A stretch of 64,000 nucleotides of DNA from a virus. This document shows, one piece after another, positions 1 to 64,000 of this stretch. How positions within the stretch are numbered: the first letter of the stretch is position 1; every line of letters starts with the position of its first letter. Made by a program: the position numbers and the translations under genes. The DNA is taken from the IMG/VR virus record IMGVR_UViG_3300045988_071562, positions 18,522 through 82,521 of that record. One strand, written 5' to 3'. Below the pieces are notes generated by a model. That model searched no databases, was not told where the DNA came from, and was given only the letters and a program-made list of their open reading frames with translations.

Positions 1-575
1 AAATCTTCTTCTGAAAAATAATCTCTCATACTTTCTTTTTTTGTGATTCCGAATTCCTCTCTTAGTTGCTTGGCGTTTTTACCAAATATGGACTTGTAAA
101 TAACGTCCGTATATGTAGAATAGGCATGTCCGTGCATTCTTTCATTTTCAGAAGATTGCTGGATTGCCTTTGTCAATGCCTGTCTTACTGCTATTCCTTT
201 AGCTCGTTCAAGTTCTGCTGCACGCTGCTTTTTAAAAGCAATTTTTAAGGATTGTTCGCAACCAATAAAATAGTTTCTTGCTTGTTCTCCTCTTTCAGAT
301 TTTGATAGCATTGAAAGTTTTTTGGCGAAATGGGCAGTTATCTTATAATCAACAGTTTTATTACCCTCGACATAAATGTCGAACCCCCAATAGTCTTCAT
401 TTTCTACCGCAAATGAATTGTCGATAATATTTGTTTTCGCCCATCTTGAAAATTGTCCCTGTGCAAGTCCTAAAAATGAATATAGTTTTCTTGCAGTAGT
501 CATGCCTTCTTCGTCAATCCCAAGTGCAATCTCAATAGGTGTCTGTTCACTTGTTATCAAAACTTCATTTTCCAT
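1..575 (-). CDS. Phage antirepressor, AntA/AntB-like N-terminal domain plus ORF6C-like region (3' end runs off the window)
   Basis: Truncated by the window edge, so absent from the ORF track. Reverse strand from ATG 575 (GGAGG at 585-589) reads MENEVLITSEQTPIEIALGIDEEGMTTARKLYSFLGLAQGQFSRWAKTNI..DYKITAHFAKKLSMLSKSERGEQARNYFIGCEQ, an AntA-type motif. Later ..ENERMHGHAYSTYTDVIYKSIFGKNAKQLREEFGI resembles ORF6C. Confidence 0.7.
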   Translation of the reverse strand, partial: MENEVLITSEQTPIEIALGIDEEGMTTARKLYSFLGLAQGQFSRWAKTNIIDNSFAVENEDYWGFDIYVEGNKTVDYKITAHFAKKLSMLSKSERGEQARNYFIGCEQSLKIAFKKQRAAELERAKGIAVRQALTKAIQQSSENERMHGHAYSTYTDVIYKSIFGKNAKQLREEFGITKKESMRDYFSEED

Positions 576-600
576 TCTCCATTCCTCCTTATATTGATGG

Positions 601-675
601 ATAAAATAAAAAGAGCCGCCAAGTAAGATAAAAATTCCTCAAAATCGAGAAATATTAATTTCTTCTTAGCGGCTC
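601..675 (-). terminator. Putative terminator after the tape measure gene
   Basis: GAGCCGC (613-619) pairs with GCGGCTC (669-675), with a long imperfect interior. A T-rich run follows on the minus strand (601-612). The loop is long, so this is only moderately convincing. Confidence 0.4.
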
Positions 676-736
676 AAAAATCAAGACCGTGTGTACTTCT
701 TCATTGAAGAAATTATACCACACAATCAGTCAAAAA

Positions 737-3700
737 TCAATATGCCGGGGATGGTTTGAAACGGCTATCCGTATCATTCTGGGCTTTTGTTACTGCTTTT
801 GCAATCTCGCTTCCATCCAGAATAATGCTGTTCATAATGTACTGCGGATTCTTGTTTCCGCTGTTCATACTCATTGCCATTGCAACTCCTTGTGCTACTG
901 CTTTTGCCATTTCTTCTTTTGTAAGTCCCATGCTTCCGTCTGAGCTGGAAACAATGCTGTCTGCGATCTTCTTCATTGTTCGTGGGTTTTCCAGTGGAAG
1001 AACGGCTTCAGAACCAGCTTCACCGATACCGATTACCTGTGCGCCATTAAAAAGACCACCTTTGGCGTACCAATTAGGCTTGTAAACTGGTGTAGAACTG
1101 GTTTTTCCACCTCCAAGATCATGTTTTCTCCACTTTGAAATATAATAAGTCAGAGTCGGTAAATGTACTTGTTTCATGCCATCAGCAAATGATTGAGCAG
1201 TTTCCCGACCAATTGATGTAAGATTAACATTAAATAGCCTTTTAATTTTATCCGAAATCCCAGACAAATTAGATTCTGTGTAGGTTTTCATTTTTCCAGT
1301 TTCCGTGTCAACTTTACCAGAAGCCTTTTCCCAAATCTGGTTTGTATTGATCAGAACGGAAGACCAATAGCTTTGAATAGTGGTCATAACCTTACCCATT
1401 ATATCTTTGGTATCGGTGTCCATGGTTCCGAGAGCTGTCGATACAGCACTTGCAGAATTTCCCCAATTGGTTTTAGAGTTGGTTTCAACATCATCATTCG
1501 TGTTCTTTATCTTTGACCAAATGGAAGGCATTGTGCTTTCTGTTCTTTTTTTCATTCCAGCCATTGCAGTGCTTACGGCAGTATTGGCGAGACCAAAACC
1601 AGTTTTTGTCTTGGATGATACGGATTCGGATGCTGTTGCAACTGATTTGCTCATTGTTGATGAAGCTTTCGGAACATCTTCTGAAAAAGCTTTTATAACT
1701 TTTCTTGTGTCAATTCCCATCTCTGCCATTTTATCCATCAATGCTTGGAATGCGGCTCTAGCTGTTGCACCAGATAATTCTTGCTGTTGAAGGACAGTAC
1801 TTAATTCATCAAACTGCGTTGGAGTGATTACTGCTTGATATGAAAGTCTTTCCAGTGCAGATTTCGCATTATCAAACTCAGTTCCCATTGTTCCAATGTA
1901 TTCATTAATATTTCCGATATGGGAATTTGTAGAGGTATCGGATTCCTCCATTGCCTGTTTTAATGCTTGCTTAAATGTATCGGAAGAAATTCCAAGATTT
2001 TCAAGTGATGTTTCTACAGTTTGGAGCTGTCCATCAAAATCAAATGCATTGTCTTTCACATTTTTCAAATCGCCACCAAGCCCAATAAATTTATCCCCAG
2101 AAACTCCAGTTTGGTCTTCAAGTATTTTCAAGGCTTTTCTGACAACTTCAAAATCGTTGAATGCGTCCGCTGTGGAATCTTTAAAGTCCATAGCTTTTTT
2201 TACTTGTCCAAGTCCTTCCATGACAAATGCGGTTGCGCCCAAATTGGTTGCGTATCCCCAAAATCCTTGGAATTGTCCACCAGCTGTTTGTGCGACGTCA
2301 CCAAGATTTTTTATCTTTTCAGCAAGGGTAGTAAATCCTCCATTTCCTGCGGATTCTGCCGCATCCCCTAAATCTTTTATTGCTTCTTTTGCTCCACTCG
2401 TGCCATCTCCAAGGACATCTGCTAATTTTTCAGCAATGAGATCAGCATTTTCTTTGGCAATAATTTTTCCGCCAATGTGATCAATAAGGTTCCATGCAAG
2501 TTCTCCAATTCCGCTTACTTTAAGAACATTTACGACAAGAAAGGCTTTTCCAAGAATATCAACAAGACTTCCAACAAGCGGATGGTCTTCTTTTATTCCA
2601 TCCACCAATCCGTTAAAGGCACTTGATAAACCACCAAGAATCAAATCAGCCGCAGTACTAAGTATTTCGCCCCAAGGCAACTCTCCTAAGAATGTTCCAA
2701 CGCCTTGTCCAAACTCATAGAAAGTGTCTTTTGTAAGCGTATTTTTCAACGCCGTACACAGGTGAGATATGAAATCTCCAAGTGCTTGTCCATTTTCTTT
2801 CCAGTTTGTTTTTTTCAAGAAAGTAGAAATTCCCTCTGTGATATTATTAGTAAGTTCATCCCAGTTTACAGTTTTGGTAAACGCAGCCAAGCTTCTAAAC
2901 GCTCCATTTAAAATTCCAGATAAAGAATCTGCAATATCCTTCATGGAAATTTTGGACACAGCGCCATTTAAAGCTTTTCCAAGTGAACTACCAAGCTTAT
3001 CCCAACCAGTTACACCAGCGCCGTCCTCTTCTGACATACGTTTTACAAATCCAGATAGAATTTTCCAGGAAATCATAAACTTATTTCCAAGCAATTCACC
3101 CAGATTAGTCCAGTTGATTTCATCCAGTGCGCCGATTAACCCATCACCAATATTTCTGCCGATTAATCCAAAATCAATACCGCCATCACCAATAAGCTGA
3201 TTAAGAGTATTTACAGCTGTGTTGATTCCCGTCCCGATAGTTCTTCCAAGCAAGTCAAAATCAAGTCTGGTATTTAATGAATTGAATGCTCTTGTAAATG
3301 CGTCTGTAAACTCAGTTATTTTCGGGGCAACATTTTTCCAGTTAATAACCTCATACACCTTGCTCATTCCGAGATTAAGCATATCGGCAATAGTAGTTCC
3401 TACACCCTCCCAGTCTTTCGCCAGGAATGCTTTTCTAATTTTGGAAGCCCATTTGTTAATAGGTGTTTCATCGACAGTCAAAACTTCGTCCAAGGAATCT
3501 TGTATTCCTGCAAAGCTATCAGCCAAATCGCCAAGTCCAGAACCAAGGCTTTTAGATGCAGTCCCGGAATCGTTTGAGTTATCAGCAAGCTGATTTAATT
3601 GGTCGAATGGTAATACAGAAAGTGCCTTTTTCAGCTTCTTTGCAGATGATGTAGCGTCATCCAATCCAGAAGAAGCATCATCCACAGCCGTTTCAATTCC

Positions 3701-5635
3701 ACCCAGATCAGATACAACATCACTAACACCAGTCTGTGAACCTTTAAGCTTCTTTCCCATCAATACATACATGAAGTTACGGAACACATTCGCAGCTTGC
3801 ATAAGCTTTGCCATGAGAGCGTTAAGTGCTTGAATAGCAGGAAGAATACCAGCAATCAAACCTTGCCCGATTACTGCGGAAAGCGACTGGAAATTCAGAG
3901 TGAGTAAACGAACCTGGTTTGCCCAGGTGCCGCTTGTCCTGGCGAAATCCCCTTGCACATCTCCTGTAACTGACATTAAATAGTTGTATCGAAGAGCAAC
4001 TTTTTCAGCTTGGGACATTGCGTTATAAGATGTTGTAATTCCCCTTGAAAGGGCATAAGCCTCCATATTTGCAACGGATAAATTAATACCCAATTGTCTT
4101 AAAGGCTCAATTTCCCCGGAAATTCCAGCGCGTATTTTCTGAAAAGCAGTATCGGTATCAATGTTGTAAAATGATGCAATATCCCCGGCTAATCCAGCAA
4201 GAGAAATTGACATTTTAGAAGCTGCATCTTGCGCAACACCAGATGATTTCATCATTGCCATCATGGTTCCAGAATATTGCTTTGCTGCCAATTCGGATAA
4301 TCCAAATTGTTCTTTTGCCGTAGAAGCAAATTTATAAGCTTTATCAGACATGCTGCCAAACGCAACATCTACAACGTTTTCAACCTCTGTAATTTGAGAG
4401 CCTAAATCAACTGCGCTTCTTCCAAAGTCAACAATACCTTGGATTGCCTTAAATCCAATTGCAGTTTTAAAGAGTGCGCTCAGATTAAAGGATGCAGTTT
4501 TCAGTCCAGAGCTACCGCTTCCAAGACGCTGAAACCCACCAATGATAGTTTTTATGCCACCACCAATTTTAGAAGCAGTTTTACTTACAAGATTTCCAAG
4601 ACTCAATGTACCAGATGATAACTTAGAAAAAGCACTGGATATGGAATTTGTTGCAGTATTCACCTTGCCGCCAGCACTTGCCAACTGCGCCAGTGCTTCC
4701 GTCATGCGGATGGTATTCTCACTGATTTTTGGAGCATTTTCCATTACTTTGAAAAACTTCTTTGTTTCTTGCGCCAGATTTTGCAATTGTCCAGCGGTCT
4801 GGCTAGTCTTGTTTCCAGCACTTGCCAGTCTTCCGATGGATTGTACAAATAAATTAGTTGGTTCAGAAACATCACCAACTCTGGATAGTGTTTTTATTAC
4901 GGATTTTAATTGTTTTCCAAGCCCAGGAAGCGCAGCTTCCACCTGTCTTGCCTTATCACCAGCATTTACAAGTTTTTGCAAAGAAGAAACAAAACGGTTG
5001 GTGCTGGAAGATACATCTGGGAGATCAGAAAAGCTTTTCATGGAATTTGCAATTTTATCCAAAGTGGTTGTGTCAAAATTATCCGTTTTGACTTCCATTA
5101 GCCTTTTGACTGCATTAATTCCTTGGATTACTTTTGAACCACTAAAATCAACAGTATTAAGAACAGACATAGAGTGTGCCACTTTCTGTATACTGTTAAT
5201 TGTTTGCTGTGCATTTGAAGAATCAACTTTTCCAAGCTTTTCAATAGCTTTTGTTACTGAATTAATATTTTTAGCATCTATTTTGGGTACAGAAATATTC
5301 TGTAAACCGCTGATAGACAATAAACCAGACGCAAAATCTTTAAGTGATTTCCCACTTCCATCCAATGCTGAAAAATTTACACGTGATATGCTGGTGAGTT
5401 GCTTTGTAAGACCACCAAGATTAGGTAAGGAAACTCTAACACCATTTAATGTTTTTATGGATGCAGATACTCTTCCTATTTCTCTGGCATAATGGCGCAA
5501 TCCACCTGTATTCAGATTCTTAAATGAACTGTTTACGTTCAAAAGTTTTCTTGATAAGTTCTCAAGTGACCGAACAGCTTTTGCCGTACTACTTCTAACC
5601 TGTAAATCAAGGGTATCAATGGTGTTATCCGCCAT
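737..5635 (-). CDS. Tail tape measure protein (TP901-type core)
   Basis: 1632 aa. Start moved to ATG 5635 (MADNTIDTL) behind GGAGGG at 5645-5650. The core ..FGLSELAAKQYSGTMMAMMKSSGV..DIASFYNIDTDTAFQKIRAGISGEIEPLRQLGINLS.. is the tape-measure signature. It lies directly after the chaperone pair. Confidence 0.9.
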   Translation of the reverse strand: MADNTIDTLDLQVRSSTAKAVRSLENLSRKLLNVNSSFKNLNTGGLRHYAREIGRVSASIKTLNGVRVSLPNLGGLTKQLTSISRVNFSALDGSGKSLKDFASGLLSISGLQNISVPKIDAKNINSVTKAIEKLGKVDSSNAQQTINSIQKVAHSMSVLNTVDFSGSKVIQGINAVKRLMEVKTDNFDTTTLDKIANSMKSFSDLPDVSSSTNRFVSSLQKLVNAGDKARQVEAALPGLGKQLKSVIKTLSRVGDVSEPTNLFVQSIGRLASAGNKTSQTAGQLQNLAQETKKFFKVMENAPKISENTIRMTEALAQLASAGGKVNTATNSISSAFSKLSSGTLSLGNLVSKTASKIGGGIKTIIGGFQRLGSGSSGLKTASFNLSALFKTAIGFKAIQGIVDFGRSAVDLGSQITEVENVVDVAFGSMSDKAYKFASTAKEQFGLSELAAKQYSGTMMAMMKSSGVAQDAASKMSISLAGLAGDIASFYNIDTDTAFQKIRAGISGEIEPLRQLGINLSVANMEAYALSRGITTSYNAMSQAEKVALRYNYLMSVTGDVQGDFARTSGTWANQVRLLTLNFQSLSAVIGQGLIAGILPAIQALNALMAKLMQAANVFRNFMYVLMGKKLKGSQTGVSDVVSDLGGIETAVDDASSGLDDATSSAKKLKKALSVLPFDQLNQLADNSNDSGTASKSLGSGLGDLADSFAGIQDSLDEVLTVDETPINKWASKIRKAFLAKDWEGVGTTIADMLNLGMSKVYEVINWKNVAPKITEFTDAFTRAFNSLNTRLDFDLLGRTIGTGINTAVNTLNQLIGDGGIDFGLIGRNIGDGLIGALDEINWTNLGELLGNKFMISWKILSGFVKRMSEEDGAGVTGWDKLGSSLGKALNGAVSKISMKDIADSLSGILNGAFRSLAAFTKTVNWDELTNNITEGISTFLKKTNWKENGQALGDFISHLCTALKNTLTKDTFYEFGQGVGTFLGELPWGEILSTAADLILGGLSSAFNGLVDGIKEDHPLVGSLVDILGKAFLVVNVLKVSGIGELAWNLIDHIGGKIIAKENADLIAEKLADVLGDGTSGAKEAIKDLGDAAESAGNGGFTTLAEKIKNLGDVAQTAGGQFQGFWGYATNLGATAFVMEGLGQVKKAMDFKDSTADAFNDFEVVRKALKILEDQTGVSGDKFIGLGGDLKNVKDNAFDFDGQLQTVETSLENLGISSDTFKQALKQAMEESDTSTNSHIGNINEYIGTMGTEFDNAKSALERLSYQAVITPTQFDELSTVLQQQELSGATARAAFQALMDKMAEMGIDTRKVIKAFSEDVPKASSTMSKSVATASESVSSKTKTGFGLANTAVSTAMAGMKKRTESTMPSIWSKIKNTNDDVETNSKTNWGNSASAVSTALGTMDTDTKDIMGKVMTTIQSYWSSVLINTNQIWEKASGKVDTETGKMKTYTESNLSGISDKIKRLFNVNLTSIGRETAQSFADGMKQVHLPTLTYYISKWRKHDLGGGKTSSTPVYKPNWYAKGGLFNGAQVIGIGEAGSEAVLPLENPRTMKKIADSIVSSSDGSMGLTKEEMAKAVAQGVAMAMSMNSGNKNPQYIMNSIILDGSEIAKAVTKAQNDTDSRFKPSPAY

Positions 5636-5682
5636 TTTCAATTTCCCTCCTTTTTGCATAAAAAAATAAAGGGCAGACAAGA

Positions 5683-6098
5683 CTAATCATCCTGCCTGCC
5701 CTCTTCGTTACCTATCTCGTCAAGTTTCGCATTTGCTTGTTTTACAAGAAGCTCAAAGTATCTTTCTTCTTGCTTTAATTCCTCTTCTGTTTTTTCATCA
5801 TAAATCTTTTCTGGAAGCAATTCTTTTTTATCATCACTTCCAAATGGCTTTTTGGGGTATGAAACCTTGGAAGAAAGTGCACTTGCTATAGCAATTTGAA
5901 CATACGCACCAGAAACCCAGGATTGATAATCAATCAATTTGCTCTTCTGATTAATTTCATCTTCTTTTTGGTTTCTCCAAGCTTTTAATCGAAGTTGAAA
6001 CTCTTTTATGGTGCAATGCAAAAAATCACGTTTACTCATGCCAATTCTTACAGCTTCTGGATAAAGTTCACCCCAAATTACTTCTCGGTAGCTTTTTT
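5683..6098 (-). CDS. gpT-like -1 frame extension of the tail assembly chaperone (expressed as a G-T fusion spanning 5683..6548)
   Basis: The frame of ORF 5683..6039 is -1 relative to 6078..6548. I read it open upstream to at least about 6180. It overlaps the slippery run at 6093-6098. Its position between the major tail and tape measure genes is canonical. Confidence 0.65.
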
Positions 6099-6548
6099 CT
6101 GCGGATTTACTGATTTCTTCTTTGTTTTGGAACTCTTGAACACTTCGTCCAGAAATGTCCCGATTCCGGTCAGATTGAAAAAATCATCTTCCTCCATCTG
6201 TTCAATGCAAAGTTCAAGAACTCCGTAGAAATTTCCAGTTTCATCACCAGAATGTTCGCGAAGATAACTTGCAAGAAGTCTTTTAGCTGCCGCAATGTTC
6301 GGAACTTTCCCATCTCCATCTGGATGATCTCCGTGATGTTCCATGAGTCCGGCATAAAATACTGTAAGTGTAGTCTGTGGAATATTGGAAACTCCGGCTA
6401 TAATTTTAGAAACATCTTTTTCATCAGATGCCAGTGCGAGTGAAGAAAATAATTCAGCTGTTCCCTTAACACAATCAGCATATAGAGATGCCTCAATTGT
6501 GTATTCTAGTTTATAGTCATTTCCGCCAATAGTTAATGTTTTATACAT
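6078..6548 (-). CDS. Tail assembly chaperone (gpG-like)
   Basis: 156-aa acidic ORF between the major tail protein and tape measure genes. It ends ..KKKSVNPQKKATEK just after the slippery site. Confidence 0.75.
   Translation of the reverse strand: MYKTLTIGGNDYKLEYTIEASLYADCVKGTAELFSSLALASDEKDVSKIIAGVSNIPQTTLTVFYAGLMEHHGDHPDGDGKVPNIAAAKRLLASYLREHSGDETGNFYGVLELCIEQMEEDDFFNLTGIGTFLDEVFKSSKTKKKSVNPQKKATEK
6092..6099 (-). promoter_or_regulatory. -1 programmed ribosomal frameshift site G_AAA_AAA_G
   Basis: Minus strand reads cag aaa aaa gct in the G frame (T6 on the plus strand at 6093-6098). A -1 slip gives ..PQKK|SYREVIWGELYPEAVRIGMSKRDF.. in the T frame. Confidence 0.6.
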
Positions 6549-6569
6549 GGCCTATCCTCCCAATAATAA

Positions 6570-7061
6570 TTACTCTTCCTCTGTTGGCTTGATCGCGGTA
6601 TCAGCACCAACATACTCATTGATAGTCAGAGACATGGAAACTGTAAGAAGTCCGTTCTGGTCTCTGGCTGGTTTTGGAATCTTTGTTGGTGGCTCAATTT
6701 TGGTAAAAAATGCCTTTTGAAGAGAAGGGAAATACTCTTCATACCACATTGATAAGCCAGATGCCTTTCCAGTTTTGTATGCAGCAATAAGTTTTTCCCA
6801 CTCATCAATTGTTTCGTCTGTAACGTTTACTGTTACATTGAATGTTCCACCTGTAGAACCACGTCCAGCAATTGTTCTTTCAATTTCGTCTTCCAGTGCA
6901 GACGCATCAATCGTCTCTACATCAATGGTAATTTCGTCAGAAGCGTTGATTCTGTGAAGCATTATAAATTTTGTAGGCTTAGTACCAGCCACTGTTTCAA
7001 CGGCATATCCAGTAAGAGAACCAACTGTAGATACACCAGCAATATTGCCTTTTTCTGCCAT
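6570..7061 (-). CDS. Major tail protein
   Basis: Start moved to ATG 7061 (MAEKGNIAGV) behind GGAG. It is a 163-aa beta-rich protein immediately upstream of the G/T chaperones. Confidence 0.7.
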   Translation of the reverse strand: MAEKGNIAGVSTVGSLTGYAVETVAGTKPTKFIMLHRINASDEITIDVETIDASALEDEIERTIAGRGSTGGTFNVTVNVTDETIDEWEKLIAAYKTGKASGLSMWYEEYFPSLQKAFFTKIEPPTKIPKPARDQNGLLTVSMSLTINEYVGADTAIKPTEEE

Positions 7062-7156
7062 TTCTATATCTCCTTTTCTTTCTATCAAACTATAAACTGG
7101 CTCTATGACTCTCTTGCACGTAACCCTGTGCCGGGAGATAGCGGATCACCGCCTTT

Positions 7157-7450
7157 CTACTCTTTTTTTCCTGATTGCTTAATAAGTTGATTCACATAAT
7201 TACTTAATCCGGCAACGATAACACCTTGTGTAATTGCGGTAAACAGTGCCATTGCAGCTTCTTGTGAACCGGAAACTGTAGATGTTGCAAAAACATAAAG
7301 ACCGCAAATTAATACACCAAGAATTCCTAAAATCATTGGAATAAATTTGTCAGAAATATTCTCTGACTTTTTAATCATTTCTCCGATAAAATAAAGAAAT
7401 ACAACGACAATAAGTAATTCTGGCTTTACATAACTTAAAATCTGATCCAT
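7157..7450 (-). CDS. Holin-like small membrane protein
   Basis: 97 aa with three hydrophobic segments: LLIVVVFLYFIG, FIPMILGILGVLICGLYVF, ALFTAITQGVIVAGL. It has a charged KQSGKKE tail and a GAGGTGAG SD. Resembles Firmicute phage holins. Confidence 0.5.
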   Translation of the reverse strand: MDQILSYVKPELLIVVVFLYFIGEMIKKSENISDKFIPMILGILGVLICGLYVFATSTVSGSQEAAMALFTAITQGVIVAGLSNYVNQLIKQSGKKE

Positions 7451-7508
7451 AATCTCACCTCGCTTTCGTTTTTGGAATAAAAAAAGAACGTCTATGCGTT
7501 CATTTGGT

Positions 7509-7910
7509 TTAAAGTAATTTTCCTGTATATATCCGGCTGTATCGACTCACAAGCTTTTTGATTCCACTGTCGCCAAAAAACATAGGTTCCGGTCCGTATG
7601 TACGGCGGAATCCCATGCTCACCATAGTTTTGTGACTTATCTTGTCCAATTCATACAATCTGGTTAATGCTTTGCTCCCAGATGTGAAGCAATTTACTTG
7701 AAATGATGGTATTGTTGCACATTCATCTCCTTCAAGGTCACCTCTCGTAATTGGATTTCCAAGCATATAAAGCTGTGCATATGCTTTTTTGTCAGAAGCA
7801 TTTGTTTCGCTCCCGTCCATGGAATAATTGTCTGCGCCAGTAATCTTAGAAACAGCCTCTCCCCATTTTGAAAAAACTTCCAGTACAGGGGATTCTATTG
7901 TGTCTGGCAT
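7509..7910 (-). CDS. Tail completion / tail terminator-like protein (position-based)
   Basis: ORF track 7509..7964. Start moved to ATG 7910 (MPDTIESPV) behind GAGGTGA. It is the last neck-type gene before the major tail gene. Confidence 0.45.
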   Translation of the reverse strand: MPDTIESPVLEVFSKWGEAVSKITGADNYSMDGSETNASDKKAYAQLYMLGNPITRGDLEGDECATIPSFQVNCFTSGSKALTRLYELDKISHKTMVSMGFRRTYGPEPMFFGDSGIKKLVSRYSRIYTGKLL

Positions 7911-7925
7911 ATCTGTCACCTCACA

Positions 7926-7960
7926 ATAAAAAATGCGCCCACCTTTATGGTGAACGCATT
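7926..7960 (-). terminator. Intrinsic terminator or attenuator inside the neck operon
   Basis: Stem AATGCGCCCACC / GGTGAACGCATT (7932-7960, 10 of 12 bp paired, 5-nt loop), followed on the minus strand by T6 (A-run 7928-7933 on plus). Confidence 0.5.
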
Positions 7961-8007
7961 GCATGTTATGCTACAATTTAACACTGTAATCATAACATAA
8001 TTGGTTA

Positions 8008-8032
8008 GTATCATTCAGTATATTATGGTATC
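8008..8032 (-). repeat. Conserved 25-nt element, copy 1 (minus strand GATACCATAATATACTGAATGATAC)
   Basis: 24 of 25 nt identical to 19599-19623. Both copies sit at or just after a stop codon and upstream of a late gene. Confidence 0.7.
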
Positions 8033-8036
8033 TTCT

Positions 8037-8549
8037 TTAAGAAGAGAATACCTCTTTGGCAATTTTGCGAACAGCAATAATAACGGCTTGTTCTGCGTGA
8101 TACATAGGCATGTACGCTCTATTTCCATATGAATGGCGTGTTTCTCCACTTCTTTCGTCCGTATACCACCATCCATAAGGTGAAAATGCATGGGTTTGTC
8201 CGGGGTATGTACCTACTCCGTATTCAGAACCAGAGGGCAGAGGGTAATTGTTTGAACCATATGTGATACCAGCTGAAAATTCAATGAACAACACTTTTTC
8301 ACCAGATAGTCTAACAGAAGCCCCGACGATATTTCCGTTTTGATCATTAATGATTTCTGTATAGTAAGAGCCTTTTTCTTCATCCGGGATTGACTCCATG
8401 GTCGTTTGAATAACATCCAACCCGATTTCAGACAATCGTTTTACAAAAATCTCATTTTTCCTCTGTAGTTCATTTTGGTAAGCTTTTAATTTTTTGAGGG
8501 CATTTTGAATAGATTTCGTTGATAAGTCGCATTTTATTGTCTTACCCAT
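8037..8549 (-). CDS. Neck/tail component, HK97 gp10-like (tentative)
   Basis: Start moved to ATG 8549 (MGKTIKCDLSTKSIQNALKKLKAYQNEL). Its size and position in the head-tail joining block support the call. Confidence 0.45.
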   Translation of the reverse strand: MGKTIKCDLSTKSIQNALKKLKAYQNELQRKNEIFVKRLSEIGLDVIQTTMESIPDEEKGSYYTEIINDQNGNIVGASVRLSGEKVLFIEFSAGITYGSNNYPLPSGSEYGVGTYPGQTHAFSPYGWWYTDERSGETRHSYGNRAYMPMYHAEQAVIIAVRKIAKEVFSS

Positions 8550-8934
8550 CCTCGTTTCCTCTCTTAGAAATTCCGTATCTGGCAATATTGCCCTTTTGTG
8601 TGTCTAAAATCTTCTTTAGCATGTAGTCTGGCAATGCTGCAGGCTCTCCATTTTCGTCCAAAATAAGGCTTCCATCCTCGCTTATTTGTGGGATTCTGTC
8701 TATCCAAAATATATCTGCTTCCTGTGGGTGAAAATTTCGATTAAAGCTTGTAATATACCTGTCATAATCTGGCACTATTCCGGCTGCGATTTCTTCCGGT
8801 GTTCCGGCTGTAGATGATACGGAAAAAGAGTACAAAGCTGGTTTCTCATAAACTTTAATGCGGTCTAATCCTTCTGTTTTTTCGGATATTCGTGACCAGT
8901 ATACCTTTTGCTTTTGACGGACTAATCCTCTCAT
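8542..8934 (-). CDS. Head closure / head-tail adaptor-like protein (position-based)
   Basis: 130-aa ORF with a GGAGGAA SD. It overlaps the next gene by 8 nt. Confidence 0.45.
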   Translation of the reverse strand: MRGLVRQKQKVYWSRISEKTEGLDRIKVYEKPALYSFSVSSTAGTPEEIAAGIVPDYDRYITSFNRNFHPQEADIFWIDRIPQISEDGSLILDENGEPAALPDYMLKKILDTQKGNIARYGISKRGNEDG

Positions 8935-8984
8935 ATTTCCTCCTTCTTAAATTTGATTGATTAACTAAAACTTCTTTTAGTTAA

Positions 8985-9161
8985 TTACTTACCATCTGGA
9001 TATTCCTCTTTATACAGCATTTCATATTCTTCCACAGGAAGTTTTCCTTTTTTCACATACTCAATACCATATTCTCTTACTTTATCCTGATATTTCTCAG
9101 GAATTGCATCATATGTAATAGTTCCTACAATCAATCTGTTAAAAAATACTTTTGCCATCAT
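8985..9161 (-). CDS. Small conserved phage protein (CD1375-like)
   Basis: Start moved to ATG 9161/9158 behind GGAG. MAKVFFNRLIVGTITYDAIPEKYQDKV resembles the CD1375-type mini-protein of clostridial phages. Confidence 0.4.
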   Translation of the reverse strand: MMAKVFFNRLIVGTITYDAIPEKYQDKVREYGIEYVKKGKLPVEEYEMLYKEEYPDGK

Positions 9162-9177
9162 TTTATTTCTCCTTTTC

Positions 9178-9330
9178 TTATTCAGCATTTCCAAGTGTTT
9201 CAAGCAGTTCGCAGACAGCAATCTCAAGGTCATTGATACGTTCTTCATTGCTTACCACCGTTTCTTTTTTCTCAAAGTCTGATTCAACCAGACCAAGTTT
9301 CTCAATCATTTTCTTCTGCATTTCAGTCAT
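9178..9330 (-). CDS. Hypothetical 50-aa protein
   Basis: Below the ORF-track cutoff. ATG 9330 overlaps the fibre gene stop (ATGA) and follows GGAGGTGG. Reads MTEMQKKMIEKLGLVESDFEKKETVVSNEERINDLEIAVCELLETLGNAE. Confidence 0.4.
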   Translation of the reverse strand: MTEMQKKMIEKLGLVESDFEKKETVVSNEERINDLEIAVCELLETLGNAE

Positions 9331-11006
9331 TTTGCCACCTCCGCTAAAGATATTACATATTCCTCAGAACTTGGTACAGGAATTCTGTAATCATTACCGT
9401 TGCTGTTTTTGAACGTCAGTGTACCGCCTACTTCAACTTCAAGAGGTTCTTGGAATGTATTGCCTATGATATCCGAGATGTCAGAAACAATTGGTTCGGC
9501 AAGTTCATAGCAGAGCATGATTCCATTGATCTTGTTTTTGAAATCGTTTTCATCGGTACAAAATGTTGATTTCACCGTGAACTGAAGAGGGTATGCCATT
9601 TCACTATTACCTATACTATATTCGTATTCATTTCTATTAATATCGTTTACTTTTACGATATTAAATTTCTCACATATTGAATTTCCACTGTATGTGCTAT
9701 ATCTTCTTATGACTGTGTTAAGGCTGCCGCTTTTATATGTTGCATTGCCATCACGCTGAGCGTCACCAGACTCCATCCAATTCAACGTCCCCAAATCCAC
9801 TTTGTCAACTCTCTGGATATACTGCTTATTCTCCCAATTCACTTCATTTCTCACATCCCCAGCTGACCAACCGTAACCAGGAAGATTAAGAATGGCTTGT
9901 GGAATAGAGTAATGTGTTTCTTGAGTTTTGGTATCTGAATATGTAATTTCATTCACAGAAGCGCTCATCAACTCTCCTGCATTATACGGATAATAGTCTG
10001 CTGGAAACATAGCTTCAAATTCCTCTTGTGTGGATGGTTCGTTGCCAGTACCAAACATTTGTGTGAGATCAAAAATATTCATTCGCATCGTAATATTATC
10101 CACGGTTACTTTGTCTTTTACAAATATTATTGGATTAAAAGCGTAATTATAAATTACTGCTTTTTTTAGTGGGGAAGAACCGCCGTTAATTGCAAAACCA
10201 TAATTTCCATCAGAATATTTATCGGCTTTAACTAAATATTTATGACCTGATACATATTTTTTTGAAAATAAATATACGATTGTATCAATTCCATCATCGT
10301 TAGATGCACTGCAAGTTCCATTTATTGTCCACGAACCATCCTTATTGTTTATAAAAGAAATACCATTTTTCGTAATAGATTTCCCGCTATTTAAATTCAA
10401 CTGATTCCAAACAATTGTCTTACCTCCGATACTTTTAATGCTTGCTACTTTCGCACCACTTGGAACCGTTTTCTGATAAGCTTCCGCATCATCTGTCTGA
10501 AATTCATAGCTGATACCCTGATTAAGTTTCCAGAGTGCATCGAGTTTTCTGTCAGTTTTAACAAGGGATGTTTTATCGGCTTTAGATATCATGTCTTCCT
10601 TTAGTGAACCAGTTTCCGTTTTCAGTGAAGCAATGTCTGTCTTGTTCTGCTCGATCTGCTGTGCCTGTTCTGTCGTGGCGCCAGGCTTGACTGGGTTCTT
10701 CTCAAAATATTCCGTGACTAATCTTTGTATTACCGACTCTGCTTCTTCTTTTGTAAAATAAAGTGACATATCAATCGGTGCGCCCATAGTATCCCAGGTC
10801 ACGCCATTCCAGGATACGTTCATTCCAGCTTCGCCGTAGATGGATTTGGATTCGATATTGTACATGTCTCCAATGGCTGGATTTAACGGAAGCAAATCAG
10901 CAGTCGCAACTGTACCTCTGTATCTTACAGGGCTATTTAATTTTGCTTCCATATCGGAAATCTGGCGTTTTAATATTGCATATACTTTCTTTGCTGTTAA
11001 TGCCAT
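9327..11006 (-). CDS. Tail fibre / host-recognition-like protein
   Basis: Start moved to ATG 11006 (MALTAKKVY). The N-terminal ..YRGTVATADLLPLNPAIGDMYNIE..WNGVTWDTMG.. is the motif common to Firmicute phage fibre N-termini. A coiled coil (DIASLKTETGSLKEDM) and a beta-rich C-terminal region of about 350 aa follow. Confidence 0.55.
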   Translation of the reverse strand: MALTAKKVYAILKRQISDMEAKLNSPVRYRGTVATADLLPLNPAIGDMYNIESKSIYGEAGMNVSWNGVTWDTMGAPIDMSLYFTKEEAESVIQRLVTEYFEKNPVKPGATTEQAQQIEQNKTDIASLKTETGSLKEDMISKADKTSLVKTDRKLDALWKLNQGISYEFQTDDAEAYQKTVPSGAKVASIKSIGGKTIVWNQLNLNSGKSITKNGISFINNKDGSWTINGTCSASNDDGIDTIVYLFSKKYVSGHKYLVKADKYSDGNYGFAINGGSSPLKKAVIYNYAFNPIIFVKDKVTVDNITMRMNIFDLTQMFGTGNEPSTQEEFEAMFPADYYPYNAGELMSASVNEITYSDTKTQETHYSIPQAILNLPGYGWSAGDVRNEVNWENKQYIQRVDKVDLGTLNWMESGDAQRDGNATYKSGSLNTVIRRYSTYSGNSICEKFNIVKVNDINRNEYEYSIGNSEMAYPLQFTVKSTFCTDENDFKNKINGIMLCYELAEPIVSDISDIIGNTFQEPLEVEVGGTLTFKNSNGNDYRIPVPSSEEYVISLAEVAK

Positions 11007-11019
11007 ATGCGCTTCTCCT

Positions 11020-11262
11020 TTACAGTTTGTACCATGTATCGGTAGGTTTGTGATATTCGTATAATTCAGAAGTATCAAGGCACAACGCCGAAGAACCGCT
11101 CTGTACATAATGTGGGAGCTTTGATACATCTTTTGAAAGTCCCTCGTAATCACGAACCATACCTTTTGCATCTGTACATACCCAACTGCCTAAATCAGGC
11201 AATTCATCACCTGGATTGTACTGAATGCCATCAAAAATAATTGTGTTTTCTGCTTTTGCCAT
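11020..11262 (-). CDS. Hypothetical protein (80 aa)
   Basis: From the ORF track. It abuts its neighbours with no gap. Confidence 0.5.
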   Translation of the reverse strand: MAKAENTIIFDGIQYNPGDELPDLGSWVCTDAKGMVRDYEGLSKDVSKLPHYVQSGSSALCLDTSELYEYHKPTDTWYKL

Positions 11263-11649
11263 TTACGCAATCATCCTTTCTGCCCCAATGGGAGCTACAT
11301 ATGTGAACTGGTTTCCTAAAATATCTCTGGCTGTGCCAATAACAAACTGTCCATAGTCTGCCAGAATATTGCATACAAATTCCTCTGCATCCACCCAATA
11401 CCGTTTCTTAACCATACGATGAAGTTCTGGTAATAGACCATAGCTGAACATCACACAATGCCCTAACTCATGAATAAATACACGGTTTATAAGTTCGCCA
11501 TGCAGGTTGTTTGCAATCGAAATTGTCATTGTAGAGTAATCAGATACAGCAAGTGTCCTCTGCCCTGTACGGTCAATCAAAACATTATCATTTGGAGAAA
11601 CAAAGCGAACTCTCCATAAGTCCCCATTCATATAGAATTGTCGTAGCAT
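11263..11649 (-). CDS. Zn-metallopeptidase-like protein (HExxH), ImmA/IrrE- or SprT-like
   Basis: ..ISIANNLHGELINRVFIHELGHCVMFSYG.. carries the HELGH zincin motif. 128 aa. Confidence 0.55.
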   Translation of the reverse strand: MLRQFYMNGDLWRVRFVSPNDNVLIDRTGQRTLAVSDYSTMTISIANNLHGELINRVFIHELGHCVMFSYGLLPELHRMVKKRYWVDAEEFVCNILADYGQFVIGTARDILGNQFTYVAPIGAERMIA

Positions 11650-11725
11650 GGTTTATCACCATCCTTTCTACGAAAAAAGCCCCTGCCGCATTAATTTGCG
11701 ACAAGGACTTAATTCATTTATTACT

Positions 11726-12352
11726 CTAGTTCATCTGCTGTACAAGACGGGTCAGATCAGTTTTCATCGACTGTCTGAGCGATGCATCCGCATCAGACCA
11801 CATTTCTGTGAGATTACGGATAATATCGGATGTGTACTCTTTCATGGAATCATCCATTTTTCTTTTGGATTCCGTGTCTTTGGAATCATGATAATGCCTA
11901 CGATTCTCATCGTATCTATCATAGGATTCGCCATATCTGGATTTCTTCCGATTCATGTCACCCATTTCCATATCACTACGGTCTGGATGATATCCCATGC
12001 GGTACATATTGCGCTCAAATTCTGGATTGTTTAAATACTCATCCATCCAGTCATCATCCTGCATATACAGATACGGTCTATAGCCTTTTCTGGTTCCCCT
12101 ACCTTTTGGAGCGAAACGCCCATTTGAATAGCGGTAACGGTCATATCCCATGCGTCCAAGATACTTTTCTTCCTGTTCGCATTCATCCATGGCTTCTACA
12201 ATACGATAATCTTTGTCAGCGCAAATTGCACATTTAACCGCTTCCATGCAGTCTTTCAGATCGTCCCAGTCTTGAGCGCTGAGATTATCAAAGCCATGTG
12301 TTTTTGCTTTTTCCATAGCCCATTTTCCCATTTCCATTGCAACTTTATGCAT
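11726..12352 (-). CDS. Hypothetical highly charged Arg/Tyr/Asp/Met-rich protein
   Basis: 208 aa with a GGGGG SD. Contains CMEAVKCAIC followed by ..RYRYSNGRFAPKGRGTRKGYRPYLYMQDDDWMDEY..SRYGESYDRYDENRRHYHD. Confidence 0.5.
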   Translation of the reverse strand: MHKVAMEMGKWAMEKAKTHGFDNLSAQDWDDLKDCMEAVKCAICADKDYRIVEAMDECEQEEKYLGRMGYDRYRYSNGRFAPKGRGTRKGYRPYLYMQDDDWMDEYLNNPEFERNMYRMGYHPDRSDMEMGDMNRKKSRYGESYDRYDENRRHYHDSKDTESKRKMDDSMKEYTSDIIRNLTEMWSDADASLRQSMKTDLTRLVQQMN

Positions 12353-12777
12353 TACAGTGCCCCCTTTCTAACAGCCTGCGTAACAGGTGCTTCTGTCGTT
12401 GGGGCTGTACCATTAATTGCTTTCAAATTGTTGCTCGGACTACATGCCGGATTTCCTAACATTTTGAACGCTCCACCAGTAGCACTTGTTGCAACTCTGG
12501 TTGCATATTTTGTTCTGGTTCTTACGCCACATGCTGTTACCTGTGCGCAACAACGATTCTCCAATGGATATAAAGTTGTTCCTGTTCCTATCTGAATCAT
12601 CACTGGGGCGGTAATTGTGGTTGTATTCGGAATAGACTGCGCTAAAACAATGCAGTATTTTTCTCCATTATTGTAGCTTCCTTCCGGGATAGTAACCACA
12701 AGATTTCCACCTGTGAATGCAATTGCAGTAGACAGCACAAGGTGATTGCAAATCTTACAAACATTCTTACATGCCAT
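12352..12777 (-). CDS. Hypothetical Cys-rich protein
   Basis: 141 aa with a GAGGT SD. Contains MACKNVCKICNH.. and ..RCCAQVTACGVRTRTKY..NPACSPSNN. Confidence 0.5.
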   Translation of the reverse strand: MACKNVCKICNHLVLSTAIAFTGGNLVVTIPEGSYNNGEKYCIVLAQSIPNTTTITAPVMIQIGTGTTLYPLENRCCAQVTACGVRTRTKYATRVATSATGGAFKMLGNPACSPSNNLKAINGTAPTTEAPVTQAVRKGAL

Positions 12778-12855
12778 ATTTTTTACCTCTCAATCAATAA
12801 GAGGTGAGCCGCAACCCACCTCTTAGAATTTAGTCAACCTCTAAGGGTGAGTTAC

Positions 12856-13662
12856 TTAGCAACAACCACTGTTGCATCCGTTGTTTCCGTAATATCCATA
12901 CAAATTACTTGCCGGATATGACGGAACTGGAAGCGGTGCAGTGCGTCTGAGGATTTCTGCTGTATTTGCGTTCATAGCCGCCTGTAATACCGCATTCTGG
13001 TCGGACTGTGAAGCCGCCAGTTTAAGTGCCTGATTCTCTGCTCTGAGGTCTGCTGTCTCTTTCTGGCAAAGATAATCAAGGATTGCTCTTGTGTTGCTGT
13101 TCTGATTTTCCAGAAGGTCTCTGGTGTTATTGTTCATTGTGTTCTGCAATGCACAAGTGTTGGTAGCCAGGTTATAGTTGATACCCTGGATGGCTTCTCT
13201 GTTGTCACAGCAACACTGAGCTAACTGAGACTGTAATGCGTTTGTGTTCTGCATATTCGCTACAGTATCAGCATTGATTGCCTGCTGAACGCCGTTGAAA
13301 CCTTGAAGCATTCCAACATTCACACCATTGAAGCCACTCTGCATGGTATTGTTAAGTGCATATGTGCTATCACAAATGCCCTGCTGAATACCTCTAATAC
13401 CATTCTGAATATCGTTCAGAGCAAAGCTCTCATTGATATCCGCTCTGGTTGCCCATCCTTGGAAACCTGCACCATTTGTACCGTTTCCACCATTGCCACC
13501 CCAGCCGCCAAAGCCGCCGAAACCGCCCCAGCCAAAGATTGCGAAAATAAGGACAAGCCAAATAAGGGAAAAACCATCGCCGCCCCACATGTCGTTTGCA
13601 CGGTTATTAGAGCCTGTAGCGGCTGCAATGTCGCTAAGACTATAATTTGAACCATTCATCAT
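12856..13662 (-). CDS. Membrane-anchored Gly/Trp-, Asn/Gln- and Cys-rich low-complexity protein
   Basis: 268 aa. The N-terminus ..DMWGGDGFSLIWLVLIFAIFGWGGFGGFGGWGGNGGNG.. has a TM segment flanked by GW repeats. The core is N/Q-rich with a CCC run. The C-terminus reads ..YGYYGNNGCNSGCC. Confidence 0.55.
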   Translation of the reverse strand: MMNGSNYSLSDIAAATGSNNRANDMWGGDGFSLIWLVLIFAIFGWGGFGGFGGWGGNGGNGTNGAGFQGWATRADINESFALNDIQNGIRGIQQGICDSTYALNNTMQSGFNGVNVGMLQGFNGVQQAINADTVANMQNTNALQSQLAQCCCDNREAIQGINYNLATNTCALQNTMNNNTRDLLENQNSNTRAILDYLCQKETADLRAENQALKLAASQSDQNAVLQAAMNANTAEILRRTAPLPVPSYPASNLYGYYGNNGCNSGCC

Positions 13663-13756
13663 GTTTTTAGTCTCCTTAAATTTTATTTACAATAGGAGAC
13701 ATCCGCGGCTGTCATCCCAAATTGTAGCGATTCTAAATCACCCAATTATGGGGAAG

Positions 13757-14005
13757 TTATTTCATCCCTAAAAATTTTTCTAAAATTCCTTCAGGAGAAA
13801 AATTCTTTTCTTTAAATATATTTTGCTGAACTTGGTGTAGTTGTTCTGTATCGCCATGTTTGTATAAATCCAGAGCATTTTTTAATGTTGGATTGTTTCC
13901 AGCAAATTTACTCATATCGTTCATCATGTTATCAACACTTCCGAACCTCTGAGAAATCATTTGCTGAATTTTTTGTTTCATTATTGTATTTGGGTTGAAA
14001 TTCAT
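13757..14005 (-). CDS. Hypothetical protein (82 aa)
   Basis: From the ORF track. Its start overlaps the upstream stop by 4 nt. Confidence 0.45.
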   Translation of the reverse strand: MNFNPNTIMKQKIQQMISQRFGSVDNMMNDMSKFAGNNPTLKNALDLYKHGDTEQLHQVQQNIFKEKNFSPEGILEKFLGMK

Positions 14006-14490
14006 CTCTGATTACCTCCCTTCTGTGTCTTGGGCGGTTCAGATTGTATTGGCAATAATTCTTTAATTTCAGAAATTTCAGCATGAACATCATCACGAAG
14101 TTGATTAATCAGCGAAACAATATCAACTTGATTTGCATTATTGGTTTCTGGTTGTTCTCCTTCATTTACAAGTCTGTAAGTGAAAATTCGGCTTCTGCCA
14201 TCTGCCTGTAACTGTTTTCGGTAAACTTCTGTACCATCAGTTTTTGGATAATAAACAGGATTCCCGGACATATCCACATCTTTTGCCTTTACAGTATCAA
14301 TTCCATCAACCATCTGTCCTTGCAACATGGGGATTTGTGGTACTTGTGGCATTTGTTGTATTGGTTGCTGAATCTGTGCCTGTCCGTATGGCATTGCCTG
14401 CTGATAACTATTCTGCAATTGTGCTAATCTATCTTGATACGGTTGTATTTGTTGAAATGGTTGCGCAAAATACGGATTACCATACTGCAT
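14002..14490 (-). CDS. Hypothetical protein with a Gln/Pro-rich N-terminus
   Basis: 162 aa with a GGGAGG SD. The first ~60 aa read MQYGNPYFAQPFQQIQPYQDRLAQLQNSYQQAMPYGQAQIQQPIQQMPQVPQIPMLQGQ. A globular C-terminal half follows. Confidence 0.5.
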   Translation of the reverse strand: MQYGNPYFAQPFQQIQPYQDRLAQLQNSYQQAMPYGQAQIQQPIQQMPQVPQIPMLQGQMVDGIDTVKAKDVDMSGNPVYYPKTDGTEVYRKQLQADGRSRIFTYRLVNEGEQPETNNANQVDIVSLINQLRDDVHAEISEIKELLPIQSEPPKTQKGGNQR

Positions 14491-14548
14491 ATCTCAAACC
14501 TCCCTTGTTTTTATAAGTATATTTTACAATAATAAGAGGTTGATTAAC

Positions 14549-14577
14549 ACGCCATGATAACGCCATAAATACGCCAT
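14549..14577 (-). promoter_or_regulatory. Three direct repeats ACGCCAT (minus strand ATGGCGT) at exactly 11-bp spacing
   Basis: Copies at 14549-14555, 14560-14566 and 14571-14577. They lie between the sigma-like gene stop (14580) and the next gene (start 14490). Confidence 0.55.
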
Positions 14578-14579
14578 TT

Positions 14580-14819
14580 CTATGAATGCAAAGAAAAGCC
14601 CCGACAATACATCGGGGCAACTTTCATAATTTTCTTTTTTAATTTTCTATTTATGCGGTCTACAGTTCTTGTGCTGTACCCCATGATTTCTGAAGCTTCT
14701 GCAAGTGTTTTTTCTTCGTAAACACGCAATCGGAATAACTCTTTTTCTCTGGAATCAAATCCAGCTTCACGCAAATAGAAGATTCTTTCATCTTCCGAAA
14801 AGTCTTTATAATTATCCAT
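14580..14819 (-). CDS. Small sigma-70 region-4-like HTH protein
   Basis: Start moved to ATG 14819 (MDNYKDF) behind GGGAGG. ..LFRLRVYEEKTLAEASEIMGYSTRTVDRINRKLKKKI.. is a region 4.2-type HTH. Confidence 0.55.
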   Translation of the reverse strand: MDNYKDFSEDERIFYLREAGFDSREKELFRLRVYEEKTLAEASEIMGYSTRTVDRINRKLKKKIMKVAPMYCRGFSLHS

Positions 14820-14850
14820 TCCACCGTCCTCCCTGTTAGTGGAATCAATA

Positions 14851-15162
14851 TTACACCGGGAAAATGCCTTTAAGGGCAAATCCTAAAACAATACCAATTA
14901 TGCCAGTTATGACATAAGCAATAATTTTGTCCTGTAATTTTCCTGGCTTTTCCATGAGTGCTTTTAAATTGTCGTTCATTTCGTCAACTGTATCTTTGAT
15001 GTGGCTCAGGTCATTGTTGTATAAAGCAATTTTCTGTTCCAGCGCATTGATACGTTCAAAAAAAATTCCATCCCTTTTGGAATGCTTTTCTTTCATCTCA
15101 TGGACGGCGCTTTCCAATTCTTTCAAGCGGTGTTCGTTAATACACTCGTGTTCACATCCCAT
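14851..15162 (-). CDS. XhlA-like protein (coiled coil with a C-terminal TM segment)
   Basis: 103 aa. ..LKELESAVHEMKEKHS..INALEQKIALYNNDLSHIKDTVDEMNDNLKAL.. is followed by IIAYVITGIIGIVLGFALKGIF. Same architecture as PBSX XhlA. Confidence 0.5.
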   Translation of the reverse strand: MGCEHECINEHRLKELESAVHEMKEKHSKRDGIFFERINALEQKIALYNNDLSHIKDTVDEMNDNLKALMEKPGKLQDKIIAYVITGIIGIVLGFALKGIFPV

Positions 15163-15271
15163 CGCTATTCCTTTCCATCACTCCCATTTTTTTAAGATAT
15201 TGCTTCTACCCACCTAATTTGAAGCACCCCTGCGATACGTGGGAGGATTGACGTATCACGCACACACCATC

Positions 15272-15592
15272 TTAGAATCCGATAAATGGAAAAACTCCAT
15301 GATTTACATAGATTTCAGTTTCGGAATTCCAACTTCTATTTACGGAAGATTCGGAATGTGATCCTTGGAATTCAGCTCCCTGTTTCACTAGAAAGAAAAG
15401 AGCCAAATCAAATATGCAATCATAGCAGTTTTCCATATCAGAATTTATTTTCTCATCACTGTAGGATGAAGGATAATTCCTTTTCTTCTTAAATGAACGA
15501 ATAGCCCTCTTTGCTGAAAGAGGAATCATCCTCGCAGTTTCTGCATCATCTTCAAGATAATTTGTCAAATCCTCTATAAGCTGTTCGTCCAT
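15272..15592 (-). CDS. Head-tail connector protein, gp6-like
   Basis: 106 aa (MDEQLIEDLTNYLEDDAETARMIPLSAKRAIRSF..DLALFFLVKQGAEFQGSHSESSVNRSW). Its pattern and post-capsid position match the family. Confidence 0.6.
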   Translation of the reverse strand: MDEQLIEDLTNYLEDDAETARMIPLSAKRAIRSFKKKRNYPSSYSDEKINSDMENCYDCIFDLALFFLVKQGAEFQGSHSESSVNRSWNSETEIYVNHGVFPFIGF

Positions 15593-15600
15593 TTAATCAC

Positions 15601-15912
15601 CTACCTTTGCTGAGATAAAATCTCTGATATTATTCCAGCCTTATTAGTTGCTGTCAGGGCATAGCCGTTATCACTTGCGAGTTGTCTTAACTGAGATACA
15701 GTCATATTAGACAACTCGCTTTCTGTATACTTATGTGTTGATTCATCATAAGCACTTGCTACAGATGGTGACTGGCTGTTTTCATCGAGACTATGCCCGG
15801 TTATTCCCCCGCCTTGGTACCGATTACGATACCGCCGTTGGCTTTGGGTACAACCGGGACGAACATACCGGATGCTTTTGTCCATACTGCAACTGGATCC
15901 TGTGTAGCCCAC
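15601..15912 (-). CDS. ORF in the -1 frame overlapping the capsid gene 3' end; C-terminal Rho_N/SAP-like helix-hairpin; own start unresolved
   Basis: ..ESELSNMTVSQLRQLASDNGYALTATNKAGIISEILSQQR. After the capsid stop the only in-frame starts are TTG about 15717 and ATG 15708, and neither has a convincing SD. See the capsid-extension finding. Confidence 0.45.
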   Translation of the reverse strand: MGYTGSSCSMDKSIRYVRPGCTQSQRRYRNRYQGGGITGHSLDENSQSPSVASAYDESTHKYTESELSNMTVSQLRQLASDNGYALTATNKAGIISEILSQQR

Positions 15913-16838
15913 ATGGAAAGGGTTACAAAAGAACGGTTCTCTTCCTGAATGAACTGTCTGTATTCAAGTTCCTCAGGTGTCACACCCCAGAGACCAACAC
16001 CGAAAGAACCGTTAGCATCTGCTTCATACAGAGTAAATACATCCTCTTTAAGGTATCTGGCTGTTTTCAGGGTTCCATCTGCTTTTCTGAAATTAAAGTT
16101 CTCATCACAACGATCAATTGTGATTTCATATTCCTGCATAAGCAGATTGGCAAGCTCCTGCTTTGTGAGAAGCCTTTTATTTGCAGCACCCAGAACAGCT
16201 GTCTGCATTGCAGTGTTGTTCCGCATATAGTTAATCATTTTAAGAGAAGTAACAGCTTTGTTTACTACATAGCCATTGCCTTCTGCTACAGCTACCATTT
16301 TCTGGATATCGCCCATGATGTCTGCATCTGGCTTAGACCAATCAGTAAGCGTTACTTTTGCACTTGCTGGAACGCCATAGTCAATTCCCATGTCAACATG
16401 ATTCTCTTTGATTGTTACAGCGCCAGTGGAAAGGAACTGTCCTTTCATAACATTTGCTCTTGTAACAACGCCCTCGAACAGTCTGGCTGCATCATCAAAT
16501 ACAAAGCTTTTCAGCGCTTCATTATCCGGCACACCGTTTTCAATTGCCTGCCGTAAGTTTTCGGACTGATTGATTTTTCTCTTAATGAAGAGTTTTTCAG
16601 TCAGGACTTTTTCAAATCCAGGTCTTGTGCCGATTTCTGCTTCGCTATCAAGAGCGTGGACGAATGCAACTTCAGGGAGATTCTGTCCAGCCATAAGTCT
16701 GTAATACTCTGCTTTCAGATACTGGGTTTTTGTATCTGGGAAAATGGTATCGAGGATACCTGGTCTTTTAACGCTGAAATTCTGAGAGAAATTAAGTCTT
16801 TCTTCTTGGGTAATTGATTCCAAAATATTAAATGGCAT
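15801..16838 (-). CDS. Major capsid protein (protein E-like family)
   Basis: 345 aa with a GGAGG SD. MPFNILESITQEERLNFSQNFSVKRPGILDTIFPDTKTQYLKAEYYRL.. is typical of the family. It follows the scaffold and decoration genes. Confidence 0.85.
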   Translation of the reverse strand: MPFNILESITQEERLNFSQNFSVKRPGILDTIFPDTKTQYLKAEYYRLMAGQNLPEVAFVHALDSEAEIGTRPGFEKVLTEKLFIKRKINQSENLRQAIENGVPDNEALKSFVFDDAARLFEGVVTRANVMKGQFLSTGAVTIKENHVDMGIDYGVPASAKVTLTDWSKPDADIMGDIQKMVAVAEGNGYVVNKAVTSLKMINYMRNNTAMQTAVLGAANKRLLTKQELANLLMQEYEITIDRCDENFNFRKADGTLKTARYLKEDVFTLYEADANGSFGVGLWGVTPEELEYRQFIQEENRSFVTLSMWATQDPVAVWTKASGMFVPVVPKANGGIVIGTKAGE

Positions 16839-16851
16839 TTGTCATACCTCC

Positions 16852-17196
16852 TTAAAATACTGGGTCTTCTGTGACTACAAAAACAATTCCGGCTTTTTCA
16901 AGCTCTGTTTTTGCAGTAGTGTCAACTGTTACTGGAAGTCTTTTTTCGAGAACACGGCCTGCGACGATCACGGAAATTGGTCTCTTTGTATCATCTGTCA
17001 TATCAACATCTTCAAATACAATGCCGATTGCGCCTGTCGCATTTGTTGGATATACGGAACCTGCTTTAATAATTTTCTTAGTTCCAACTGTTTCAGCATT
17101 TGTTTGATCTGCTGTGTAGGTTTTAAGTACAAGTCCGACCTCGGATTCAAGAATATTTGGAGTGGACTCATATTGCTCTGTTTTCATAAAAGCCAT
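16852..17196 (-). CDS. Small capsid-associated (decoration / DUF2190-like) protein, tentative
   Basis: 114 aa between the scaffold and capsid genes, with a GGAG SD. Confidence 0.45.
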   Translation of the reverse strand: MAFMKTEQYESTPNILESEVGLVLKTYTADQTNAETVGTKKIIKAGSVYPTNATGAIGIVFEDVDMTDDTKRPISVIVAGRVLEKRLPVTVDTTAKTELEKAGIVFVVTEDPVF

Positions 17197-17214
17197 TATT
17201 TATATCTCCTTTAC

Positions 17215-17865
17215 TTAAATATTTACAGGGGCGTTACCGTCCGCTGATTTAGTTTCCTGGTTCATTTTTTTTGCTGAGTAAGCTTTTGCGAATTCAGCAG
17301 CATCGCTTTTCACTGTAGCTTTGCCACCACTACCACCGCCCGGATTCGGAGTGTTTTCCAATGCTTCTTTCTCCCAAGCTGCCTTTGCGGTATCGAGTGC
17401 TGTTTTATTTGCTTCGGAAACTCCCTTAACAAAAGTTTCGACTTCTTTCATTGCATCTTCTGGTTTCTCATACGGTGCAGATGCGTATGCTTTAATAGCA
17501 CTCGCGTATGTTTCAGTTGAAAGTCCTGCATTTGCGAACATAGAAGTAATTTCACTGGTAAGGGCTTTTTTGTTGGATTCTGCAAGCGCAGCTTTCAAAT
17601 CAGCTAACTCCTTATCCACTGCTTCCTTTTCTTTCTTGCGTTCAGCTTCTAGCCGTTCGGCTTCGGTCATGTTCTGCTTTTTCAACTCTTCCAACTCTTT
17701 TTCCAGGGAATCTGCTTTTTCAGCTTTTTCCTTCAGAGAAACATTTTTGTCTTTCTCTTTCTTAGTTTCAGCAGAAATAGAATCAAGAAGCTTAGAAACC
17801 TGTTCCTCGGAAGGTTCTGCAACTCCCATACCGATAAGTGCCTGTTTTGCCTGTTCTCTTGTCAT
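17215..17865 (-). CDS. Capsid scaffolding protein
   Basis: Start moved to ATG 17865 (MTREQAKQ) behind GGAGA. It is an Ala/Glu/Lys-rich coiled coil located between the portal and capsid genes. Confidence 0.65.
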   Translation of the reverse strand: MTREQAKQALIGMGVAEPSEEQVSKLLDSISAETKKEKDKNVSLKEKAEKADSLEKELEELKKQNMTEAERLEAERKKEKEAVDKELADLKAALAESNKKALTSEITSMFANAGLSTETYASAIKAYASAPYEKPEDAMKEVETFVKGVSEANKTALDTAKAAWEKEALENTPNPGGGSGGKATVKSDAAEFAKAYSAKKMNQETKSADGNAPVNI

Positions 17866-18030
17866 TGAAATCTCCTTTCTTCCAGTCCAATACGCTTTTT
17901 CAACACGGTTCGCTCCGCACATGGTCTGTACCCGATTTACGCTCACGGGCTGTTGCAATTTATTTGATTTTGGGTATTAAAAAAGAAGCCTTAGATTTCT
18001 CTAAAACTCCTTAAATAATCGAAATTTGGT

Positions 18031-19503
18031 TCATTCTTCGTTAGATGGAGAATTTGCCATTGGTTCTGTTTTGGACGGATTTTGAAACTTTCCGTCAAGT
18101 AATTGCTGTGCTTTCTGCATTTCCGCTTCTGGGTTTGCCAGTTCTGGATAAATTGTTCCAAGATAAGGAAGGCTCATTTCATAGACTTTCTGCGGATCAC
18201 TAAATAAGCCGCAAGTAATCAGTGCGATAAGCGGATGAATTTTATTTTTGAACAGATAATCAAGCGCTTGTGCTTTTACAAGCATATTGTCTGTTGGGTT
18301 TCTGGTTATCTTCACATCGAAATCTCGTGTTGAGATATTAACATCATTTGATGTGCCACGGATAATATTCAGAATAATTCTGGCAGATTCCTTTTCAGCT
18401 TCCTTGGTGAATGCTTCTACCAATTTTGCATCTCTCTCTGCAAAATCCCATCCATTACGAAGGTATACGGCATTTCCTGTATCCCCTCCGCTGTTGCTTT
18501 GACGGTTTGGCATTGCTTCCACAATCAGCATATTATTGTAGATATCATCCTTTGCAACCTGGCTTTCTGATTGATTTAGTTCAGCGGTCATCAGTTCAAC
18601 ATCCGACTGACATCCATTTCCGGTATCTTTAACAGAGATAGCACCAAGCTTTACCATTTTCAAAAACTCGTTTTCGTCTACCTCGCAGTTTTTAAATTTC
18701 ATAAAGGCTTGCACAAACTGTTCCACGCCATTTAATCTATCAGACTGATATTTGTTGATTGCATCGAATAAGGTGATTGCAATTTCAACATCCGAAAGTC
18801 TATCGTGATTATTCGGGCATTCAACAATAGGAATACCACCAAAACCATTGATGCCGTAATTGGTCACTTTTCCATTCTTGATTTCAAAAAACTGGTTCTT
18901 TGAATAACATAAATAATATTGCTGTTCATCTTCATCTTTTAAAATCTGTACGGAAAGCATTGCTTTCCCATTTCTCTGCGAATATACAATGTAACAATCA
19001 CCTGGATATGGGATGAAAATTCTAAATGGAGGTAAATCTCCGTTTTTTGTCCAGTCCTCTTCTTTCAGAATAGCCTTATAAGAAGTTCCTGTTGCGCTTT
19101 GGTATATTGCCCTCTGGATGTTTCTTGCATCTGCATTGGCTTCATCCAGATAATCATTCAGAAGGTCAACTTGCTCATTTATTTTTTTATCTGCTTTTTT
19201 CTTTTTGCATACATATTGGATTGGCTCCCCGCAAATTTGTCCAGCTTTAAATTTCACAGTTTCAAATGCGTGATTTTCAACCACTCTGTTATTAACTTCT
19301 GGACGGACTATTTTATTTCGATATAATATTGGCTGATCGCCTTTCATGTACCGATACAAGTAATCAATCAATGTTCGGTTTCTATTATGTATACCAATTG
19401 TATCTGACACTACTTTTACTACATTTTGTGGAGTGATTCGGTCAACGCCTGTGTAGGCTACTTTTCGCCCGAACTCACCTCGGCATAAATCTACAAAATT
19501 CAT
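18031..19503 (-). CDS. Portal protein (SPP1 gp6-like)
   Basis: About 490 aa directly after the terminase region. The start is ATG 19503 or 19527, both with weak SDs. Confidence 0.85.
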   Translation of the reverse strand: MNFVDLCRGEFGRKVAYTGVDRITPQNVVKVVSDTIGIHNRNRTLIDYLYRYMKGDQPILYRNKIVRPEVNNRVVENHAFETVKFKAGQICGEPIQYVCKKKKADKKINEQVDLLNDYLDEANADARNIQRAIYQSATGTSYKAILKEEDWTKNGDLPPFRIFIPYPGDCYIVYSQRNGKAMLSVQILKDEDEQQYYLCYSKNQFFEIKNGKVTNYGINGFGGIPIVECPNNHDRLSDVEIAITLFDAINKYQSDRLNGVEQFVQAFMKFKNCEVDENEFLKMVKLGAISVKDTGNGCQSDVELMTAELNQSESQVAKDDIYNNMLIVEAMPNRQSNSGGDTGNAVYLRNGWDFAERDAKLVEAFTKEAEKESARIILNIIRGTSNDVNISTRDFDVKITRNPTDNMLVKAQALDYLFKNKIHPLIALITCGLFSDPQKVYEMSLPYLGTIYPELANPEAEMQKAQQLLDGKFQNPSKTEPMANSPSNEE

Positions 19504-19598
19504 TGTATTTCTCACGAGCCGAACCATCCTTTCTGCAAAATAAAAAGCACTGGATATTTTAATCCAATGCTCTACTTTATATTTTACACATATTGGCG

Positions 19599-19623
19599 GT
19601 ATCATTCAGTATATTTTGGTATC
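19599..19623 (-). repeat. Conserved 25-nt element, copy 2 (minus strand GATACCAAAATATACTGAATGATAC)
   Basis: 24 of 25 nt identical to 8008-8032. It overlaps the stop of 19622..20044 and lies 75-100 nt upstream of the portal start. Confidence 0.7.
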
Positions 19624-20044
19624 ATCTTTCAAAACCTTTTATCTTTTTTACTTCTGCCAAAGCTTTTAAGTGTTTTTTCTTAATATGTATTTCAGAATAT
19701 CCCATCTCGTCTGCGATACGAACCAATGATTTGTACTCAACATAGTGCTTAAATAGTATGTTGTACAGCAACGGGTCTTCAACCTGTTCTATGGTTCGAA
19801 CTATTTCCTGTTTTTTTTGTAAAAATTCGGATATCATTTTTGAAATCTCTTCTCGCAGATCAAATATCTTTGCAACCATATCTCCCATTGGATCACGTTT
19901 TACAGAAGTTTGTACCTTTTCTCCAACAGGGATTGCAGATACACTTGTGGAAAGAGAACTGAGCTGTTCTTCTTCGATAAGCTTGTTTTTGATTCTGTTA
20001 TCATAATTTTCAATTTGTCGTAAATATTGAGTTGCAGTCATCAT
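19622..20044 (-). CDS. DUF1492 / ArpU-RinA-like late regulator (sigma region-4-like)
   Basis: 140 aa. The C-terminal ..LLYNILFKHYVEYKSLVRIADEMGYSEIHIKKKHLKALAEV.. is an HTH. It sits unusually between TerL and the portal gene. Confidence 0.55.
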   Translation of the reverse strand: MMTATQYLRQIENYDNRIKNKLIEEEQLSSLSTSVSAIPVGEKVQTSVKRDPMGDMVAKIFDLREEISKMISEFLQKKQEIVRTIEQVEDPLLYNILFKHYVEYKSLVRIADEMGYSEIHIKKKHLKALAEVKKIKGFER

Positions 20045-20047
20045 ATT

Positions 20048-21742
20048 TTATCTCCTTCCCCACATAAAATTTTTGGTTGCTTTTACTTCTGCAAATCTTT
20101 TTCCAGCAAGTGTTATTGCAAGCTGTGTAACTCCATCTGCGGCGTCATCATGCTCATTATCGCCAATATATACAAAGGTCGTTAATTCATCCATGGCCTT
20201 TTGATACTGCTTGTCTTGATATTTTGGAGCCAAAAATATGAAATTCTGCTTAACATCCCCGGAATACTGATTTATTTTTTCTTTTTTTGCTTGTTTTGAA
20301 GGCGCTTTTGTACTGGTCGTGCTGCAAGCGTATTTATGTTCTTTCAACCGTTCATTTACATAATAGGCATACATATCTCCACCATTATTTGCTTCAAAAT
20401 TGATGGATTGAATATTATTACCCATGATTCTTCCAACAACTAATGGCAATGTTCCTTCTTTTGGTGCCGTGCTGAAAATCCAGTCATAAATATACACATC
20501 TCCATTTTCGTATTCTGCGCCCACTGGCATTGATAAGCTATCACCACCACCCCACGCAACATCACAGGCAGAAACATTTTTAACAAATCCCCCTTCTGGA
20601 AGAACGCCGTTATAATATCTCAATTCATCAGCTGCAAACACAATTCCTTCACGTAAGAAGGGCTTTTGCTGATATTTGGCTTCCCATTCGTTAGCGTCTA
20701 ACCTGGCTTTCATATCGACATAATATTTTGTTGAAAATCCAACGCCATACTCATAATCGAAATTCGATTTACCTTCATCATTCAAAGCTGGAATTTTTCT
20801 AAACCGATACATTGGATTATCGTGATTTAGCTTCTCGATTTTTCCAAGAGGGTCATATAAATTCCATCTAGTTCCAACCATAAGTTCCCTTGCGCCATCA
20901 ATCTTACGGTCAACCATCTTATTCAGATATTCTTGATATGTATTTTCTAATCGGGTAGGACTTAATGAATGTTGCCTATCTCTTACAAGATCATCCACAT
21001 ACAAATAACCATCGGAAGAAATATCAACGGCACCCGTCCAAGTTCCTTCAATACCACGGCAAGTCATTGTTGCAAATCTATCTGGTTTGTCCAGGTTTAT
21101 TTCAAAATCATCAGCACTTTGTTTTTGAAGTTTCGACTGTGGAAAAATTTCATTGTAGTTGTATTCCTGTGTATTAATGAGATTAAGAAGTTCTCCGTAA
21201 AATCCTTTTGCCAGTTTTCCAGAATGACCGCCCATTGCACTATGACTATTCGGTCTTTTACCCATTATCCAAGACATAAAGAAAATACACATAGTAGATT
21301 TTCCAACACGGCTTGGAAGCGATAAACCGTAAAACTCTATCTTTCTTTCTTCCAAATCTTGTAGGTCTTGGGCTACCACATGTAGTGTTTTTCTTCTTGG
21401 AATATAAAATTTCTTGCTGTCCGGTCTATTCTTTTCCATATAAAGCAAGTAACTTTCAAATAAATGTGGTGCTTCCAGTAACAAATACTGCCAGTATATA
21501 TCGTCAAAGTCACCACTACCAGTTAATGCAGCACACTTCTCTGCTATGTTATGTGAGTATTGACTTACTTTCATAGCCATTTTCCGTGCTTCTTGGTTCT
21601 TGTCGAAAGGAAGGTCAATATTCATATTTAAGAGCAAATCAAGGCAATCTTTTTGGTTCTGATAGATTGTCATATCACTATTGATAATTTGATTCAGTAC
21701 TGCCCGATACCATTCGAGCGAGCCTTCTGTAATTTTTGACAT
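20048..21742 (-). CDS. Terminase large subunit
   Basis: 564 aa. Walker A ..LPSRVGKST.. and Walker B ..GYLYVDDLV.. are present, with a nuclease half downstream. No SD is visible before ATG 21742. Confidence 0.9.
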   Translation of the reverse strand: MSKITEGSLEWYRAVLNQIINSDMTIYQNQKDCLDLLLNMNIDLPFDKNQEARKMAMKVSQYSHNIAEKCAALTGSGDFDDIYWQYLLLEAPHLFESYLLYMEKNRPDSKKFYIPRRKTLHVVAQDLQDLEERKIEFYGLSLPSRVGKSTMCIFFMSWIMGKRPNSHSAMGGHSGKLAKGFYGELLNLINTQEYNYNEIFPQSKLQKQSADDFEINLDKPDRFATMTCRGIEGTWTGAVDISSDGYLYVDDLVRDRQHSLSPTRLENTYQEYLNKMVDRKIDGARELMVGTRWNLYDPLGKIEKLNHDNPMYRFRKIPALNDEGKSNFDYEYGVGFSTKYYVDMKARLDANEWEAKYQQKPFLREGIVFAADELRYYNGVLPEGGFVKNVSACDVAWGGGDSLSMPVGAEYENGDVYIYDWIFSTAPKEGTLPLVVGRIMGNNIQSINFEANNGGDMYAYYVNERLKEHKYACSTTSTKAPSKQAKKEKINQYSGDVKQNFIFLAPKYQDKQYQKAMDELTTFVYIGDNEHDDAADGVTQLAITLAGKRFAEVKATKNFMWGRR

Positions 21743-21789
21743 AAAAATAGAGCCAGACCTTCTTTCTTTTTAGGATTTAGTCTGGCTCT
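21743..21789 (-). terminator. Intrinsic terminator after rtcB
   Basis: AGAGCCAGAC (21749-21758) pairs with GTCTGGCTCT (21780-21789). ATTTTT follows on the minus strand, directly abutting the TerL ATG. Confidence 0.5.
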
Positions 21790-21793
21790 CATG

Positions 21794-21808
21794 TGGCTCT
21801 CTTGACTG
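21794..21808. repeat. 15-bp direct repeat TGGCTCTCTTGACTG, copy 1 (abuts the rtcB stop)
   Basis: Identical 15-mer at 23027-23041. Confidence 0.85.
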
Positions 21809-23011
21809 TTATTCACTTGCTTTAAAGTTATATATAGGTTTGATAATATCAATTATTTCTACGGTATCTTTGATGTTATCAATAATTTCTTGCGGTGTTT
21901 TGTAAGCCATAGGGCTTTCATCAATTGTAGATTTATGAACGGATGTTGTATATATTCCATCCATAGACTCCTTAAATTCTTCTAACGAAATGTTTTCTTT
22001 TGCTTTTGACCGGCTCATAATACGTCCTGCGCCATGCGGGGCTGAACAGTTCCAATCCTCGTTTCCTTTCCCGACTGCAATAATGCATCCGTCTCGCATA
22101 TTCATGGGGATAAGAACTTTTTCACCATACTTAGCTGATATCGCACCTTTCCGAACAATATTTGTATCGTGGTCAATATAATTATGAATTGTGTCAAACC
22201 ATGTATTTCTTTGAAGCGTCCAATTCATGCTGTAGAATATAGCCGACTGTATACACCGTCTGTTTATTCTTGCAAATTCTTGACAGATTTTCATATCATG
22301 CAGATATTGTTTTCTGTGTTCTCCTGTCAAGTAGCACAATTCTTTCGGAATGTCAAGTTTGTCTGGCTTCCATTTTCGTTTTAATTCGTCAATACCATTT
22401 TGAATTTCCTTGTGCCTGCCAGAGCACTTGTATTCTTTTATTAATTTCTGTATTTCAGTTTCAAGTTTATCTGTGCTCCGCATATCTTCTATGGCAATTT
22501 TTTGATATATTTCAGCTACTTGCTTCCCAAGGTTGCGACTTCCAGTATGAATTACAAGGTATTTTGCACCTTTTGAATTGGTGTCAACTTCAATAAAATG
22601 ATTTCCACCCCCAAGTGTACCAAGGCTCCTGCGAATCCATTCGATATTTTTAAGCTGATGAAAGCAGTGAAGTTCTTCTAATTCTTCAAAATTTATGATT
22701 TCGTCACGTACATTTCTTCCTGCTGGAACATTGTTTCTTATTACTTCGTCAAGTTTTTTTAAATCTATTGTTCCCACATCGGTAGGAATTTGTGTTGTAA
22801 GCATTCCACATCCAATGTCCACGCCAACAATGTTTGGAATTACTTTATCTCCGAGATCAGCAGTAAAGCCAATTACACATCCTGCTCCTGCGTGAACATC
22901 TGGCATGATTCGTACTTTGCATTCAGAAAATGCAGGCTGTTTTATCAATGCATAAATCTGATTTAATGCTTCTGGTTCGATATTTTCTGTAAATATCTTC
23001 AAGTCACTCAT
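21809..23011 (-). CDS. rtcB: RNA ligase RtcB
   Basis: 400 aa with the hallmark motifs PDVHAGAGCVIG, GVDIGCGM, GGGNHFIE, HTGSRNLG, MRDG and SAPHGAGR. Confidence 0.9.
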   Translation of the reverse strand: MSDLKIFTENIEPEALNQIYALIKQPAFSECKVRIMPDVHAGAGCVIGFTADLGDKVIPNIVGVDIGCGMLTTQIPTDVGTIDLKKLDEVIRNNVPAGRNVRDEIINFEELEELHCFHQLKNIEWIRRSLGTLGGGNHFIEVDTNSKGAKYLVIHTGSRNLGKQVAEIYQKIAIEDMRSTDKLETEIQKLIKEYKCSGRHKEIQNGIDELKRKWKPDKLDIPKELCYLTGEHRKQYLHDMKICQEFARINRRCIQSAIFYSMNWTLQRNTWFDTIHNYIDHDTNIVRKGAISAKYGEKVLIPMNMRDGCIIAVGKGNEDWNCSAPHGAGRIMSRSKAKENISLEEFKESMDGIYTTSVHKSTIDESPMAYKTPQEIIDNIKDTVEIIDIIKPIYNFKASE

Positions 23012-23026
23012 AATGGCGCTCCTTTC

Positions 23027-23041
23027 TGGCTCTCTTGACTG
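23027..23041. repeat. 15-bp direct repeat TGGCTCTCTTGACTG, copy 2 (16 nt upstream of the rtcB ATG)
   Basis: Identical to 21794-21808. Confidence 0.85.
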
Positions 23042-23043
23042 AT

Positions 23044-23238
23044 TTACTTATTTTTTTCCGTAAAAATATTTTCAATTACTTTCCACTCTGCGAATACTGT
23101 CATAAACAATAATGGTACTGCCGAAAATCCCCAATGATTTTCAATCATCATTTGAATTGTGGCTATCAAATAATCTGCTACCCATTTGGATATTATGAAA
23201 TTCGCAATTATCCAACATATTTTTCTTGCCTTCTTCAC
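23044..23238 (-). CDS. Small membrane protein (64 aa)
   Basis: From the ORF track. It has two hydrophobic segments. Confidence 0.45.
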   Translation of the reverse strand: MKKARKICWIIANFIISKWVADYLIATIQMMIENHWGFSAVPLLFMTVFAEWKVIENIFTEKNK

Positions 23239-23253
23239 TCAATAGACCTCCAT

Positions 23254-23535
23254 TTATTTCCACGGTATATTATCATTTTCGTGTTCCAAAAAGAAATCAA
23301 CCTTGTCAACATATCCTTTAGCTATCAGTTTTTTTACACAATCATCAACTCTTACAGGAGATGTATACCTTGTAAATTCATTTGAATATACAGTCTTGGC
23401 TGTAATATTTCCGCATATTTTGCATTTTTTTACAATATAAGCATTTATATGAGTACCATTTCCGTAATCTATTCTGTCATAGCATTTCCCAATTTCCTCA
23501 TATAGGTGGGAACATTTTTCTTTAAACCAATTCAT
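23254..23535 (-). CDS. Hypothetical protein with a CxxC pair (CKICGN)
   Basis: From the ORF track, 93 aa. Confidence 0.45.
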   Translation of the reverse strand: MNWFKEKCSHLYEEIGKCYDRIDYGNGTHINAYIVKKCKICGNITAKTVYSNEFTRYTSPVRVDDCVKKLIAKGYVDKVDFFLEHENDNIPWK

Positions 23536-23539
23536 ACAT

Positions 23540-23719
23540 TCACCTCACTGGAATCCCTAATTGTTTGTAGGCAAATACGGCAGTGTACTTCTTCCCACAT
23601 TTGTAGCAAGTTTCCGTAATAGTGCAAGTCTTTTCTTTGTCATTACATTTTGATTCTGTATCCGAACTTTTGAACTTGCATCCACCTGTCAAAATGCATT
23701 TAATCCGTTTTACGTTCAT
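23540..23719 (-). CDS. Cys-rich mini-protein (59 aa)
   Basis: Start moved to ATG 23719 behind GGAGG (23726-23730). Reads MNVKRIKCILTGGCKFKSSDTESKCNDKEKTCTITETCYKCGKKY. Confidence 0.5.
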   Translation of the reverse strand: MNVKRIKCILTGGCKFKSSDTESKCNDKEKTCTITETCYKCGKKYTAVFAYKQLGIPVR

Positions 23720-24221
23720 CTGGTTCCTCCAAATAATTGATAATTTCATGTGCGATATGCGCCAATTCCCTTCTGGTATGTCGTTCAAAAAATTCATCAA
23801 TGTCAATTTTGAATACTGAATCAAATTTCTGTGATTCATTGATTCTTTTTATAGCTTTATCAAGTTTTGTTTCTGGATAATGTGGGTTTATATAACAAGT
23901 CAAAGGATTATTTTCATCATGTACCTCTGAATCGCATATAACCTTATACCATTTAACAGAAGTTCTTTCTCCTGCATCTTTTTGAATTAGAATATTTGAA
24001 AGTCCTCCAATATAACATTTTATGACCATATCATCATTTTTTATTTTTACTGAATATTCCTTTTGAAATTCAAATACAGTGTACTCAGTATAAAATTTTA
24101 AAACGGTCTTTGTAATTGGCGGATAAGATGTAAAAAGAATTTCCTCGATATCAATCTGCGCATATGTTTCTATTCCAAGTTCGATGATCTCAATCGGAAT
24201 CCTTTTAACCACAATTCTCAT
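23700..24221 (-). CDS. Hypothetical protein (173 aa)
   Basis: From the ORF track. Overlapping start/stop with both neighbours. Confidence 0.5.
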   Translation of the reverse strand: MRIVVKRIPIEIIELGIETYAQIDIEEILFTSYPPITKTVLKFYTEYTVFEFQKEYSVKIKNDDMVIKCYIGGLSNILIQKDAGERTSVKWYKVICDSEVHDENNPLTCYINPHYPETKLDKAIKRINESQKFDSVFKIDIDEFFERHTRRELAHIAHEIINYLEEPDERKTD

Positions 24222-24451
24222 ACATTCACCTCAAACTCTCTCTTACAATTGCTACCCTTGCATTTCAATTTAAGATGCTGAATTTTTGTCTCTGGGCTAA
24301 TCAGAAGTGCTTTCTTCTGGCAAAAAGGACAACAAGCGTATTTCGTTCCATTGATATTCCGTATCAATGCCTGTCCATTCCACGGTTCGGGTGGGTTCAT
24401 GTATTTAGAAAAATCTATCCCTTCGGATTCTAATGCTGACTTAATGCTCAT
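24218..24451 (-). CDS. Zinc-ribbon protein, Com-like (tentative)
   Basis: ..YACCPFCQKKALLISPETKIQHLKLKCKGSNCKREFEVNV. Confidence 0.4.
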   Translation of the reverse strand: MSIKSALESEGIDFSKYMNPPEPWNGQALIRNINGTKYACCPFCQKKALLISPETKIQHLKLKCKGSNCKREFEVNV

Positions 24452-24692
24452 TAATTTTCTCCCTCAATTGCTTTGGCAAATCATTAATGGAAAATGTTCC
24501 AAAAGTTCCGTAAACAATCTTTTTGTTTTGTGTGATTTCTATATTGTTCAACACTTCTTTTGATATTGGTTCAATATTTCCAATCTTTAAATCATCGCAT
24601 ACTAGATACTCTGAATGTAGTTTCTTTAGATATACGGCTTCATCACGCAATAAAGCTCCGTCAAGGTCATAATCTGCGTTTCCTGGTACCAT
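24441..24692 (-). CDS. Hypothetical protein (83 aa)
   Basis: From the ORF track; overlaps its neighbours. Confidence 0.4.
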   Translation of the reverse strand: MVPGNADYDLDGALLRDEAVYLKKLHSEYLVCDDLKIGNIEPISKEVLNNIEITQNKKIVYGTFGTFSINDLPKQLREKINEH

Positions 24693-24963
24693 TAATTTTC
24701 CTCCGTTTCGGAATACCGTGCATTTTACGGAAATTGTTCTGTTTTATTCGATCTGGAAAAGCAAAGAGCAAAGCATTTTCTTTAGTGAGTTTAAATTCGG
24801 TTTCAAATTCAAGTGATTTTCCTGCGAAGATAACAGAATTATTTTGTGTCTCAAAAGTCTCTAATGCATAAGCAATTAAATCTCGTGGAAATTCTGGTAT
24901 TCCCGATATGGATATTTCCTCATCTCCTATAAATAAACGCCTTAACTTGTCTTTCTCACCCAT
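24667..24963 (-). CDS. Hypothetical protein (98 aa) with a basic C-terminus
   Basis: From the ORF track. Confidence 0.4.
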   Translation of the reverse strand: MGEKDKLRRLFIGDEEISISGIPEFPRDLIAYALETFETQNNSVIFAGKSLEFETEFKLTKENALLFAFPDRIKQNNFRKMHGIPKRRKINGTRKRRL

Positions 24964-24964
24964 A

Positions 24965-25306
24965 TCAGCACATTCCTTTGTTTTTCCTTAAATTAGCGTA
25001 TCGGTCAACCAGAGTGTCAATGGTAGTCATCAGCTCATTAATTCTAATGCAATCATCCTGGTGGCGTTTTTCGTAATAAACATCCTTGAAAGAATCATTT
25101 TGTATATTCTCAACGCCCATATATCCCACTAAAGCTCTCTTAGTATCCATTTCATTTGTAAGCGCCATAATATGAGCATTGGCCGAATCAAGCTTATCTT
25201 TCAAATCCGATATTGTATTCTGCTTTTTCTCACACTCTTTGGATAGACGAACAACTTCTTTCTTCAGCTGTTCTTCCGTCCAGTCTGCCATGTCTGCATA
25301 TTTCAT
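24965..25306 (-). CDS. Hypothetical coiled-coil protein (113 aa)
   Basis: From the ORF track. Confidence 0.45.
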   Translation of the reverse strand: MKYADMADWTEEQLKKEVVRLSKECEKKQNTISDLKDKLDSANAHIMALTNEMDTKRALVGYMGVENIQNDSFKDVYYEKRHQDDCIRINELMTTIDTLVDRYANLRKNKGMC

Positions 25307-25318
25307 ATTTGCCGCTCC

Positions 25319-25528
25319 TTATCTGGTAGAACTCAAAACAATTTTATTTTTACACTGCGGACATACGATATATTTCTGCCTGTATCCGAAACCGGATGGC
25401 ATATTTGTAGCAAATTTCTTTTCTGTGTTTTCTTCTTTTACATCTTCTGATTCATCATAGCTCAATAACGCTCCGCAGTTCAAACAGGTTGCTTCTTTCA
25501 GCGTTCCCGGCTTAATAATTTTAATCAT
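25319..25528 (-). CDS. Zinc-ribbon mini-protein (69 aa)
   Basis: Start moved to ATG 25528 behind GGAGG (25535-25539). Contains CLNCG..CPQCKN. Confidence 0.5.
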   Translation of the reverse strand: MIKIIKPGTLKEATCLNCGALLSYDESEDVKEENTEKKFATNMPSGFGYRQKYIVCPQCKNKIVLSSTR

Positions 25529-25691
25529 GCTTTTCCTCCCTTTTCTGCCTGTGCCGCATCTGGCAGGCAACCATTTTAGTTATGTTTTCACGTTCCTGTT
25601 TTATACCATGTCCTTGTCTAAACAGTTCACATTCAAGGATATTCCCGCACTTGGAGCATTCGTCTTTTATTTCTTTACCGCATACTTCCAT
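25521..25691 (-). CDS. Cys-rich mini-protein (56 aa)
   Basis: Start moved to ATG 25691 (MEVCGKEIKDECSKCGNILECE) behind GGGAGAG. Confidence 0.4.
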   Translation of the reverse strand: MEVCGKEIKDECSKCGNILECELFRQGHGIKQERENITKMVACQMRHRQKREEKHD

Positions 25692-25825
25692 CTTCTTTTC
25701 TCTCCCAAAACTCACAACAACACTCTGGTTTCGTAAAGTCTGCACAATATTCACTGTCACCGTTGAAGCAAACCCATGTGAAGTCATCATGCTTTTTGCA
25801 ATTCTTACAACATTTTTTCTTTCAT
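25675..25825 (-). pseudogene. Cys-rich mini-ORF that needs a frame change in an A6 run
   Basis: ATG 25825 behind GAGGT reads MKEKML-stop. Dropping one A of the A6 run (T6 on plus at 25813-25818) gives MKEKCCKNCKKHDDFTWVCFNGDSEYCADFTKPECCCEFWERKEDGSMR. Confidence 0.3.
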
Positions 25826-25943
25826 AATTTACCTCGATTTAGGAAAATCCAGTGCTCCGACTTGAACGGCATAAATCTCCCAACGAGAAACACTGGAACT
25901 TTAAGGGGGAAAATGCAACTTCTGGCAATGGCAATTTGCCAGA

Positions 25944-26015
25944 TAGAAACAACAGGAATCGAACCTGTGTCACATGATATTGGATATCATTGCTCTACCA
26001 CTGAGCTATGTTTCT
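25944..26015 (-). tRNA. trnW: tRNA-Trp (anticodon CCA)
   Basis: AGAAACA-TA-GCTC-AGTGGTA-GAGC-A-ATGAT-ATCCAAT-ATCAT-GTGAC-ACAGG-TTCGATT-CCTGT-TGTTTCT-A. Full cloverleaf, 72 nt, no encoded CCA. Confidence 0.85.
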
Positions 26016-26237
26016 TTTTCATCCTCAAACGCTAAACAAGATGATTTTTTTAGAATCCCCGACTATCACTCCTCACGGGCATTGGTCTTATCTCTCTAAA
26101 AAGTTTTTGCACAAGATCGCTAGTGAGTTGCGTCTATATGCCTGCACGAACGCACACAAACAAATCCGCATTTATGTGCAAGAACTAACAATAGCTATGC
26201 TAAAGTCAGATTTCCTATCTACACTTGGTAGATAGAA

Positions 26238-26309
26238 TTGCAGGAGACGGATTCGAACCGCCGTTTCCATGGATATGAGCCATGTGAGATTCCACTTCTC
26301 TATCCTGCA
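26238..26309 (-). tRNA. trnM: tRNA with anticodon CAT (Met; could be Ile2 if lysidinylated)
   Basis: TGCAGGA-TA-GAGA-AGTGGAA-TCTC-A-CATGG-CTCATAT-CCATG-GAAAC-GGCGG-TTCGAAT-CCGTC-TCCTGCA-A. No initiator features (1:72 is paired and there is no GGG/CCC in the anticodon stem). Confidence 0.8.
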
Positions 26310-26657
26310 AGAACCCGGAAGAACCGGGTTAGCAATAGGTTTATCGTGTTATGCTTTCCACTATCCAGTTTTCTTTATTTGCGGCACGCATACTGGCAAC
26401 CCTAGCGGCTTTTTGATAACCGTGGTATGCTCCACGAGTATTTTTATGCACAACTTTAATGGCTTATGGTTCGCATCTTTTGAAAACTCCTTTAATCAGC
26501 GTGCGCTGCGCTGATTTCTTTAACTCCAAGATGCATTCCAGCTGGGAAACCAGATCCATTTAGGCTACGCCGTATCGCACCTATAATTTACCTGATCCAC
26601 ACGCTCAACTGGAAGTTTTTTCCACACATATTACGGATGAATGGCATTTAGAAGAAA

Positions 26658-26730
26658 TGGAAACTCTGGGATTCGAACCCAGGACTTACGGCTTATGAGG
26701 CCGTTGCTCTTACCGCTGAACTAAGCTTCC
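26658..26730 (-). tRNA. trnM: tRNA with anticodon CAT (Met or Ile2)
   Basis: GGAAGCT-TA-GTTC-AGCGGTAA-GAGC-A-ACGGC-CTCATAA-GCCGT-AAGTC-CTGGG-TTCGAAT-CCCAG-AGTTTCC-A. Confidence 0.8.
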
Positions 26731-26944
26731 TGAGATACCAGTTGGCAATACTGGTAACCAAACTGGCACTGTTACAGTTCTTAACCACCAACTATAACAA
26801 AGGTTTTCTGAAATACTCCTGATACTTCAGATACGCCTTCCGGGATATTTGAAGTCCCTTTAATCAGTCTCAGTTAGACTAGAAGGCTAGAGGTGTTTCT
26901 TATGAAAAAAAAGAATATTTTTGCAGCATATTAACTACTGCAAA

Positions 26945-27016
26945 CTGGGCTAGTTGGATTTGAACCAACGAATTGTGGAGTCAAATTCCACGGCCTTACC
27001 ACTTGGCGATAGCCCA
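26945..27016 (-). tRNA. trnQ: tRNA-Gln (anticodon TTG)
   Basis: TGGGCTA-TC-GCC-AAGTGGTAA-GGC-C-GTGGA-ATTTGAC-TCCAC-AATTC-GTTGG-TTCAAAT-CCAAC-TAGCCCA-G. The U1:A72 pair and 3-bp D stem are typical of bacterial tRNA-Gln. Confidence 0.85.
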
Positions 27017-27235
27017 TTACCCCCTGGCGCACCATTAATCCAGGGGCGTGATATATAAAGTCCAGCACTTTTATCCTATAAAGATTGTTATTCGCTACTC
27101 TGGATGCATCGACTTTTCGCTTTCGTAGGCTTTTCCGAGCCTACATGGATTAAGTCGAAGTGGTGCTTTTATGAATTTAACCCTTTCGATTAACTCGATC
27201 GGGATAATTCCAATTGGAATTGGTAGATACATATG

Positions 27236-27406
27236 TCACCTCATGATCAAGAAAATATTCAGTGCAAACACAATTTCCATCAGAAAGTAAAAGAACGCTT
27301 GTAAAAGATTTATCTTTCTTTCATCCAGCATTGACAGAACACCAGCAATAACAATCACGAAAAACATAAGATTCGCAGCAATTCCGATTAGTTCAAGTGC
27401 GTTCAT
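27236..27406 (-). CDS. Small membrane protein (56 aa)
   Basis: Below the track cutoff. ATG 27406 lies behind GGAGG (27416-27420). Reads MNALELIGIAANLMFFVIVIAGVLSMLDERKINLLQAFFYFLMEIVFALNIFLIMR. Confidence 0.45.
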   Translation of the reverse strand: MNALELIGIAANLMFFVIVIAGVLSMLDERKINLLQAFFYFLMEIVFALNIFLIMR

Positions 27407-27791
27407 CTGATTTTTCCTCCCCTATCAGGAAATCCAAAATCTTTCCTGCAATCTCTTCTTCTGGCTCAAATGGCATTCCACAGTAATTGTAGGATTCTAA
27501 AGCCGATTTTAGGCTTGATTTGAAGCCATCGTAAATTTCTCCATGTTGTAGTAATTCGTGCCTTAAAACCAAAATTGCATCAGCAATTGATTGAGAAGTG
27601 ACACTAATTTGTGCAAGGCAGTCTATCTCAATGTCTGGAACAGCCATCATTTCAAACTCAAATACCGGAATTTCATCTACTGCTGTATGAAAATTTATTG
27701 ATCTTACTCTCGGAACTTCATTTCCATCAATGAAATATTTTGTGCCGAGCCAATCATAGGGGTTGGGGTTTGTGATCTTCACTATCGGCAT
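27393..27791 (-). CDS. Hypothetical protein (132 aa)
   Basis: Start moved to ATG 27791 (MPIVKITNP) behind AAAGGGG. Confidence 0.5.
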   Translation of the reverse strand: MPIVKITNPNPYDWLGTKYFIDGNEVPRVRSINFHTAVDEIPVFEFEMMAVPDIEIDCLAQISVTSQSIADAILVLRHELLQHGEIYDGFKSSLKSALESYNYCGMPFEPEEEIAGKILDFLIGEEKSDERT

Positions 27792-28122
27792 CTTCGTACC
27801 CCTTTCTTCGAAATTTACAATACAAAAGAATGTGTTTTGCGATTTCTTCAAGCTCATATATGCTGTATCTTGGAACTACACATGGCTCACGTTTCAATAA
27901 TGGGGATAATGGTGAAAATGGCTTTGGCGGCTCATATGTTATAGTCGCGTTAATAATCATGGGAGCTACATCTGTAGGAGATTGCAAAAGATTTTTGCCT
28001 TCTGAACCAATCACCTGTTTCCATTTTCCACCTACTTTCAAAAAGCATTCCCCGTATTTTTCCCTAACCGTCCCTTCTGGAGCGACGTCTTCTTTATCTT
28101 TGTAGAAGGTGTAATCTGTCAC
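27754..28122 (-). CDS. Hypothetical protein (122 aa)
   Basis: From the ORF track. ATGA overlap with the upstream gene. Confidence 0.5.
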   Translation of the reverse strand: MTDYTFYKDKEDVAPEGTVREKYGECFLKVGGKWKQVIGSEGKNLLQSPTDVAPMIINATITYEPPKPFSPLSPLLKREPCVVPRYSIYELEEIAKHILLYCKFRRKGYEDADSEDHKPQPL

Positions 28123-28544
28123 CCTTCTTCTACCTCCCCGAAATATTTCTTGTAAAGCTTATTGTTGTAATACCACAGATGTTGCATCACAAAAAATTTA
28201 TCAATACATTTCAGACCATAATACATTACTCTGTACTCGGCGGTTCTGTCTCCGTTTTCATCAGCACTGTAACCAGCTAATTCAGATTTTGATTTAGCCC
28301 CAAACCATCTGCCATTCTTCGTTACAAACAGGGAAAGGTCTCCGTATTCACAAACATATGTAGCAGTTTGAGTATCATATAATCTACCATCAGCTAATAT
28401 CGCTTTTGCGTGAATTGGCTTCACCAGTTTTCGGATTGCTGGGGATTCTTGTCCGACATTTTCATAATCATGTCTGATTTCAGAAACACCTTTTTTATTT
28501 TTTGAGAAAAATTTAAGCACGTCTTTTCCTCCCGAAATATTCAT
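28119..28544 (-). CDS. Hypothetical protein (141 aa)
   Basis: From the ORF track (TTG 28547 / ATG 28544). Its start overlaps the 3' end of the RHH gene. Confidence 0.5.
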   Translation of the reverse strand: MNISGGKDVLKFFSKNKKGVSEIRHDYENVGQESPAIRKLVKPIHAKAILADGRLYDTQTATYVCEYGDLSLFVTKNGRWFGAKSKSELAGYSADENGDRTAEYRVMYYGLKCIDKFFVMQHLWYYNNKLYKKYFGEVEEG

Positions 28545-28668
28545 CAACTGCCTGTCTTACAATATCCGATACGCTCCTGTCTGTTCGGTTCTTCTCTTCC
28601 AGGAGCCTTTTTTTCTGTTTTTCGGAAAATCGGATACGGATGGATTCGGATTGTGGGTTTGGTTTCAT
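28513..28668 (-). CDS. Ribbon-helix-helix (CopG/Arc-like) protein, 51 aa
   Basis: Below the track cutoff. ATG 28668 lies behind GAGGTAAG. MKPNPQSESIRIRFSEKQKKRLLEEKNRTDRSVSDIVRQAVDEYFGRKRRA has the beta-strand and two-helix RHH pattern. Confidence 0.55.
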   Translation of the reverse strand: MKPNPQSESIRIRFSEKQKKRLLEEKNRTDRSVSDIVRQAVDEYFGRKRRA

Positions 28669-28679
28669 AAGCACTTACC

Positions 28680-29147
28680 TCAACTTACAATTTCAATTGG
28701 ATATCCTAAATATGCTTCCAACTCTGAAACAGTCAGTTTGCGTGGTTTCTTTATTTCAACATCAACACGCTGTATGATATTGTCTGTTGTCTTTGCGATT
28801 GCCTTTCCGGTATAACTTTCAAGCTCTTCGTTTGCATATACATTCAAATGTTCATATCCATATGCCCGGCACCATCTTGCAGCTGAATCAACAATTTTTC
28901 TTAGCTCTTCTTGCTCATCACCAAACAACTCCGAATATCTAACCGCCTTGTTGGGGTCGTTCAAACTTACTCCGCAAGAAGCCACAACATGTTTATATGG
29001 ACTTCCAATAAAATGAAAATATCTATTCGATTCCATTGCTTTTTGGCCTTTTGGCAAGTTGAACCCTTGAGCTATTGCTTTTTTAAGCAACTGTTCTGAT
29101 TCAACATTGTTTTCTGTAATAATGCATTTGTTTGTAAAATCAATCAT
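28680..29147 (-). CDS. Hypothetical protein (155 aa)
   Basis: From the ORF track. Overlaps the resolvase gene stop by 8 nt. Confidence 0.5.
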   Translation of the reverse strand: MIDFTNKCIITENNVESEQLLKKAIAQGFNLPKGQKAMESNRYFHFIGSPYKHVVASCGVSLNDPNKAVRYSELFGDEQEELRKIVDSAARWCRAYGYEHLNVYANEELESYTGKAIAKTTDNIIQRVDVEIKKPRKLTVSELEAYLGYPIEIVS

Positions 29148-29730
29148 CTTTATCCCCCTCTAAAAGTTTATATAGCGTGCTTCTTGAAACTCCCATAATC
29201 TCGGCAAATTGTACCTTTGTTATTTCCCCTCTTTGCCAGCTACGTTTGGTTTCTTTGAAAAGTTCCTTATCTATCTCTTTTTTGGCGCGGCCTTTATATT
29301 TGCCTTGCGTTTTTGCTATTTCAATACCTTCTTTTTGACGCTTCCGAATGTTTTCTCTCTCTCTTTGGGCTACATATGAAAAAAGCTGCAATACAATGTC
29401 TGTAATTAAGGTTCCTGTTAAGTCTTTATCCTGGCATGTGTTAAGAAGCGGCATGTCCTGTACGATAATATCGGCTCCGATTTCTTTTGTGATACATCTC
29501 CACTGTTCAACAATTTCATTGTAGTTTCTTCCAAGACGGTCAATTGAATGGATTACCAATATATCGTCTTTTGTTAGCTCTGAAATCATTCTCTGGTACT
29601 CTGGACGATTGAAGTCTTTCCCAGATTTTTTATCCATATAAATTTTTTCAACACCATCTGCTTTCATTGCTTCAATCTGTCTCGCTTCGTTCTGATCTGC
29701 TGTTGAAACTCTTACATATCCTATCTTCAT
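29140..29730 (-). CDS. Small serine recombinase (resolvase/invertase family)
   Basis: MKIGYVRVSTADQNEARQIEAM.. carries the catalytic Ser. ..SIDRLGRN.. is present, with a C-terminal HTH ..ITKVQFAEIMGVSRSTLYKLL.. 196 aa. Confidence 0.9.
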   Translation of the reverse strand: MKIGYVRVSTADQNEARQIEAMKADGVEKIYMDKKSGKDFNRPEYQRMISELTKDDILVIHSIDRLGRNYNEIVEQWRCITKEIGADIIVQDMPLLNTCQDKDLTGTLITDIVLQLFSYVAQRERENIRKRQKEGIEIAKTQGKYKGRAKKEIDKELFKETKRSWQRGEITKVQFAEIMGVSRSTLYKLLEGDKDD

Positions 29731-29820
29731 ACATAATCACTCCCATTTGTTTATAGGTTGATTATACACTTTTTCAATTATGTTTGCAAGTGTATTATAC
29801 ACATTTATGAGTATTTTTCA

Positions 29821-29849
29821 TTGACTATTGAAATGCTTTTGAGTATGAT
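29821..29849 (+). promoter_or_regulatory. Sigma-A-type promoter for the XRE gene
   Basis: TTGACT (29821-29826), 17-bp spacer, TATGAT (29844-29849), then AGGAGG and ATG 29872. Confidence 0.6.
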
Positions 29850-29871
29850 AATGTCAATAGGAGGTATTTAT

Positions 29872-30105
29872 ATGGTTTCTGATAAGATAAAGCAAATAAT
29901 GAAAATGAAAAAAGTAACCAGTGTTCAATTAGCTCAGCACCTTGGGATACTACCGCAATCGCTTGCAAATAAATTTTCAAGGGGAAGCATATCCGCAGAT
30001 GAACTAATTCAGATTCTTGATTTTCTGGAATGTCAACTGATAATTGAACCAAAACCAGATATATCAATCAAACTAACAACAGATGATCTCAAAAGGGAAC
30101 CGTGA
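29872..30105 (+). CDS. XRE-family HTH regulator
   Basis: Start moved to ATG 29872. MVSDKIKQIMKMKKVTSVQLAQHLGILPQSLANKFSRGSISADELIQIL.. It is divergent from the resolvase gene. Confidence 0.7.
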   Translation: MVSDKIKQIMKMKKVTSVQLAQHLGILPQSLANKFSRGSISADELIQILDFLECQLIIEPKPDISIKLTTDDLKREP

Positions 30106-30119
30106 TGGTTCTCTTTTTT
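30095..30119. terminator. Bidirectional terminator between convergent genes
   Basis: GGGAACC (30095-30101) pairs with GGTTCTC (30107-30113) with 1 mismatch. There is a T6 run on plus and an A/T run on the other side. Confidence 0.55.
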
Positions 30120-30128
30120 ATGCTCTAA

Positions 30129-30311
30129 TTAATCCCTGTCCATATTCTCTGAAAGTTCATCTATAATCCGAACGATCTCTTCTTTCTGAGTTTCCGACAA
30201 TTCTTTTCTGAGCTTTCTGCTGAAATTACCATCATTGATATGTAACACCTCTGCGATCTGCCATAAGCGAACGCCCTTTGCCTTGGCATAGTTCTTGATA
30301 TCTTGATTCAT
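30129..30311 (-). CDS. Small HTH protein (Cro/excisionase-like size, 60 aa)
   Basis: ..AKAKGVRLWQIAEVLHINDGNFSRKLRKEL.. Confidence 0.55.
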   Translation of the reverse strand: MNQDIKNYAKAKGVRLWQIAEVLHINDGNFSRKLRKELSETQKEEIVRIIDELSENMDRD

Positions 30312-30685
30312 GTTTTATACCTGCCTTTCCTGGTATTGCCTTATTTTGTATTGACAGAGAAACAGTTAAGGCTTAATGCTTGTCGTGTTGCAATCACTAT
30401 CCCTGCCATGTTAAGGAGAGCTTTTTTGTTTTTTCGGGCGGTTTCGGTGGTAACTACCGCTGACTGGGGTTTTATATATACCCCCTCCCGGTCATCCAGT
30501 GCGGTCGCTGTTTATCGTAAGCCTTCGGCGGTGGTCAAGGAAATGCTATGCAAAATCTATTGTCATATTGCACAAAAAACAGTGTTTTATAGAATGTCTT
30601 TTTAGGGTGTACCCTATTTATACATTACATATTACTATATATAGAATCCATTTTCTCGTAATCACAACATATAGTATTTTTACTG

Positions 30686-31381
30686 TTATAATTCCGGTTT
30701 TTCCATCTCTGGAAGCTGCAAAGCTGCTTTGTGTTTCTCTGCAATCTCTGCGGCGGTTCGCCTTGGCTTTCCGCTGTTCTCGTCTGCGCCTCTTCCGTTT
30801 GGAGCGTTCCAACCATATTGAGTATTGAGTTTCATCGCAACGCCTGTATTATTCCTGTCGCTAATTCCAATGTTAGACAAAGAGTGTTCGTCCATTAATC
30901 TAATTTTTTTCACTAGGTCAAGGTGTGCAGTGCTTGCAATCTCCCTATATTCGCCCCTATTATTTAACTTCCATTCCTGTATATCCTTTATTACATTACC
31001 GTCTATATCTATATATATCTTTGATTTATAATCACCATTTAACCAATTATACATAGTCTGTTCACTTATTTTTATATACCTACTAAACCCTTGTATATTA
31101 ACCTCTTTGTTATATGTTTTGCAAATTTGCTCATATCTATCTAAAATATAATCAATAAGTGGCGCATTGTCAGAATCTATAATGGTTTTTCTGTTATATT
31201 TTAAAGTCACATTATCTGGCTTTAAAAATATGTGATCTCCAGCGTAAGACATGGCAGCCTCAAAAGTATTTTGCGGTGCTTTGGATAAATCATCAATCTT
31301 GTATCTATTGCAAAAAGCAAGCAAATAGCTTTCTGTTTCTTCTTCAAAATTTTCTAAAATATTCTCTGTTGATCTCACCAT
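30686..31381 (-). CDS. Terminase small subunit-like protein (tentative)
   Basis: Start moved to ATG 31381 behind GTGAGG. The HTH ..QGFSRYIKISEQTMYNWLNG.. and ..NNTGVAMKLNTQYGWNAP.. resemble TerS (Terminase_2-type). It lies about 9 kb from TerL. Confidence 0.5.
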   Translation of the reverse strand: MVRSTENILENFEEETESYLLAFCNRYKIDDLSKAPQNTFEAAMSYAGDHIFLKPDNVTLKYNRKTIIDSDNAPLIDYILDRYEQICKTYNKEVNIQGFSRYIKISEQTMYNWLNGDYKSKIYIDIDGNVIKDIQEWKLNNRGEYREIASTAHLDLVKKIRLMDEHSLSNIGISDRNNTGVAMKLNTQYGWNAPNGRGADENSGKPRRTAAEIAEKHKAALQLPEMEKPEL

Positions 31382-31752
31382 GTCTCGCCTCACTTTAACA
31401 CGTTAATTTGTAAATAAAAAAAGAGAACAACCCAAAACAAAAGTAACCTGTAATCCAATCACTCTTATTTTTTTATCGTTCTCTTTGGTAAAATGTCGTA
31501 AAAAGTAAATTTATTTTCGTTGCTGATACCTTAACACAGTTTTTAATATCTTGTCAAATTTAATTTTGCATAAAATAAAACCATCTATTTTGTTAGTAAT
31601 TAATAAATAATAATTGGGGTATTATATTATAATCTTTATTTATATTTATATCTTATATATTATTATACGGTACTGTATAGCATATCTTTTAATAAACTCT
31701 AGTCTTAAGAATCTATGGAGGGGTAAAAGATATATTATATATAATATATTTA

Positions 31753-31805
31753 AACATAATAAAAGCCAGACCTTACCGGGCTGCAATGCCTGGTTGATCT
31801 GGCTT
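31753..31805 (-). terminator. Intrinsic terminator of the 33166-32193 minus-strand operon
   Basis: AAGCCAGA (31763-31770) pairs with TCTGGCTT (31798-31805), with inner CCGGGC/GCCTGG pairing. TTTTATTAT follows on the minus strand. Confidence 0.55.
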
Positions 31806-31946
31806 GTTAGGTGCTATTTTATTCTGTTCAGGTGCAAACGATTTTGCAATAACTACCCCTCCATGAGTTCCCGCGACCGTCGTTGGTAATAACGTTACTG
31901 TAAGTTCTCCAGAAAGTCAAGACCAAAAATAAGAAAAATATTTTTC

Positions 31947-31976
31947 TTGACAAAAATTAAAAACCTGTGCTATTAA
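31947..31976 (+). promoter_or_regulatory. Sigma-A promoter with extended -10
   Basis: TTGACA (31947-31952), 18-bp spacer, TGcTATTAA (31968-31976). Confidence 0.55.
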
Positions 31977-31982
31977 TATCTT

Positions 31983-32080
31983 AACAGTTTCGGCGGTGGG
32001 CTGTTAACCCCTCGATTGTCGTTACGCCGCCACAAATAAGCATTTTAAAAGCCCTAGGAATTATCCCAGGGCTTTTTCTT
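31983..32080 (+). ncRNA. Candidate small RNA 1 (about 98 nt)
   Basis: Lies between the promoter above and the intrinsic terminator GCCCTAGG/CCCAGGGC (32051-32072) plus T5. There is no ATG or SD. Internal alternative pairings exist: TTAACAG/CTGTTAA and GGCGG/CCGCC. Confidence 0.4.
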
Positions 32081-32081
32081 A

Positions 32082-32110
32082 TTGACAACTATATTTTTAT
32101 ATGCTATATT
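32082..32110 (+). promoter_or_regulatory. Second sigma-A promoter with extended -10
   Basis: TTGACA (32082-32087), 17-bp spacer, TGcTATATT (32102-32110). Confidence 0.55.
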
Positions 32111-32116
32111 TATTAT

Positions 32117-32193
32117 ACCTAAAATTTAGGTGTGAATTGAAAAATATTTATTATTTAATGGAGATTGGACAACCAAAAAAGTTGTCCTTTTTT
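32117..32193 (+). ncRNA. Candidate small RNA 2 (about 77 nt)
   Basis: Ends at hairpin GGACAAC/GTTGTCC (32167-32187) plus T6. No SD-preceded ORF. Contains the 13-nt palindrome CCTAAAATTTAGG. Confidence 0.3.
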
Positions 32194-32504
32194 CATTCTA
32201 CGTAATACAATTCTATTGGTTCCCCATTCTTAAATAAAATATGGCTTGCTCCCGAAAATGTAACTGTTGAGAAATTGATAGCTGCGTTTTCATCCCAAGA
32301 ATAACCGTTTTCTTTGAAACTCTCGTCAGAAGAATTTTCAATCATATTTTCCACATAATCTTTTATGGGGTCTTCGTCATCTTCTGTCCATTCCTCCGAG
32401 TATTCGCATTGAAATTGTTCTTTGCATACTTCGTAAATCGGTTCTTTTGTCCCCTCATTGTAACTCTGGGACATTGTAATCTCGTGATAATATATTTTTT
32501 TCAT
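32193..32504 (-). CDS. Hypothetical strongly acidic protein (103 aa)
   Basis: From the ORF track. ..QCEYSEEWTEDDEDPIKDYVENMIENSSDESFKENGYSWDENA.. Confidence 0.5.
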   Translation of the reverse strand: MKKIYYHEITMSQSYNEGTKEPIYEVCKEQFQCEYSEEWTEDDEDPIKDYVENMIENSSDESFKENGYSWDENAAINFSTVTFSGASHILFKNGEPIELYYVE

Positions 32505-32530
32505 ATTTTTTTATCCTCCTGAAAGTTTGA

Positions 32531-32818
32531 TTATCCTATAATTTTTAAATATTTTCTATGTCCATCCATATTCTTGTCTAATGCGTAAAAGCAAGGATTT
32601 TTGTCCCCCTGTAAAACTTCGTTTATTTCGTAGTCCCATCCCCATGGAGCTTTTACCATTAACTTGCCCATATCGTTTTTAAAAGGCTCCCATCCTTCTG
32701 GTGTTTCTACTGTCATTTCTTCCCAGCAATCAGCCGTTGCATGTGGTGCTCCAAAAGTGTATTTCTTCCTTTTCTCCGCTCCTAATACTCCGTAATTGCA
32801 ATAGATTTTAATTTTCAT
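32531..32818 (-). CDS. Hypothetical protein (95 aa)
   Basis: From the ORF track, with a GGAGGG SD. Confidence 0.5.
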   Translation of the reverse strand: MKIKIYCNYGVLGAEKRKKYTFGAPHATADCWEEMTVETPEGWEPFKNDMGKLMVKAPWGWDYEINEVLQGDKNPCFYALDKNMDGHRKYLKIIG

Positions 32819-32876
32819 ATTTTCCCTCCTGATCTGTCCCTGTCTGGGGCTGTGCTGTTCTTCTTTAACTGTCTTT

Positions 32877-32906
32877 ATTATATCACTATATTTTGTGATT
32901 TGTCAA
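32877..32906 (-). promoter_or_regulatory. Consensus sigma-A promoter (minus strand) for 32818-32193
   Basis: Minus strand reads TTGACA (32906-32901), 18-bp spacer, TGaTATAAT (hexamer 32882-32877). Confidence 0.6.
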
Positions 32907-32914
32907 TGTATTTA

Positions 32915-33166
32915 TCACTCTTTTTTGTGAATTATATTTATATAATCTGATCTATCTTTTTCTGTTTCTACATATTTCAAAATGTCTCTTGGCTGCATCT
33001 CCAGAACTGCGCAAAGCCGATTAAGGTTATCAAGAGATATATTAGTATCTCTATCCCTAAATTTTTTCATTGTAGCCTGTCCAAAAATCCCGGTATTTTT
33101 TGCAACTGTTGTATTTATACCAATATTTGAAAGTTCTTTTATTACATCGATTTTATACTCTAGCAT
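32915..33166 (-). CDS. XRE-family HTH regulator (83 aa)
   Basis: Start moved to ATG 33166 behind AGGAGG. MLEYKIDVIKELSNIGINTTVAKNTGIFGQATMKKFRDRDTNISLDNLNRLCAVLEMQPRDIL. Confidence 0.7.
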   Translation of the reverse strand: MLEYKIDVIKELSNIGINTTVAKNTGIFGQATMKKFRDRDTNISLDNLNRLCAVLEMQPRDILKYVETEKDRSDYINIIHKKE

Positions 33167-33197
33167 TTTTCTTTCCTCCTGTTTTATTTCTATATAT

Positions 33198-33226
33198 AAT
33201 GTAACTTTTTGCGATCTAAATGTCAA
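33198..33226 (-). promoter_or_regulatory. Promoter of the XRE gene (minus strand)
   Basis: Minus strand reads TTGACA (33226-33221), 17-bp spacer, TACATT (33203-33198). Confidence 0.5.
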
Positions 33227-33259
33227 GAAAAATTTTCACTTATTTTTGTGATTTATGTA

Positions 33260-33288
33260 TTGACTTTCCCTAAAATTAGTGATATTAT
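33260..33288 (+). promoter_or_regulatory. Divergent sigma-A promoter for the plus-strand block
   Basis: TTGACT (33260-33265), 17-bp spacer, TGaTATTAT (33280-33288). A leader of about 200 nt, rich in A/C with several GGA motifs, precedes ATG 33500. Confidence 0.6.
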
Positions 33289-33499
33289 ATAACCATCAAC
33301 AAAGGAACAAAAGAAACAAACAACCGGAACCGCCCGAACCACTCAACACAATGAGGACATAAGGAACCGAATCCGATTAATTGAAAAATTCTAGTTCCTG
33401 GACAAAATAAAAAAAAGCCCGGCGATCTTCCAAACCAAACCGGGCACCAAACTAAAAAGAAAGGCAACCCTATTATAACAGGGTCGAAGGTAAAAAACA

Positions 33500-34456
33500 A
33501 TGAAAAAATACACACTTGAAACATTAAAGAAAGAGAACGAGCTTTTCAATAGCTATTACGGACTTGAAGAGTCAGACGTAAAAAAAGTAAACCGCATTAT
33601 TGAAATGATTGAAAGATCACGCTCTACAGAAGTCATTCAAAAATATGACGTAGTAGAGTATACAAATGAATATGGTGAGTATTTTCCAAAAGCAACAGCA
33701 ACAAAGAAAAGAGGAGAAAACATAGAGCTTTGTGAAAATGCTGGAATACATTTAAGTATTTATGATAACGAGTTGTGCGGAAGTGCTTCTGGTGGTGCGT
33801 TTAGCCATCATAATAAGTCTGAATTTACATATAAAGGCACGTCAAGCAATACTTTTTGGACTTGGGGAAATGCTGGAGCTTGCGCAAATGGTGGAATTTA
33901 TTTTACCGCAACAATTAATTTGTGGGAATGTAATGACAATAAAGAAATGTTTTCCACAAAAACACATGATAAATATCATTTGTCATATAGAAAAGCAGGA
34001 AACAACGGAGATTATCAATATTTTGCTTCTAAAGCTGGAATGAGTAGCTATGCATGGAGAACTGAAGAAGATATGCAAGCATGGTTGAGAACTAAAAGAG
34101 CAGTTGTGACCGAAAAAAATACATGGGGTGGCGCGGTTATCTGGACATATAAAGAAATAGAGCACCATTGTTCAAATACAGAGTATGACGCTTTAGAAGC
34201 GCCGGAAGATATTTTTTTAATGAACGGAAGCAAAAGACGTTGTAAACGTGTCTATGATGATAAGAATTATATCTTGCATACTTATTTTGTCTGGTACTGG
34301 GAAGATGATACTTTAGACTTTTATAAAAGAATGTCATTACAGAATAAAATTATTGATTCTTACGAGGTGGATTATTTTACAAATGAAGTAAATAAAATCG
34401 CGCTTGAAGAATTGAGAAGCGGAATTATAAAGCCGCTTGAAGTTAAATTTAATTAG
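33500..34456 (+). CDS. Hypothetical protein (318 aa), Trp/Tyr/Cys-rich
   Basis: From the ORF track. First gene of the plus-strand block. No motif recognised. Confidence 0.6.
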   Translation: MKKYTLETLKKENELFNSYYGLEESDVKKVNRIIEMIERSRSTEVIQKYDVVEYTNEYGEYFPKATATKKRGENIELCENAGIHLSIYDNELCGSASGGAFSHHNKSEFTYKGTSSNTFWTWGNAGACANGGIYFTATINLWECNDNKEMFSTKTHDKYHLSYRKAGNNGDYQYFASKAGMSSYAWRTEEDMQAWLRTKRAVVTEKNTWGGAVIWTYKEIEHHCSNTEYDALEAPEDIFLMNGSKRRCKRVYDDKNYILHTYFVWYWEDDTLDFYKRMSLQNKIIDSYEVDYFTNEVNKIALEELRSGIIKPLEVKFN

Positions 34457-34524
34457 ACCGGTAAGCGTACCGGGGAGCATTTCCCCGGCGACCTTTTAAC
34501 AAAAATTCAAGGAGGATAAAAAAC

Positions 34525-34728
34525 ATGATGAAAATTGACATGTGGTACAATGACAAAAAGGAGCAGGCAACCGAGCTTGATATCTGGTTTAATGATTTAG
34601 GGTGTTTTTACTCTGGAAATATCAAGATTTTTGGCAAGACCGTTGGGGATTATTACGCCGACAGTGTGCAAGAAATTTGTGAAGCGTTCCCACATCTGGA
34701 AGAGAAAATAAACGCTTGTTTGAATTAA
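34525..34728 (+). CDS. Hypothetical protein (67 aa)
   Basis: AGGAGG SD. Confidence 0.5.
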   Translation: MMKIDMWYNDKKEQATELDIWFNDLGCFYSGNIKIFGKTVGDYYADSVQEICEAFPHLEEKINACLN

Positions 34729-34742
34729 ATAAATCGATTCCG

Positions 34743-34767
34743 GGCGGGGCTTTCCCGCCTGTTTTTC
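34743..34767 (+). terminator. Intrinsic terminator or attenuator
   Basis: GGCGGGG (34743-34749) pairs with TCCCGCC (34753-34759), followed by TGTTTTT. Confidence 0.45.
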
Positions 34768-34787
34768 TAAAAAAGGAGGGCTTAAAC

Positions 34788-35054
34788 ATGAACGAAAGAA
34801 CTTTTATTATCCGCTTAAAAACTGGGAATAAAATAATCACAGAATCTGAGGCAATAGCCAACGCAGAAGAGCAGAAAGCTAAAGGAATAAAACCGCATTA
34901 TGTTCTTTTTGACGGTGATAAAAAGGAAAAGCTTTCAAATCCCGGCTGGCTGATCTGGTCAACTTGGGAAGATGGTGCAGGCGTTGTGGTTCCTCGCGAT
35001 GACGGAAAGCTTGTTTTACTTACTGGCTGGCAGTCTAATTTAGCATACTGTTAG
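34788..35054 (+). CDS. Hypothetical protein (88 aa)
   Basis: Start moved to ATG 34788 behind AAGGAGGG. Confidence 0.5.
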   Translation: MNERTFIIRLKTGNKIITESEAIANAEEQKAKGIKPHYVLFDGDKKEKLSNPGWLIWSTWEDGAGVVVPRDDGKLVLLTGWQSNLAYC

Positions 35055-35123
35055 GCGTGATGATCTTCTGCCCGGTTCGATTCCGGGGCGCGTCTTTTTA
35101 TCAAAATTATGGAGGTTAAAAGA

Positions 35124-35324
35124 ATGAAAAACTATAATGTATATTATTCTGGAGGATCAAAAATAACAACAGTAAAAGCAAGTTGTGTTATAAAAGCTTG
35201 CAAAGCCTTTATGGAACAATTTAATAAGCCTTACAAAATAGAAAAATATGGTTATGATTATGTAGCTATCAGATTTTGTGATAATTACTCTATATGTAGT
35301 GATTATGTAGTGATTTCAGAATGA
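35124..35324 (+). CDS. Hypothetical protein (66 aa)
   Basis: Start moved to ATG 35124 behind GGAGG. Confidence 0.45.
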   Translation: MKNYNVYYSGGSKITTVKASCVIKACKAFMEQFNKPYKIEKYGYDYVAIRFCDNYSICSDYVVISE

Positions 35325-35371
35325 TTTTATTATTTCCTGGCTCCCAGGGTGAAGGGAAGAAAGAAAAAAAT

Positions 35372-35524
35372 ATGGACTTAATGCAAATAATAAGTTATAT
35401 ACGTGAAAAACATTTGGAAGCTGAGTTTAATAAATTTAGAAATTATCGGTGCATTTCTGGTGTAGAACCTATAGAAACAACATTAATTCTATTTTATAAA
35501 AATCAAAAAGCATCATCGAAATAG
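35372..35524 (+). CDS. Hypothetical protein (50 aa)
   Basis: Start moved to ATG 35372 behind GAAGGGAAG. Confidence 0.35.
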   Translation: MDLMQIISYIREKHLEAEFNKFRNYRCISGVEPIETTLILFYKNQKASSK

Positions 35525-35530
35525 ATTTCC

Positions 35531-35588
35531 ACCGCTTACCAGCTACCAGGCTGGCGGCACGTTCACGGCGTGCAAGCGGTTTTTTTGG
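35531..35588 (+). terminator. Strong intrinsic terminator closing the plus-strand block
   Basis: Outer stem ACCGCTT / AAGCGGT with nested CCAGC/GCTGG and GCAC/GTGC pairings, followed by T8 (35580-35587). Confidence 0.65.
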
Positions 35589-35743
35589 CATTCTGTCAGT
35601 AGTACCTTGGCAATTTAATAGCACAAGTCAGCAAATAAGCAAGCTATTTAAGCCGCAAATGGCTTTTAATGCTGTTAATGGGGATTTATGCCACTATTGC
35701 ATTATAAGCCGTTTATGAGCCTTTAAATGCGTTACATGGTTTA

Positions 35744-35772
35744 TTGACTGTCTGCGGCTATGGGTGTATAAT
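35744..35772 (+). promoter_or_regulatory. Near-consensus sigma-A promoter with no downstream ORF
   Basis: TTGACT (35744-35749), 17-bp spacer, TATAAT (35767-35772). Confidence 0.55.
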
Positions 35773-36557
35773 AGCCTTGTGTAGCTATGTGCGGCTATGC
35801 CTTATTTGCGTACCTTTCCAACAGGCGCATTATGTCCTCTTATGTGCGTAGCTTGTACAGGCTTCCCGGTGATCTGTCGCAGCTGTCCGGGTTATATATC
35901 AATTAGGGATATACAACTATATTGTGATATGCTCGTATAACGCCGTATTTGCCATTTTAAGGTGTTTTATAATCGTAGTCAATAAAATATAGGATAAATA
36001 CGTTACAAGCTATTTAAGGCTTATTTTGTAAGAGTATTATTGCATTTTTAATCACTGCATTATATGCTGTTTGATGTCACAATCTATTATCTGTTGGCTG
36101 TTGGTTCTAATCTGCCAGGGCTACGGCTGGCGGTTGGCTTTGCTGGTGTCCAATTGTTCCCGACATCGTCCCGGATTCATCAGTTCGGCGCGGTATCGGT
36201 TCCCGGTGGTGTATTTGTTTGATTTGCAGCAATAAATACTCGTAGCTGCTCACAGCTTCAATAGTTACAACTAACTTGTAAACGGTTCCCAAATTTCAGC
36301 ATCATTTTGGAAACCAAAAAATCACGGAAATTAAGAAAAAAAGTGGCAATCAGAAAATTTCTCGCATTTTCTAGTTACCACTTAAATTTTAATTTTGCAC
36401 AAATATTTCTATAGCGTAAAGTTCTGAATGATTCAAAATTCACAATTTATTTAATCCTTCTTTCTTACGTGTTCCATATCTTCTGTGAGATGATTTCTCT
36501 AAACGTTCCGTCCTTTTTGTTTGGGACTTTGAAAGTTTTTTCTTTCTCTGGTAATTG

Positions 36558-37223
36558 TCAGTCGTTGTTCCCATTCATACCCTCCTTGTTAATTTTCTGA
36601 TTCCTAGTCTCAAAGTTTACAATTTCCGTGTCTGTTTCTAATTCTTCCGGTATTCTTCCAACAATGATAACTCGCAGTGGCTTCAATCTGCGTTCCATTT
36701 CCTTGAAACCAACGCAAAATTCCAACCGTGCTGCCTTGCTCTTTACTCTTCCATTTGTGCAACAGGCAACTGTGCTTCCCTCTGGCAGTCCATCAAAGCA
36801 CCAGTCCCAACAGTATTCTGGCAGTATGTTTACGTTCGGAATTACCGGAATATCATTCAAGATCATGTAGTGAGCCAGTGAGTGATTGCGGTATTTATTC
36901 CACAAGCACATTACCAGTGGCATTCCATTCTTGCCTACCGATATGCTAAAATCCGGCATAATGACTGCATGAAAACATTTTAAATGCTCCATATATTTGT
37001 CTGGCTGATTCCATAATCTTTGAAACTGTACATCGTCCACGTAGAAGTTTACATCCAGTTCCCGGTGTTTCTTTATCTTTCTACTGAAGCTCTCTGCAAA
37101 GTCTACAGTATCTTTGCCTGGATGGATAAAAGTCTTTGGAATTTTCGGTATTCCGTACTTACCATCAAGGTCTGCATCCGTGATTAAAAACTCTTTCATT
37201 ACGTCATAAGCTGTATGTATCAT
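36558..37223 (-). CDS. DUF4417-like protein
   Basis: Start ATG 37223 (behind GGGAGTGG) or 37238. ..VNFYVDDVQFQRLWNQPDKYMEHLKCFHAVIMPDFS..LWNKYRNHSLAHYM..IPVIPNV..WCFDGLPEGSTVA.. matches my recollection of DUF4417. This family is commonly found next to serine recombinases. Confidence 0.5.
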   Translation of the reverse strand: MIHTAYDVMKEFLITDADLDGKYGIPKIPKTFIHPGKDTVDFAESFSRKIKKHRELDVNFYVDDVQFQRLWNQPDKYMEHLKCFHAVIMPDFSISVGKNGMPLVMCLWNKYRNHSLAHYMILNDIPVIPNVNILPEYCWDWCFDGLPEGSTVACCTNGRVKSKAARLEFCVGFKEMERRLKPLRVIIVGRIPEELETDTEIVNFETRNQKINKEGMNGNND

Positions 37224-37246
37224 TGATTCCACTCCCATTTTTTCTC

Positions 37247-38959
37247 TTATAGTGCTAAAAGGTACTTATATTTGAAAAATACCATATCTTGTGTCTTAAT
37301 GCAAGTTTTCCTACTAAATATATTGTGTTGTTCTGAATGTAGAGTTAAAATCATATCGTCAGAACAACGCAAAGGAAATCCCCATTTTTCAAGGTTTCCA
37401 GACCTCAATTGAAATGTTAGTGTTGCACATGTAGCCGCCAACGGTTCCACGGTAATTTTTTCAAAAAGTTCATTGATAATCTGCCTGTTAATGTCTTTTG
37501 GAGTAACGCCCTTAAACTTTTCTAACTGTTCTTTAATAGCACTTAATTGTATTTCTACTGGCTCTGGACTTTTGGTATTTTGGATTTCTAGAATATGGCT
37601 CTCAATCTGCTTTATCTGCTTCACGTATTCTTTATTTCTTGAAATAAATTCATCATCAGATATTTTTCCGTCCAGATTATATTCCAGTATTTTTTCACGT
37701 TTTTGTTTTAATAGATCAATCTGTTTTTTAAGTCGTGAGATTTCGTTTTTATTGTCTGGAATGTTTTTGATCGAGGACTGCAAAATTTCAAAATATTCCT
37801 CCAAAATGCTATCAATGTTTTCAGAAGATTTATTTATTAATTCTGCGATTACTTCTTTCAGTTCTGATTCTGCCAGTCCAAATGAATCACATGAAGCTGC
37901 TCCGTTTTTTATCTTATAACTACATACCCATCGAACATCTTCTTTTCCTCGAATATAATGTTGCTTCATCCAGTATGGTGCTCCGTCGTTAGCACAGAAA
38001 AGTTTTCCAGTGAAAATATTTTCACTCTTAAAAGAGGTTTTTCTTGATTTTATAGCTTCTCCGCGCTCCCTTAAATACGCATTTGCTTTTTCCCAAGTAA
38101 TCTCGTCAATAATCTGCGGTACTCTGGAACCATCGTCTTTAAACATTACCCATTCTGACTGCGGAAGAAATTCCTGCTTTTTTGTGAACATATCAACGAT
38201 CTTGACTTTTCCTCCGCAATAGTATCCTTTGTATTTTGGATTCCGAATAATATTTTTTATGACATCTCTACTGATCTTACCGCCTTTGAAACTTCTATAT
38301 CCCATATTCCAGAGTTTTTTTTCGATTCTTGGTGTAGACATTCCAGAAGCATAGTCTCGAAAGACCATTCGAACCATATCTGCTTCTTCCGGTATTAGCT
38401 CAAGTTTTCCTTGATGATTTGAGTATCCATACATTCTGTGTCCAAGTACAACACCGTTTTTAATTGACTGTGCATGTCCAAATTTTATTCTTGAAGATAA
38501 TTTTCTGATTTCGTCCTGTGCTACTCCAGCCATAATTGTTAGCCTAAGTTCACTATCTTCATCAATGGTATTGATTCCGTCATTTTGGAACCACACGCAC
38601 ACACCGTAAGACAACAATTCTCTGGTATATTGGATACTATCAAGAGTGTTTCTTGCAAATCTTGAAATTTCTTTTGTGATAATCATATCAATTTTTCCAA
38701 GTTTTGCATCTCTGAGCATTCTTTGAAATTCTTCTCTTTTATCTGCGTGCATTCCAGAAATACCATCATCAATGTAAGAACCTGCAAACTTCCATCTGTT
38801 GTTAGAATGTATCAGTTCTTCAAAATGTTCTTCCTGATGTTTGATGGATGCTTGCTGCTCAAGTTTTTCCGTTGAAACCCTGGCATAATAAGCAACATTT
38901 AATTCAATGTCGTAAATAGAGCAACTTCTTAATTTTTCTCTGACATAATAAATATTCAT
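37247..38959 (-). CDS. Large serine recombinase (integrase)
   Basis: Start moved to ATG 38959 behind GAGGGAG. The N-terminal resolvase domain ..VAYYARVSTEKLEQQ.. carries the catalytic Ser. Recombinase, Cys-containing and coiled-coil regions follow. 570 aa. Confidence 0.85.
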   Translation of the reverse strand: MNIYYVREKLRSCSIYDIELNVAYYARVSTEKLEQQASIKHQEEHFEELIHSNNRWKFAGSYIDDGISGMHADKREEFQRMLRDAKLGKIDMIITKEISRFARNTLDSIQYTRELLSYGVCVWFQNDGINTIDEDSELRLTIMAGVAQDEIRKLSSRIKFGHAQSIKNGVVLGHRMYGYSNHQGKLELIPEEADMVRMVFRDYASGMSTPRIEKKLWNMGYRSFKGGKISRDVIKNIIRNPKYKGYYCGGKVKIVDMFTKKQEFLPQSEWVMFKDDGSRVPQIIDEITWEKANAYLRERGEAIKSRKTSFKSENIFTGKLFCANDGAPYWMKQHYIRGKEDVRWVCSYKIKNGAASCDSFGLAESELKEVIAELINKSSENIDSILEEYFEILQSSIKNIPDNKNEISRLKKQIDLLKQKREKILEYNLDGKISDDEFISRNKEYVKQIKQIESHILEIQNTKSPEPVEIQLSAIKEQLEKFKGVTPKDINRQIINELFEKITVEPLAATCATLTFQLRSGNLEKWGFPLRCSDDMILTLHSEQHNIFSRKTCIKTQDMVFFKYKYLLAL

Positions 38960-39040
38960 AGTGCATTTCTCCCTCAATAAACAGGGAGTGGAATCATATA
39001 AAGTATAACACCTCACATAACTCCACTCAATACATTTTCG

Positions 39041-39148
39041 TTACTTTCTAGTGCTGATTTCAGCTTTAATTTTATCTCTTGTTTTCTCGTCTATCAGACC
39101 AAGTGAGAACATTCTTTCGTTTATGGCATACAATATAGCTTTTTCCAT
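39041..39148 (-). CDS. 35-aa ORF upstream of the integrase (possible accessory or directionality factor)
   Basis: ATG 39148 lies behind GGAGGG (39155-39160). Reads MEKAILYAINERMFSLGLIDEKTRDKIKAEISTRK. Confidence 0.35.
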   Translation of the reverse strand: MEKAILYAINERMFSLGLIDEKTRDKIKAEISTRK

Positions 39149-39277
39149 TAAATGTCCCTCCAAGTAATTATCTAATTTTTTACGTTATTTTCCTTTATCT
39201 TTTGTATGCCCTATAATTTCTACCATTATTCTCTTTTGAACGATTCTTCGCTATTTTAAGTACACAATTATCACATT

Positions 39278-39490
39278 TTACAACAAATCAAAGATATTGA
39301 CCTGTCCGTCAATCTGAGTTTCTTCCAGATTGTAAAATTTACAAGCTATATAATCTGGTTTCCAGTCAATTTCCAGTTCGTATTGCAAGCACTGCGGATG
39401 CTTGCCTCCACGGAAGAACCTGCAATCTGAACAGGTATGCTGATAAGCTGTACCGCCAGACCGCTTATACATTTCGCTTATCTTCCTCAT
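39278..39490 (-). CDS. Hypothetical Cys-containing protein (70 aa)
   Basis: From the ORF track. ATGA overlap with the upstream gene. Confidence 0.5.
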   Translation of the reverse strand: MRKISEMYKRSGGTAYQHTCSDCRFFRGGKHPQCLQYELEIDWKPDYIACKFYNLEETQIDGQVNIFDLL

Positions 39491-39729
39491 AGAATCACTC
39501 GCTTTACTCTTGACTTTCCTTTCGCTTTCTTCTTGAAGATACCATTTTTAACACAATCCCTTGGATCACATCCTCTGCTATGCTCTTCGATCAAGATATA
39601 ATCACAGGTTGCATTTGTACTCCATGCATTTTCACTCTTGCTGTAATAGTCGCATTTTGAGCATTGCCTCCGCTTTAAGCCTATAATTTCAGTGCTTTTT
39701 AATTCTCTCCATGGTTTTCTATCTGGCAA
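39487..39729 (-). CDS. Cys-rich (zinc-binding?) protein, 80 aa
   Basis: Start moved to TTG 39729, which lies 7 nt after GGGAGGTG. ..RRQCSKCDYYSKSENAWSTNATCDYILIEEHSRGCDPRDCV.. Confidence 0.5.
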   Translation of the reverse strand: MPDRKPWRELKSTEIIGLKRRQCSKCDYYSKSENAWSTNATCDYILIEEHSRGCDPRDCVKNGIFKKKAKGKSRVKRVIL

Positions 39730-40259
39730 TTTTCCGCACCTCCCAATCTGGCAGTATCTATAATTTTTAAAAGGTCTGGACTTAGTTTTCTTCGTTCCTG
39801 TTCCCTCTGTACCTCTGCCCGGTAAGTCCTTTGAAAATTTGATTGAACCACACTCCACCATGTGCCATCCACATTTTCAGATACCGCCCATTCTCTAAGT
39901 TGTGCCGGGCTTGATACTGCTTTCTGAATGATTTTTGGAAGCTTATCAAACTCTGTTTCTGCATTATATGTAGAGTTCTGAATAGCTTTGCATACCTTTT
40001 CCCAGGCTTCTGTTTCATTCAGCTCTTCCTTTTGCGGTGCAACGCTTTGTGCGCATTTCCTTAATGCGGCTATTGATGGCTCTTTCCATTCCGTCTGCAT
40101 ATATTTCTTTAATCCGAAACTTAAAAGCTTGTAATCTAGGTCTTTCAAAAGTCCATACCAAGTATCAAAAGCATATTGATCTGGCAGAAATGCTGGGGAA
40201 GTGTACACAGCTTTCATTGCCTTTACGAGTACCGCCCATTCTTCTCTTGTCATACCCAA
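39699..40259 (-). CDS. G39P-like helicase loader/inhibitor domain protein
   Basis: ..MTREEWAVLVKAMKAVYTSPAFLPDQYAFDTWYGLLKDLDYKLLSFGLKKYMQTEWKEPSIAAL.. resembles the SPP1 G39P family. It follows the replisome organiser gene. Confidence 0.5.
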   Translation of the reverse strand: MGMTREEWAVLVKAMKAVYTSPAFLPDQYAFDTWYGLLKDLDYKLLSFGLKKYMQTEWKEPSIAALRKCAQSVAPQKEELNETEAWEKVCKAIQNSTYNAETEFDKLPKIIQKAVSSPAQLREWAVSENVDGTWWSVVQSNFQRTYRAEVQREQERRKLSPDLLKIIDTARLGGAENCQIENHGEN

Positions 40260-41122
40260 TTATCCACCTCGCTTACCCTGTTTTGGATTTTCTCCATGTA
40301 GCTTTGCGGTTTACTTCCGGATTTATCAAGATAGTTCCCTTCAAATACCTTCGCAAAGTTACCTGGCTTTAAGAACCAATCGAAAGTTATCATCCAGCCT
40401 TCTTTGTTCTGGCCTTGTAAGAAGCTGCTATGGCGAATGTTTTCAATGGCTTCTAAGATATCGTCCATATGGTTCTGACGGATTCTGGCTTTCACTGCTT
40501 GTTCTCGTTTTGATGTCATTCTTTTTACAGGGTTAATACCAAATTCTTCCAGAGTATTCCATTCATCAATGATTCGTTGGACGTCAGTCTGACGAATAGT
40601 ATCTTTAGATACTATTAAATCATTTATATCTTTTTCTTTATCTTTATCTAATTCTATATCTAAATCTAATTCTAAATCTTTATCTAAACCTATATCTTTA
40701 TCTGAGTGCGTCTTTTGTTCGTCTGTTTTGCGTCTTTTCTGCGTCTGCCTGTTTGAACGCTCTATTAGTTTGGTATCATCAATAGAATTTCCATTTGTCA
40801 GTGAGTAGCTTCCATTATCTTTCAATAGCAGTTTCTTTTTTTCATCAGTGTATGAAGTTTCTATATATCTGTCTCTAGACAGGGTGTTGTGCATTCTCCA
40901 ATGCTTAATAACAATCACGCCATCATCAAATAAGATAACAAATCTCTTGGCAATCAGAAGCTTTAAATCATCATCGTTTGCACCTATTATTTTTTCAATC
41001 CTCTTTGGGTTTCCAATAAATCCATCATCGTCCGCTCTCATGTTTAGATGAAAATAAAGACATTGTGTTGATAACGGCATATCAAGAAAAGCATCTGTAT
41101 CAACAATTTTCATTGTGAACAT
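40250..41122 (-). CDS. Replisome organiser / DnaD-like replication initiation protein
   Basis: The start is uncertain (ATG 41122/41113 or TTG 41158). N-terminal region: ..DTDAFLDMPLSTQCLYFHLNMRADDDGFIGNPKRI..VIKHWRMHNTL.. C-terminal region: ..IIDEWNTLEEFGINPVKRMTSKREQAVKARI..SSFLQGQNKEGWMITFDWFLKPGNFAKVFEGNY.. (phage conserved C-terminal domain). Confidence 0.7.
   Translation of the reverse strand: MFTMKIVDTDAFLDMPLSTQCLYFHLNMRADDDGFIGNPKRIEKIIGANDDDLKLLIAKRFVILFDDGVIVIKHWRMHNTLSRDRYIETSYTDEKKKLLLKDNGSYSLTNGNSIDDTKLIERSNRQTQKRRKTDEQKTHSDKDIGLDKDLELDLDIELDKDKEKDINDLIVSKDTIRQTDVQRIIDEWNTLEEFGINPVKRMTSKREQAVKARIRQNHMDDILEAIENIRHSSFLQGQNKEGWMITFDWFLKPGNFAKVFEGNYLDKSGSKPQSYMEKIQNRVSEVDNWV
40627..40704. 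repeat. 13 tandem hexamers (consensus WATCTW) inside the replisome organiser gene
   Basis: tatctt tttctt tatctt tatcta attcta tatcta aatcta attcta aatctt tatcta aaccta tatctt tatctg. They encode the acidic linker DKDIGLDKDLELDLDIELDKDKEKD. Confidence 0.8.
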
Positions 41123-41180
41123 TCTTTTATTTGCCAATTCCAAAATTCCTTTCTCCAATTCCTGACTTTTTAAAAAGCGT

Positions 41181-42302
41181 TTATTTTAATTCAACTTCAA
41201 TTCCATTTATTTTCAGTTCTCCATTTACTGGAATCACAAGGGATGGAACACCGTTTATTTCTTTCAGTTCAATTAAAGCAATTTTATCTGGCTGGATACA
41301 GATTGTTGCATCTGGTGTTACAATTTTTGCAGTTTTTGAATTATGAATATTGTCAAGAGCAACAGGCTCATTACTGAAATACATTTCCCAGTTTTCTTTG
41401 AAATTTGATAACTTCTCATCTGGAACTCCGCAATATCCAAAAATCTGTTCCATTTCGTCACATGATACAGTTATCATCTCCGGGCTGTCTTTCTTCTGTT
41501 CTTTCACTTCCTGTAATGATTCAACCAGACTTTCCGTGAAATTGAATGTTGTATCTCCTTCGAAATTATCCATGATGAAATCTGAAAAGACATTGATCTC
41601 ATTACCGGGTATACGTGGAATTGGTGTACCAAGAACGTTTTCGATAAAGTCTGGATGAATATTCTTTATGTTTTTGTTAAAATACAAAATTCCATGAATA
41701 TCAGTGCTTCTGTCATTGAATACAGGGAATAAGAATCCTGTTTCTGGTCTTGAGACTACCCAATCACGAACTCTGTCTTTGATGTTATTTTCAGCCACAT
41801 CATAGCTAAGCCCAGCCTTTGAAAGATTTACTGGACAAATGCTGCACAGAATGTGTTCATAAATTTCTTCTGATGCATCGTGCATTTCGGTTCCATCAGA
41901 AGCTTTTCCTGGAATGTCATATACTGCATGAATGAGAACTATGTAGTAATTTTCGTGATAATCGTAATTTTCAATCACTTTGTCGTAGAACTCGTCCAAA
42001 AGCTCATCATCTTTAAGCTTACTTGCTCTGATCCGCATAAGAAATTCCTGTGTTCCACCCTCTTTTTCCTGTGCTAATGGAAAATCAAGGTTCATAAGGT
42101 TCTTTCCAAGTCTGCCAGACATGGTTTTCTTGAAAATGTCAAAATACTTAAACATTTCTTCCTCTGGAAGGGAAAGGAAAGCTTCTTTAATCTTTGTTTT
42201 CTTATTCTTCTCCGCATCCACATAACAACCACAAATGCGTGTAATGGAACAATTTGCTGGTGTAAATTGTTTCTTGATCTCTGCGATTTCTTTCTTATTC
42301 AT
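41181..42302 (-). CDS. DUF4317-like protein
   Basis: Start moved to ATG 42302 behind GGAGG. MNKKEIAEIKKQFTPANCSITRICGCYVDAEKNKKTKIKEAFLSLPEEEMFKYFDIFKKTMSGRLGKNL.. matches my recollection of DUF4317. Confidence 0.5.
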   Translation of the reverse strand: MNKKEIAEIKKQFTPANCSITRICGCYVDAEKNKKTKIKEAFLSLPEEEMFKYFDIFKKTMSGRLGKNLMNLDFPLAQEKEGGTQEFLMRIRASKLKDDELLDEFYDKVIENYDYHENYYIVLIHAVYDIPGKASDGTEMHDASEEIYEHILCSICPVNLSKAGLSYDVAENNIKDRVRDWVVSRPETGFLFPVFNDRSTDIHGILYFNKNIKNIHPDFIENVLGTPIPRIPGNEINVFSDFIMDNFEGDTTFNFTESLVESLQEVKEQKKDSPEMITVSCDEMEQIFGYCGVPDEKLSNFKENWEMYFSNEPVALDNIHNSKTAKIVTPDATICIQPDKIALIELKEINGVPSLVIPVNGELKINGIEVELK

Positions 42303-42360
42303 GATTAATCCTCCAATTTTAATTTTTGTAAAATAAATCAAATTATATGAATTTTATGTG

Positions 42361-43314
42361 CTATTTCTTGATTACCTTCATGTTTTTATTCCAACTTCCA
42401 GAAATTGTTCCGTCTGGGTGAATTATAAATTCTCTGCAAACACTATTATCTTCCGTTTTCTCTATTTCGCTAAGCATTTTCATGTTTGAATAGCTAAAGG
42501 TAATTAAAATATCTTTGTATTTCCATATCTCATACACATAATAATCCTGAATTGTTTGTTCGATAAATTCAAAATGATTGTATGCGTATTCAAGTATTTT
42601 GTTATATAATTCTTCTTTTTCATCGTATTTAATTCCGCTTTTTTCACTTAGCTTCATAAGTTTTCTGAATGATAAATCATCTGCAAAAGAGTATGCATCA
42701 ATCGTATTTAATACATCTTCGATTGTGTTTGCATCGCACAATACGCATTGCAATCTCATTTTGGTCTTTAACAATTTGCCTTTAATACGTTCCAGATCAG
42801 CCAAAGATGGCATACATGTTCCAAAAATTTCATTATTTTTCTTATCAGAAATAGCATGTCTGCTAATGTCTACAAAATCAAACAGTCCATCAATTTCTTT
42901 AATATGATTTTCTAAGTATTTCCCATTTGTATTAATCGTCAAAAATTTAATATCGTGTTTTCCTAAAACTTCACACAATTTAGTAAATTTTTCAAATAGC
43001 AGTGGCTCTCCACCTGTTACAGATACGGAATACAATATTCCTTCTTTTTCCATTTCTGAAAGCATTTCATCAACTTGCATTATAAAATACTCTGCATTCT
43101 CGCAACGTTCTGCGTTTTGTTCGACACAGAATGAACATTTGGCATTGCACTTATCTGTTATTTTCAAATGCAAGTGCCATAACCATTCATTCTTTTCTAC
43201 TAAAATCCGATGACCAAATAATTTGACTTCCATCTTGCCATCATAATTTATTGGTAATCTTTCGACATTGCACTTGTGAATGTAATCTTTTATACTTTTA
43301 TTTTGTACAAACAT
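42361..43314 (-). CDS. Radical SAM enzyme
   Basis: Start moved to ATG 43314. The CX3CX2C motif is in ..LKITDKCNAKCSFCVEQ.. and a GGEPLL motif is in ..VSVTGGEPLLF.. 317 aa. Confidence 0.8.
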   Translation of the reverse strand: MFVQNKSIKDYIHKCNVERLPINYDGKMEVKLFGHRILVEKNEWLWHLHLKITDKCNAKCSFCVEQNAERCENAEYFIMQVDEMLSEMEKEGILYSVSVTGGEPLLFEKFTKLCEVLGKHDIKFLTINTNGKYLENHIKEIDGLFDFVDISRHAISDKKNNEIFGTCMPSLADLERIKGKLLKTKMRLQCVLCDANTIEDVLNTIDAYSFADDLSFRKLMKLSEKSGIKYDEKEELYNKILEYAYNHFEFIEQTIQDYYVYEIWKYKDILITFSYSNMKMLSEIEKTEDNSVCREFIIHPDGTISGSWNKNMKVIKK

Positions 43315-43837
43315 TAATATCACCAATCCTTTCTGCTTCTCTCGCCTGTTTCTTTTCAATCCACTTATTAATTTTATCATCGGAAATCATGTACATTTGC
43401 TTTAACATTTCGATGCAGATCAACACATCAGCAATTTCTTCTATCATGTTATCACGGTTGATTTTTCCACGCTTTGCCTTACTGATTGCCTGGATAAGCT
43501 CGGCACATTCTTCCATGCAGACGGTACTCTGTTTTTCTTCCCCATAATACAGAATGCTTCTCGCAATAGTGTACTTATCAATAATGTATCTCTCTTTTGT
43601 GCTGGATTTCTCTTCTTTTACCAATTCGAAATATTTATCTCTATATTCCAGGACAACTTCAAAATTGTATGAACCATATCCCGTATGGTAAAAGTTATCT
43701 CCAACCTTCTTATATTTTATTTGATAATATGGTTTCTCACCCATAACCTCAAAAACCAGATCCAATTCAGTTACTTTTTCTTTTTCAATTTTTGCTTCTC
43801 TTTCGCTTTCTATAGAAACATTTTCTAAATTATCCAT
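43298..43837 (-). CDS. MazG-like nucleotide pyrophosphohydrolase domain protein
   Basis: Start moved to ATG 43837 behind GGAGGGG. The C-terminal half ..CMEECAELIQAISKAKRGKINRDNMIEEIADVLICIEMLKQMY.. has the MazG EExxE...D pattern. Confidence 0.6.
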   Translation of the reverse strand: MDNLENVSIESEREAKIEKEKVTELDLVFEVMGEKPYYQIKYKKVGDNFYHTGYGSYNFEVVLEYRDKYFELVKEEKSSTKERYIIDKYTIARSILYYGEEKQSTVCMEECAELIQAISKAKRGKINRDNMIEEIADVLICIEMLKQMYMISDDKINKWIEKKQAREAERIGDINVCTK

Positions 43838-44335
43838 TATTCCCCTCCACCTTAATAAATGCCATCCAATGTGTTTTCCCCTGTTTGCCAGATCTATTGC
43901 CGTACAAGGGTCGTGCCCCAATGGCTGCAATAACGTCCTTTACAGAAATCTGTGTCTCATTCCACTTAAAAATCAATGTGCCGTAAGGTTTAAGCACACG
44001 CATACACTCCGAAAAACCATCATGTAACACTTGTTTCCATGTATCTTTGTTGAGTTTTCCGTACTTCTTTACCATCCAGGCATTGTCTCCTCCTTGGATA
44101 AGATGTGGTGGGTCAAACACAACATGGCAAAATGTATTATCTTCAAACGGGAGGCATGTGAAGTTGCTATAATATCTGGATGGATGTTGCAATACCTTGT
44201 TACTTTTCCATCTCCGCTTGTCCATATTGCTTCGTCATCCAGTTCGCGTTTATCAACGAAAACAGCAAATTCATTATTTTTGTTGAACCAAATCATTCTT
44301 GAACCACATGTAGCGTCCAGAACAGGTTTATCCAT
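43830..44335 (-). pseudogene. SAM-dependent DNA methyltransferase split over two frames (needs a -1 shift)
   Basis: ORF 44069..44335 carries motif I (..KPVLDATCGSRMIWF..AVFVDKRE..). ORF 43830..44225, in the -1 frame, carries motif IV (..FCHVVFDPPHL..) and the rest of the fold. Both frames are open across 44069-44225. Confidence 0.7.
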
Positions 44336-44412
44336 TTTCCTTCATCTCCTATCCAAAAAGTTTTCCACAAATTACACATCTGTATATATGCCCTCTTCTG
44401 CGAGAGTGATAT

Positions 44413-44916
44413 TTAATCCATTGATGACTGTGCATTCTTCATCTCCTCCAATTTCCTTGCAGTTTTTCTATAATCTCTATTTGCTGACCGGAACATCATC
44501 AGAAGAATTTCAGATACAGGTCTTGTTCTGTATCTCCTCACTGCTCTCTTGATGCATGAAAGCTCACTTCCGTCTGGTATGTAAACCCCTACAGAATACG
44601 GAATTTCCAGAGATATTTTTGCATATACATCTTGCGGCATAACTAAATAGTTGAAATCGCCAATGAAATTTAACCCGTGTCCAGATTTGAAATCTTCAAC
44701 AGACGACTTAATTTCATAGCAGTAGCAATCCGCTTTTTCTATTCCAGAAACGCTATTATTTGCTGGAACAAATTTCATGTAGTCCACTCTGATTGCATGA
44801 TCTGTATAGTAATCAAATGTAACTTCTCGTGCCCAATAAATACGTGGATCATTATGCGGATTAATTTTCTTTTCAACCATGGCTGATAATTTTGCCGTAA
44901 TCTCAGGTCTTGTCAT
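44413..44916 (-). CDS. MmcB-like PD-(D/E)xK nuclease-fold protein
   Basis: ..REVTFDYYTDHAIRVDYMKF..ADCYCYEIKSSVEDFKSGHGLNFIGDFNYLVMP.. Confidence 0.5.
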   Translation of the reverse strand: MTRPEITAKLSAMVEKKINPHNDPRIYWAREVTFDYYTDHAIRVDYMKFVPANNSVSGIEKADCYCYEIKSSVEDFKSGHGLNFIGDFNYLVMPQDVYAKISLEIPYSVGVYIPDGSELSCIKRAVRRYRTRPVSEILLMMFRSANRDYRKTARKLEEMKNAQSSMD

Positions 44917-45463
44917 TTCCCAGCTCCTCCAACTTCTTCTCAGCTTCTTCGCTGGTAGTAAATACTTTTATCCCAATAACATCATCTGAGAAAAATACTT
45001 CTCCATAATCTTCTTGGATTGCCTTTATGTTATATAATTTGCTTATCATAGTAATCTGAGATACTTTCATCTTGATAATTGGGTTTCTTGCGCCCTTGTT
45101 AATTCGGAATAATATATCCCCAACCTTACACGGCAATCTCACAAGCAATCCCTGTTCTTCTAAGTCTTTGTATTTCTTCAACTCTTTCTGCATTATCGCT
45201 AATTTAGCAAGTTCCAATCCAGTAAATGCACCGTTTTCTTTGAGTTCCTTTAATTCTTTTAAAGTGCCAATATCTTTGTAAGACTTTAATTCTTCAAGCC
45301 ACTCTGCGATTTGTTCATACTCCTTTACATATTGATTTCGTATATCTGCATTTAACTCATTTGCATCTTCTGAACCCATATCTGCATTCTCGATACTCCA
45401 TTTATAACGATTTGCAACTATCTTTAACTGTTTAATACCATCATCAATTAGAAATCTCTCCAT
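44903..45463 (-). CDS. Hypothetical coiled-coil protein (186 aa)
   Basis: From the ORF track. Confidence 0.5.
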   Translation of the reverse strand: MERFLIDDGIKQLKIVANRYKWSIENADMGSEDANELNADIRNQYVKEYEQIAEWLEELKSYKDIGTLKELKELKENGAFTGLELAKLAIMQKELKKYKDLEEQGLLVRLPCKVGDILFRINKGARNPIIKMKVSQITMISKLYNIKAIQEDYGEVFFSDDVIGIKVFTTSEEAEKKLEELGNDKT

Positions 45464-45826
45464 CTACTTCACCTCTTCCATCTGACTTTCTACAGTATCT
45501 GCAAGTAACTTCAAGGACTTAATAAACGAGTCCGTCAATGCTGTTTTGTATGGGCTTTTAGTGAATGTTCTGACAAGGCTTACTGCATCCTTGATTTTTT
45601 CTTCATCTTCGACGATTTCAGATGCTTCACACAATGTTTTTTTATTGTCTCTGTAAGTAACAACCTTGCTACTATAAAAATTCAATAAGTTTGGAAACGG
45701 AATTTCGATAGGGTTTAAATGGTCTTCTCTCGCCCATGTGAATCCCTGAAGCTTTGCCATTTTTATAACACTCAAATATTCTCCCTGTGTCTTTACGAAC
45801 ACGCTCTTCCCTGTTAAATCAATCAT
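45464..45826 (-). CDS. Hypothetical protein (120 aa)
   Basis: Start moved to ATG 45826 behind AGGAGG (45835-45840). Confidence 0.5.
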   Translation of the reverse strand: MIDLTGKSVFVKTQGEYLSVIKMAKLQGFTWAREDHLNPIEIPFPNLLNFYSSKVVTYRDNKKTLCEASEIVEDEEKIKDAVSLVRTFTKSPYKTALTDSFIKSLKLLADTVESQMEEVK

Positions 45827-46127
45827 CAAAATTTCCTCCTGTAATCTCATCAATACACTGATTCCAGCCCTCCGCAAAGCCAGCATCAGACGTATTGGCT
45901 GGATAATCTCCATTGTCTTTTTCTGGCAAATCCATAAGCGGACACCAGTCTGGTCTTGATTTACTTTCACAATCATAATGTTCTTCTGTCATCAGAATTA
46001 CATCATAATATAAACAGTCAGCTAATTCACAGCATCCCTCATATTCAAGATTTCCACAATATTCAGTTCCGAACGGGCAGCCATAACAATTTTCTGGCGT
46101 GTCAATCACTAATACTGATTTGCTCAT
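45819..46127 (-). CDS. Hypothetical Cys-rich protein (102 aa)
   Basis: ..PENCYGCPFGTEYCGNLEYEGCCELADCLYY..PDWCPLMDLPEKD. Confidence 0.5.
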   Translation of the reverse strand: MSKSVLVIDTPENCYGCPFGTEYCGNLEYEGCCELADCLYYDVILMTEEHYDCESKSRPDWCPLMDLPEKDNGDYPANTSDAGFAEGWNQCIDEITGGNFDD

Positions 46128-46384
46128 TCAACTCCACCGCCTTTCACGATTTCGATTGCCCTGCTCAGTCCAGCATTGTATCCTTGATGCACATCAGATA
46201 AAATACATTCTGATTCAATGAATTTATCTCTTTCCAATTCGCTAATAGCCTTATCCACATCAAAAGCTGTCGGCTGCTCGTCAACAATATGTATATATCT
46301 GTCTATAATCTTCTGTATTGGTTCTCCTAAGATATTTTGAAGCAGTATATCTTTTTTTAATTTATCTGTGTCGATTAACCGCAT
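46124..46384 (-). CDS. Hypothetical protein (86 aa)
   Basis: From the ORF track; ATGA overlap. Confidence 0.45.
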   Translation of the reverse strand: MRLIDTDKLKKDILLQNILGEPIQKIIDRYIHIVDEQPTAFDVDKAISELERDKFIESECILSDVHQGYNAGLSRAIEIVKGGGVE

Positions 46385-46387
46385 TCC

Positions 46388-46780
46388 TCAGCCCTCCTTG
46401 TATGGCTCTGGAAGTGGTCGCCATGCCGTAATCTCAATCCAATCATAATTGCTATCAAGATAATATCCGTCACAATCAATAAAGCTTGTATCTTGCCATG
46501 TTGTTTCTCCGTTAGTAACCAATATTTCTTGTCCGTCATCTGGCATTTTGCAGTCAAGCATATACTGTATATCAGTTGATATGGATTCTTCCGCACGTTC
46601 TTTTTCTGATATCTGATGATATTTTACCGGAATCCACCCATTTTCTTTCTCGTCCTGTTCCAGATCGTCCAGAAGACTATTTACGATATCCAGCGCACTC
46701 CCTGGAAGCCCATGCTTATACTGTGATTTCTTTTCTATCTCAGCTTTGTATTGTTCTAATCTGGTTCGTACTCTGCTCAT
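46388..46780 (-). CDS. DUF551-like protein
   Basis: C-terminus ..GWIPVKY..ILVTNGETTWQDT..WIEITAWRPLPEPYKEG. Confidence 0.45.
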   Translation of the reverse strand: MSRVRTRLEQYKAEIEKKSQYKHGLPGSALDIVNSLLDDLEQDEKENGWIPVKYHQISEKERAEESISTDIQYMLDCKMPDDGQEILVTNGETTWQDTSFIDCDGYYLDSNYDWIEITAWRPLPEPYKEG

Positions 46781-47136
46781 TATTCCACCTCCGAATCTTC
46801 TGGCATCTGGAATATCATTTTTTTCATAAAATCTTTTCTAATAGTTTTTGCAATTAATGTATTATCTTTTCCCCTCTGAGATTCACTAGCCGATTTGCAG
46901 ACATCAGGAAGAAGAATTTCATTTAATTTTGCATCTGCATAAGCTTCCTGAATCATATCCAGTACTTTAAGGGCTTTTGCTTTGGTGGAATATTCTCCCA
47001 AAACAAAATATCCTCCGTTTTTTTGCGCATCCTGCAAACTCCAGCATATGACTCTTAATGATTCTGGAAGTTTTAGATTTATTACAATGTTTTCAAACTT
47101 TACCAGTGCTGTTTTATCCTGACTTCTGATTAACAT
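46780..47136 (-). CDS. Hypothetical protein (118 aa)
   Basis: From the ORF track. Confidence 0.45.
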   Translation of the reverse strand: MLIRSQDKTALVKFENIVINLKLPESLRVICWSLQDAQKNGGYFVLGEYSTKAKALKVLDMIQEAYADAKLNEILLPDVCKSASESQRGKDNTLIAKTIRKDFMKKMIFQMPEDSEVE

Positions 47137-47147
47137 TTTGCGTCCTC

Positions 47148-47435
47148 CTAATATCTGACAATCTCAATGCATTCATCCACGATGAATTTATGCGCTTCAT
47201 CTCGGAGATGTTTCATTCTCTCAGTGACAATCTCCTTAGACTTGCTGACTGCTTCGTTGAAATCTTCTGTTTCAAGGTCTTTCCAGCTGATTCCCAGTTC
47301 GTAGCAGCTCAGGTAAAGGTTATCCCCACATCCCACATACTTGTGAATGCTGAGTTTCAGTGAATTATCTTTCAAGTCGAAGATACTTCCATCTTCAAGT
47401 TTTTCTTCGTATCTGGCATTACTTTTAAATTTCAT
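47148..47435 (-). CDS. Hypothetical protein (95 aa)
   Basis: From the ORF track. Confidence 0.45.
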   Translation of the reverse strand: MKFKSNARYEEKLEDGSIFDLKDNSLKLSIHKYVGCGDNLYLSCYELGISWKDLETEDFNEAVSKSKEIVTERMKHLRDEAHKFIVDECIEIVRY

Positions 47436-47523
47436 TCCATCCTCACTTTCCCCATGTAAGCAACTGGCACGCTATTGTGCAGTCCTCCATGATTTCTGTA
47501 TTTATATTTCCTCTGACGGTAAT

Positions 47524-47832
47524 TCATACGCAAAACGGCTCTTCTGCCGCAGTATTACTTTTTTCTGCACGCATTTTATTTAATCTTTCCGCAGCTTTCT
47601 TTTTCGTTTCATCGGAATATTTTCTTGGTGGATTGATTTTAATGTAGGAATAAGGTAAGTGAGCGAAAATAGATCCATCATTATTTCTGGCAAGAATTTT
47701 CACATCGTCTGGAAATTCCTTTTCTAATTCCTCACATCTGTTCTTCCAGGAACTTCCATTCTTAGCAGTAAGCCCTACATAATCTCTTCCTGGAATCCAT
47801 TCAATTACACATTCGTTTGTATTTTCAGCCAT
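47524..47832 (-). CDS. Hypothetical protein (102 aa)
   Basis: From the ORF track. Confidence 0.45.
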   Translation of the reverse strand: MAENTNECVIEWIPGRDYVGLTAKNGSSWKNRCEELEKEFPDDVKILARNNDGSIFAHLPYSYIKINPPRKYSDETKKKAAERLNKMRAEKSNTAAEEPFCV

Positions 47833-48195
47833 TTATTTTCCTCCTGCTCCTGTTAACCTCATAATGTATTCTTTATACAAAGTCGGTGATGCTATTTTTA
47901 ATAATTCTTCCAATTCTTTAATGGGTTTGTTCCAGGCGCACACACTCAATGGGCTATAATCACTTTGATCGTCATATTCTGCGTAAAATTGAAAGTCTTT
48001 ATACTTCCAAGGTCTATCAGTAGTGAAATCAATTCGATCATAGTCCGTTTTAGCAAGCCACGGCCATAATTCTCCGCCTGCTTCAGTAACTGAATCTGTA
48101 TATTTATCAACTTCACTATCCAGTTCGGCATCTTCGATTTCATAAGTTTTTGCTAATAGAATAACTAGGGTACGAAATCTTAATTCTTCGTCCAT
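47833..48195 (-). CDS. Hypothetical protein (120 aa)
   Basis: Start moved to ATG 48195 behind AAAGGAG. Confidence 0.45.
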   Translation of the reverse strand: MDEELRFRTLVILLAKTYEIEDAELDSEVDKYTDSVTEAGGELWPWLAKTDYDRIDFTTDRPWKYKDFQFYAEYDDQSDYSPLSVCAWNKPIKELEELLKIASPTLYKEYIMRLTGAGGK

Positions 48196-48325
48196 TTTTT
48201 CTCCTTTCATTTATAATCTTCAAAAGAAGCCCGGTGCACCCTTTCGTCATATGAAGGCAAGCTCCTTTCATTTTTTTATTTTTCATCTTTGGAATTTAGC
48301 CAGTAGAACTACTGGTGTGTTAGAA

Positions 48326-48916
48326 TCAGTGATAATTTTCTTCATTGAGTAAGTCGTTGAATTTTTCCAACGCCTTAATAGATACTTTGTTATTTGCTTT
48401 TTCTGGTCTGATTGATACATTTAAGTGAATATCAATAATGTGTTTTAGTTCTCTTGCAAGAGTTATTTTCCCCTGTTGGATTCCATCTCTATATCCTTTT
48501 GCCGGACGAAATTCGTCAATTTGTTTCTTCCCCTTTCCTTGACCGCCACCTGTTTTATTTCTAAGTTGATAACCGTGGTCTGCAAATTGTCTTTCGTAAA
48601 ATTTTTCCTTTTCATCAAGCTCTGATATAGGGCAATTTATAAATGCCGCATTCCATCCATATGGATTAATTTTTGAAAGTACCCCATGTTTTTTTAAGCT
48701 TCTGTCAATATGCGAATTATATCCCATGTTGTGTCCACAAAGTCTTGATAAAATATGCTTTGCTTGTCCTATGTACGCATACTTGAATCCCTCTTCATCG
48801 CATCTAGTGAGCATATAAATTCCAGATTTGTCGTTCAGATTCGGATTAACTTTTAACCATCTTTCACGGTTTGTTGCTTCAATAGCTTTTGCCTGTCTAA
48901 GCTTTTTATAGTCCAA
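48326..48916 (-). CDS. GIY-YIG domain (homing-type) endonuclease
   Basis: TTG start 48916 lies behind AAGGAGTGA. ..KSGIYMLTRCDEEGFKYAYIGQAKHILSRLCGH.. has GIY..YIG, plus a downstream Arg and ..ELDEKEKFYERQF.. Confidence 0.65.
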   Translation of the reverse strand: MDYKKLRQAKAIEATNRERWLKVNPNLNDKSGIYMLTRCDEEGFKYAYIGQAKHILSRLCGHNMGYNSHIDRSLKKHGVLSKINPYGWNAAFINCPISELDEKEKFYERQFADHGYQLRNKTGGGQGKGKKQIDEFRPAKGYRDGIQQGKITLARELKHIIDIHLNVSIRPEKANNKVSIKALEKFNDLLNEENYH

Positions 48917-49026
48917 CCGGAATCACTCCTTTTCGATTTGGTCAATGAGTTTCTTACATTCATCTTTAACATAGGCAAGTGATCGAATTTCGCATTCTTC
49001 ATTTTGCACTTTCCAGTAATCTTCCA

Positions 49027-49341
49027 TTATTTTAAACATTTTTTGAAGTCTGGTTCTTCCCCGAAATAATGTTCTGCTGTCTTAATATCATAACCATCGA
49101 AACAATGAGCGCAGTCAAATCCAATCCACCATATATCATCATCGTCACAATCGTGTAGAAATGGTTCTGAATAAGTAACTCCACCATGGCAGTCAAGATA
49201 ATATAAATCATCAACACTTTTCTTCGCTAATTTATGGCTGTAAGGTATTCCAACATATCCGCATCTGTATGCTCCGGGCATAAACAGGACTACATATGGA
49301 TAACCTTTGTATGTAGATTTTGTTTCTAAAACTGGTTTCAT
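49027..49341 (-). CDS. Hypothetical protein (104 aa)
   Basis: From the ORF track. Confidence 0.45.
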   Translation of the reverse strand: MKPVLETKSTYKGYPYVVLFMPGAYRCGYVGIPYSHKLAKKSVDDLYYLDCHGGVTYSEPFLHDCDDDDIWWIGFDCAHCFDGYDIKTAEHYFGEEPDFKKCLK

Positions 49342-49345
49342 TTAA

Positions 49346-49762
49346 TCACTCCCATTCATCTTCATCCTCATCTTCGCCATCATCATAGCAACCATTTTCC
49401 ATTATTTCTTTAAATGTAGCTATTGCTTTTCTAAACCTGTCGCGTAGAACCTCTTCTTTTTGCTCAAGATTTGCAATTACCTTTTTACGTTCTTCGATTT
49501 CTTTAAGCATCGCTGCGTTCTCTTCTTCAAGATTGTATCTGGCAATACGTTTCATGGTTGTTGGGTCAAGTTTTACAAGTTCCTTTCCGGTGACAATAAG
49601 AGTTGTTGGATTCATCATTGCCAGCACATATGTTCTTGTTGCGTCATAAACCGATGTAGTTTCTATTTGCTCTGGTGGTTCAGTAATATCCTCAATGGAT
49701 TCAACATCAAAGCACATCATTTTTTGATTGCTAAAATAAATAATCTGTCTTGTTTGCATCAT
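49346..49762 (-). CDS. Hypothetical protein (138 aa) with an acidic C-terminus
   Basis: From the ORF track. Confidence 0.45.
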   Translation of the reverse strand: MMQTRQIIYFSNQKMMCFDVESIEDITEPPEQIETTSVYDATRTYVLAMMNPTTLIVTGKELVKLDPTTMKRIARYNLEEENAAMLKEIEERKKVIANLEQKEEVLRDRFRKAIATFKEIMENGCYDDGEDEDEDEWE

Positions 49763-49815
49763 TTAATCACTCCTTTTTATCCAAACGCTACCTGTCCGTT
49801 GTTCTGCATATGCTT

Positions 49816-50442
49816 CTAATTATCTAAAGCATCTGGATTTTCGCATTCCATAGCAACTGCAACATCTTCAATGAATTCATCCGGGATATAGATTCCAGCT
49901 TGCTTACAAATAGCATATTGTACTTTTGCAATGCTACGGATATCCGCTCCCTGCATTTTCATAGTATTTGTTAAAACTTTAAGGAGATTTGCAACTCCAC
50001 CATGAGAATGAGGGATTTTCATTTCAGCGAGTTTGTTATTGGTAGTTTCTTTTAACTGATTTTCCATTTTCTTTCTCATCTCCAATCTTTTTCGATTGAA
50101 CCAGTCCAAATAGTTGTTAAATAAGTCATCAAAAGTATTGCTATTATTAATTGCATTAGAAATAGTTCCAAATGTATCTTTCAGCCATAATTGAAGAATA
50201 TATTGTCCGTTTTCATGGAACCAGTAATAAGTTTTTGCCTTATCCGTTCTTACACTCCAAGCATTAAATTTCAACGCTACATACCAATTAATGCAATATT
50301 TTGTCATTCTGAAATTTTTGTTCTTCCCATTGGAATATGTCTTTGCGTCTTTATTGCCTTTTAATGTAAGTAAAGGCTTCTCTTCTTTAATTTCGGAATT
50401 AACCATTTCTCTAAGCGCATCATAAACAGCAACTTCTACCAT
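49816..50442 (-). CDS. Hypothetical protein (208 aa)
   Basis: From the ORF track. Confidence 0.5.
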   Translation of the reverse strand: MVEVAVYDALREMVNSEIKEEKPLLTLKGNKDAKTYSNGKNKNFRMTKYCINWYVALKFNAWSVRTDKAKTYYWFHENGQYILQLWLKDTFGTISNAINNSNTFDDLFNNYLDWFNRKRLEMRKKMENQLKETTNNKLAEMKIPHSHGGVANLLKVLTNTMKMQGADIRSIAKVQYAICKQAGIYIPDEFIEDVAVAMECENPDALDN

Positions 50443-50451
50443 AGTTTTCTC

Positions 50452-50877
50452 CTAACTAAAAGGAAATTCATCTTCCATACCACCTAAATTCGGCACATCC
50501 ATGAAACTAGGTTCCGGCGGCGGTACTGGTCGTGTGTCTGTTTCCTGTGCCTGCGGTGACTGGCTCTTTCTTTCTGCAAATTCATGCTCTGCAACAAGGC
50601 AATCATTTGAGTAGATTTTTTCGCCATTTTTGTTCGTATAGTTTCCAGTCTGCCATTCTCCGCGCACATTTACTTTCGTGCCTTTTTTAAGATATTTCTC
50701 TGCGAATTCTGCATTTTTGCCAAGGCACACACAAGTGATAAAGTCAGATTTTCTTTCCGTGTTCTTTTTCACTCTTCTTTCGACAGCCAAAATATATCTT
50801 GCAATTTTGATGTCATTCGTTCCCATTCTGATATCTGGATCAGCAGTTAATCTTCCAGAAAGAATAACAATATTCAC
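50452..50877 (-). CDS. ssb: Single-stranded DNA-binding protein
   Basis: GTG 50877 lies behind AGAGGTGA. (M)NIVILSGRLTADPDIRMGTNDIKIARYILAVERR..DFITCVCLGKNAEFAEKYLKKGTKVNVRGEWQTGNY.. An acidic tail follows, ending ..MEDEFPFS. Confidence 0.85.
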   Translation of the reverse strand: MNIVILSGRLTADPDIRMGTNDIKIARYILAVERRVKKNTERKSDFITCVCLGKNAEFAEKYLKKGTKVNVRGEWQTGNYTNKNGEKIYSNDCLVAEHEFAERKSQSPQAQETDTRPVPPPEPSFMDVPNLGGMEDEFPFS

Positions 50878-50881
50878 AATA

Positions 50882-51070
50882 TCACCTCTCAATCTGAATA
50901 TCACATCTGATAAGCGCGTGTTTGATTTTCTTTGTGTTCCATGTTACAACTTCTTCTTTCCCGATAACAAAGGAAATATCATCTTCTGTTACGTTGAATC
51001 CTTTTGTCTTGATATGCTCCATGATGATTTCTTTGATTTCATCTGTGCCGATTCCGATTGTGATTTCCAA
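50882..51070 (-). CDS. Hypothetical protein (about 62 aa)
   Basis: Start is probably TTG 51070, 9 nt after GGGGAGG. The ORF-track version overlaps the upstream gene. Confidence 0.4.
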   Translation of the reverse strand: MEITIGIGTDEIKEIIMEHIKTKGFNVTEDDISFVIGKEEVVTWNTKKIKHALIRCDIQIER

Positions 51071-51075
51071 TGGTG

Positions 51076-51429
51076 TTACCTCCCCGGTTTGTAGACTGGC
51101 GGCATTGGTTGCCATGCAACGACTGGATAATATACAATGCAATTTTCTACTTTACCCCACTTCCCATTTCCTAAATATGTAAGTGTTGTTGGTAATTCAG
51201 CTCCTTTGATAGTAACGTTATATTGCATCCAGTCTTGTGGCTCTTCTCTCTCATCTGGCTCTGGCGGCAACTTCACATCTGTTGGAATCCACATATCCGC
51301 AGGTCTGTATGAGCAAATCAGTTCTTCAACTTTCTTGATTGCATCATTCCAACCTTTGTCGTACTTGCATTCCCGTTCGGAAAGTTCTGGCTTTTTCAGT
51401 TTGTCAAGTGTTTTTAATAAGATTTTCAT
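51076..51429 (-). CDS. DUF551-like protein
   Basis: ..DMWIPTDVKLPPEPD..VVAWQPMPPVYKPGR. Its C-terminus is paralogous to that of 46388..46780. Confidence 0.45.
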   Translation of the reverse strand: MKILLKTLDKLKKPELSERECKYDKGWNDAIKKVEELICSYRPADMWIPTDVKLPPEPDEREEPQDWMQYNVTIKGAELPTTLTYLGNGKWGKVENCIVYYPVVAWQPMPPVYKPGR

Positions 51430-51432
51430 TGG

Positions 51433-51756
51433 TTAATCCTCCTTAACTTTCTCGACAGTTTCTTTTATTGCTTCTTTCACAGCCTTAGTTTTAATCATCT
51501 TATCTGCCAAGGCTTTTGCCGCTTCCTGTACAATCATGCTTTCGTTTCTTTTCAAAATTTCGTCAATTTGCATGCGAACCATTCTTTTTAATGGCTCATT
51601 GGTATCTCTACTACCGTATGTAGATTTTTCGTAGATAACTTCTTTAATTTCCTTGGTGATTTTCTCAACTACCCTATCCTCAACATTTTTACGGATTTCC
51701 TTGGCAATTTCTTCTTCATTAACGCCAATCACTACTGGCACGCTGAATACGCTCAT
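51433..51756 (-). CDS. Hypothetical protein (107 aa)
   Basis: Start moved to ATG 51756 behind GGAGA. Confidence 0.45.
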   Translation of the reverse strand: MSVFSVPVVIGVNEEEIAKEIRKNVEDRVVEKITKEIKEVIYEKSTYGSRDTNEPLKRMVRMQIDEILKRNESMIVQEAAKALADKMIKTKAVKEAIKETVEKVKED

Positions 51757-51769
51757 TAATTTTCTCCTT

Positions 51770-52540
51770 TCAAAACGGACATAAGTCCAAGTTAATTTCC
51801 AGTCCAGGTGTTGCAATCTGCACCAGGGCATCATCCCAAACCACTGCTTCTTTTATCTCTTTCAAAATCTGTTCCAGGTCAGCTGTTTCATTACTCAAAT
51901 GCACCAATGTTACCGTCCGTAATGCTGCCGTATGGTTTGTATTTACTAAGCTTTTGCAAGTATCTAAGGAACAATGCCCTTTAAGCCTGTGCGTGTAATT
52001 TTCAGCTGTTTTGTCAACCAATTCTTTACAATAGTTGCACTCAATAACCAAGTGATTCAGTCGCATTGCTTTGAAGTTGTACTTGCAGTATTCAAAGTCT
52101 GTCATGTACAACAGTTTTCCCATCTCTTCATGCTCCACGATATAACCATAATTGAAACACGGAATAAGTTGCCCTGTATCCTTGTCCCTTGTAGTATGCG
52201 GCAGATAAAACGGTATTACCGTAAACGAGCCAACCCGAAACGGTCTTTTCTCTGGAACGCCTTTCATCAGCTCGCCAGTGATGATTTGCAGATGTTCCAC
52301 GGTTTCATCATTGGTGTAAATCTGAATACCTAAATTCATCAGATTTTTAAATGATTCACGGTGATCACCGTGTTCATGCGTCAGAAGAACACCAGAAACA
52401 TCACTTGTCCTATAATCAATAGCCTTCAGAATGTCTTTGTATCTGCATCCGCAGTCCAGAAGAAGCATTTCTCCGCTGTTGGATTTCAAAACATAGCAGT
52501 TTCCATGGGTACTCCCTGTATTCACTACTCGCATGAACAT
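51770..52540 (-). CDS. Metallo-beta-lactamase-fold hydrolase
   Basis: ..LLLDCGCRY..GVLLTHEHGDHRES.. carries the HxHxDH motif. 256 aa. Confidence 0.75.
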   Translation of the reverse strand: MFMRVVNTGSTHGNCYVLKSNSGEMLLLDCGCRYKDILKAIDYRTSDVSGVLLTHEHGDHRESFKNLMNLGIQIYTNDETVEHLQIITGELMKGVPEKRPFRVGSFTVIPFYLPHTTRDKDTGQLIPCFNYGYIVEHEEMGKLLYMTDFEYCKYNFKAMRLNHLVIECNYCKELVDKTAENYTHRLKGHCSLDTCKSLVNTNHTAALRTVTLVHLSNETADLEQILKEIKEAVVWDDALVQIATPGLEINLDLCPF

Positions 52541-52546
52541 TTTTCA

Positions 52547-53020
52547 TCACCTCTTTTCTATTTTTCTAGAAAAATTCTTGTTAATAGGCGTATTTAATGC
52601 TTTTTCAACTTCCCATCCACTTATTATCCGTTTTACTAATGTTCCTCGTTTTATTCCTTTTTCTCTAGCCCATTCAGAAATATTCTTTTTTTCGCCATTG
52701 TATTCAAGCATATGCGTATGGCGGCTATTACTATTCTGCACCATCATAGTTACCCATCTACAATTATTAGGATCATAATTTCCTTCGTTGTTTATACGGT
52801 CAATAGTTAGATTTTCTGAATATCCATTTGAGTATGCCCAATTATAAAAATTAATAAAACCATCTTTTCCAAGCCACTCATCACAAATTTTAATACCACG
52901 GCCACCATAATTTTTAAATTCCTTCGCATACTCCTTGTAACAGCGACTCTTCATGTTATTATATATTTGATATAATCTTGAATGGGAGCAACCGTGTTTC
53001 TTATTATATCTATTTCCCAT
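52547..53020 (-). CDS. HNH-family homing endonuclease
   Basis: Start ATG 53020 lies behind GGAGTGA. ..SRLYQIYNNMKSRCY..YGGRGIKICDEW..LTIDRINNEGNYDPNNCRWVT.. followed by a C-terminal HTH-like ..ISEWAREKGIKRGTLVKRI.. Confidence 0.65.
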   Translation of the reverse strand: MGNRYNKKHGCSHSRLYQIYNNMKSRCYKEYAKEFKNYGGRGIKICDEWLGKDGFINFYNWAYSNGYSENLTIDRINNEGNYDPNNCRWVTMMVQNSNSRHTHMLEYNGEKKNISEWAREKGIKRGTLVKRIISGWEVEKALNTPINKNFSRKIEKR

Positions 53021-53022
53021 TT

Positions 53023-53148
53023 TCACTCCATATCAACCAGCGAAAATCTGAATTTCTTAGGATATCTCCTCGCGTTACTGGTTACTATAAGCGTGTGCTT
53101 TGCTAACTGCTTGGCTTTTATTATCACCTGTAAATCTTCATTTGCCAT
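53023..53148 (-). pseudogene. 41-aa remnant resembling the N-terminus of a four-helix-bundle (Avd-like) protein
   Basis: ATG 53148 lies behind GAGGA. MANEDLQVIIKAKQLAKHTLIVTSNARRYPKKFRFSLVDME then stops exactly where the HNH gene begins. The typical family length is about 120 aa. Confidence 0.35.
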
Positions 53149-53150
53149 TA

Positions 53151-53747
53151 TTAATCCTCGTCTGATTCAAAGATTGAAGAGGAAAAGATACAAGCCGGGC
53201 GAACACCGCAGTCATAGAAGCAGTCATTGCTGTTGACGTAACCCGAGGAGGAAACAACGGCTACGCTCTTAAAATAATCATTGTAAGGTGTACTCCATGG
53301 TGTAATAAGCCACCACCATTTATCCATATTTGGCAAATATTTCCTGTATTTTCTGTATTCATCCACGGTTAAGAGTGAAATCTTATCTCTACAAGTTCCA
53401 TATTCAGTCTGCCCGTCCAATGCCAACAGGTTACGGTCAAATTCAACAACTGCATTTCCATCGAAAGGCGTATTAATTTTTTCTAAAAATGATGTGTTTA
53501 ATTCTTCTCTTAAAGAACTTTCTTTCCAATTGCTGGAATCTGAATCAAACATTCTTGTTTTACCATAAAAACTATTTAAAATTGCAAAATATCCATCTGG
53601 AAGCTTGTCCAGGATCATCCATTCCATACCGGAAATTTCAACCACTTCCCCGGGTTTCGGAGTGCCCATGTGTTTCTTTTTGTAATCCTCGAATTCCTCT
53701 GTAATTCTTTTTATTTCTGACTCAAAATATTTCAAATCTTTTTTCAT
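53151..53747 (-). CDS. DUF6273-like protein, paralog A
   Basis: ..WWWLITPWSTPYNDYFKSVAVVSSSGYVNSNDCFYDCGVRPACIFSS.. Confidence 0.45.
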   Translation of the reverse strand: MKKDLKYFESEIKRITEEFEDYKKKHMGTPKPGEVVEISGMEWMILDKLPDGYFAILNSFYGKTRMFDSDSSNWKESSLREELNTSFLEKINTPFDGNAVVEFDRNLLALDGQTEYGTCRDKISLLTVDEYRKYRKYLPNMDKWWWLITPWSTPYNDYFKSVAVVSSSGYVNSNDCFYDCGVRPACIFSSSIFESDED

Positions 53748-53749
53748 TT

Positions 53750-54349
53750 TTATTCCTCCACCTTAGATACAAAGAGATTAGATTTTAAGATACAAACTGG
53801 GCGAACACCGTTGACACCGATGCAGACATAGTTGCCGACGTTACCCGAGGAGGAAACAACGGCAACGCTATTCCATCCGCGTTCTTTTGTTGACCAAGAT
53901 GTACATGTCCAATACCAGTCATTAAGTTTTTTGTTCGGAGTTAATTCCGTATATTTTCTTGCTTCATCAAATGTAAGAGGTCTGATTTTACATTTCACCG
54001 AAACGCCTGTATTCTGACCGTCGACCGTAATAAGATCTGCTTCATGTGTTTCAATATTCTCCGCACCAAATTCCTCTTCAAAATTCGCTAAAATTTCCGT
54101 GTCACAAAGTTCTTTTAATTCAGACTCTAAATAATCTGCATTATCCCCGAATTTTACATTTTCTTTTACAAGGTTAAAAGAAACTATCTTGGTGGTATTT
54201 TCATACTGTTCCAACACTTTGTATTTTCTTTTACCTGTAGTTTGGAATACATCACCAGGGTTCAACTCTGATAATTTGATTTTCCCACTTTTCTCCTGCT
54301 TCTCTAAAAGTTCAACCAGTTCTTTTGCTTTCTTTAAAATTTCATTCAT
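53750..54349 (-). CDS. DUF6273-like protein, paralog B
   Basis: ..WYWTCTSWSTKERGWNSVAVVSSSGNVGNYVCIGVNGVRPVCILKS.. It is a tandem duplicate of the previous gene. Confidence 0.45.
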   Translation of the reverse strand: MNEILKKAKELVELLEKQEKSGKIKLSELNPGDVFQTTGKRKYKVLEQYENTTKIVSFNLVKENVKFGDNADYLESELKELCDTEILANFEEEFGAENIETHEADLITVDGQNTGVSVKCKIRPLTFDEARKYTELTPNKKLNDWYWTCTSWSTKERGWNSVAVVSSSGNVGNYVCIGVNGVRPVCILKSNLFVSKVEE

Positions 54350-54363
54350 AACTATTATCCCTC

Positions 54364-54648
54364 CTAGTTTTCCTCATTCACTACAATACCGCCATGGATA
54401 ATAACCCTCTTTCCGTCCGAATCATCAAAATAAACTTCATTTTCAGATTCAGAAACATCGAACTTCCCAGACCAGGACTTGATTTTACCGCCGTTGTAAT
54501 CGTAAACAGTTACGGTACGGTTCAAACCACCGTCAATATCACTAGACAGTGATTTTAATGATCTGCTACAGGAAGAACAACCGCTAAACATTGTGATTGC
54601 TGTAATCCCTGTGATTAATACTGCTGTCTTAATACATTTATGCTTCAT
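54364..54648 (-). CDS. Lipoprotein (94 aa)
   Basis: Signal peptide with a lipobox: MKHKCIKTAVLITGITAITMFSGC. Confidence 0.6.
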   Translation of the reverse strand: MKHKCIKTAVLITGITAITMFSGCSSCSRSLKSLSSDIDGGLNRTVTVYDYNGGKIKSWSGKFDVSESENEVYFDDSDGKRVIIHGGIVVNEEN

Positions 54649-54661
54649 TTTGGCTCTCCTT

Positions 54662-54823
54662 TTACATTGTAAGTCGGATTATAATGAGTACCACATATGT
54701 AATAACATTTAAAAGAATAATTAAATTGGTTCGATTGTATTCATTTTCTCGAATAAAAGATACTATCCATACCAAAAGTGCTATTGAAAGCAAAATAATA
54801 AGCACAATTGTGGAAGTTTCCAT
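54662..54823 (-). CDS. Small membrane protein (53 aa)
   Basis: Below the track cutoff. ATG 54823 lies next to the RecT-like stop. Reads METSTIVLIILLSIALLVWIVSFIRENEYNRTNLIILLNVITYVVLIIIRLTM. Confidence 0.4.
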   Translation of the reverse strand: METSTIVLIILLSIALLVWIVSFIRENEYNRTNLIILLNVITYVVLIIIRLTM

Positions 54824-54824
54824 C

Positions 54825-55931
54825 CTACATTTCCTCCTGGCTCATAAATGACGGAATTTCTGTTTCCACTGGCTCTGCTGCCGGGATTGGTTCTTTCTCT
54901 TCTGTTTTTACGGTTTCGGCTACGGTTGGCTGCTTTGGCTTTTCTTCGATTGCTTCTGGCTGTGGAATAAATTCTTCTACATTGGCATTCTGTTTGATTT
55001 CTTCCTGCACTTCCCTGTACGTAGCATCCATCATGTTATATTCATAAGCCTGCACCGGATTATCCCATTTCTTAGGAATAGACTTCATAATGTTGTTTCG
55101 CATCTTACGAATAATCATTGATTCTCTGGATTGTGTTTCATAATAAGACGGTGAAATATACGGTCTTAATTCCTCACAGTCAATGATTGCTTCCAGTTCT
55201 CCAATGTCAGAGACCTTTTTCATGATTTCTTTTTTCTTTGCTTCAATTTGAGCTTTCTGCGCATCTGTAGCTTTATATCTGTCTGCACAAATTCCAAACG
55301 TTTCATTCTGGAGATTATTCTTGATGTGCGCTGCAAGATTCTTCAGTACATCTGCTCTTTCACAAGAAAGATATTCAATATGTCCGTCCTTATACTGAAT
55401 CGGATATACGATACGCACTACCTTACCTACACCAGACTCTTCCCATTCTGGCGGTGTGATTTCCACACCCTTATGTCTTGGTGGGATATACTTATCACCT
55501 TCTCTGACTTTCCAGTACGGGAATACTTTAGCTACATCGACACCATATCTGCTTACAAGAGCGTCATTTCCATCGCCCTCAATCGCAAATTCGATTTTCT
55601 TCTCCCACTGAGGTTTCTGCCCTTTCGCCGCTATGTTTACGTTTCTGATTTGGAAATAACACTCTCTCGGCTGTGCGTTTGCGTTCAGTTTTAACGCTGC
55701 TACTTTGCTCAGAATGAATTTAAGGTTAGAGCCATTAATTGCTTCAAAACTCACTCCACTCTCATGCACCATCTGGAAAATAGATCCCATTGCTGCCACT
55801 ACGCAATCCTTTGAGTAGGAATCAAATTCCATTCCTCTTGAAGTTAAATCTCTTTCCATTAAATCAACATAACGATTTGTGTAGTAGGAAAGCTGTGTGT
55901 TAAAATTTGCTACCTGTGTGTTTTCTGTCAT
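54825..55931 (-). CDS. RecT/Red-beta-type single-strand annealing protein (putative)
   Basis: 368 aa. ..LSKVAALKLNANAQPRECYFQIRN..IEFAIEGDGNDALVSRYGVD..WKVREGDKY.. loosely fits the RecT core. It has an acidic/Pro-rich tail and sits in context with SSB and the SbcC-like ATPase. Confidence 0.5.
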   Translation of the reverse strand: MTENTQVANFNTQLSYYTNRYVDLMERDLTSRGMEFDSYSKDCVVAAMGSIFQMVHESGVSFEAINGSNLKFILSKVAALKLNANAQPRECYFQIRNVNIAAKGQKPQWEKKIEFAIEGDGNDALVSRYGVDVAKVFPYWKVREGDKYIPPRHKGVEITPPEWEESGVGKVVRIVYPIQYKDGHIEYLSCERADVLKNLAAHIKNNLQNETFGICADRYKATDAQKAQIEAKKKEIMKKVSDIGELEAIIDCEELRPYISPSYYETQSRESMIIRKMRNNIMKSIPKKWDNPVQAYEYNMMDATYREVQEEIKQNANVEEFIPQPEAIEEKPKQPTVAETVKTEEKEPIPAAEPVETEIPSFMSQEEM

Positions 55932-55963
55932 TTTAATTCTCCTTTTCTTTATTTATATGCTCA

Positions 55964-56086
55964 GTGGCATATGAAACAGGATGAAATAATTTGTCCTATG
56001 TTGAATTGTAATTTCCTGTTCTTTCATTAACTGTTTTATTTTTCCCTGTTGTGCTTTCCGGGCATTCACCCGGATTCATATGCCAC
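55964..56086. repeat. Hairpin-bracketed phased-triplet element (solo copy between the RecT-like and 207-aa genes)
   Basis: 12-bp inverted repeat GTGGCATATGAA (55964-55975) / TTCATATGCCAC (56075-56086). It encloses T(G/A)T triplets in 5-nt phase from 55992 to 56049. Confidence 0.7.
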
Positions 56087-56097
56087 CGATTTTTTAT

Positions 56098-56721
56098 TTA
56101 CTCTACGTGGAATCTTCCATAACCGCTTGTTCTGCCAGACCCGATGCCACATCCAAATCCTGCAAGCTGAATAATATTAACGATCTGCTCAATGGAATAA
56201 ATATTATCTACATATGCAAGTTCGATTTCTGCTGACCATCCGGTAAATCTGTTTAAATGTACAAGAACAGGTTTTCCTTTCTTTGGTGACATTAGTTTTT
56301 CGTCAATGTAATGCTCAGCAAACTTAATCGGTATTAAACCTCCTTTGGCGATAATATTTACTCCAGCTTTGAACTTTGTACTATATGTATCAACCCCATT
56401 TCTTACAACAGCATCGCAAAAACATTTCAATAACCCGAATGCTGTAATGCAAGGTGCATTGTTGGTGAGTGCATCAATAAGGCCTTTTTCTGAGAAATCT
56501 GTAGGTTTTCCATTGTACCAGTGAATTGATGTAATGATTTCTTCCCATACATTTGCTTTTTCAAGGTTCTTTGCCTTGTCTTTTCTCTGATCAATCAGTT
56601 CTCTTGCGGTCACGTCATTCATCTTATTGAGAACTAAGTCTCCGTCTCCGATGATTGTGACTGTTGCGTGCTTAACGTTGATTGCCTGTAACTGAATTCT
56701 TTCTTCTTTTTTAGTTTCCAT
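56098..56721 (-). CDS. Hypothetical 207-aa protein with a Gly-rich RAMP-like C-terminal loop
   Basis: GGAGG SD (56731-56735). The C-terminus reads ..IVNIIQLAGFGCGIGSGRTSGYGRFHVE. The gene is flanked on both sides by the phased-triplet elements. Confidence 0.6.
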   Translation of the reverse strand: METKKEERIQLQAINVKHATVTIIGDGDLVLNKMNDVTARELIDQRKDKAKNLEKANVWEEIITSIHWYNGKPTDFSEKGLIDALTNNAPCITAFGLLKCFCDAVVRNGVDTYSTKFKAGVNIIAKGGLIPIKFAEHYIDEKLMSPKKGKPVLVHLNRFTGWSAEIELAYVDNIYSIEQIVNIIQLAGFGCGIGSGRTSGYGRFHVE

Positions 56722-56815
56722 AATTCTTTTCCTCCGATTTTTTAATAGTTTTTATAGTTTCTGTTTGCGCAAACATTCAAGCAGATTAATCCACAATAGT
56801 TTAATATAAATATAA

Positions 56816-57716
56816 TGTTGTGTTATGTATTTTCGTATGCTGTACTGTGCTATCCTGTAGTGTATTGCGAAAGTAATCCGCTTAAATCTTTGCGTAAATT
56901 TCAGATATGCTTAACTGACAATAGAAAATGTCTTATAGTGTCCTGTATTTTTCTGTAATATGCTGTCCTATATTTTGCTTGCATTGTAGTTCGCTTTCCT
57001 ATTCTTGGCAGATTCTACTGCCAGTTAAATACATCTGTGTTGAATGCTCGGTAGGTAACATGAAGTGTCCTATAGTGTCCTATGCTGTCATATAGTGAGT
57101 TATTCTTTACTTTCCTGTGACATTTTTCATGCCACCTACCCAAAATTCAATTTTCGGAGTGCTGTTTTACAGGCGATATAAAGGTCGTATAATATATATT
57201 GTGTTGTCCTATTTTGAGGTGTATTTCGTTATTTTGTTATATTCTTCATTGACGGTTATACCACCTGTAAAACAGCACTCCGTTAAAATGTTGCGTTGTA
57301 CTTTACTGTTCTGTCTTATCCTGTAGTTTAATATGTTATTTTTTAGTATAGTAAGTGTTCGCAACACTTGTCACTCTGCATAAGTGAAATATTTTGTCCT
57401 GTTCTGTTCTGTCTTGTCTTGTCCTGTCATGTATTGTAGTAAACTTTCTGCTTATGCAGACTGATAAATGCTGTGGTTTCCTACGCTCATAAACCTGTAA
57501 AATAGGTAATTATAGTGCTTTATTGTCCTGTCCTATACTGTTGTTCTGTGTATTATCTTGTGCTATTCTATAGTTTCTGCCTGTTTTACAGGCATATCAA
57601 CGTAGGAATTTCGCCGCTACTGCACTCATGTCCCTACAAGAATAAAGTGTAATATGTGTTGTGCTGTTCTGTTTTGTATTGTATTGTGTTGTTCTGTCGT
57701 ATTATCCTACTCCTGT
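56816..57716. repeat. Eight related units of T(G/A)T triplets in strict 5-nt phase, most bracketed by short inverted repeats
   Basis: Arrays lie at 56816-56868, 56929-56973, 57061-57118, 57200-57242, 57292-57324, 57395-57437 (9 consecutive TGT), 57524-57571 and 57655-57697 (9 consecutive TGT). There is no SD-preceded ORF. Confidence 0.85.
57155..57282. repeat. Perfect 19-bp inverted repeat CGGAGTGCTGTTTTACAGG / CCTGTAAAACAGCACTCCG around a 90-bp segment
   Basis: The arms are 57155-57173 and 57264-57282. The left arm contains TTTACA (57166-57171), which lies 16 bp from TATAAT (57188-57193) inside the segment. Confidence 0.9.
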
Positions 57717-57751
57717 AGGCATATCAGCACAGTAACGGCTTCGATATTTAA

Positions 57752-57949
57752 TTACTGATTACATTTCTTTATGGTAATCGGCATTGTTGGGTGATTAATT
57801 TCCCCATCCTCAAAAACTTTTACGATTTTAACTTTATTGGGATCTCCTGCATTTAAGTAAACCATGTCCCCTACTTTTGGTTCAAAATCCGCTTTGAACA
57901 CATATCCTCTTTTTCCTCCGGCATTTTCAATTTCTACATATTTAATCAT
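57752..57949 (-). CDS. Small beta-rich protein (65 aa)
   Basis: MIKYVEIENAGGKRGYVFKADFEPKVGDMVYLNAGDPNKVKIVKVFEDGEINHPTMPITIKKCNQ. It lies immediately upstream of the repeat locus. Confidence 0.55.
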   Translation of the reverse strand: MIKYVEIENAGGKRGYVFKADFEPKVGDMVYLNAGDPNKVKIVKVFEDGEINHPTMPITIKKCNQ

Positions 57950-57968
57950 TCTATTTTCCTCCTAATAT

Positions 57969-58415
57969 TTAATTAATCAGTTCCCAAACTTCTTCGTATT
58001 CAGAAATATTCTGGTATTTCTGCTTCACTGCCAGAAGTTCATTTCGGCAACGCTCTAAAAGTGCTTCGTATTCATCCGGCTGTTTCAAAATAAGCTGTGT
58101 TGGCTTATATCCGCTTTTTCCATCTGTTTTGTAAAACACTCGAATTGCTGTCGGCTTTGGCTTGTTGTCAATATCCTGTTCCACGATTTTTAACTGACAA
58201 ACTATCTGTCTGGCTTCTTGGATTCTGTATTTTTCAGCTGCTATGGAATCATCCCATGTAAAGCACTTATGTAATTCTGTACTTTCGTCCCTTGCTTTCT
58301 CAAGAATCTGTTGTGGTGTAGCTGATTCCATCTGATCGCAAATTTCCATGATTTCAGACGCACATTTTGTAGCATCTGCCTTGAAAAAATGTTTTCCCCA
58401 TGTTGCTGTTAGCAT
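57969..58415 (-). CDS. Hypothetical protein (148 aa)
   Basis: ..TELHKCFTWDDSIAAEKYRIQEARQIVCQLKIV.. looks like a conserved phage motif, but I cannot name the family. Confidence 0.5.
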   Translation of the reverse strand: MLTATWGKHFFKADATKCASEIMEICDQMESATPQQILEKARDESTELHKCFTWDDSIAAEKYRIQEARQIVCQLKIVEQDIDNKPKPTAIRVFYKTDGKSGYKPTQLILKQPDEYEALLERCRNELLAVKQKYQNISEYEEVWELIN

Positions 58416-58431
58416 TTTCCCCTCCTGTTTG

Positions 58432-60453
58432 TCAGATTACTTTCAAATCCCCATCTGTCACTCTTAGCACAATCATCTGCCTGTCTAACATAGGTATCCT
58501 GCTTTTGTCAATGCTCTCAGAATCATCAATCCAAAGCGGAAGATTCAGCCCATTCATTTCCTGTAATCCATTCAGTAAATCAACCTCGCAAAGAATTTTG
58601 TCGGAATGATTTAATCCGCTATTGTAGTCAATTCCATTGCAGATCATCTTGCAAGTTTCCACTGGATTTCCCTCAATCGTGTAATCAAGAAAACTAAACT
58701 GGAAATGCTGGAAAAATGGATTGATTTTCTCTGCCAGTGCCTTATTCTTCTGGATTGAGAAGTTAAGAACGGTATCAATGTTCTTTTCAATATCAGCTTG
58801 TACCTGTCCAAGGCTTTTCAGTTCCTCATTCAGTTCGGCTACTCGCTTTTCTTTCTCTGTGACTGCTGCCTGTGCAATATTAATATCTGCATCCACATTG
58901 GAAATCTGTTTCATAACATTGCTGATCTGCATTCTTAATTCCTGTTTCTTTCCAGGAACATCATCAAATGATTTCAGTTTCTCTTCAAGTTCTGCAATTC
59001 TCGCTGTAACCGCAAGATATTCTTCATCATTTGTCATATCTACAGATTCTGGAAGCTCCGTAAATTTGGACTGTTCTTCCTCAATCTGCTTAGTGAGTTC
59101 AGCAACTTCATCCTGCGCCGCACTGATTTCCGACTGTAATTTGTTGATTTCCTCGTTGGTTTTCTTTAATTTTGCAGAAGCAGAATTTCCAATGTCGCAA
59201 ATTCCTTTTAACTGGTTCTGCTTTGCTGATTCCCAATTTTTCTTTTGGGTTAATTCAGTTTCAATTCTAAACTTCTTCTTTTCTTCAAAGGAGGCTTTCA
59301 ATTCGGCAACCTGTTCTTCCGGCAGTTCCTGTCCGCAGGTGGGGCAAATGGTATCAGAATCATTGAATGTTTCAGCTTCAATAGCTTTCAGTCTAGAATC
59401 ATTCCACTCCTTTTCTTTGATTCTTGGATAGTCCTGTCTGGCTCTATCCAAGTCAGCTTTTGCCTGTTTTGCTTCCCTTATGTGGTTATCCAGTTCCATT
59501 TCCAACATTCGGATAGCTGATTCTTTTTCAATTTTATTTTTTGCAAGGTCGTAATACACATTCATAATGGCTGCTTTTTTGTCTTTCAGCTCTTTGTCTG
59601 CCTTGCTAACCAGACCATCCCTGGAAGATTTCAAACCACGGATTTCATATGAAAGGCTGTCGTAACCTTTTGATGAATCTTCAAGAATCCGTTCCTGTTC
59701 TTCCAGTTTGGAAAGTTCCGCATTAAGCTCCTGTTTTTTGGATTCTAAGGAGGAAGTATCTTCTGCTTCAACGCTTCGATTGGTTTCATATGCAATCTCC
59801 GTGTTTTTGGCATCCACCTTTTTCTTCTGTGCATTTAGTTCCTTTCGGAGCTTCTTCAAGGTATCCTCTACGGAATGCCCCTTTGTGATTTCTTCCACAT
59901 GAGCATACTGTGGATTCTCTTCCATAAACTGAGCAATATCGAAACCAGACATCTTTTCCAGTACCTTTCTGGATTCTGCGGTTGACTTCTGTAATGTGTC
60001 CAGAAATGGTTTTGGATTACTGCACATCAGAAGCGTTGAAGGTTCTGCTATTGACTGAATGAACTCGGTATAATCCTTTGATTTAGCCGGGAATCCGTCA
60101 ATTTCATAAGAAGTTTCATTTCCATCGAACGCCTCTTCGGACTGTCCTCTCGGTTTTCTCCACTTCTGTTTTGTGATTTTGCGGATTACTTTTTCTTTTC
60201 CATCAATCGAAAGCGTAAGCTCTCTTACAACATCAACCTTTGGCACTTCCACACCATTTTCTTTTCTACGAATAGAAGTAGGTTCTGTACCATTTGCCAT
60301 CTTTCCTGTCAGAACGTCCAAATATGCGTCCTGTAATGTGGATTTTCCTTCTCTGTTTCTGCCAGAAATCTCTGTTCTCGGAAACAAATCTACAGACTTA
60401 CTCGGAAACTTCTTGTAATTCTCCAGCAAAATTTTTTTCACTTCCACTTTCAT
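58432..60453 (-). CDS. Rad50/SbcC-like SMC-type ATPase with a CxxC zinc hook
   Basis: Walker A is in ..ISGRNREGKSTLQDA.. A long coiled coil with a central ..DTICPTCGQELPEEQ.. follows. The C-terminal Walker B/D-loop is ..LNLPLWIDDSESID.. 673 aa. Confidence 0.75.
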   Translation of the reverse strand: MKVEVKKILLENYKKFPSKSVDLFPRTEISGRNREGKSTLQDAYLDVLTGKMANGTEPTSIRRKENGVEVPKVDVVRELTLSIDGKEKVIRKITKQKWRKPRGQSEEAFDGNETSYEIDGFPAKSKDYTEFIQSIAEPSTLLMCSNPKPFLDTLQKSTAESRKVLEKMSGFDIAQFMEENPQYAHVEEITKGHSVEDTLKKLRKELNAQKKKVDAKNTEIAYETNRSVEAEDTSSLESKKQELNAELSKLEEQERILEDSSKGYDSLSYEIRGLKSSRDGLVSKADKELKDKKAAIMNVYYDLAKNKIEKESAIRMLEMELDNHIREAKQAKADLDRARQDYPRIKEKEWNDSRLKAIEAETFNDSDTICPTCGQELPEEQVAELKASFEEKKKFRIETELTQKKNWESAKQNQLKGICDIGNSASAKLKKTNEEINKLQSEISAAQDEVAELTKQIEEEQSKFTELPESVDMTNDEEYLAVTARIAELEEKLKSFDDVPGKKQELRMQISNVMKQISNVDADINIAQAAVTEKEKRVAELNEELKSLGQVQADIEKNIDTVLNFSIQKNKALAEKINPFFQHFQFSFLDYTIEGNPVETCKMICNGIDYNSGLNHSDKILCEVDLLNGLQEMNGLNLPLWIDDSESIDKSRIPMLDRQMIVLRVTDGDLKVI

Positions 60454-61060
60454 GCTCGATTATCCTCCCTATTGATACCTCATATGCAGTTCTAAGCTCT
60501 ACTTCATCACCAGATAATTTTTTCTGATAAATCCGGCTCTGGATTCTTCCGATTATGCTTACGTAATCACCGACCTTGAAATTAGCAGCTTCTCTGGCTT
60601 CTTTCCACCATGCCACACATGGAATATAATCCGTTCTTCGCAAGTCATATTCATTGCAAGCAATCATCAAATCACATACTTCTTTTCCTCTTGGTGTTCT
60701 ACGGTACACAGGTGGCTTGCAAAGATAACCTTCCAGAATGATTTTGTTTTCACCTTCTGCACTCCCATCACCATCTCCACACCAGATTGTTTCTGCTTTG
60801 ATTTCAAGAATCAAATGTAACTTTCCACTTTCATGTTTGTTTGAAGAACTGTATCTTCCTTTAACATAGACGTGTTTTCCAATCTTTAAGCCTTCCGTCT
60901 GCTTTTCTTCAACAATTACCGGAAGTAAATCTACGTTCCCGCTGGTACGCTTTGCACCAATATAGAATCTTACGAATTTTTCTCCGTCCTTGAAAAATGT
61001 TCCTGGCTGAATATCCATTATTACGCCAAATATCTGAACTTCATTCTTATTATTCTTCAT
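60398..61060 (-). CDS. SSB-like protein with two OB-fold halves, paralog B
   Basis: First half: ..EVQIFGVI..FYIGAKRTSGNVDLLPVIVEE..VYVKGRYSS.. Second half: ..ILEGYLCKPPVYRRTPRGKEVCDLMIACN..DYIPCVAWWKEAREAANFKVGDYVSIIGRIQSRIY.. Confidence 0.6.
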   Translation of the reverse strand: MKNNKNEVQIFGVIMDIQPGTFFKDGEKFVRFYIGAKRTSGNVDLLPVIVEEKQTEGLKIGKHVYVKGRYSSSNKHESGKLHLILEIKAETIWCGDGDGSAEGENKIILEGYLCKPPVYRRTPRGKEVCDLMIACNEYDLRRTDYIPCVAWWKEAREAANFKVGDYVSIIGRIQSRIYQKKLSGDEVELRTAYEVSIGRIIEHESGSEKNFAGELQEVSE

Positions 61061-61667
61061 CCTCCAATTTCTCCATTTCTTTTACGGAAATCTCATATAC
61101 ACTTTCCGTTTCTTCTCCATTAACATAAACATCACGGCTCATTAACCTGCCAGTTACTTTAATGTAATCATTTCTTTTAACCTCTACCGCCAGATCAGCA
61201 CCTTTTCCCCATAAAATACAGCGAATAAAATCCGCTCTTTCCGAATAATCCCTTGGAATTGCCACGAAAAGATTTGAAACTTTCCTGTGCGTTACTGGTG
61301 TAAGTTTTGCATATGGCTCTTTCGTGCAACTTCTGGCAATAAACTCTACTTCGTTTATATCACCTTCCGGAACCTGTCCATCCAGGATTTCCACTTCATC
61401 AGCTGCGATATAATTAACATTGTGGTGCTTATTTGGATTTTTAGAAGTGTCCATGCTTCTGATTACACCTGTTACCACAACTTCTTTTCCGTTATAATTA
61501 TTGTCTCGTACAATGGAATCTTCTATAACGATTGGGAACATATCTACTGCACCACTTTTGCGAATAACTGTCAGCATGAATTTGTAATAGTATCTTCCGT
61601 AATGTTCATGGCTGAATACTATTTCCCCGGCTCTACCGGATAATCTTACTTTATTTAATCTTTGCAT
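61050..61667 (-). CDS. SSB-like protein with two OB-fold halves, paralog A
   Basis: First half: ..NKVRLSGRAGEI..FMLTVIRKSGAVDMFPIVIED..VVVTGVIRS.. Second half: ..VEFIARSCTKEPYAKLTPVTHRKVSNLFVAIPR..DFIRCILWGKGADLAVEVKRNDYIKVTGRLMSRDV.. Confidence 0.6.
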   Translation of the reverse strand: MQRLNKVRLSGRAGEIVFSHEHYGRYYYKFMLTVIRKSGAVDMFPIVIEDSIVRDNNYNGKEVVVTGVIRSMDTSKNPNKHHNVNYIAADEVEILDGQVPEGDINEVEFIARSCTKEPYAKLTPVTHRKVSNLFVAIPRDYSERADFIRCILWGKGADLAVEVKRNDYIKVTGRLMSRDVYVNGEETESVYEISVKEMEKLEDEE

Positions 61668-61844
61668 TTACTTTTCCTCCGCTCCTAATATAATAGGAAG
61701 AAACACCATTGAGAATAAGACCGTTGATACGAAGAACACCCCAATAACATCAAATGATGTAAGCATCCATGTAATTGAGAAGATTACTGTAAACATCCCT
61801 ATCCCTACAAATATTTCTTCTATTGTCTTTACCACCTCTTTCAT
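61668..61844 (-). CDS. Small membrane protein (58 aa)
   Basis: Below the track cutoff. ATG 61844 lies behind GTGAGGA. Reads MKEVVKTIEEIFVGIGMFTVIFSITWMLTSFDVIGVFFVSTVLFSMVFLPIILGAEEK. Confidence 0.45.
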   Translation of the reverse strand: MKEVVKTIEEIFVGIGMFTVIFSITWMLTSFDVIGVFFVSTVLFSMVFLPIILGAEEK

Positions 61845-61851
61845 TTTGTCC

Positions 61852-61986
61852 TCACTTTCTTCTGGATGTGGTTACTGCAAGTGCAGCTGCCAGAATAGCG
61901 ATAATTATATTTCTTGCCATCAGCTTTTCTTCCAGATCAGCAATGATTTCACTGGAAAGTGGCTGATTTTCGCCATTTTTTTGCAT
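61852..61986 (-). CDS. Small tail-anchored membrane protein (44 aa)
   Basis: ATG 61986 lies 7 nt after AGGAGG. Reads MQKNGENQPLSSEIIADLEEKLMARNIIIAILAAALAVTTSRRK. Confidence 0.45.
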   Translation of the reverse strand: MQKNGENQPLSSEIIADLEEKLMARNIIIAILAAALAVTTSRRK

Positions 61987-62114
61987 AAAAAATCCTCCTG
62001 TTATAATTTCATTTGTCAAATACAGGAGAATGTGTTATAATTCCCTTGTATTTAACTTAGTCCAATTAAGTTAGATACCGTCCTGGTTGGTGTGCCAGCA
62101 CCTTCCAGGGCAAC

Positions 62115-62300
62115 TTAATCTACTTTTTCCTTTGGTTCCATCGCATCAAGCCCCAGCATTCTAAAGACCATGTCCTTAGTAAAGTCGTAATCCTTTACGT
62201 TTCTCGCCCAAGCTTCAAATGCTTTTAATCTGCCAACCAGAACAGCGTATTCCTCATTGGAATTTTCTGGAACGAAATCTGTGCTGTTATTCTCTCCCAT
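62115..62300 (-). CDS. Hypothetical protein (61 aa)
   Basis: Start moved to ATG 62300, 7 nt after GGAGG. Confidence 0.45.
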   Translation of the reverse strand: MGENNSTDFVPENSNEEYAVLVGRLKAFEAWARNVKDYDFTKDMVFRMLGLDAMEPKEKVD

Positions 62301-62302
62301 AA

Positions 62303-62584
62303 TTAATCCTCCTTCCCACTCATTTCCCAAGCCGCCTTCAACATTCCAGCTGCAAGAATCAAAGATAATTCCTTATTTTTCTCTATAACTTTCTCTCTGC
62401 GTTCCTCATCACTCAAGAAGCCTACTTCAGCGGAATCCTTAAGAATTTTAATTGCTTCCTTCTCACTGATTTTCCCGTTTTCAACCATTTCTTTCTTAAG
62501 GGAATCTGTAAGGACAGCATACTCTGCCAAGAGATCTGCCATGACTCCCTCGATTTTGATGGTTTCGTTTTTAATTTTGATCAT
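62303..62584 (-). CDS. Hypothetical protein (93 aa)
   Basis: From the ORF track, with a GGGAGG SD. Confidence 0.5.
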   Translation of the reverse strand: MIKIKNETIKIEGVMADLLAEYAVLTDSLKKEMVENGKISEKEAIKILKDSAEVGFLSDEERREKVIEKNKELSLILAAGMLKAAWEMSGKED

Positions 62585-62630
62585 GTTGTTTTTCCTCCCT
62601 GTTTTCTTTAATAAGAATATCTACTTTGAT

Positions 62631-63308
62631 TCAATCATTGCATTCTCGAATCAGCATTTTTGTATTTGTACACGGTTGCCAACCCTTGATGTATTTCACA
62701 GCTTCCTCATATCTCAATTTTGGAATATTGTTTCTTGCGTTTACACCGAAATAAGATTTCACATCCCTATTGCACTCTGCAAATACCTTCTTTCCGATTT
62801 CTGAGTAAGCATTGGAATCCTTACCGCCCAGTGCTTCAATAACCACTATTGAAACCAAATCACCAATGTATTTTTGTTGACCATAGTCGATTGTCATTGT
62901 ATTTTCAAGTTTTTCGATTCTTTCCTCATGGTCTGCTGTACCCTGGGCGAGAAGTTGAATCTGTTCTGCGACTGTCAATGGTTTCTGATAGGAACCTGTT
63001 TTACGAATAGTTGGTAGGATTTCATCCATAACCCATGATTCGAATTTCTCCGCGGATGGAAGCTTTGACTTCATAATCAAACGGTACAAATCTCCCTCTG
63101 ATATGAAGCTTGCTTCTTGGCTCCTGCCAAGAGAATCTGTGAGGTGGTGTTTTACCACCCCACGGCAATGCTGTTTAAGTGCATTAACCGTGTCCTTATA
63201 GCCAAGTGCCTTCGCTACATCTGCACCAACAAAATACGGTTTACCGTCAATCTCTACCGTCCGAATATCTCCGAACTCTGGCGAATTAAAAATCTGTAAT
63301 TCGTTCAT
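62631..63308 (-). CDS. Antirepressor, Bro-N domain plus ORF6C-like C-terminus
   Basis: MNELQIFNSPEFGDIRTVEIDGKPYFVGADVAKALGYKDTVNALKQHC..EGDLYRLIMKSKLPSAEKFESWVMDEILPTIRKTG is the Bro-N signature. Confidence 0.8.
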   Translation of the reverse strand: MNELQIFNSPEFGDIRTVEIDGKPYFVGADVAKALGYKDTVNALKQHCRGVVKHHLTDSLGRSQEASFISEGDLYRLIMKSKLPSAEKFESWVMDEILPTIRKTGSYQKPLTVAEQIQLLAQGTADHEERIEKLENTMTIDYGQQKYIGDLVSIVVIEALGGKDSNAYSEIGKKVFAECNRDVKSYFGVNARNNIPKLRYEEAVKYIKGWQPCTNTKMLIRECND

Positions 63309-63322
63309 TAGTCTCCTTTCTG

Positions 63323-63331
63323 TGATATAAT
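63323..63331 (+). promoter_or_regulatory. Extended -10 promoter element TGaTATAAT
   Basis: Lies 26 nt upstream of ATG 63357, and GGAGG follows it. Confidence 0.45.
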
Positions 63332-63356
63332 CTCCTTTAGGAAGGAGGTGTTAACA

Positions 63357-63536
63357 ATGGATAACTTTCAAATTGCTCACGACTTAGCTGTTGTCAAAGC
63401 AGTTAAGGAAGGTTCTGGTTCAAAAGAAATTCTTAAATTGTACCACGCATACAACGATGAATTTCTTACCTTGTTAAGCAAAGAACCTGTCAAAGTTGGA
63501 AAAGCAACTGCAACAGAATACCCATCAGCTAAATAA
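63357..63536 (+). CDS. Hypothetical protein (59 aa), divergent from the antirepressor
   Basis: Start moved to ATG 63357, 10 nt after GGAGG. Reads MDNFQIAHDLAVVKAVKEGSGSKEILKLYHAYNDEF.. Confidence 0.5.
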   Translation: MDNFQIAHDLAVVKAVKEGSGSKEILKLYHAYNDEFLTLLSKEPVKVGKATATEYPSAK

Positions 63537-63544
63537 TTATCTGG

Positions 63545-63578
63545 TGTGCTTTATGTAATCTCTTTTACATAGAGCACA
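63545..63578. terminator. 14-bp-stem hairpin between convergent genes
   Basis: TGTGCTTTATGTAA (63545-63558) pairs with TTACATAGAGCACA (63565-63578), with one G-U pair. Confidence 0.5.
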
Positions 63579-63730
63579 TCTACTGGGTTAAATTTCAAAC
63601 AGTATTGCTTCCCACTGTCATCCCATTCTAAACAAATCAGTTTGGGCTTAATATCCGGGCTTACAATTCCATTCTGAAATACACACGGAATTTCGATTGT
63701 TTCCCCATTTTTAAATTTGATAATTGTCAT
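63551..63730 (-). CDS. Hypothetical protein (59 aa)
   Basis: Below the track cutoff. ATG 63730 lies behind GAGAGG. Reads MTIIKFKNGETIEIPCVFQNGIVSPDIKPKLICLEWDDSGKQYCLKFNPVDVLYVKEIT. Confidence 0.4.
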   Translation of the reverse strand: MTIIKFKNGETIEIPCVFQNGIVSPDIKPKLICLEWDDSGKQYCLKFNPVDVLYVKEIT

Positions 63731-63745
63731 CTTCCAACCTCTCTT

Positions 63746-63904
63746 CTAATCTAAATCAACAGTTTCTTTTTTATCTGTTTTTTGTTCCAGGCTGTTATCA
63801 GAAAAACTTTCCACTTTCCCAAGAATGTAGCCTTTATCAAATTCCGACATCTTAGGAATTGCTTCTTTCAGCTTTTCTACGATTTTTTTTTCTTTTTCTG
63901 ACAT
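63746..63904 (-). CDS. Hypothetical protein (52 aa)
   Basis: ATG 63904 lies behind AAAGGAAG. Reads MSEKEKKIVEKLKEAIPKMSEFDKGYILGKVESFSDNSLEQKTDKKETVDLD. Confidence 0.4.
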   Translation of the reverse strand: MSEKEKKIVEKLKEAIPKMSEFDKGYILGKVESFSDNSLEQKTDKKETVDLD

Positions 63905-63926
63905 TATCTATTTCACTTCCTTTCTT

Positions 63927-64000
63927 CTACGCACAATATTTAATTTCGTATTCAGTTACGATTTTGGAGAAAATCTCTCGCAGCTTTTTATCGTCATCGA
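63927..64000 (-). CDS. 3' end of a gene entering from beyond the window
   Basis: The open minus-strand frame ..DDDKKLREIFSKIVTEYEIKYCA ends at TAG (63927-63929). Confidence 0.3.
   Translation of the reverse strand, partial: DDDKKLREIFSKIVTEYEIKYCA

Follow-up and report, generated by a model that had tools for sequence, protein, structure and literature searches.

In the 64,000-nucleotide stretch of viral DNA analysed here (the window), eight minus-strand ORFs span positions 11263 to 15162, with capsid/adaptor-like genes on one side and the rest of the neck genes on the other (Table 1). What are these genes, and what do they do among genes for head-tail joining? The eight ORFs are a single copy of a self-contained, horizontally mobile late-gene cassette that is lodged in the neck module. 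The phage carrying it is a temperate ~80-kb siphovirus of Clostridia (Lachnospiraceae/Ruminococcus type), present as a gut prophage. The ORFs are real genes: homologues of each number in the hundreds to thousands, and the order of the set is conserved at distant loci. All ORFs listed in a preliminary description of this DNA exist on the minus strand at their coordinates, with the sequence features described; it counted nine genes in the interval, which carries eight.

Table 1. Features of the cassette and its borders
Feature	Position	Strand	Remarks
Border protein, 106 aa, upstream	15272..15592	-	Head-tail adaptor by position/size (phiEf11 gp11 analogy); outside cassette
XhlA-like protein, 103 aa	14851..15162	-	First cassette gene; N-terminal coiled coil and C-terminal TM helix
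HTH regulator, sigma-70 region 4 only	14580..14879	-	99 aa from TTG; likely true start ATG 14819 (79 aa)
Intrinsic-terminator-like hairpin and T-run	14598..14618	-	At 3' end of HTH gene
QP162, 162 aa	14002..14490	-	PHROG 21718 at 2e-18
g82, 82 aa	13757..14005	-	Small Q/N/M-rich helical protein; homologues/positional equivalents in Firmicutes cassettes
TM268, 268 aa	12856..13662	-	Hallmark protein; PHROG 16490 at 3e-65
Intergenic region, two hairpins	12778..12855	-	Second pairs anti-SD (ACCTCT) with Cys141 ribosome-binding site
Cys141, 141 aa	12352..12777	-	Cys-rich N-extension (C3, C7, C10); beta-sandwich body (C42, C76, C77, C83, C112)
RYD208, 208 aa	11726..12352	-	Helical N/C-terminal segments around R/Y/G/D/M-rich low-complexity core
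Strong terminator-like hairpin, 14-bp stem and T-run	11677..11710	-	Downstream of RYD208
HELGH128, 128 aa	11263..11649	-	Minimal zincin metallopeptidase; PHROG 1233 at 1e-9
Fibre block: 80-aa, 559-aa fibre-like, 50- and 87-aa ORFs	8985..11262	-	Separate variable insertion between cassette and next neck gene (8542-8934)

The insertion that had been proposed is supported by phiEf11 and MT835513, whose major capsid proteins (MCPs) are 32% and 44% identical, respectively, to that of the window phage: in both, the neck genes follow directly after the MCP gene without interruption. MT835513 has its copy of the cassette ~16 kb away, downstream of the lysis genes. Neither Pfam nor PHROG supports the terms "gp6-like connector" and "adaptor-type neck genes," which are based on position and size only, by analogy with phiEf11 (MCP, 110-aa adaptor, 111-, 126-, and 129-aa neck proteins, and tail tube, in this order). 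Synteny, which had been suggested as a means to find the borders, was compared in 80 close relatives. The 106-aa border protein, without a match in Pfam or PHROG, is kept beside the MCP in all 80. In most of them, the distance from this gene to that for the 130-aa protein is ~3.97 kb, and so the cassette alone is present and the fibre block absent. Other relatives have variants of 672 to 690 aa in place of the block, and in L006, the fibre gene is followed by a reverse transcriptase gene (DGR). The fibre block is a separate, variable insertion that adjoins the cassette.

The cassette has a fixed gene order and a conserved transcriptional layout: genes for a small TM protein and a sigma region-4 HTH protein, a terminator, genes for a Q/P-rich protein, a small Q/N/M-rich protein, and TM268, a hairpin/terminator, genes for a beta-sandwich and an R/Y/D/E-rich protein, a terminator, and the gene for a minimal HExxH zincin. 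The first protein matches PHROG 937 ("hemolysin") at 1.3e-14 and Pfam XhlA at 1.5e-4, with 22.3 bits, which is below the gathering cut-off of 34.7. In MT835513, a canonical XhlA-holin-holin-endolysin block begins with a 100-aa equivalent of this protein, and the HTH gene and the cassette come next. Gene callers start the HTH gene on identical contigs at the ATG, giving the 79-aa form. The HTH protein exceeds the gathering score of PF04545 (Sigma70_r4; 7e-7) and matches TIGR02937 at 1e-8 in the C-terminal part only; a region-4 HTH protein of 67 to 86 aa occupies the equivalent slot in the cassettes of L012 (PF08281 at 3.7e-6), L011, L018, L022, L001, Ceridwen, and MT835513. Judged by these profiles, the protein consists of region 4 only and is therefore not a sigma factor; without region 2, it cannot direct RNA polymerase alone. 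A hairpin equivalent to the one at the 3' end of this gene follows the gene in HTH position in seven of nine lineages tested, terminator-like hairpins separate the genes for TM268 and the beta protein in L001, L012, L022, and L025, and a hairpin (AACCTC...GAGGTT) sequesters the QP162 ribosome-binding site. The conserved HTH, the terminator after it, and the hairpins that sequester ribosome-binding sites argue for self-regulation.

The same order recurs in distant Firmicutes phage loci with unrelated flanks and at differing genome positions. The cassette lies in the neck module in the window phage and L027, between the genes for the minor capsid protein and scaffold in L025, and immediately after an endolysin or holin gene in bajarodcaudo virus 5, Ceridwen, L022, and MT835513; in temperate relatives, it is found at prophage ends, beside a serine recombinase (L011) or host genes (L013). 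Outside Firmicutes, demonstrable homology is limited to TM268. There, the module lies beside a "holin" and a LysB/FtsL-like gene (crAss cr53_1), among recombination genes (Bacteroides phage C3_41T2LP) or, counting CPD1 with the latter phage, amid recombination or early-looking genes, and at the end of the tail-fibre operon, right after tail-fibre and chaperone genes (Hanrivervirus and Nonagvirus). Everywhere, it is co-oriented with late genes. Carriers include phages that are apparently virulent, i.e., Ceridwen (PMC7372960), Hanrivervirus, and crAss-like phages. Tunavirus Sfin-1 has no module at the Hanrivervirus module site (PMC6714547), and in L064, one SGNH hydrolase gene replaces the cassette core. 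Together with the contiguous necks of phiEf11 and MT835513, these comparisons indicate that the cassette is accessory. They also support the earlier view that a foreign and self-contained block, equipped with a region-4 HTH regulator of its own, is inserted in the head-tail joining module.

The cassette is common to thousands of phages and built around TM268, without a tie to spores. TM268 comprises an acidic N-tail, a hydrophobic helix at residues ~31 to 43, a GW/GF glycine-rich stretch, N/Q-rich helices of ~150 aa that contain an invariant CCC (in 98 of 101 family representatives), "LAASQxxQN," a proline-rich "RPxPxPAY," and a Cys/Gly-rich C-terminus, in this order. The motifs quoted previously are in place, with GWGGFGGFGGWGGNGGNG at residue 44, CCC at residue 150, and ...NGCNSGCC at the end. 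TM268 defines a very large unannotated family: clustering gives >7,900 groups at 90% identity and 2,440 at the 50% level, none of the 101 representatives has a Pfam family, and PDB and NCBIfam gave no match. A hydrophobic core (mean Kyte-Doolittle of at least 2.0 near residue 32) is found in 91 of the 101, and the N-tails carry 0.6 K+R versus 3.0 D+E; this core and the acidic tail argue for membrane anchoring. Charge bias predicts an N-out/C-in topology in 83 of the 91, the C-flank being neutral, not positive. Homologues occur in crAss cr53_1, C3_41T2LP, CPD1, Ceridwen, and enterobacterial siphoviruses of E. coli and Salmonella (hhalign 98.3%, E of 2e-14), and more broadly in crAss-like phages and in phages of Butyrivibrio fibrisolvens, Bacteroides, E. 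coli, Salmonella, and Yersinia. The protein keeps its full length across phyla, and the N-segment of the enterobacterial homologues is much less hydrophobic and Gly/Ala-rich. The predicted model (pLDDT of 39) is unusable, and we infer a trimeric coiled coil and Cys cross-linking. In P0244, a putative natural chimera, the N-half of TM268 is fused to a GDSL hydrolase.

Among the partners, none has a hydrophobic N-terminal signal as read from the translations. QP162, with no PDB relative found, is shown by its family alignment to have a Q/P/Y-rich low-complexity N-terminus, a ~50-aa beta domain (invariant V61, Y90, K92, and G98), and a C-terminal helix; its first 60 residues are Gln/Pro-rich, as had been stated, but not mostly so (Q+P, 28/60). 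In every Firmicutes cassette examined, the gene just ahead of that for TM268 encodes a homologue or positional equivalent of g82 (60 to 90 aa, 34 to 51% Q+N+P+M). Cys141, which contains CKNVCKIC at residue 3 and RCCAQVTAC at residue 75, has 2,491 homologues, no Pfam family, and no significant PDB match; other cassettes have a non-homologous beta protein (PHROG 20016) in its place. The odd Gly/Tyr/Cys/Gln-rich composition of the block was confirmed by measurement: Cys makes up 5.7% of Cys141 and 3.4% of TM268 (median of minus-strand ORFs, 1.8%). RYD208 is indeed Arg/Tyr/Asp-rich (R+Y+D, 29.8%); it has no match in Pfam, PHROG, or NCBIfam, and homologues of 30 to 36% identity hold the same position in L010, L011, L012, L014, L021, and L023. 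HELGH128 has its HELGH at residue 60, and W12 and H60-E61-x-x-H64 are invariant in relatives of 23 to 37% identity, with a downstream EE..AD present. Its profile matches the minigluzincins MJ1213 and projannalysin at E values of 0.002 to 0.01, and 7 of 12 family members weakly match Peptidase_M78, SprT-like, or DUF6782. The invariant HExxH and the minigluzincin match argue for a peptidase role. A papain-like protein of 121 to 132 aa ("NPNP...DC.VRA" motif) is encoded in the cassettes of Ceridwen, L018, L022, and MT835513.

In the reading that we favour, the cassette is neither a head-tail joining component nor a spore-coat system. A homology search yielded no relative of assigned function for the core proteins, and our best guess, to which we give a probability of roughly 0.35, is a late assembly of stalk and knob, rich in Cys and anchored to the membrane of the infected cell, that is tied to the lysis stage. 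The HTH protein would gate the downstream cassette genes very late in infection, and the co-transcribed TM protein may partner it as an anti-sigma factor does its sigma factor. TM268 would insert in the cytoplasmic membrane with the short acidic N-tail outside and the long N/Q-rich, probably trimeric coiled coil inside, and its CCC and Cys/Gly tail would be linked through metal ions or disulfides to the Cys-rich N-arm of its beta-sandwich partner, so that a stalk-plus-knob assembly forms on the inner membrane face. Assembly or matrix partners would be the low-complexity proteins (Q/P, Q/N/M, and R/Y/D/E), and the zincin would trim one component. Dispensable for particle building, the assembly would work around the lysis stage on the envelope, lysis timing, or progeny handling; the link to lysis is suggested by the XhlA-like first gene and the repeated adjacency to holin/endolysin genes.

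Alternatively, the cassette could encode an optional virion fibre or decoration, a close rival that we consider only slightly less probable. TM268 would then be a trimeric coiled-coil shaft and the beta-sandwich protein a distal knob, with the low-complexity proteins as assembly chaperones; the peptidase would cut off the hydrophobic N-terminal tether, and the mature, dispensable adhesin would join the neck, head, or tail. In BFVD, the AF2 model of Cys141 (all-beta core) matched its own family first and then distal domains of tail-fibre, hyaluronidase-fibre, collagen, TAA-stalk, and C1q proteins (E of 1e-4 to 1e-2), which lends some support to the cross-linked capsid or neck decoration once suggested; however, these Foldseek matches come from a model with a pLDDT of 60 and have TM-scores of ~0.4. 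GenBank annotators, via remote homology, named the Bacteroides/crAss homologues "outer capsid protein/viral fiber" and "spike protein," and the two non-homologous beta proteins exchange at one slot like receptor-binding modules. The constant late-gene orientation and the position in Hanrivervirus and Nonagvirus also fit a fibre, but the surroundings in C3_41T2LP and CPD1 do not. In the window lineage, an SGNH hydrolase and a fibre gene (accompanied in L006 by the DGR reverse transcriptase) likewise enter this hot spot; the P0244 fusion points the same way but may be an assembly chimera. Against a fibre stand the strongly hydrophobic TM-like helix in 91 of 101 TM268 members, of a kind not known in tailed-phage fibres, and the dedicated HTH and internal terminators, which are unusual among structural genes.

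It is improbable that the cassette is a superinfection exclusion or other defence/anti-defence moron that blocks competing phages or counters host immunity. An accessory, mobile cassette with its own regulator that sits at prophage ends in temperate relatives (L011 and L013) would suit such a role, the Bacteroides-phage peptidase is annotated as PolyVal type, and the T1 exclusion gene cor presumably follows the tail-fibre genes, which is the module position in T1-like phages. However, PADLOC models gave no match beyond coiled-coil noise, eight genes are many compared with known exclusion systems, and the apparently virulent carriers (Ceridwen [PMC7372960], Hanrivervirus, and crAss-like phages) speak against it. 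Peptide or bacteriocin maturation, in which the zincin or papain-like peptidase would process a Gly-/Cys-rich precursor to a secreted membrane-active peptide, is very unlikely. Of the peptide-maturation cassette envisaged earlier, the small conserved zincin stands, joined in four cassettes by the papain-like protein, and TM268 and the split E. coli ORF bas07_0035 each have a Gly-rich hydrophobic segment reminiscent of glycine-rich bacteriocins; but no precursor, modification enzyme, transporter, or immunity gene was detected in Pfam and NCBIfam searches of the cassette, the Cys-rich proteins are 141 to 268 aa long with folded or helical domains rather than short precursors, and TM268 remains full length across phyla.

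Spore-coat or exosporium decoration, or a rewiring of sporulation via the sigma-like factor, as put forward in the preliminary description, is largely refuted by host range, because phages of non-sporulating hosts (Butyrivibrio, Bacteroides, and Enterobacteria) carry homologues of TM268. The composition is real, the probable hosts are Clostridia, the HTH weakly matches region 4 of SigF/SigG models, and the N-terminal Cys arm and beta-sandwich of Cys141 are reminiscent of endospore appendage (Ena) subunits; nevertheless, no cassette protein matches a spore-coat, exosporium, Ena, GerQ, BclA, or DUF3992 model in Pfam or NCBIfam, no Ena or BclA structure is among their PDB fold or profile matches, the partners have no signal peptides, and a regulator of 79 to 99 aa with region 4 and no region 2 cannot replace a sporulation sigma factor.

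For the membrane-anchored stalk-plus-knob assembly that we favour, the adjacency to lysis genes may just mirror where accessory genes usually land, namely the late operon's end. The tail-fibre-tip likeness of the beta partner and the enterobacterial modules after tail-fibre genes fit a virion fibre at least as well, and such a dispensable fibre would be akin to lambda side tail fibres, T4 whiskers, and phi29 head fibres.

In the window, the minus strand carries all genes of the region as read from its ORFs, and eight of these ORFs separate the 106-aa protein that follows the capsid gene from a fibre block and three neck-sized proteins (see the table). They encode, in order, an XhlA-like protein, a protein with a sigma region-4-like helix-turn-helix (HTH), a 162-aa Q/P protein, an 82-aa protein, a 268-aa hallmark protein (TM268), a 141-aa beta-sandwich protein (Cys141), a 208-aa R/Y/D/E-rich protein, and an HELGH zincin. 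A direct check of the ORF sequences recovered every sequence feature quoted in the preliminary description at its position and corrected its gene count from nine to eight. Its labels "gp6-like" and "adaptor" for the flanking genes have no HMM support, although the positions are plausible by analogy with Enterococcus phage phiEf11, whose capsid is of the same type (32% identity) and in which the capsid gene leads directly into genes for four neck proteins of 110-129 aa. Its claim that an insertion interrupts the head-tail module was supported by synteny comparison: the neck genes are contiguous in phiEf11 and in gut phage MT835513, the capsid protein of which is 44% identical to that of the window phage and which carries its own cassette copy ~16 kb further on. 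We note that the window holin gene lies in the structural operon, with the last of the neck genes on one side and that for the tail tube on the other, which is an unusual site; no endolysin gene is in sight there, and the counterpart of this holin in the relative L003 is an r1t-type holin.

Positions of the features discussed, in the window and in comparison loci (L numbers, loci from other genomes)
Feature	Genome or locus	Position	Strand	Remark
Scaffold	Window	17215-17958	-	First in transcription order, then a 114-aa head protein
Major capsid protein	Window	15801-16838	-	PF03864 and PHROG 29
~34-aa ORF	Window	15601-15705	-	Directly after the capsid gene; SAP/HeH-like helix-extension-helix motif (...VSQLRQLASDNGYALTATNKAGIISEILSQQR), to which its PHROG 3281 match is confined
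106-aa protein	Window	15272-15592	-	After the major capsid protein, before the eight cassette ORFs
Eight cassette ORFs	Window	15162 down to 11263	-	Between the 106-aa protein and the fibre block
TM268	Window	12856-13662	-
Cys141	Window	12352-12777	-
Fibre block	Window	11262-8985	-	80-aa ORF, 559-aa fibre-like protein, two small ORFs
Three neck-sized proteins	Window	8542-8934, 8037-8585, 7509-7964	-
Holin, 97 aa	Window	7157-7450	-	PF16079 Phage_holin_5_2 on identical contigs
Tail tube, two chaperone-like proteins, 1647-aa tape measure protein	Window		-	Downstream of the holin gene
DUF1492 protein, 140 aa	Window	19622-20044	-	Sigma-like late regulator family; between terminase and portal genes
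RtcB RNA ligase	Window	21809-23011	-	Immediately upstream of the large terminase gene
Four tRNA genes	Window	25944-27016	-	Trp(CCA), Met(CAT) x2, Gln(TTG)
Sole plus-strand block of the window	Window	33500-35054	+	Near the recombinase; includes a DUF4121 protein
DUF4417 protein	Window	36558-37238		Beside the recombinase
Large serine recombinase, 589 aa	Window	37247-39016	-	Resolvase + Recombinase + Zn ribbon
Radical-SAM protein (339 aa) adjoining DUF4317 protein (386 aa; E 5e-138)	Window	41181-43380	-
Cassette site	L025			Between minor capsid protein and scaffold
Cassette site	Bajarodcaudo virus 5			After holin and lysin
Cassette site	Butyrivibrio phage Ceridwen, L022			After endolysin
Cassette site	C. 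perfringens phage CPD1			~4 kb after amidase and holin
Fibre-block variant followed by a reverse transcriptase (RVT_1)	L006	8614-12243
SGNH/GDSL-type hydrolase, 352 aa	L064	12817-13875
"NPNP...(G/E)DC.VRA" protein (PHROG 3754)	L002	7665-8042
"NPNP...(G/E)DC.VRA" protein (PHROG 3754)	L018	1087-1452
"NPNP...(G/E)DC.VRA" protein (PHROG 3754)	L022	3364-3729
"NPNP...(G/E)DC.VRA" protein (PHROG 3754)	L116	9047-9445
TM268 homologue annotated as two ORFs	JakobBernoulli (L032)	3659-4363
DUF7841 protein (E 5e-16)	Bacteroides module (L033; C3_41T2LP_00032)	6934-7335

We compared 16 loci from bacterial genomes, mostly of Lachnospiraceae and other Clostridia, which are also the hosts most often inferred from genome scans, together with several phage records. 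Across this set, the order of the Q/P, small Q/N/M, TM268, beta, R/Y/D/E, and HExxH proteins is kept and the flanks are unrelated. In MT835513, the order is HTH, papain-like protein, Q/P protein, small Q-rich protein, and TM268, and the cassette is preceded by a PBSX-like block of an XhlA-like protein, two holin-like proteins, and an endolysin. The cassette is a mobile, accessory, co-regulated late cassette and shows a recurrent association with lysis genes or with the late operon's end. Among 80 close relatives with a capsid protein at least 91% identical to that of the window phage, the eight-gene block is nearly always present while the fibre block is usually absent; the fibre block therefore represents a second, independent insertion. 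Some of these relatives carry variants of 629-690 aa in its place, which have the N-terminus alone in common, and a reverse transcriptase gene after one such variant suggests a fibre-targeting diversity-generating retroelement. In one close relative (L064), a single hydrolase gene replaces the 82-aa gene through the zincin gene. A database protein (P0244) in which the N-terminal 171 residues of TM268 are fused to a GDSL hydrolase may be an assembly chimera and is hence a weak hint at most. Many cassettes have an extra gene between those for the HTH and Q/P proteins, absent from the window cassette; its 121-132 aa product, with an N-terminal "NPNP...(G/E)DC.VRA", has no Pfam match and resembles a minimal papain/C39-like cysteine peptidase. 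A ferritin-like assignment for CPD1_043 and for bajarodcaudo h75 was dropped for lack of Pfam support.

For the hallmark protein TM268, >7,900 homologous clusters were found at 90% identity, and a profile search gave 2,440 or more clusters at the 50% level. Some clusters occur on hundreds of contigs. Members are all labelled "hypothetical" in NCBI and UniRef; no Pfam domain recurs among 101 diverse TM268 representatives, and the family profile has no match in the PDB. The proteins begin with an acidic tail of ~30 aa, followed by a strongly hydrophobic helix (91 of the 101 representatives), a Gly/Trp/Phe-rich stretch, a domain in which N/Q-rich helices span ~150 aa and include a CCC triplet (98 of 101), the conserved motifs "LAASQxxQN" and "RPxPxPAY," and a Cys/Gly-rich C-terminus. 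Because the N-tail is nearly devoid of Lys and Arg (Lys+Arg, 0.6; Asp+Glu, 3.0) and the C-flank is more positive than the N-tail in 83 of 91 members, TM268 is predicted, weakly yet consistently, to adopt an N-out/C-in topology with the long domain in the cytoplasm. An AlphaFold model was all-helical and unreliable (pLDDT of 39), and we discarded it as a fold-search query.

The TM268 architecture is not limited to phages of Clostridia. It is shared motif for motif by gp66 of the crAss-like phage cr53_1, the neighbours of which are annotated as holin, LysB/FtsL-like, and "sigma factor/ubiquitin-like," and it is encoded by Bacteroides phage C3_41T2LP amid recombination genes, with four small genes and a PolyVal-type metallopeptidase gene downstream. 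The Bacteroides module also includes a DUF7841 protein. In siphoviruses of E. coli, Shigella, Salmonella, and Yersinia, a 233-aa protein (PHROG 9288; 220 phage records) is, as judged by profile-profile alignment, a true TM268 homologue (hhalign probability of 98.3%, E 2e-14). This homologue opens a module of four to five genes that closes the tail-fibre operon in Hanrivervirus and Nonagvirus; in Tunavirus Sfin-1, a relative, the corresponding site is empty (PMC6714547). Outside Firmicutes, demonstrable homology is limited to TM268; a comparison of the zincin with bas07_0032 of E. coli phage JakobBernoulli (Bas07) was negative. The 98% hhalign match of the R/Y/D/E protein to bas07_0033 was rejected as circular, since the sequence was inside the profile and the signal was gone once it had been removed. 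The annotation of JakobBernoulli divides the TM268 homologue between two ORFs, bas07_0035 (77 aa, "hypothetical") and bas07_0034 (125 aa, "putative sugar-binding protein"), where sister phages have one protein of 232-235 aa; the two-ORF state probably reflects a frameshift or a split made in annotation. Several records labelled "Campylobacter phage" (A123, A15b, A16a, and A118) contain a copy with ~98% identity to the gene of the E. coli phage.

Cys141 has at least 2,491 homologues and eight conserved cysteines, and its profile (A1) found nothing in the PDB. The model is a beta sandwich of modest confidence (pLDDT of 60); Foldseek returned no significant PDB neighbour for it; the best hit (E 0.04) was a capsid spike, and no Ena entry was among the matches. 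In the viral structure library BFVD, the same model matched its own family first and then distal domains of tail fibres, hyaluronidase-fibres, and collagen/C1q proteins, with probabilities of ~1.0 and E 1e-4 to 1e-2 and TM-scores of ~0.4. A crAss-like DUF7841 protein was among the better structural matches (TM-score of 0.54, rmsd of 2.5 Å). In many cassettes, another beta protein (PHROG 20016) takes the Cys141 slot; its profile (A5) shows no detectable homology to A1. Two assignments of these proteins were rejected, namely, Cys141 as an Ena/DUF3992 subunit (no HMM, PDB-profile, or PDB-fold support for the pLDDT 60 model) and the alternative protein as BclA/C1q, suggested by its C-terminal "...NANLIV.R.A" (no Pfam or PDB-profile match). 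In the zincin family, all 12 sequences compared (23-37% identical) keep H60, E61, and H64, and an EE..AD motif lies downstream. Its profile matches the minigluzincins MJ1213 (E 0.0017) and projannalysin (E 0.0096), and 7 of the 12 members match Peptidase_M78 (best 2e-4) and SprT-like (6e-4) models, all under the cut-offs. The Q/P and R/Y/D/E proteins form conserved families in which low-complexity regions are combined with short folded or helical segments, and have no known relatives; the idea that the Q/P protein is GerQ-like or a spore-coat protein was rejected, as NCBIfam, Pfam, and PDB gave no match. Overall, the cassette holds a predicted membrane-type hydrophobic anchor and a putative conserved peptidase. 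None of its core families has a match among curated families or solved structures, and no described system shares the composition of the module; we therefore rate the cassette as a new kind of module, any function of which is a proposal only.

The cassette is richer in Met codons than other late genes (4.8% versus 2.9%) and also in Gln codons, which are mostly CAG. We considered and dropped a link between the phage tRNA genes and the Q/M-rich cassette as weak, given the CAG preference and the modest excess. The large serine recombinase indicates that the phage is temperate.

The XhlA-like protein matches XhlA (PF10779) with 22.3 bits, under the cut-off of 34.7 (E 1.5e-4), and PHROG 937 "hemolysin" over its full length (1.3e-14). 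In the window, its gene is not beside holin and endolysin genes; the nearest holin gene is ~7.4 kb downstream, and no endolysin gene is nearby. The equivalent gene in MT835513 does adjoin lysis genes. The HTH protein matches sigma-70 region 4 (PF04545) with 29.1 bits against a cut-off of 24.1, and its alignment to TIGR02937 covers model positions 110-163 only; for this protein of 79-99 aa, NCBIfam gave no region-2 match, and full-length sigma models were all far under their cut-offs. By these matches, it is a putative DNA-binding regulator and not a sigma factor, because it has 67-99 aa and lacks region 2. In at least seven lineages, a 67-86 aa HTH protein after some small TM protein opens the cassette. 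A terminator-like hairpin lies 3' of the gene at the HTH position in seven of nine lineages, and a second hairpin is often found between the TM268 and beta-protein genes. In the window, an upstream anti-Shine-Dalgarno sequence pairs with the RBS of each of three genes, those for the 162-, 268-, and 141-aa proteins. A candidate cassette-specific promoter motif (ACCTCTTATT / CTCCTATTGTAAA) was dropped because it was not enriched in the window; ACCTCTTATT / CTCCTATTGTAAA are the anti-Shine-Dalgarno arm of these RBS-masking hairpins.

We propose that the HTH protein, perhaps held by the co-transcribed TM protein, would, late in infection, release the genes downstream of it for expression. TM268 would then form a membrane-anchored coiled-coil stalk, the CCC triplet and Cys tail of which could join the Cys arm of the beta partner in a cross-linked stalk-plus-knob assembly, with the low-complexity proteins and the zincin acting in assembly and maturation. 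That this assembly sits in the infected cell and acts around lysis has, in our estimate, a probability of roughly 0.35. A broader version, which we hold to be doubtful, is that the cassette encodes a new cross-phylum late function, i.e., an inner-membrane, Cys/metal-cross-linked stalk-and-knob lattice that is switched by the region-4 protein and matured by the zincin and is not a virion part, a lysis enzyme, or a described defence; the lattice would be embedded in prion-like Q/N/P/M and R/Y/D/E low-complexity proteins.

A close rival, likewise rather unlikely when taken alone, is that the products form an optional virion fibre from which the hydrophobic tether is cleaved off. The fibre-tip-like fold of the beta protein and the tail-fibre neighbourhood in the enterobacterial phages argue for it. 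In the literature, we found no virion proteome for a cassette-carrying phage: that of Sfin-1 is from a phage without the module (PMC6714547), the paper on phage 9g reports no proteomics, that on Ceridwen contains no discussion of the cassette genes, and searches by PHROG id or keyword found no paper on the cassette. Exclusion or conflict functions are improbable, as PADLOC models gave coiled-coil noise for the XhlA-like protein alone and nothing for the other cassette proteins. Peptide maturation is more improbable still: the cassette proteins lack RiPP or bacteriocin modification-enzyme, transporter, and immunity domains in Pfam/NCBIfam, and the Cys-rich products have 141-268 aa and are not short precursors. 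The spore-coat or exosporium role favoured in the preliminary description is left with next to no probability, since the eight proteins had no Cot, CdeC, BclA, GerQ, or Ena/DUF3992 match in Pfam/NCBIfam at E up to 0.1, the alternative beta proteins had none to spore-coat families in Pfam, and the TM268 family extends to phages of Butyrivibrio, Bacteroides, crAss hosts, E. coli, Salmonella, and Yersinia, which together rule out a spore-specific function.

TM268 is among the larger wholly unannotated phage families seen in this analysis, and its carriers range from Clostridia phages abundant in the human gut and crAss-like phages to common siphoviruses of E. coli and Salmonella. If its function were found, a conserved block present in thousands of gut phage genomes could be annotated, and a new late-infection step or a new class of optional virion appendage might come to light. 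Homologous modules are present in the E. coli K-12 BASEL phage JakobBernoulli (bas07_0031-0035) and in the cultured phage Ceridwen, and the function is therefore directly testable by genetics and proteomics. The layout of a TM protein and region-4 HTH, terminator, and effectors is a candidate new late regulatory switch.

Several known systems resemble parts of the cassette. Like XhlA of PBSX (Bacillus subtilis xhlA-xhlB-xlyA), the XhlA-like protein combines an N-terminal coiled coil with a C-terminal TM helix, and MT835513 has the same lysis gene arrangement as PBSX; the window gene, in contrast, is detached from holin and endolysin genes, and other cassettes fill the slot with unrelated small TM proteins. 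The region-4 HTH is reminiscent of ECF sigma/anti-sigma pairs and of RinA/ArpU/DUF1492-type late activators: it is co-transcribed with a single-pass TM protein, as sigma factors are in such pairs, and lies upstream of its presumed target genes, but it has no region 2 and the phage encodes a separate DUF1492 protein. The zincin shares its size (~105-128 aa), an N-terminal beta segment, and the HExxH and downstream acidic motifs with minigluzincins, ImmA/IrrE (M78), and SprT-like proteins, whereas its scores are all under the family thresholds and, unlike for ImmA/IrrE, no cognate ImmR-type repressor is evident. In Cys141, the Cys-rich N-terminal arm and the beta-sandwich body with further conserved cysteines presumably follow the logic of Ena subunits; however, Cys141 has no DUF3992 or BclA HMM match, no Ena or BclA structure is among its fold matches, and phages of non-sporulating bacteria carry the cassette, too. 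TM268, like the i-spanin Rz and class-I-fusion-like spikes, has an N-terminal hydrophobic anchor, a long heptad-like helical region, and conserved cysteines, and the cr53_1 homologue adjoins "holin" and "LysB/FtsL-like" genes. It differs from them in lacking sequence or profile similarity, in a predicted coiled coil inside the cell, and in hosts that are mostly monoderm; on reading the cassette ORFs directly, we saw no lipobox-bearing protein as an o-spanin partner, and T1-like phages presumably already encode a spanin. We take phi29 p16.7 to be a comparable membrane-anchored coiled-coil phage protein. Two-part fibres, in which a coiled-coil or collagen shaft bears a C1q/TNF-like or other beta knob, are paralleled by the N/Q-rich helical protein followed by a small beta-sandwich protein, by the match of the low-confidence Cys141 model to tip domains, and by the swappable partner family; in the cassette, however, shaft and knob are separate polypeptides, and TM268 carries a TM-like helix and a Cys/Gly tail.

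What the first reader, a model, noticed from the sequence alone, without database searches (positions are those of the whole stretch)
55964..57751. Hairpin-bracketed arrays of T(G/A)T triplets in strict 5-nt phase: about 1.1 kb of ORF-free multi-copy element inside the recombination module
Two ORF-free stretches (56722-57751 and 55932-56097) are built from at least nine related units.

**Phasing.** Each unit is a run of TGT (sometimes TAT) triplets separated by exactly 2 nt.
- Nine consecutive TGT start at 57395, 57400 ... 57435.
- Nine more start at 57655, 57660 ... 57695.
- The same phase is held in 56816-56868, 56929-56973, 57061-57118 (here as a 10-bp GTGTCCTATA repeat), 57200-57242, 57292-57324, 57524-57571 and 55992-56049.
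- Several arrays end in a CTGTAG-like motif (CCTGTAG, TTGTAG or CTATAG).

**Bracketing inverted repeats.** Six arrays are bracketed by short inverted repeats that would close them into large loops:
- 55964-55975 / 56075-56086 (12 bp)
- 57050-57056 / 57134-57140 (7 bp)
- 57155-57173 / 57264-57282 (19 bp, perfect)
- 57375-57384 / 57451-57460 (10 bp)
- 57494-57502 / 57584-57592 (9 bp; CCTGTAAAA, a 9-mer present four times in the locus)
- 57632-57639 / 57712-57719 (7 of 8)

**What it is not.** On the minus strand, which carries every flanking gene, the arrays read A(C/U)A-NN. No ORF here has an SD; 57117-57326 is a low-complexity read-through of the repeats. The spacing is not CRISPR-like, and the units are not simple tandem copies.

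**Inference.** Triplets with 2-nt spacers presented in a loop are the geometry used by ring-shaped RNA-binding proteins. TRAP, for example, wraps 11 G/UAG triplets spaced by 2-3 nt. I therefore infer a family of protein-wrapping RNA (or ssDNA) elements acting as a decoy, sponge or assembly scaffold. Candidate partners are encoded next door: the 65-aa beta-rich protein (57752-57949), the 207-aa Gly-loop protein (56098-56721) and the two dual-OB SSB-like paralogs (60398-61667).

**Alternatives.** An ACA-rich decoy for ACA-specific (MazF-type) RNases, a type III antitoxin-RNA mimic, or a replication origin, centromere or pac region. A weaker echo (TGT at 32841, 32851, 32856) sits in the 5' UTR of the 32818 gene. 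I know of no described element with this architecture.
Basis: partly seen in the sequence, partly recalled or inferred. Interest (0 to 1): 0.9.

Follow-up and report, generated by a model that had tools for sequence, protein, structure and literature searches.

The report
Phage VIPR guide-RNA array, non-GGY handle
The odd 5-base-periodic repeats are most likely nine guide RNAs of a phage VIPR system, a CRISPR-like RNA-guided DNA-binding system first described in 2026, but they carry an A-C/U-A handle instead of the published G-G-pyrimidine handle.

Summary
T(G/A)T recurs at lag 5 with z of about 12-15 against shuffles, only at this locus in the 64 kb window. All nine units sit inside long imperfect stems.

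The 207-aa "Gly-loop" ORF between the arrays (56098-56721, minus strand) is a minimal RAMP protein. A profile of its family hits only the solved SUSP1 Vipr protein (E = 1.4e-14), and its model matches Csm3/Cas7.

Read on the gene strand, the arrays are A(C/U)A-NN pentamers. In 90 related loci I found 421 such arrays, all on the vipr strand, with 6-17 repeats each. The triplet is conserved and the NN positions carry about 0.05 bits.

Phages whose Vipr protein is about 100% identical keep the stems, with compensatory changes, but swap whole guide cassettes.

A 148-aa ORF (57969-58415) co-occurs in 86 of 89 loci. The 65-aa ORF and the SSB paralogs do not track with the arrays.

I read this as a VIPR system (bioRxiv 10.64898/2026.04.26.720920) of an undescribed variant. 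It differs in three ways:
- the handle is AYA, not GGY;
- the G-loop reads S-G-R, not D-W-R;
- the guides are stem-bracketed.

No targets were found: seven guides gave no exact 1-nt-skip match. RNA expression and the transcribed strand are untested.

The parts
57608..57740 (-). vrRNA-like unit 1: a roughly 31-bp closing stem around 10 pentamers (ATAcg ACAga ACAac ACAat ACAat ACAaa ACAga ACAgc ACAac ACAta; array 57653-57702)
   Evidence: Fold, register. The stem arms are 94% conserved, but the loop is replaced in most of the 26 close relatives.
57475..57612 (-). vrRNA-like unit 2: 29-nt arms, 10 pentamers (array 57522-57571)
   Evidence: (I2)
57358..57476 (-). vrRNA-like unit 3: 23-31-nt arms, 10 canonical pentamers (array 57388-57437). 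One of the very few differences from the 99.9%-identical loci L016/L019 is an NN base here.
   Evidence: (I6)
57283..57372 (-). vrRNA-like unit 4: short (about 10-bp) stem, 11 partly degenerate pentamers (array 57295-57349)
   Evidence: (I11)
57152..57285 (-). vrRNA-like unit 5: 32-nt arms including the perfect 19-bp core, 10 pentamers (array 57193-57242)
   Evidence: (I1). Covariation across 6 variants: 95.6% of cells paired, 5 pairs with compensatory changes, 0 of 500 shuffles reach the score.
57038..57152 (-). vrRNA-like unit 6: 25-nt arms, 8-11 pentamers (array 57064-57103)
   Evidence: (I5)
56898..57040 (-). vrRNA-like unit 7: 25-29-nt arms, 9 pentamers (array 56927-56971). Conserved in all 27 close relatives.
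   Evidence: (I4)
56775..56900 (-). vrRNA-like unit 8: roughly 23-bp stem (seen on the minus strand only), 11 pentamers (array 56809-56863). Conserved in close relatives, with whole-pentamer indels.
56098..56721 (-). vipr homologue: 207-aa single-RRM RAMP with a C-terminal G-rich loop GFGCGIGSGRTSGYGRFHVE
   Evidence: - Pfam RAMPs: E = 0.006.
- AF2 model: pLDDT 81.
- Foldseek top hits: Csm3/Cas7, E = 7e-5.
- Family profile A2 against PDB sequences: only SUSP1 Vipr, E = 1.4e-14.
- hhalign of the narrow clade against SUSP1 Vipr: E = 8e-5.
55955..56095 (-). vrRNA-like unit 9, downstream of vipr: 25-nt arms plus an internal GC hairpin, about 12 degenerate pentamers. Identical in 27 close relatives.
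   Evidence: (I3)
57969..58415 (-). Candidate accessory gene (vap-like), 148 aa, function unknown, possibly winged-helix-like
   Evidence: - A homologue lies upstream of array plus vipr in 86 of 89 loci; the other 3 are truncated.
- It is also present at about 40% identity in distant Vipr clades with other handles.
- It has no similarity to SUSP1 vap1.
- It has no significant fold match.
57752..57949 (-). 65-aa ORF: an insertion between the vap-like gene and the array, not a conserved part of the system
   Evidence: Present in only 5 of 89 loci. No family hit.

Best explanation
**What it is.** The locus is a phage VIPR-type RNA-guided system of a variant kind. The gene order on the minus strand is:
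1. a vap-like gene (148 aa);
2. eight vrRNA units;
3. vipr (207-aa RAMP);
4. one more vrRNA unit.

**Steps I infer by analogy with the solved SUSP1 system, not shown here.**
- The region is transcribed with the flanking early genes.
- Each unit folds into a long closing stem around 8-12 pentamers.
- Vipr protomers polymerise along the pentamers, one per repeat. Each grips the constant A-(C/U)-A triplet and exposes the two variable bases.
- The exposed dinucleotides together read a gapped sequence in double-stranded DNA of a competing phage or other mobile element, probably NNxNNx with the skipped base at codon wobble positions.
- Binding silences that DNA.
- The long stems most likely mark processing and end-capping sites. 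They would play the role of the 5' hairpin and 3' pseudoknot of SUSP1 vrRNAs. An RNase III-type cut is my guess.

**What is shown here.**
- The protein is homologous to Vipr.
- The arrays have a conserved-triplet, variable-NN architecture.
- The arrays always lie on the vipr strand.
- The stems covary.
- Guide cassettes turn over between near-identical phages.
- The 148-aa gene co-occurs with the arrays and vipr.

**How sure.** About 0.85 that the RAMP binds these arrays as its RNA partners, and about 0.6 that they guide DNA recognition by the published 1-nt-skip rule. The confidence given for this explanation (0.75) lies between the two.
For: **Protein**
- The family profile hits only the SUSP1 Vipr protein in the PDB sequence set (E = 1.4e-14).
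- The AF2 model matches Csm3/Cas7 backbone RAMPs.
- Pfam gives a weak RAMPs hit on the G-loop.

**RNA architecture**
- 421 arrays (132 distinct) occur in 90 loci, all on the vipr strand and none on the other.
- Arrays have 6-17 repeats, median 10. Information content is 1.55, 0.89 and 1.80 bits at triplet positions against 0.04 and 0.06 bits at NN.
- This matches the published definition of 9-16 pentamers with a conserved triplet and hypervariable NN (10.64898/2026.04.26.720920).

**Hypervariability**
- In 27 loci the vipr CDS is 99.8% identical at nucleotide level.
- Stem arms are 92-94% identical there.
- Loop arrays of units 1-6 are mostly replaced; there are 15 distinct upstream regions.

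**Structure and strand**
- Stems show compensatory changes.
- Changes that give G-U on the minus strand outnumber those that give G-U on the plus strand, 29 to 16. Within the window the count is 27 G-U against 13.
- SUSP1 vrRNAs are also on the vipr strand.

**Handle and protein co-vary**
- Homologues with a SUSP1-like E/D-W-R G-loop carry YNNGG arrays (L103, L104).
- The window clade (S-G-R) carries AYA-NN.
- Other clades carry AUU-NN or NCA-NN.

**Consistent with a wobble-skip code**
- NN usage correlates with codon positions 1-2 in sense orientation (r = 0.64), not with other phases or antisense.
- There is no self-target in the window.
Against: **No target found.** Seven guides were searched as exact NNx patterns and gave no match in IMG/VR (and seed-only random hits in 72-73). 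Two of them gave no match in metagenomes. The one match in genome contigs lies in a spoIIE-like gene of a GC-rich MAG. Its skip base falls on codon position 1, so it is probably chance. The 1-nt-skip rule, and DNA targeting itself, are therefore unverified for this clade.

**The handle is not GGY.** The SUSP1 residues that read the two guanines are not conserved: D177/W178 correspond to S195/G196 in the window protein.

**No expression data.** The strand call rests on modest statistics (p = 0.07). Promoter and terminator scans are uninformative.

**Geometry.** A stem that closes both ends of the guide fits poorly with a straight 10-protomer filament unless it is cut or opened. This is my reasoning, not a test.
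Confidence: 0.75

Rival explanations
1. It is the same Vipr-vrRNA complex, but the RNAs are made from the plus strand as U(G/A)U-NN, antisense to vipr. This would sit closer to the published YNNNG variant, because it keeps a purine-pyrimidine step.
For: - U-R-U keeps a pyrimidine at triplet position 3.
- The arginine that stacks on Y3 in SUSP1 (R179) is conserved as R197.
- Promoter scans do not decide the strand.
- Three of the nine units fold slightly better on the plus strand.
Against: - All 421 arrays keep one orientation relative to vipr, as in SUSP1, where the sense strand is the expressed one.
- G-U-preserving changes favour the minus strand, 29 to 16, and 27 to 13 within the window.
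- The minus-strand loops are A/C-rich and unstructured, whereas the plus-strand loops self-pair.
- NN usage matches codon positions 1-2 only when read in the minus sense.
Confidence: 0.12
2. The arrays are protein-wrapping RNAs that act as a decoy, sponge or assembly scaffold, for example for an ACA-specific RNase or a host RNA-binding protein. They carry no sequence-specific guide information.
For: - The periodic triplets in an unstructured loop are a genuine protein-binding register.
- No target could be found for seven guides.
Against: - A sponge needs only the constant triplet. Here all 16 dinucleotides occur at NN, with about 0.05 bits of information.
- Whole arrays are exchanged between otherwise identical phages.
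- The adjacent conserved protein is a homologue of a proven guide-RNA-binding protein.
- The triplet is AUA in a quarter of repeats, and AUU or NCA in sister clades. This argues against an ACA-specific nuclease decoy.
Confidence: 0.07
3. The region is a double-stranded DNA element, such as a replication origin, iteron set, partition site or pac site of the recombination/replication module. Its 5- or 10-bp repeats would be bound by a DNA-binding protein.
For: - It is a long ORF-free, repeat-rich stretch inside the early/recombination gene block, next to SSB, RecT and an SbcC-like ATPase.
- One unit has a 10-bp GTGTCCTATA repeat.
Against: - Iterons are conserved, not hypervariable.
- Stems show compensatory and G-U-preserving changes, which is typical of a folded single strand.
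- The arrays travel with vipr and the 148-aa gene into unrelated neighbourhoods that lack RecT and SbcC.
- The repeat orientation relative to vipr is strict.
Confidence: 0.04

Closest known systems
VIPR systems (Vipr protein + vrRNA), type II exemplar Escherichia phage SUSP1 (bioRxiv 10.64898/2026.04.26.720920 and 10.64898/2026.04.26.720927)
   Same: - A phage-encoded, roughly 200-aa single-RRM RAMP with a G-loop.
- Homology by profile search (E = 1.4e-14).
- Guide RNAs encoded in the intergenic DNA on both sides of the gene, on the same strand.
- About 10 tandem pentamers of constant triplet plus variable NN.
- A small accessory gene next door.
- No self-targets.
   Different: - The handle is A-(C/U)-A, not G-G-Y or any of the listed G-containing variants (NNNGG, YNNNG, NNNNG).
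- The G-loop is S-G-R instead of D-W-R, and the thumb motif differs.
- Each guide is closed by a 23-32-nt-arm stem rather than a 5' hairpin plus 3' pseudoknot.
- There are eight guides upstream and one downstream.
- The accessory protein is unrelated to SUSP1 vap1.
- Targets and the skip rule are unverified.
CRISPR class 1 backbone RAMPs (Csm3/Cmr4/Cas7) with crRNA
   Same: - The predicted fold is closest to Csm3.
- One protomer binds per fixed RNA step, with a thumb and a G-loop.
- Conserved structured segments alternate with exchangeable guide segments. In close relatives this looks like repeats and spacers.
   Different: - There are no CRISPR repeats, no Cas1/Cas2 and no other cas genes.
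- The period is 5 nt with three sequestered bases, not 6 nt with one flipped base.
- The guide information is non-contiguous.
- The system is encoded by a phage.
TRAP-trp leader RNA (11 G/UAG triplets spaced by 2-3 nt)
   Same: Triplets spaced by two bases are held by repeated protein subunits.
   Different: - The protein is a RAMP filament former, not an 11-mer beta-ring.
- The spacers are hypervariable and carry information.
- There is no attenuation context.
- No TRAP-like protein is present, and the 65-aa ORF is not conserved.

Membership tests
VIPR | Vipr protein: small single-RRM RAMP with G-rich loop and thumb, homologous to characterised Vipr | tested here: met
   - Family profile A2 against SUSP1 Vipr (36pp_D): E = 1.4e-14, the only significant PDB hit.
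- Foldseek: Csm3/Cas7, E = 7e-5.
- Pfam RAMPs: E = 0.006.
- hhalign of the narrow clade: E = 8e-5.
- The single sequence alone is weak (E = 0.05).
VIPR | vrRNA: about 9-16 tandem pentamers with a conserved triplet alternating with hypervariable NN | tested here: met
   Arrays have 6-17 repeats, median 10. NN positions carry 0.04 and 0.06 bits against 0.9-1.8 bits at triplet positions. All 16 dinucleotides are used.
VIPR | Triplet consensus GGY, or the listed variants NNNGG, YNNNG, NNNNG | tested here: not met
   The triplet is A (93%) - C/U (70%/25%) - A (97%), with essentially no G. Homologues with a SUSP1-like G-loop do carry YNNGG. This clade is therefore a variant, not the canonical kind.
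VIPR | Residues that read G1/G2 in SUSP1 (D177, W178 in the G-loop; R138 in the thumb) | tested here: not met
   - D177 and W178 align with S195 and G196.
- R179 is kept as R197.
- R138 aligns with L156, and the clade has an invariant N157-R158-F159 motif instead.
- This is consistent with the changed handle.
VIPR | vrRNAs encoded in intergenic DNA flanking vipr, on the same strand | tested here: met
   Eight units lie upstream and one downstream. In 90 loci all 421 arrays are on the vipr strand, mostly within 1 kb upstream. SUSP1 has the same layout. Transcription itself was not tested.
VIPR | Conserved structured 3' tail (a pseudoknot in the SUSP1 clade) | tested here: not met
   Instead, a long stem pairs the 5' and 3' flanks of every array, and it has covariation support. 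The paper says array architectures vary between types, but I could not find this one in its text.
VIPR | Accessory vap gene adjacent | tested here: inconclusive
   A 148-aa gene co-occurs in 86 of 89 loci and in distant clades. It is unrelated to SUSP1 vap1, and its fold is unassigned.
VIPR | NN dinucleotides match targets in rival mobile elements under the 1-nt-skip rule, with no self-targets | tested here: inconclusive
   - No exact match for seven guides in IMG/VR or metagenomes.
- One probably chance hit in genome contigs.
- No self-target.
- NN usage fits codon positions 1-2 (r = 0.64).
- Mismatch-tolerant searches of large collections were not possible.
VIPR | Vipr-vrRNA ribonucleoprotein forms and represses matching DNA | not testable with these tools
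   This needs small-RNA sequencing, pull-down and reporter assays.
CRISPR-Cas | CRISPR repeat-spacer array and cas operon (Cas1/Cas2, multiple RAMPs) | tested here: not met
   There are no tandem direct repeats of CRISPR type. The neighbours are RecT, SSB, an SbcC-like gene and genes of unknown function. There is no PADLOC hit for the RAMP.
TRAP-type RNA-binding attenuation | TRAP-family beta-sandwich subunit and (G/U)AG repeats in a leader RNA | tested here: not met
   No TRAP-like family hit for any neighbour. The triplet is AYA. The 65-aa beta-rich ORF is absent from 84 of 89 loci.

The most novel reading that the evidence does not exclude
The Vipr superfamily contains a large gut-phage branch whose protein-held handle has switched from GGY to AYA, and to AUU or NCA in sister clades. 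The switch goes together with changes in the G-loop, which would give naturally orthogonal protein-guide pairs. In this branch the guides are modular cassettes between conserved, covarying stems, and they are swapped between otherwise identical phages. That is a repeat-spacer-like organisation with an unknown renewal mechanism. Its targeting rule may also differ from the published 1-nt skip, since seven guides gave no exact match under that rule.
Probability: 0.4. Interest if true: 0.8.

Novelty: new variant of a known kind. Interest (0 to 1): 0.62.

Why it matters
**What is already known.** VIPR was reported in 2026 as a minimal, PAM-free, RNA-guided DNA-binding system and a proposed ancestor of CRISPR. 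Its published code is built on G-containing handles.

**What this locus would add, if the reading is right.**
- The handle itself is evolvable and co-varies with the G-loop. That points to orthogonal Vipr/guide pairs that could be multiplexed in one cell.
- It gives natural sequence pairs for working out how the handle is recognised.
- The family is abundant: more than 2,000 protein clusters at 90% identity and about 940 at 50%. Judging from the contig sources, they are largely from gut-type phage contigs.
- Guide cassettes turn over between near-identical phages. This makes the dynamics of phage-against-phage targeting directly observable in metagenomes.

**The main gap.** The failure to find targets means the decoding rule for this branch is still open.

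Tried and rejected
**Database and annotation searches**
- Rfam at gathering and relaxed thresholds gave only chance miRNA-like hairpin hits.
- blastn of the locus against 50,697 GenBank phages gave no match.
- PADLOC and NCBIfam gave nothing for the RAMP, the 148-aa protein or the 65-aa protein.
- Sigma-70 promoter and terminator scans were at background. I make no promoter claim.

**Target searches**
- A local search used all 132 distinct guides against the window and 90 loci at skips of 0, 1 and 2. No rule stood out.
- The longest runs of matched dinucleotides within the window were 4-5 for every rule.
- Exact NNx patterns were run in public collections for window units 1, 2, 3, 7 and 8 and for two relatives' guides. 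All were empty apart from:
  - 11 seed-only hits that did not extend;
  - one hit in a spoIIE-like gene of a GC-rich Eubacteriales MAG. I set it aside because the skip falls on codon position 1 and the GC content does not fit a 37%-GC phage.

**Accessory proteins**
- The 148-aa protein gave an AF2 model of moderate confidence and no significant PDB fold match. The scattered sub-threshold hits were to winged-helix proteins. I mention this only as a hint.
- The 65-aa ORF and the RecT/SbcC/SSB neighbours were rejected as partners on co-occurrence.

**Limits**
- The point-substitution spectrum between near-identical guides is not clearly enriched at NN: 9, 17, 4, 13 and 17 changes at positions 1-5. 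Variability comes mainly from cassette replacement.
- I could not see the preprint's figures or supplementary tables. I therefore cannot rule out that one of its seven types already includes this clade.
Full report

Yes. In 56722-57751 the count of TGT pairs at lag 5 is 25, against 3.6 +/- 1.8 in dinucleotide-preserving shuffles (z = 11.7). Lags 10, 15 and 20 are equally strong, and the neighbouring lags are depleted. With TAT included, z = 15.4.

A scan of all 64 kb on both strands finds strong clusters only between 56772 and 57731. The 'echo' near 32841 does not stand out.

The small stretch 55932-56097 is weak by autocorrelation alone. In register it is still a degenerate array inside a 25-nt-arm stem.

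The six quoted inverted repeats are cores of longer imperfect stems with 23-32-nt arms, 80-88% complementary and 61-86 nt apart. Folding shows that all nine units are long stems closing a large, mostly unpaired pentamer tract.

No Rfam family and no tRNA gene account for the region.

**2. What is next to it?**

All genes here are on the minus strand.

The 207-aa ORF that separates the large array from the small one has a weak Pfam RAMPs hit on its C-terminal G-rich loop.

- Searching its single sequence against PDB sequences gave, as best hit, 'SUSP1 Vipr protein' at E = 0.05.
- The family is large. There are 2,159 clusters at 90% identity with E <= 1e-3 and 941 representatives at 50% identity.
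- A profile of 55 diverse members hits SUSP1 Vipr at E = 1.4e-14, with nothing else significant.
- The AF2 model (pLDDT 81) matches Csm3/Cas7 backbone subunits of type III and VII CRISPR complexes (E down to 7e-5). Structural similarity to CRISPR RAMPs is also how Vipr proteins were originally discovered.

**3. The known system**

Two 2026 preprints (found, read) describe VIPR.

- A roughly 20-kDa phage RAMP polymerises on vrRNAs made of 9-16 pentamers, one protomer per pentamer.
- It sequesters a constant GGY triplet and exposes the NN dinucleotides.
- The NN bases pair with double-stranded DNA while skipping every third target base.
- Natural targets are rival phages and satellites.
- Seven types are described, and the listed handle variants are NNNGG, YNNNG and NNNNG.

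I fetched the SUSP1 locus. Its vrRNAs are YNNGG runs on the vipr strand. Each is preceded by a small hairpin and followed by a pseudoknot tail.

**4. Does the window fit?**

*Architecture.* Read on the minus strand, the arrays are A(C/U)A-NN.

- In 90 related loci I found 421 arrays, of which 132 are distinct. Every one is on the vipr strand and none is on the other.
- They have 6-17 repeats, median 10.
- Triplet positions carry 1.55, 0.89 and 1.80 bits. The NN positions carry 0.04 and 0.06 bits, and all 16 dinucleotides are used.
- The triplet figures are inflated by the way arrays were selected. The NN figures are not.

*Hypervariability.* Twenty-seven loci encode a Vipr protein 99-100% identical to the window's.

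- Their vipr CDS is 99.8% identical at nucleotide level.
- They have 15 different upstream regions.
- Stem arms stay 92-94% identical.
- Loop arrays of units 1-6 are mostly replaced by unrelated arrays of the same AYA-NN kind.
- Units 7-9 are conserved.

*Very close relatives.* Two loci are 99.90-99.95% identical to the window over 2 kb. The differences visible in the alignment fall on NN positions in units 2 and 3.

*Stems.* The stems carry compensatory changes.

- Across the eight units analysed, 14 pair positions out of 207 show compensatory changes.
- For unit 5, 95.6% of cells are paired, 5 pairs change on both sides, and no shuffle out of 500 reaches the covariation score.

**5. Which strand?**

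Several lines favour the minus strand.

- The orientation relative to vipr is invariant, and it is the expressed orientation in SUSP1.
- One-sided changes from a Watson-Crick pair give G-U on the minus strand 29 times and on the plus strand 16 times (p = 0.07).
- Within the window, the stems have 27 G-U pairs on the minus strand and 13 on the plus strand.
- Minus-strand loops are A/C-rich and unpaired.

I put the minus strand at about 85%. The inferred double-stranded target pattern is the same for either strand, by simple complementarity.

**6. How it differs from published VIPR**

*The handle has no G.* In the G-loop, SUSP1 C173-G-V-G-D177-W178-R179 aligns with C191-G-I-G-S195-G196-R197 of the window protein. 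The residues that read G1 and G2 are therefore replaced, while the arginine is kept.

*Handle and protein co-vary.* Across the wider family the G-loop falls into classes.

| G-loop class | Example loci | Array type |
|---|---|---|
| E/D-W-R (SUSP1-like) | L103, L104 | YNNGG |
| S-G-R (window clade) | window, L001-L090 | AYA-NN |
| H-T-Q-R | L105 | AUU-NN, with the same stem brackets |
| others | L108, L109 | NCA-NN |

The correspondence is not one-to-one. L107, with a related T-Q-R loop, carries (A/G)CA-NN arrays.

*Guide ends.* The vrRNA ends are closed by one long stem instead of a hairpin plus a pseudoknot.

*Accessory gene.*
- A 148-aa gene lies upstream of the arrays in 86 of 89 loci, and the other three are truncated.
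- It recurs at about 40% identity in the distant non-GGY clades.
- It is absent from the two GGY-type loci examined.
- It is unrelated to SUSP1 vap1.
- It has no confident fold assignment.

*An occasional neighbour.* An SMC/SbcC-like ATPase accompanies the module in about 40% of loci and again in L105/L106.

*Not a partner.* The 65-aa ORF is an insertion found in only 5 loci.

**7. Targets**

No self-target exists in the window under any skip rule, as reported for VIPR.

I spent all the collection scans on exact NNx patterns for seven guides. There was no match in IMG/VR or in the metagenome set.

- A 16-base seed gave 11 hits that did not extend.
- One 22-base match lies in a spoIIE-like gene of a GC-rich Eubacteriales MAG. 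The skip falls on codon position 1, so I regard it as chance.

One indirect result does fit the wobble-skip code. The NN dinucleotide usage of 999 internal pentamers correlates with codon positions 1-2 of the window's own genes in sense orientation (r = 0.64). It does not correlate with positions 2-3 or 3-1 (r = 0.15 and 0.22) or with the antisense readings (all negative). A period-3 target would produce this pattern. Other compositional constraints could too.

**8. Verdict**

The decoy/sponge function and the other candidate partners are not supported.

The locus is best explained as a VIPR system of a variant kind. My confidence is about 0.85 that the 207-aa RAMP binds these arrays as its RNA partners. 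It is lower, about 0.6, that they guide DNA recognition by the published 1-nt-skip rule.

The class itself was published months ago. What looks new is the non-G handle with a matching G-loop change, the stem-bracketed exchangeable guide cassettes, and the conserved 148-aa partner. I could not inspect the preprint's figures or supplementary data, so overlap with one of its seven types cannot be excluded.

Noticed in passing
L105 3227-3470 and 2387-2460; L106 same region: A distant Vipr homologue (P0158, G-loop GIHTQRKNGYGRF) is flanked by arrays of AUU-NN pentamers (ATTGA ATTTT ATTGG ...). They are closed by stems (GTCCACAT.../...ATGTGGAT). The vap-like gene and an SMC-like ATPase lie upstream. 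This is a third handle type.
   Followed up: partly
L108 400-827 and 1493-1590; L109 837-1500: Two further Vipr homologues have arrays in which only CA is constant (NCA-NN). Their G-loops are GIGTCRPG... and GIGSHKPS... Both have the vap-like gene upstream.
   Followed up: partly
L103 1000-1230; L104 3152-4125: Family members with a SUSP1-like E-W-R G-loop carry long canonical YNNGG tracts; in L104 the tract is about 1 kb. They lack the 148-aa vap-like gene.
   Followed up: partly
L102 969-1000 (minus strand): This is the only exact 22-base match to the unit 8 NNx pattern in 596 Gb of genomes. It lies in a spoIIE-like sporulation phosphatase gene of a GC-rich Eubacteriales MAG. The skip base is at codon position 1. 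It is probably chance, but a phage guide against a sporulation gene would be worth a second look in the real host.
   Followed up: partly
window 58432-60453 (minus strand): The 673-aa SbcC/SMC-like ATPase has LmuB- and JetC-like PADLOC hits. It sits directly upstream of the vap-like gene here, in about 40% of related loci, and again (29% identity) in the distant L105/L106 loci. It may be an optional second accessory rather than a plain recombination gene.
   Followed up: partly
window 57752-57949 (minus strand): The 65-aa ORF with no family hit is present only in the window-like subset of near-identical phages (5 of 89 loci). It is a recent insertion between the vap-like gene and the first guide unit.
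   Followed up: yes
window 53151-54349 (minus strand); L004 742-3539: There are two tandem DUF6273 / Hoc-like paralogues in the window. In a relative (L004/L005) the same paralogues sit next to a 343-aa reverse transcriptase (RVT_1). This hints at a diversity-generating retroelement in this phage group.
   Followed up: no
window 25944-27016 (minus strand): There is a cluster of four tRNA genes (Trp-CCA, Met-CAT x2, Gln-TTG) in the phage genome.
   Followed up: no
L004 6648-7349: In one relative the gene immediately downstream of vipr is a metallo-beta-lactamase-fold protein with faint Anti-Pycsar Apyc1 hits. A counter-defence gene may therefore sit next to the VIPR module.
   Followed up: no
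window 56809-56863 compared with L011-L033: Variants of guide unit 8 differ by insertion or deletion of exactly one pentamer (ACAat/ACGgc) in the 5' half, while the 3' half is constant. This would fit 3'-to-5' target engagement, with a more tolerant 5' end.
   Followed up: no
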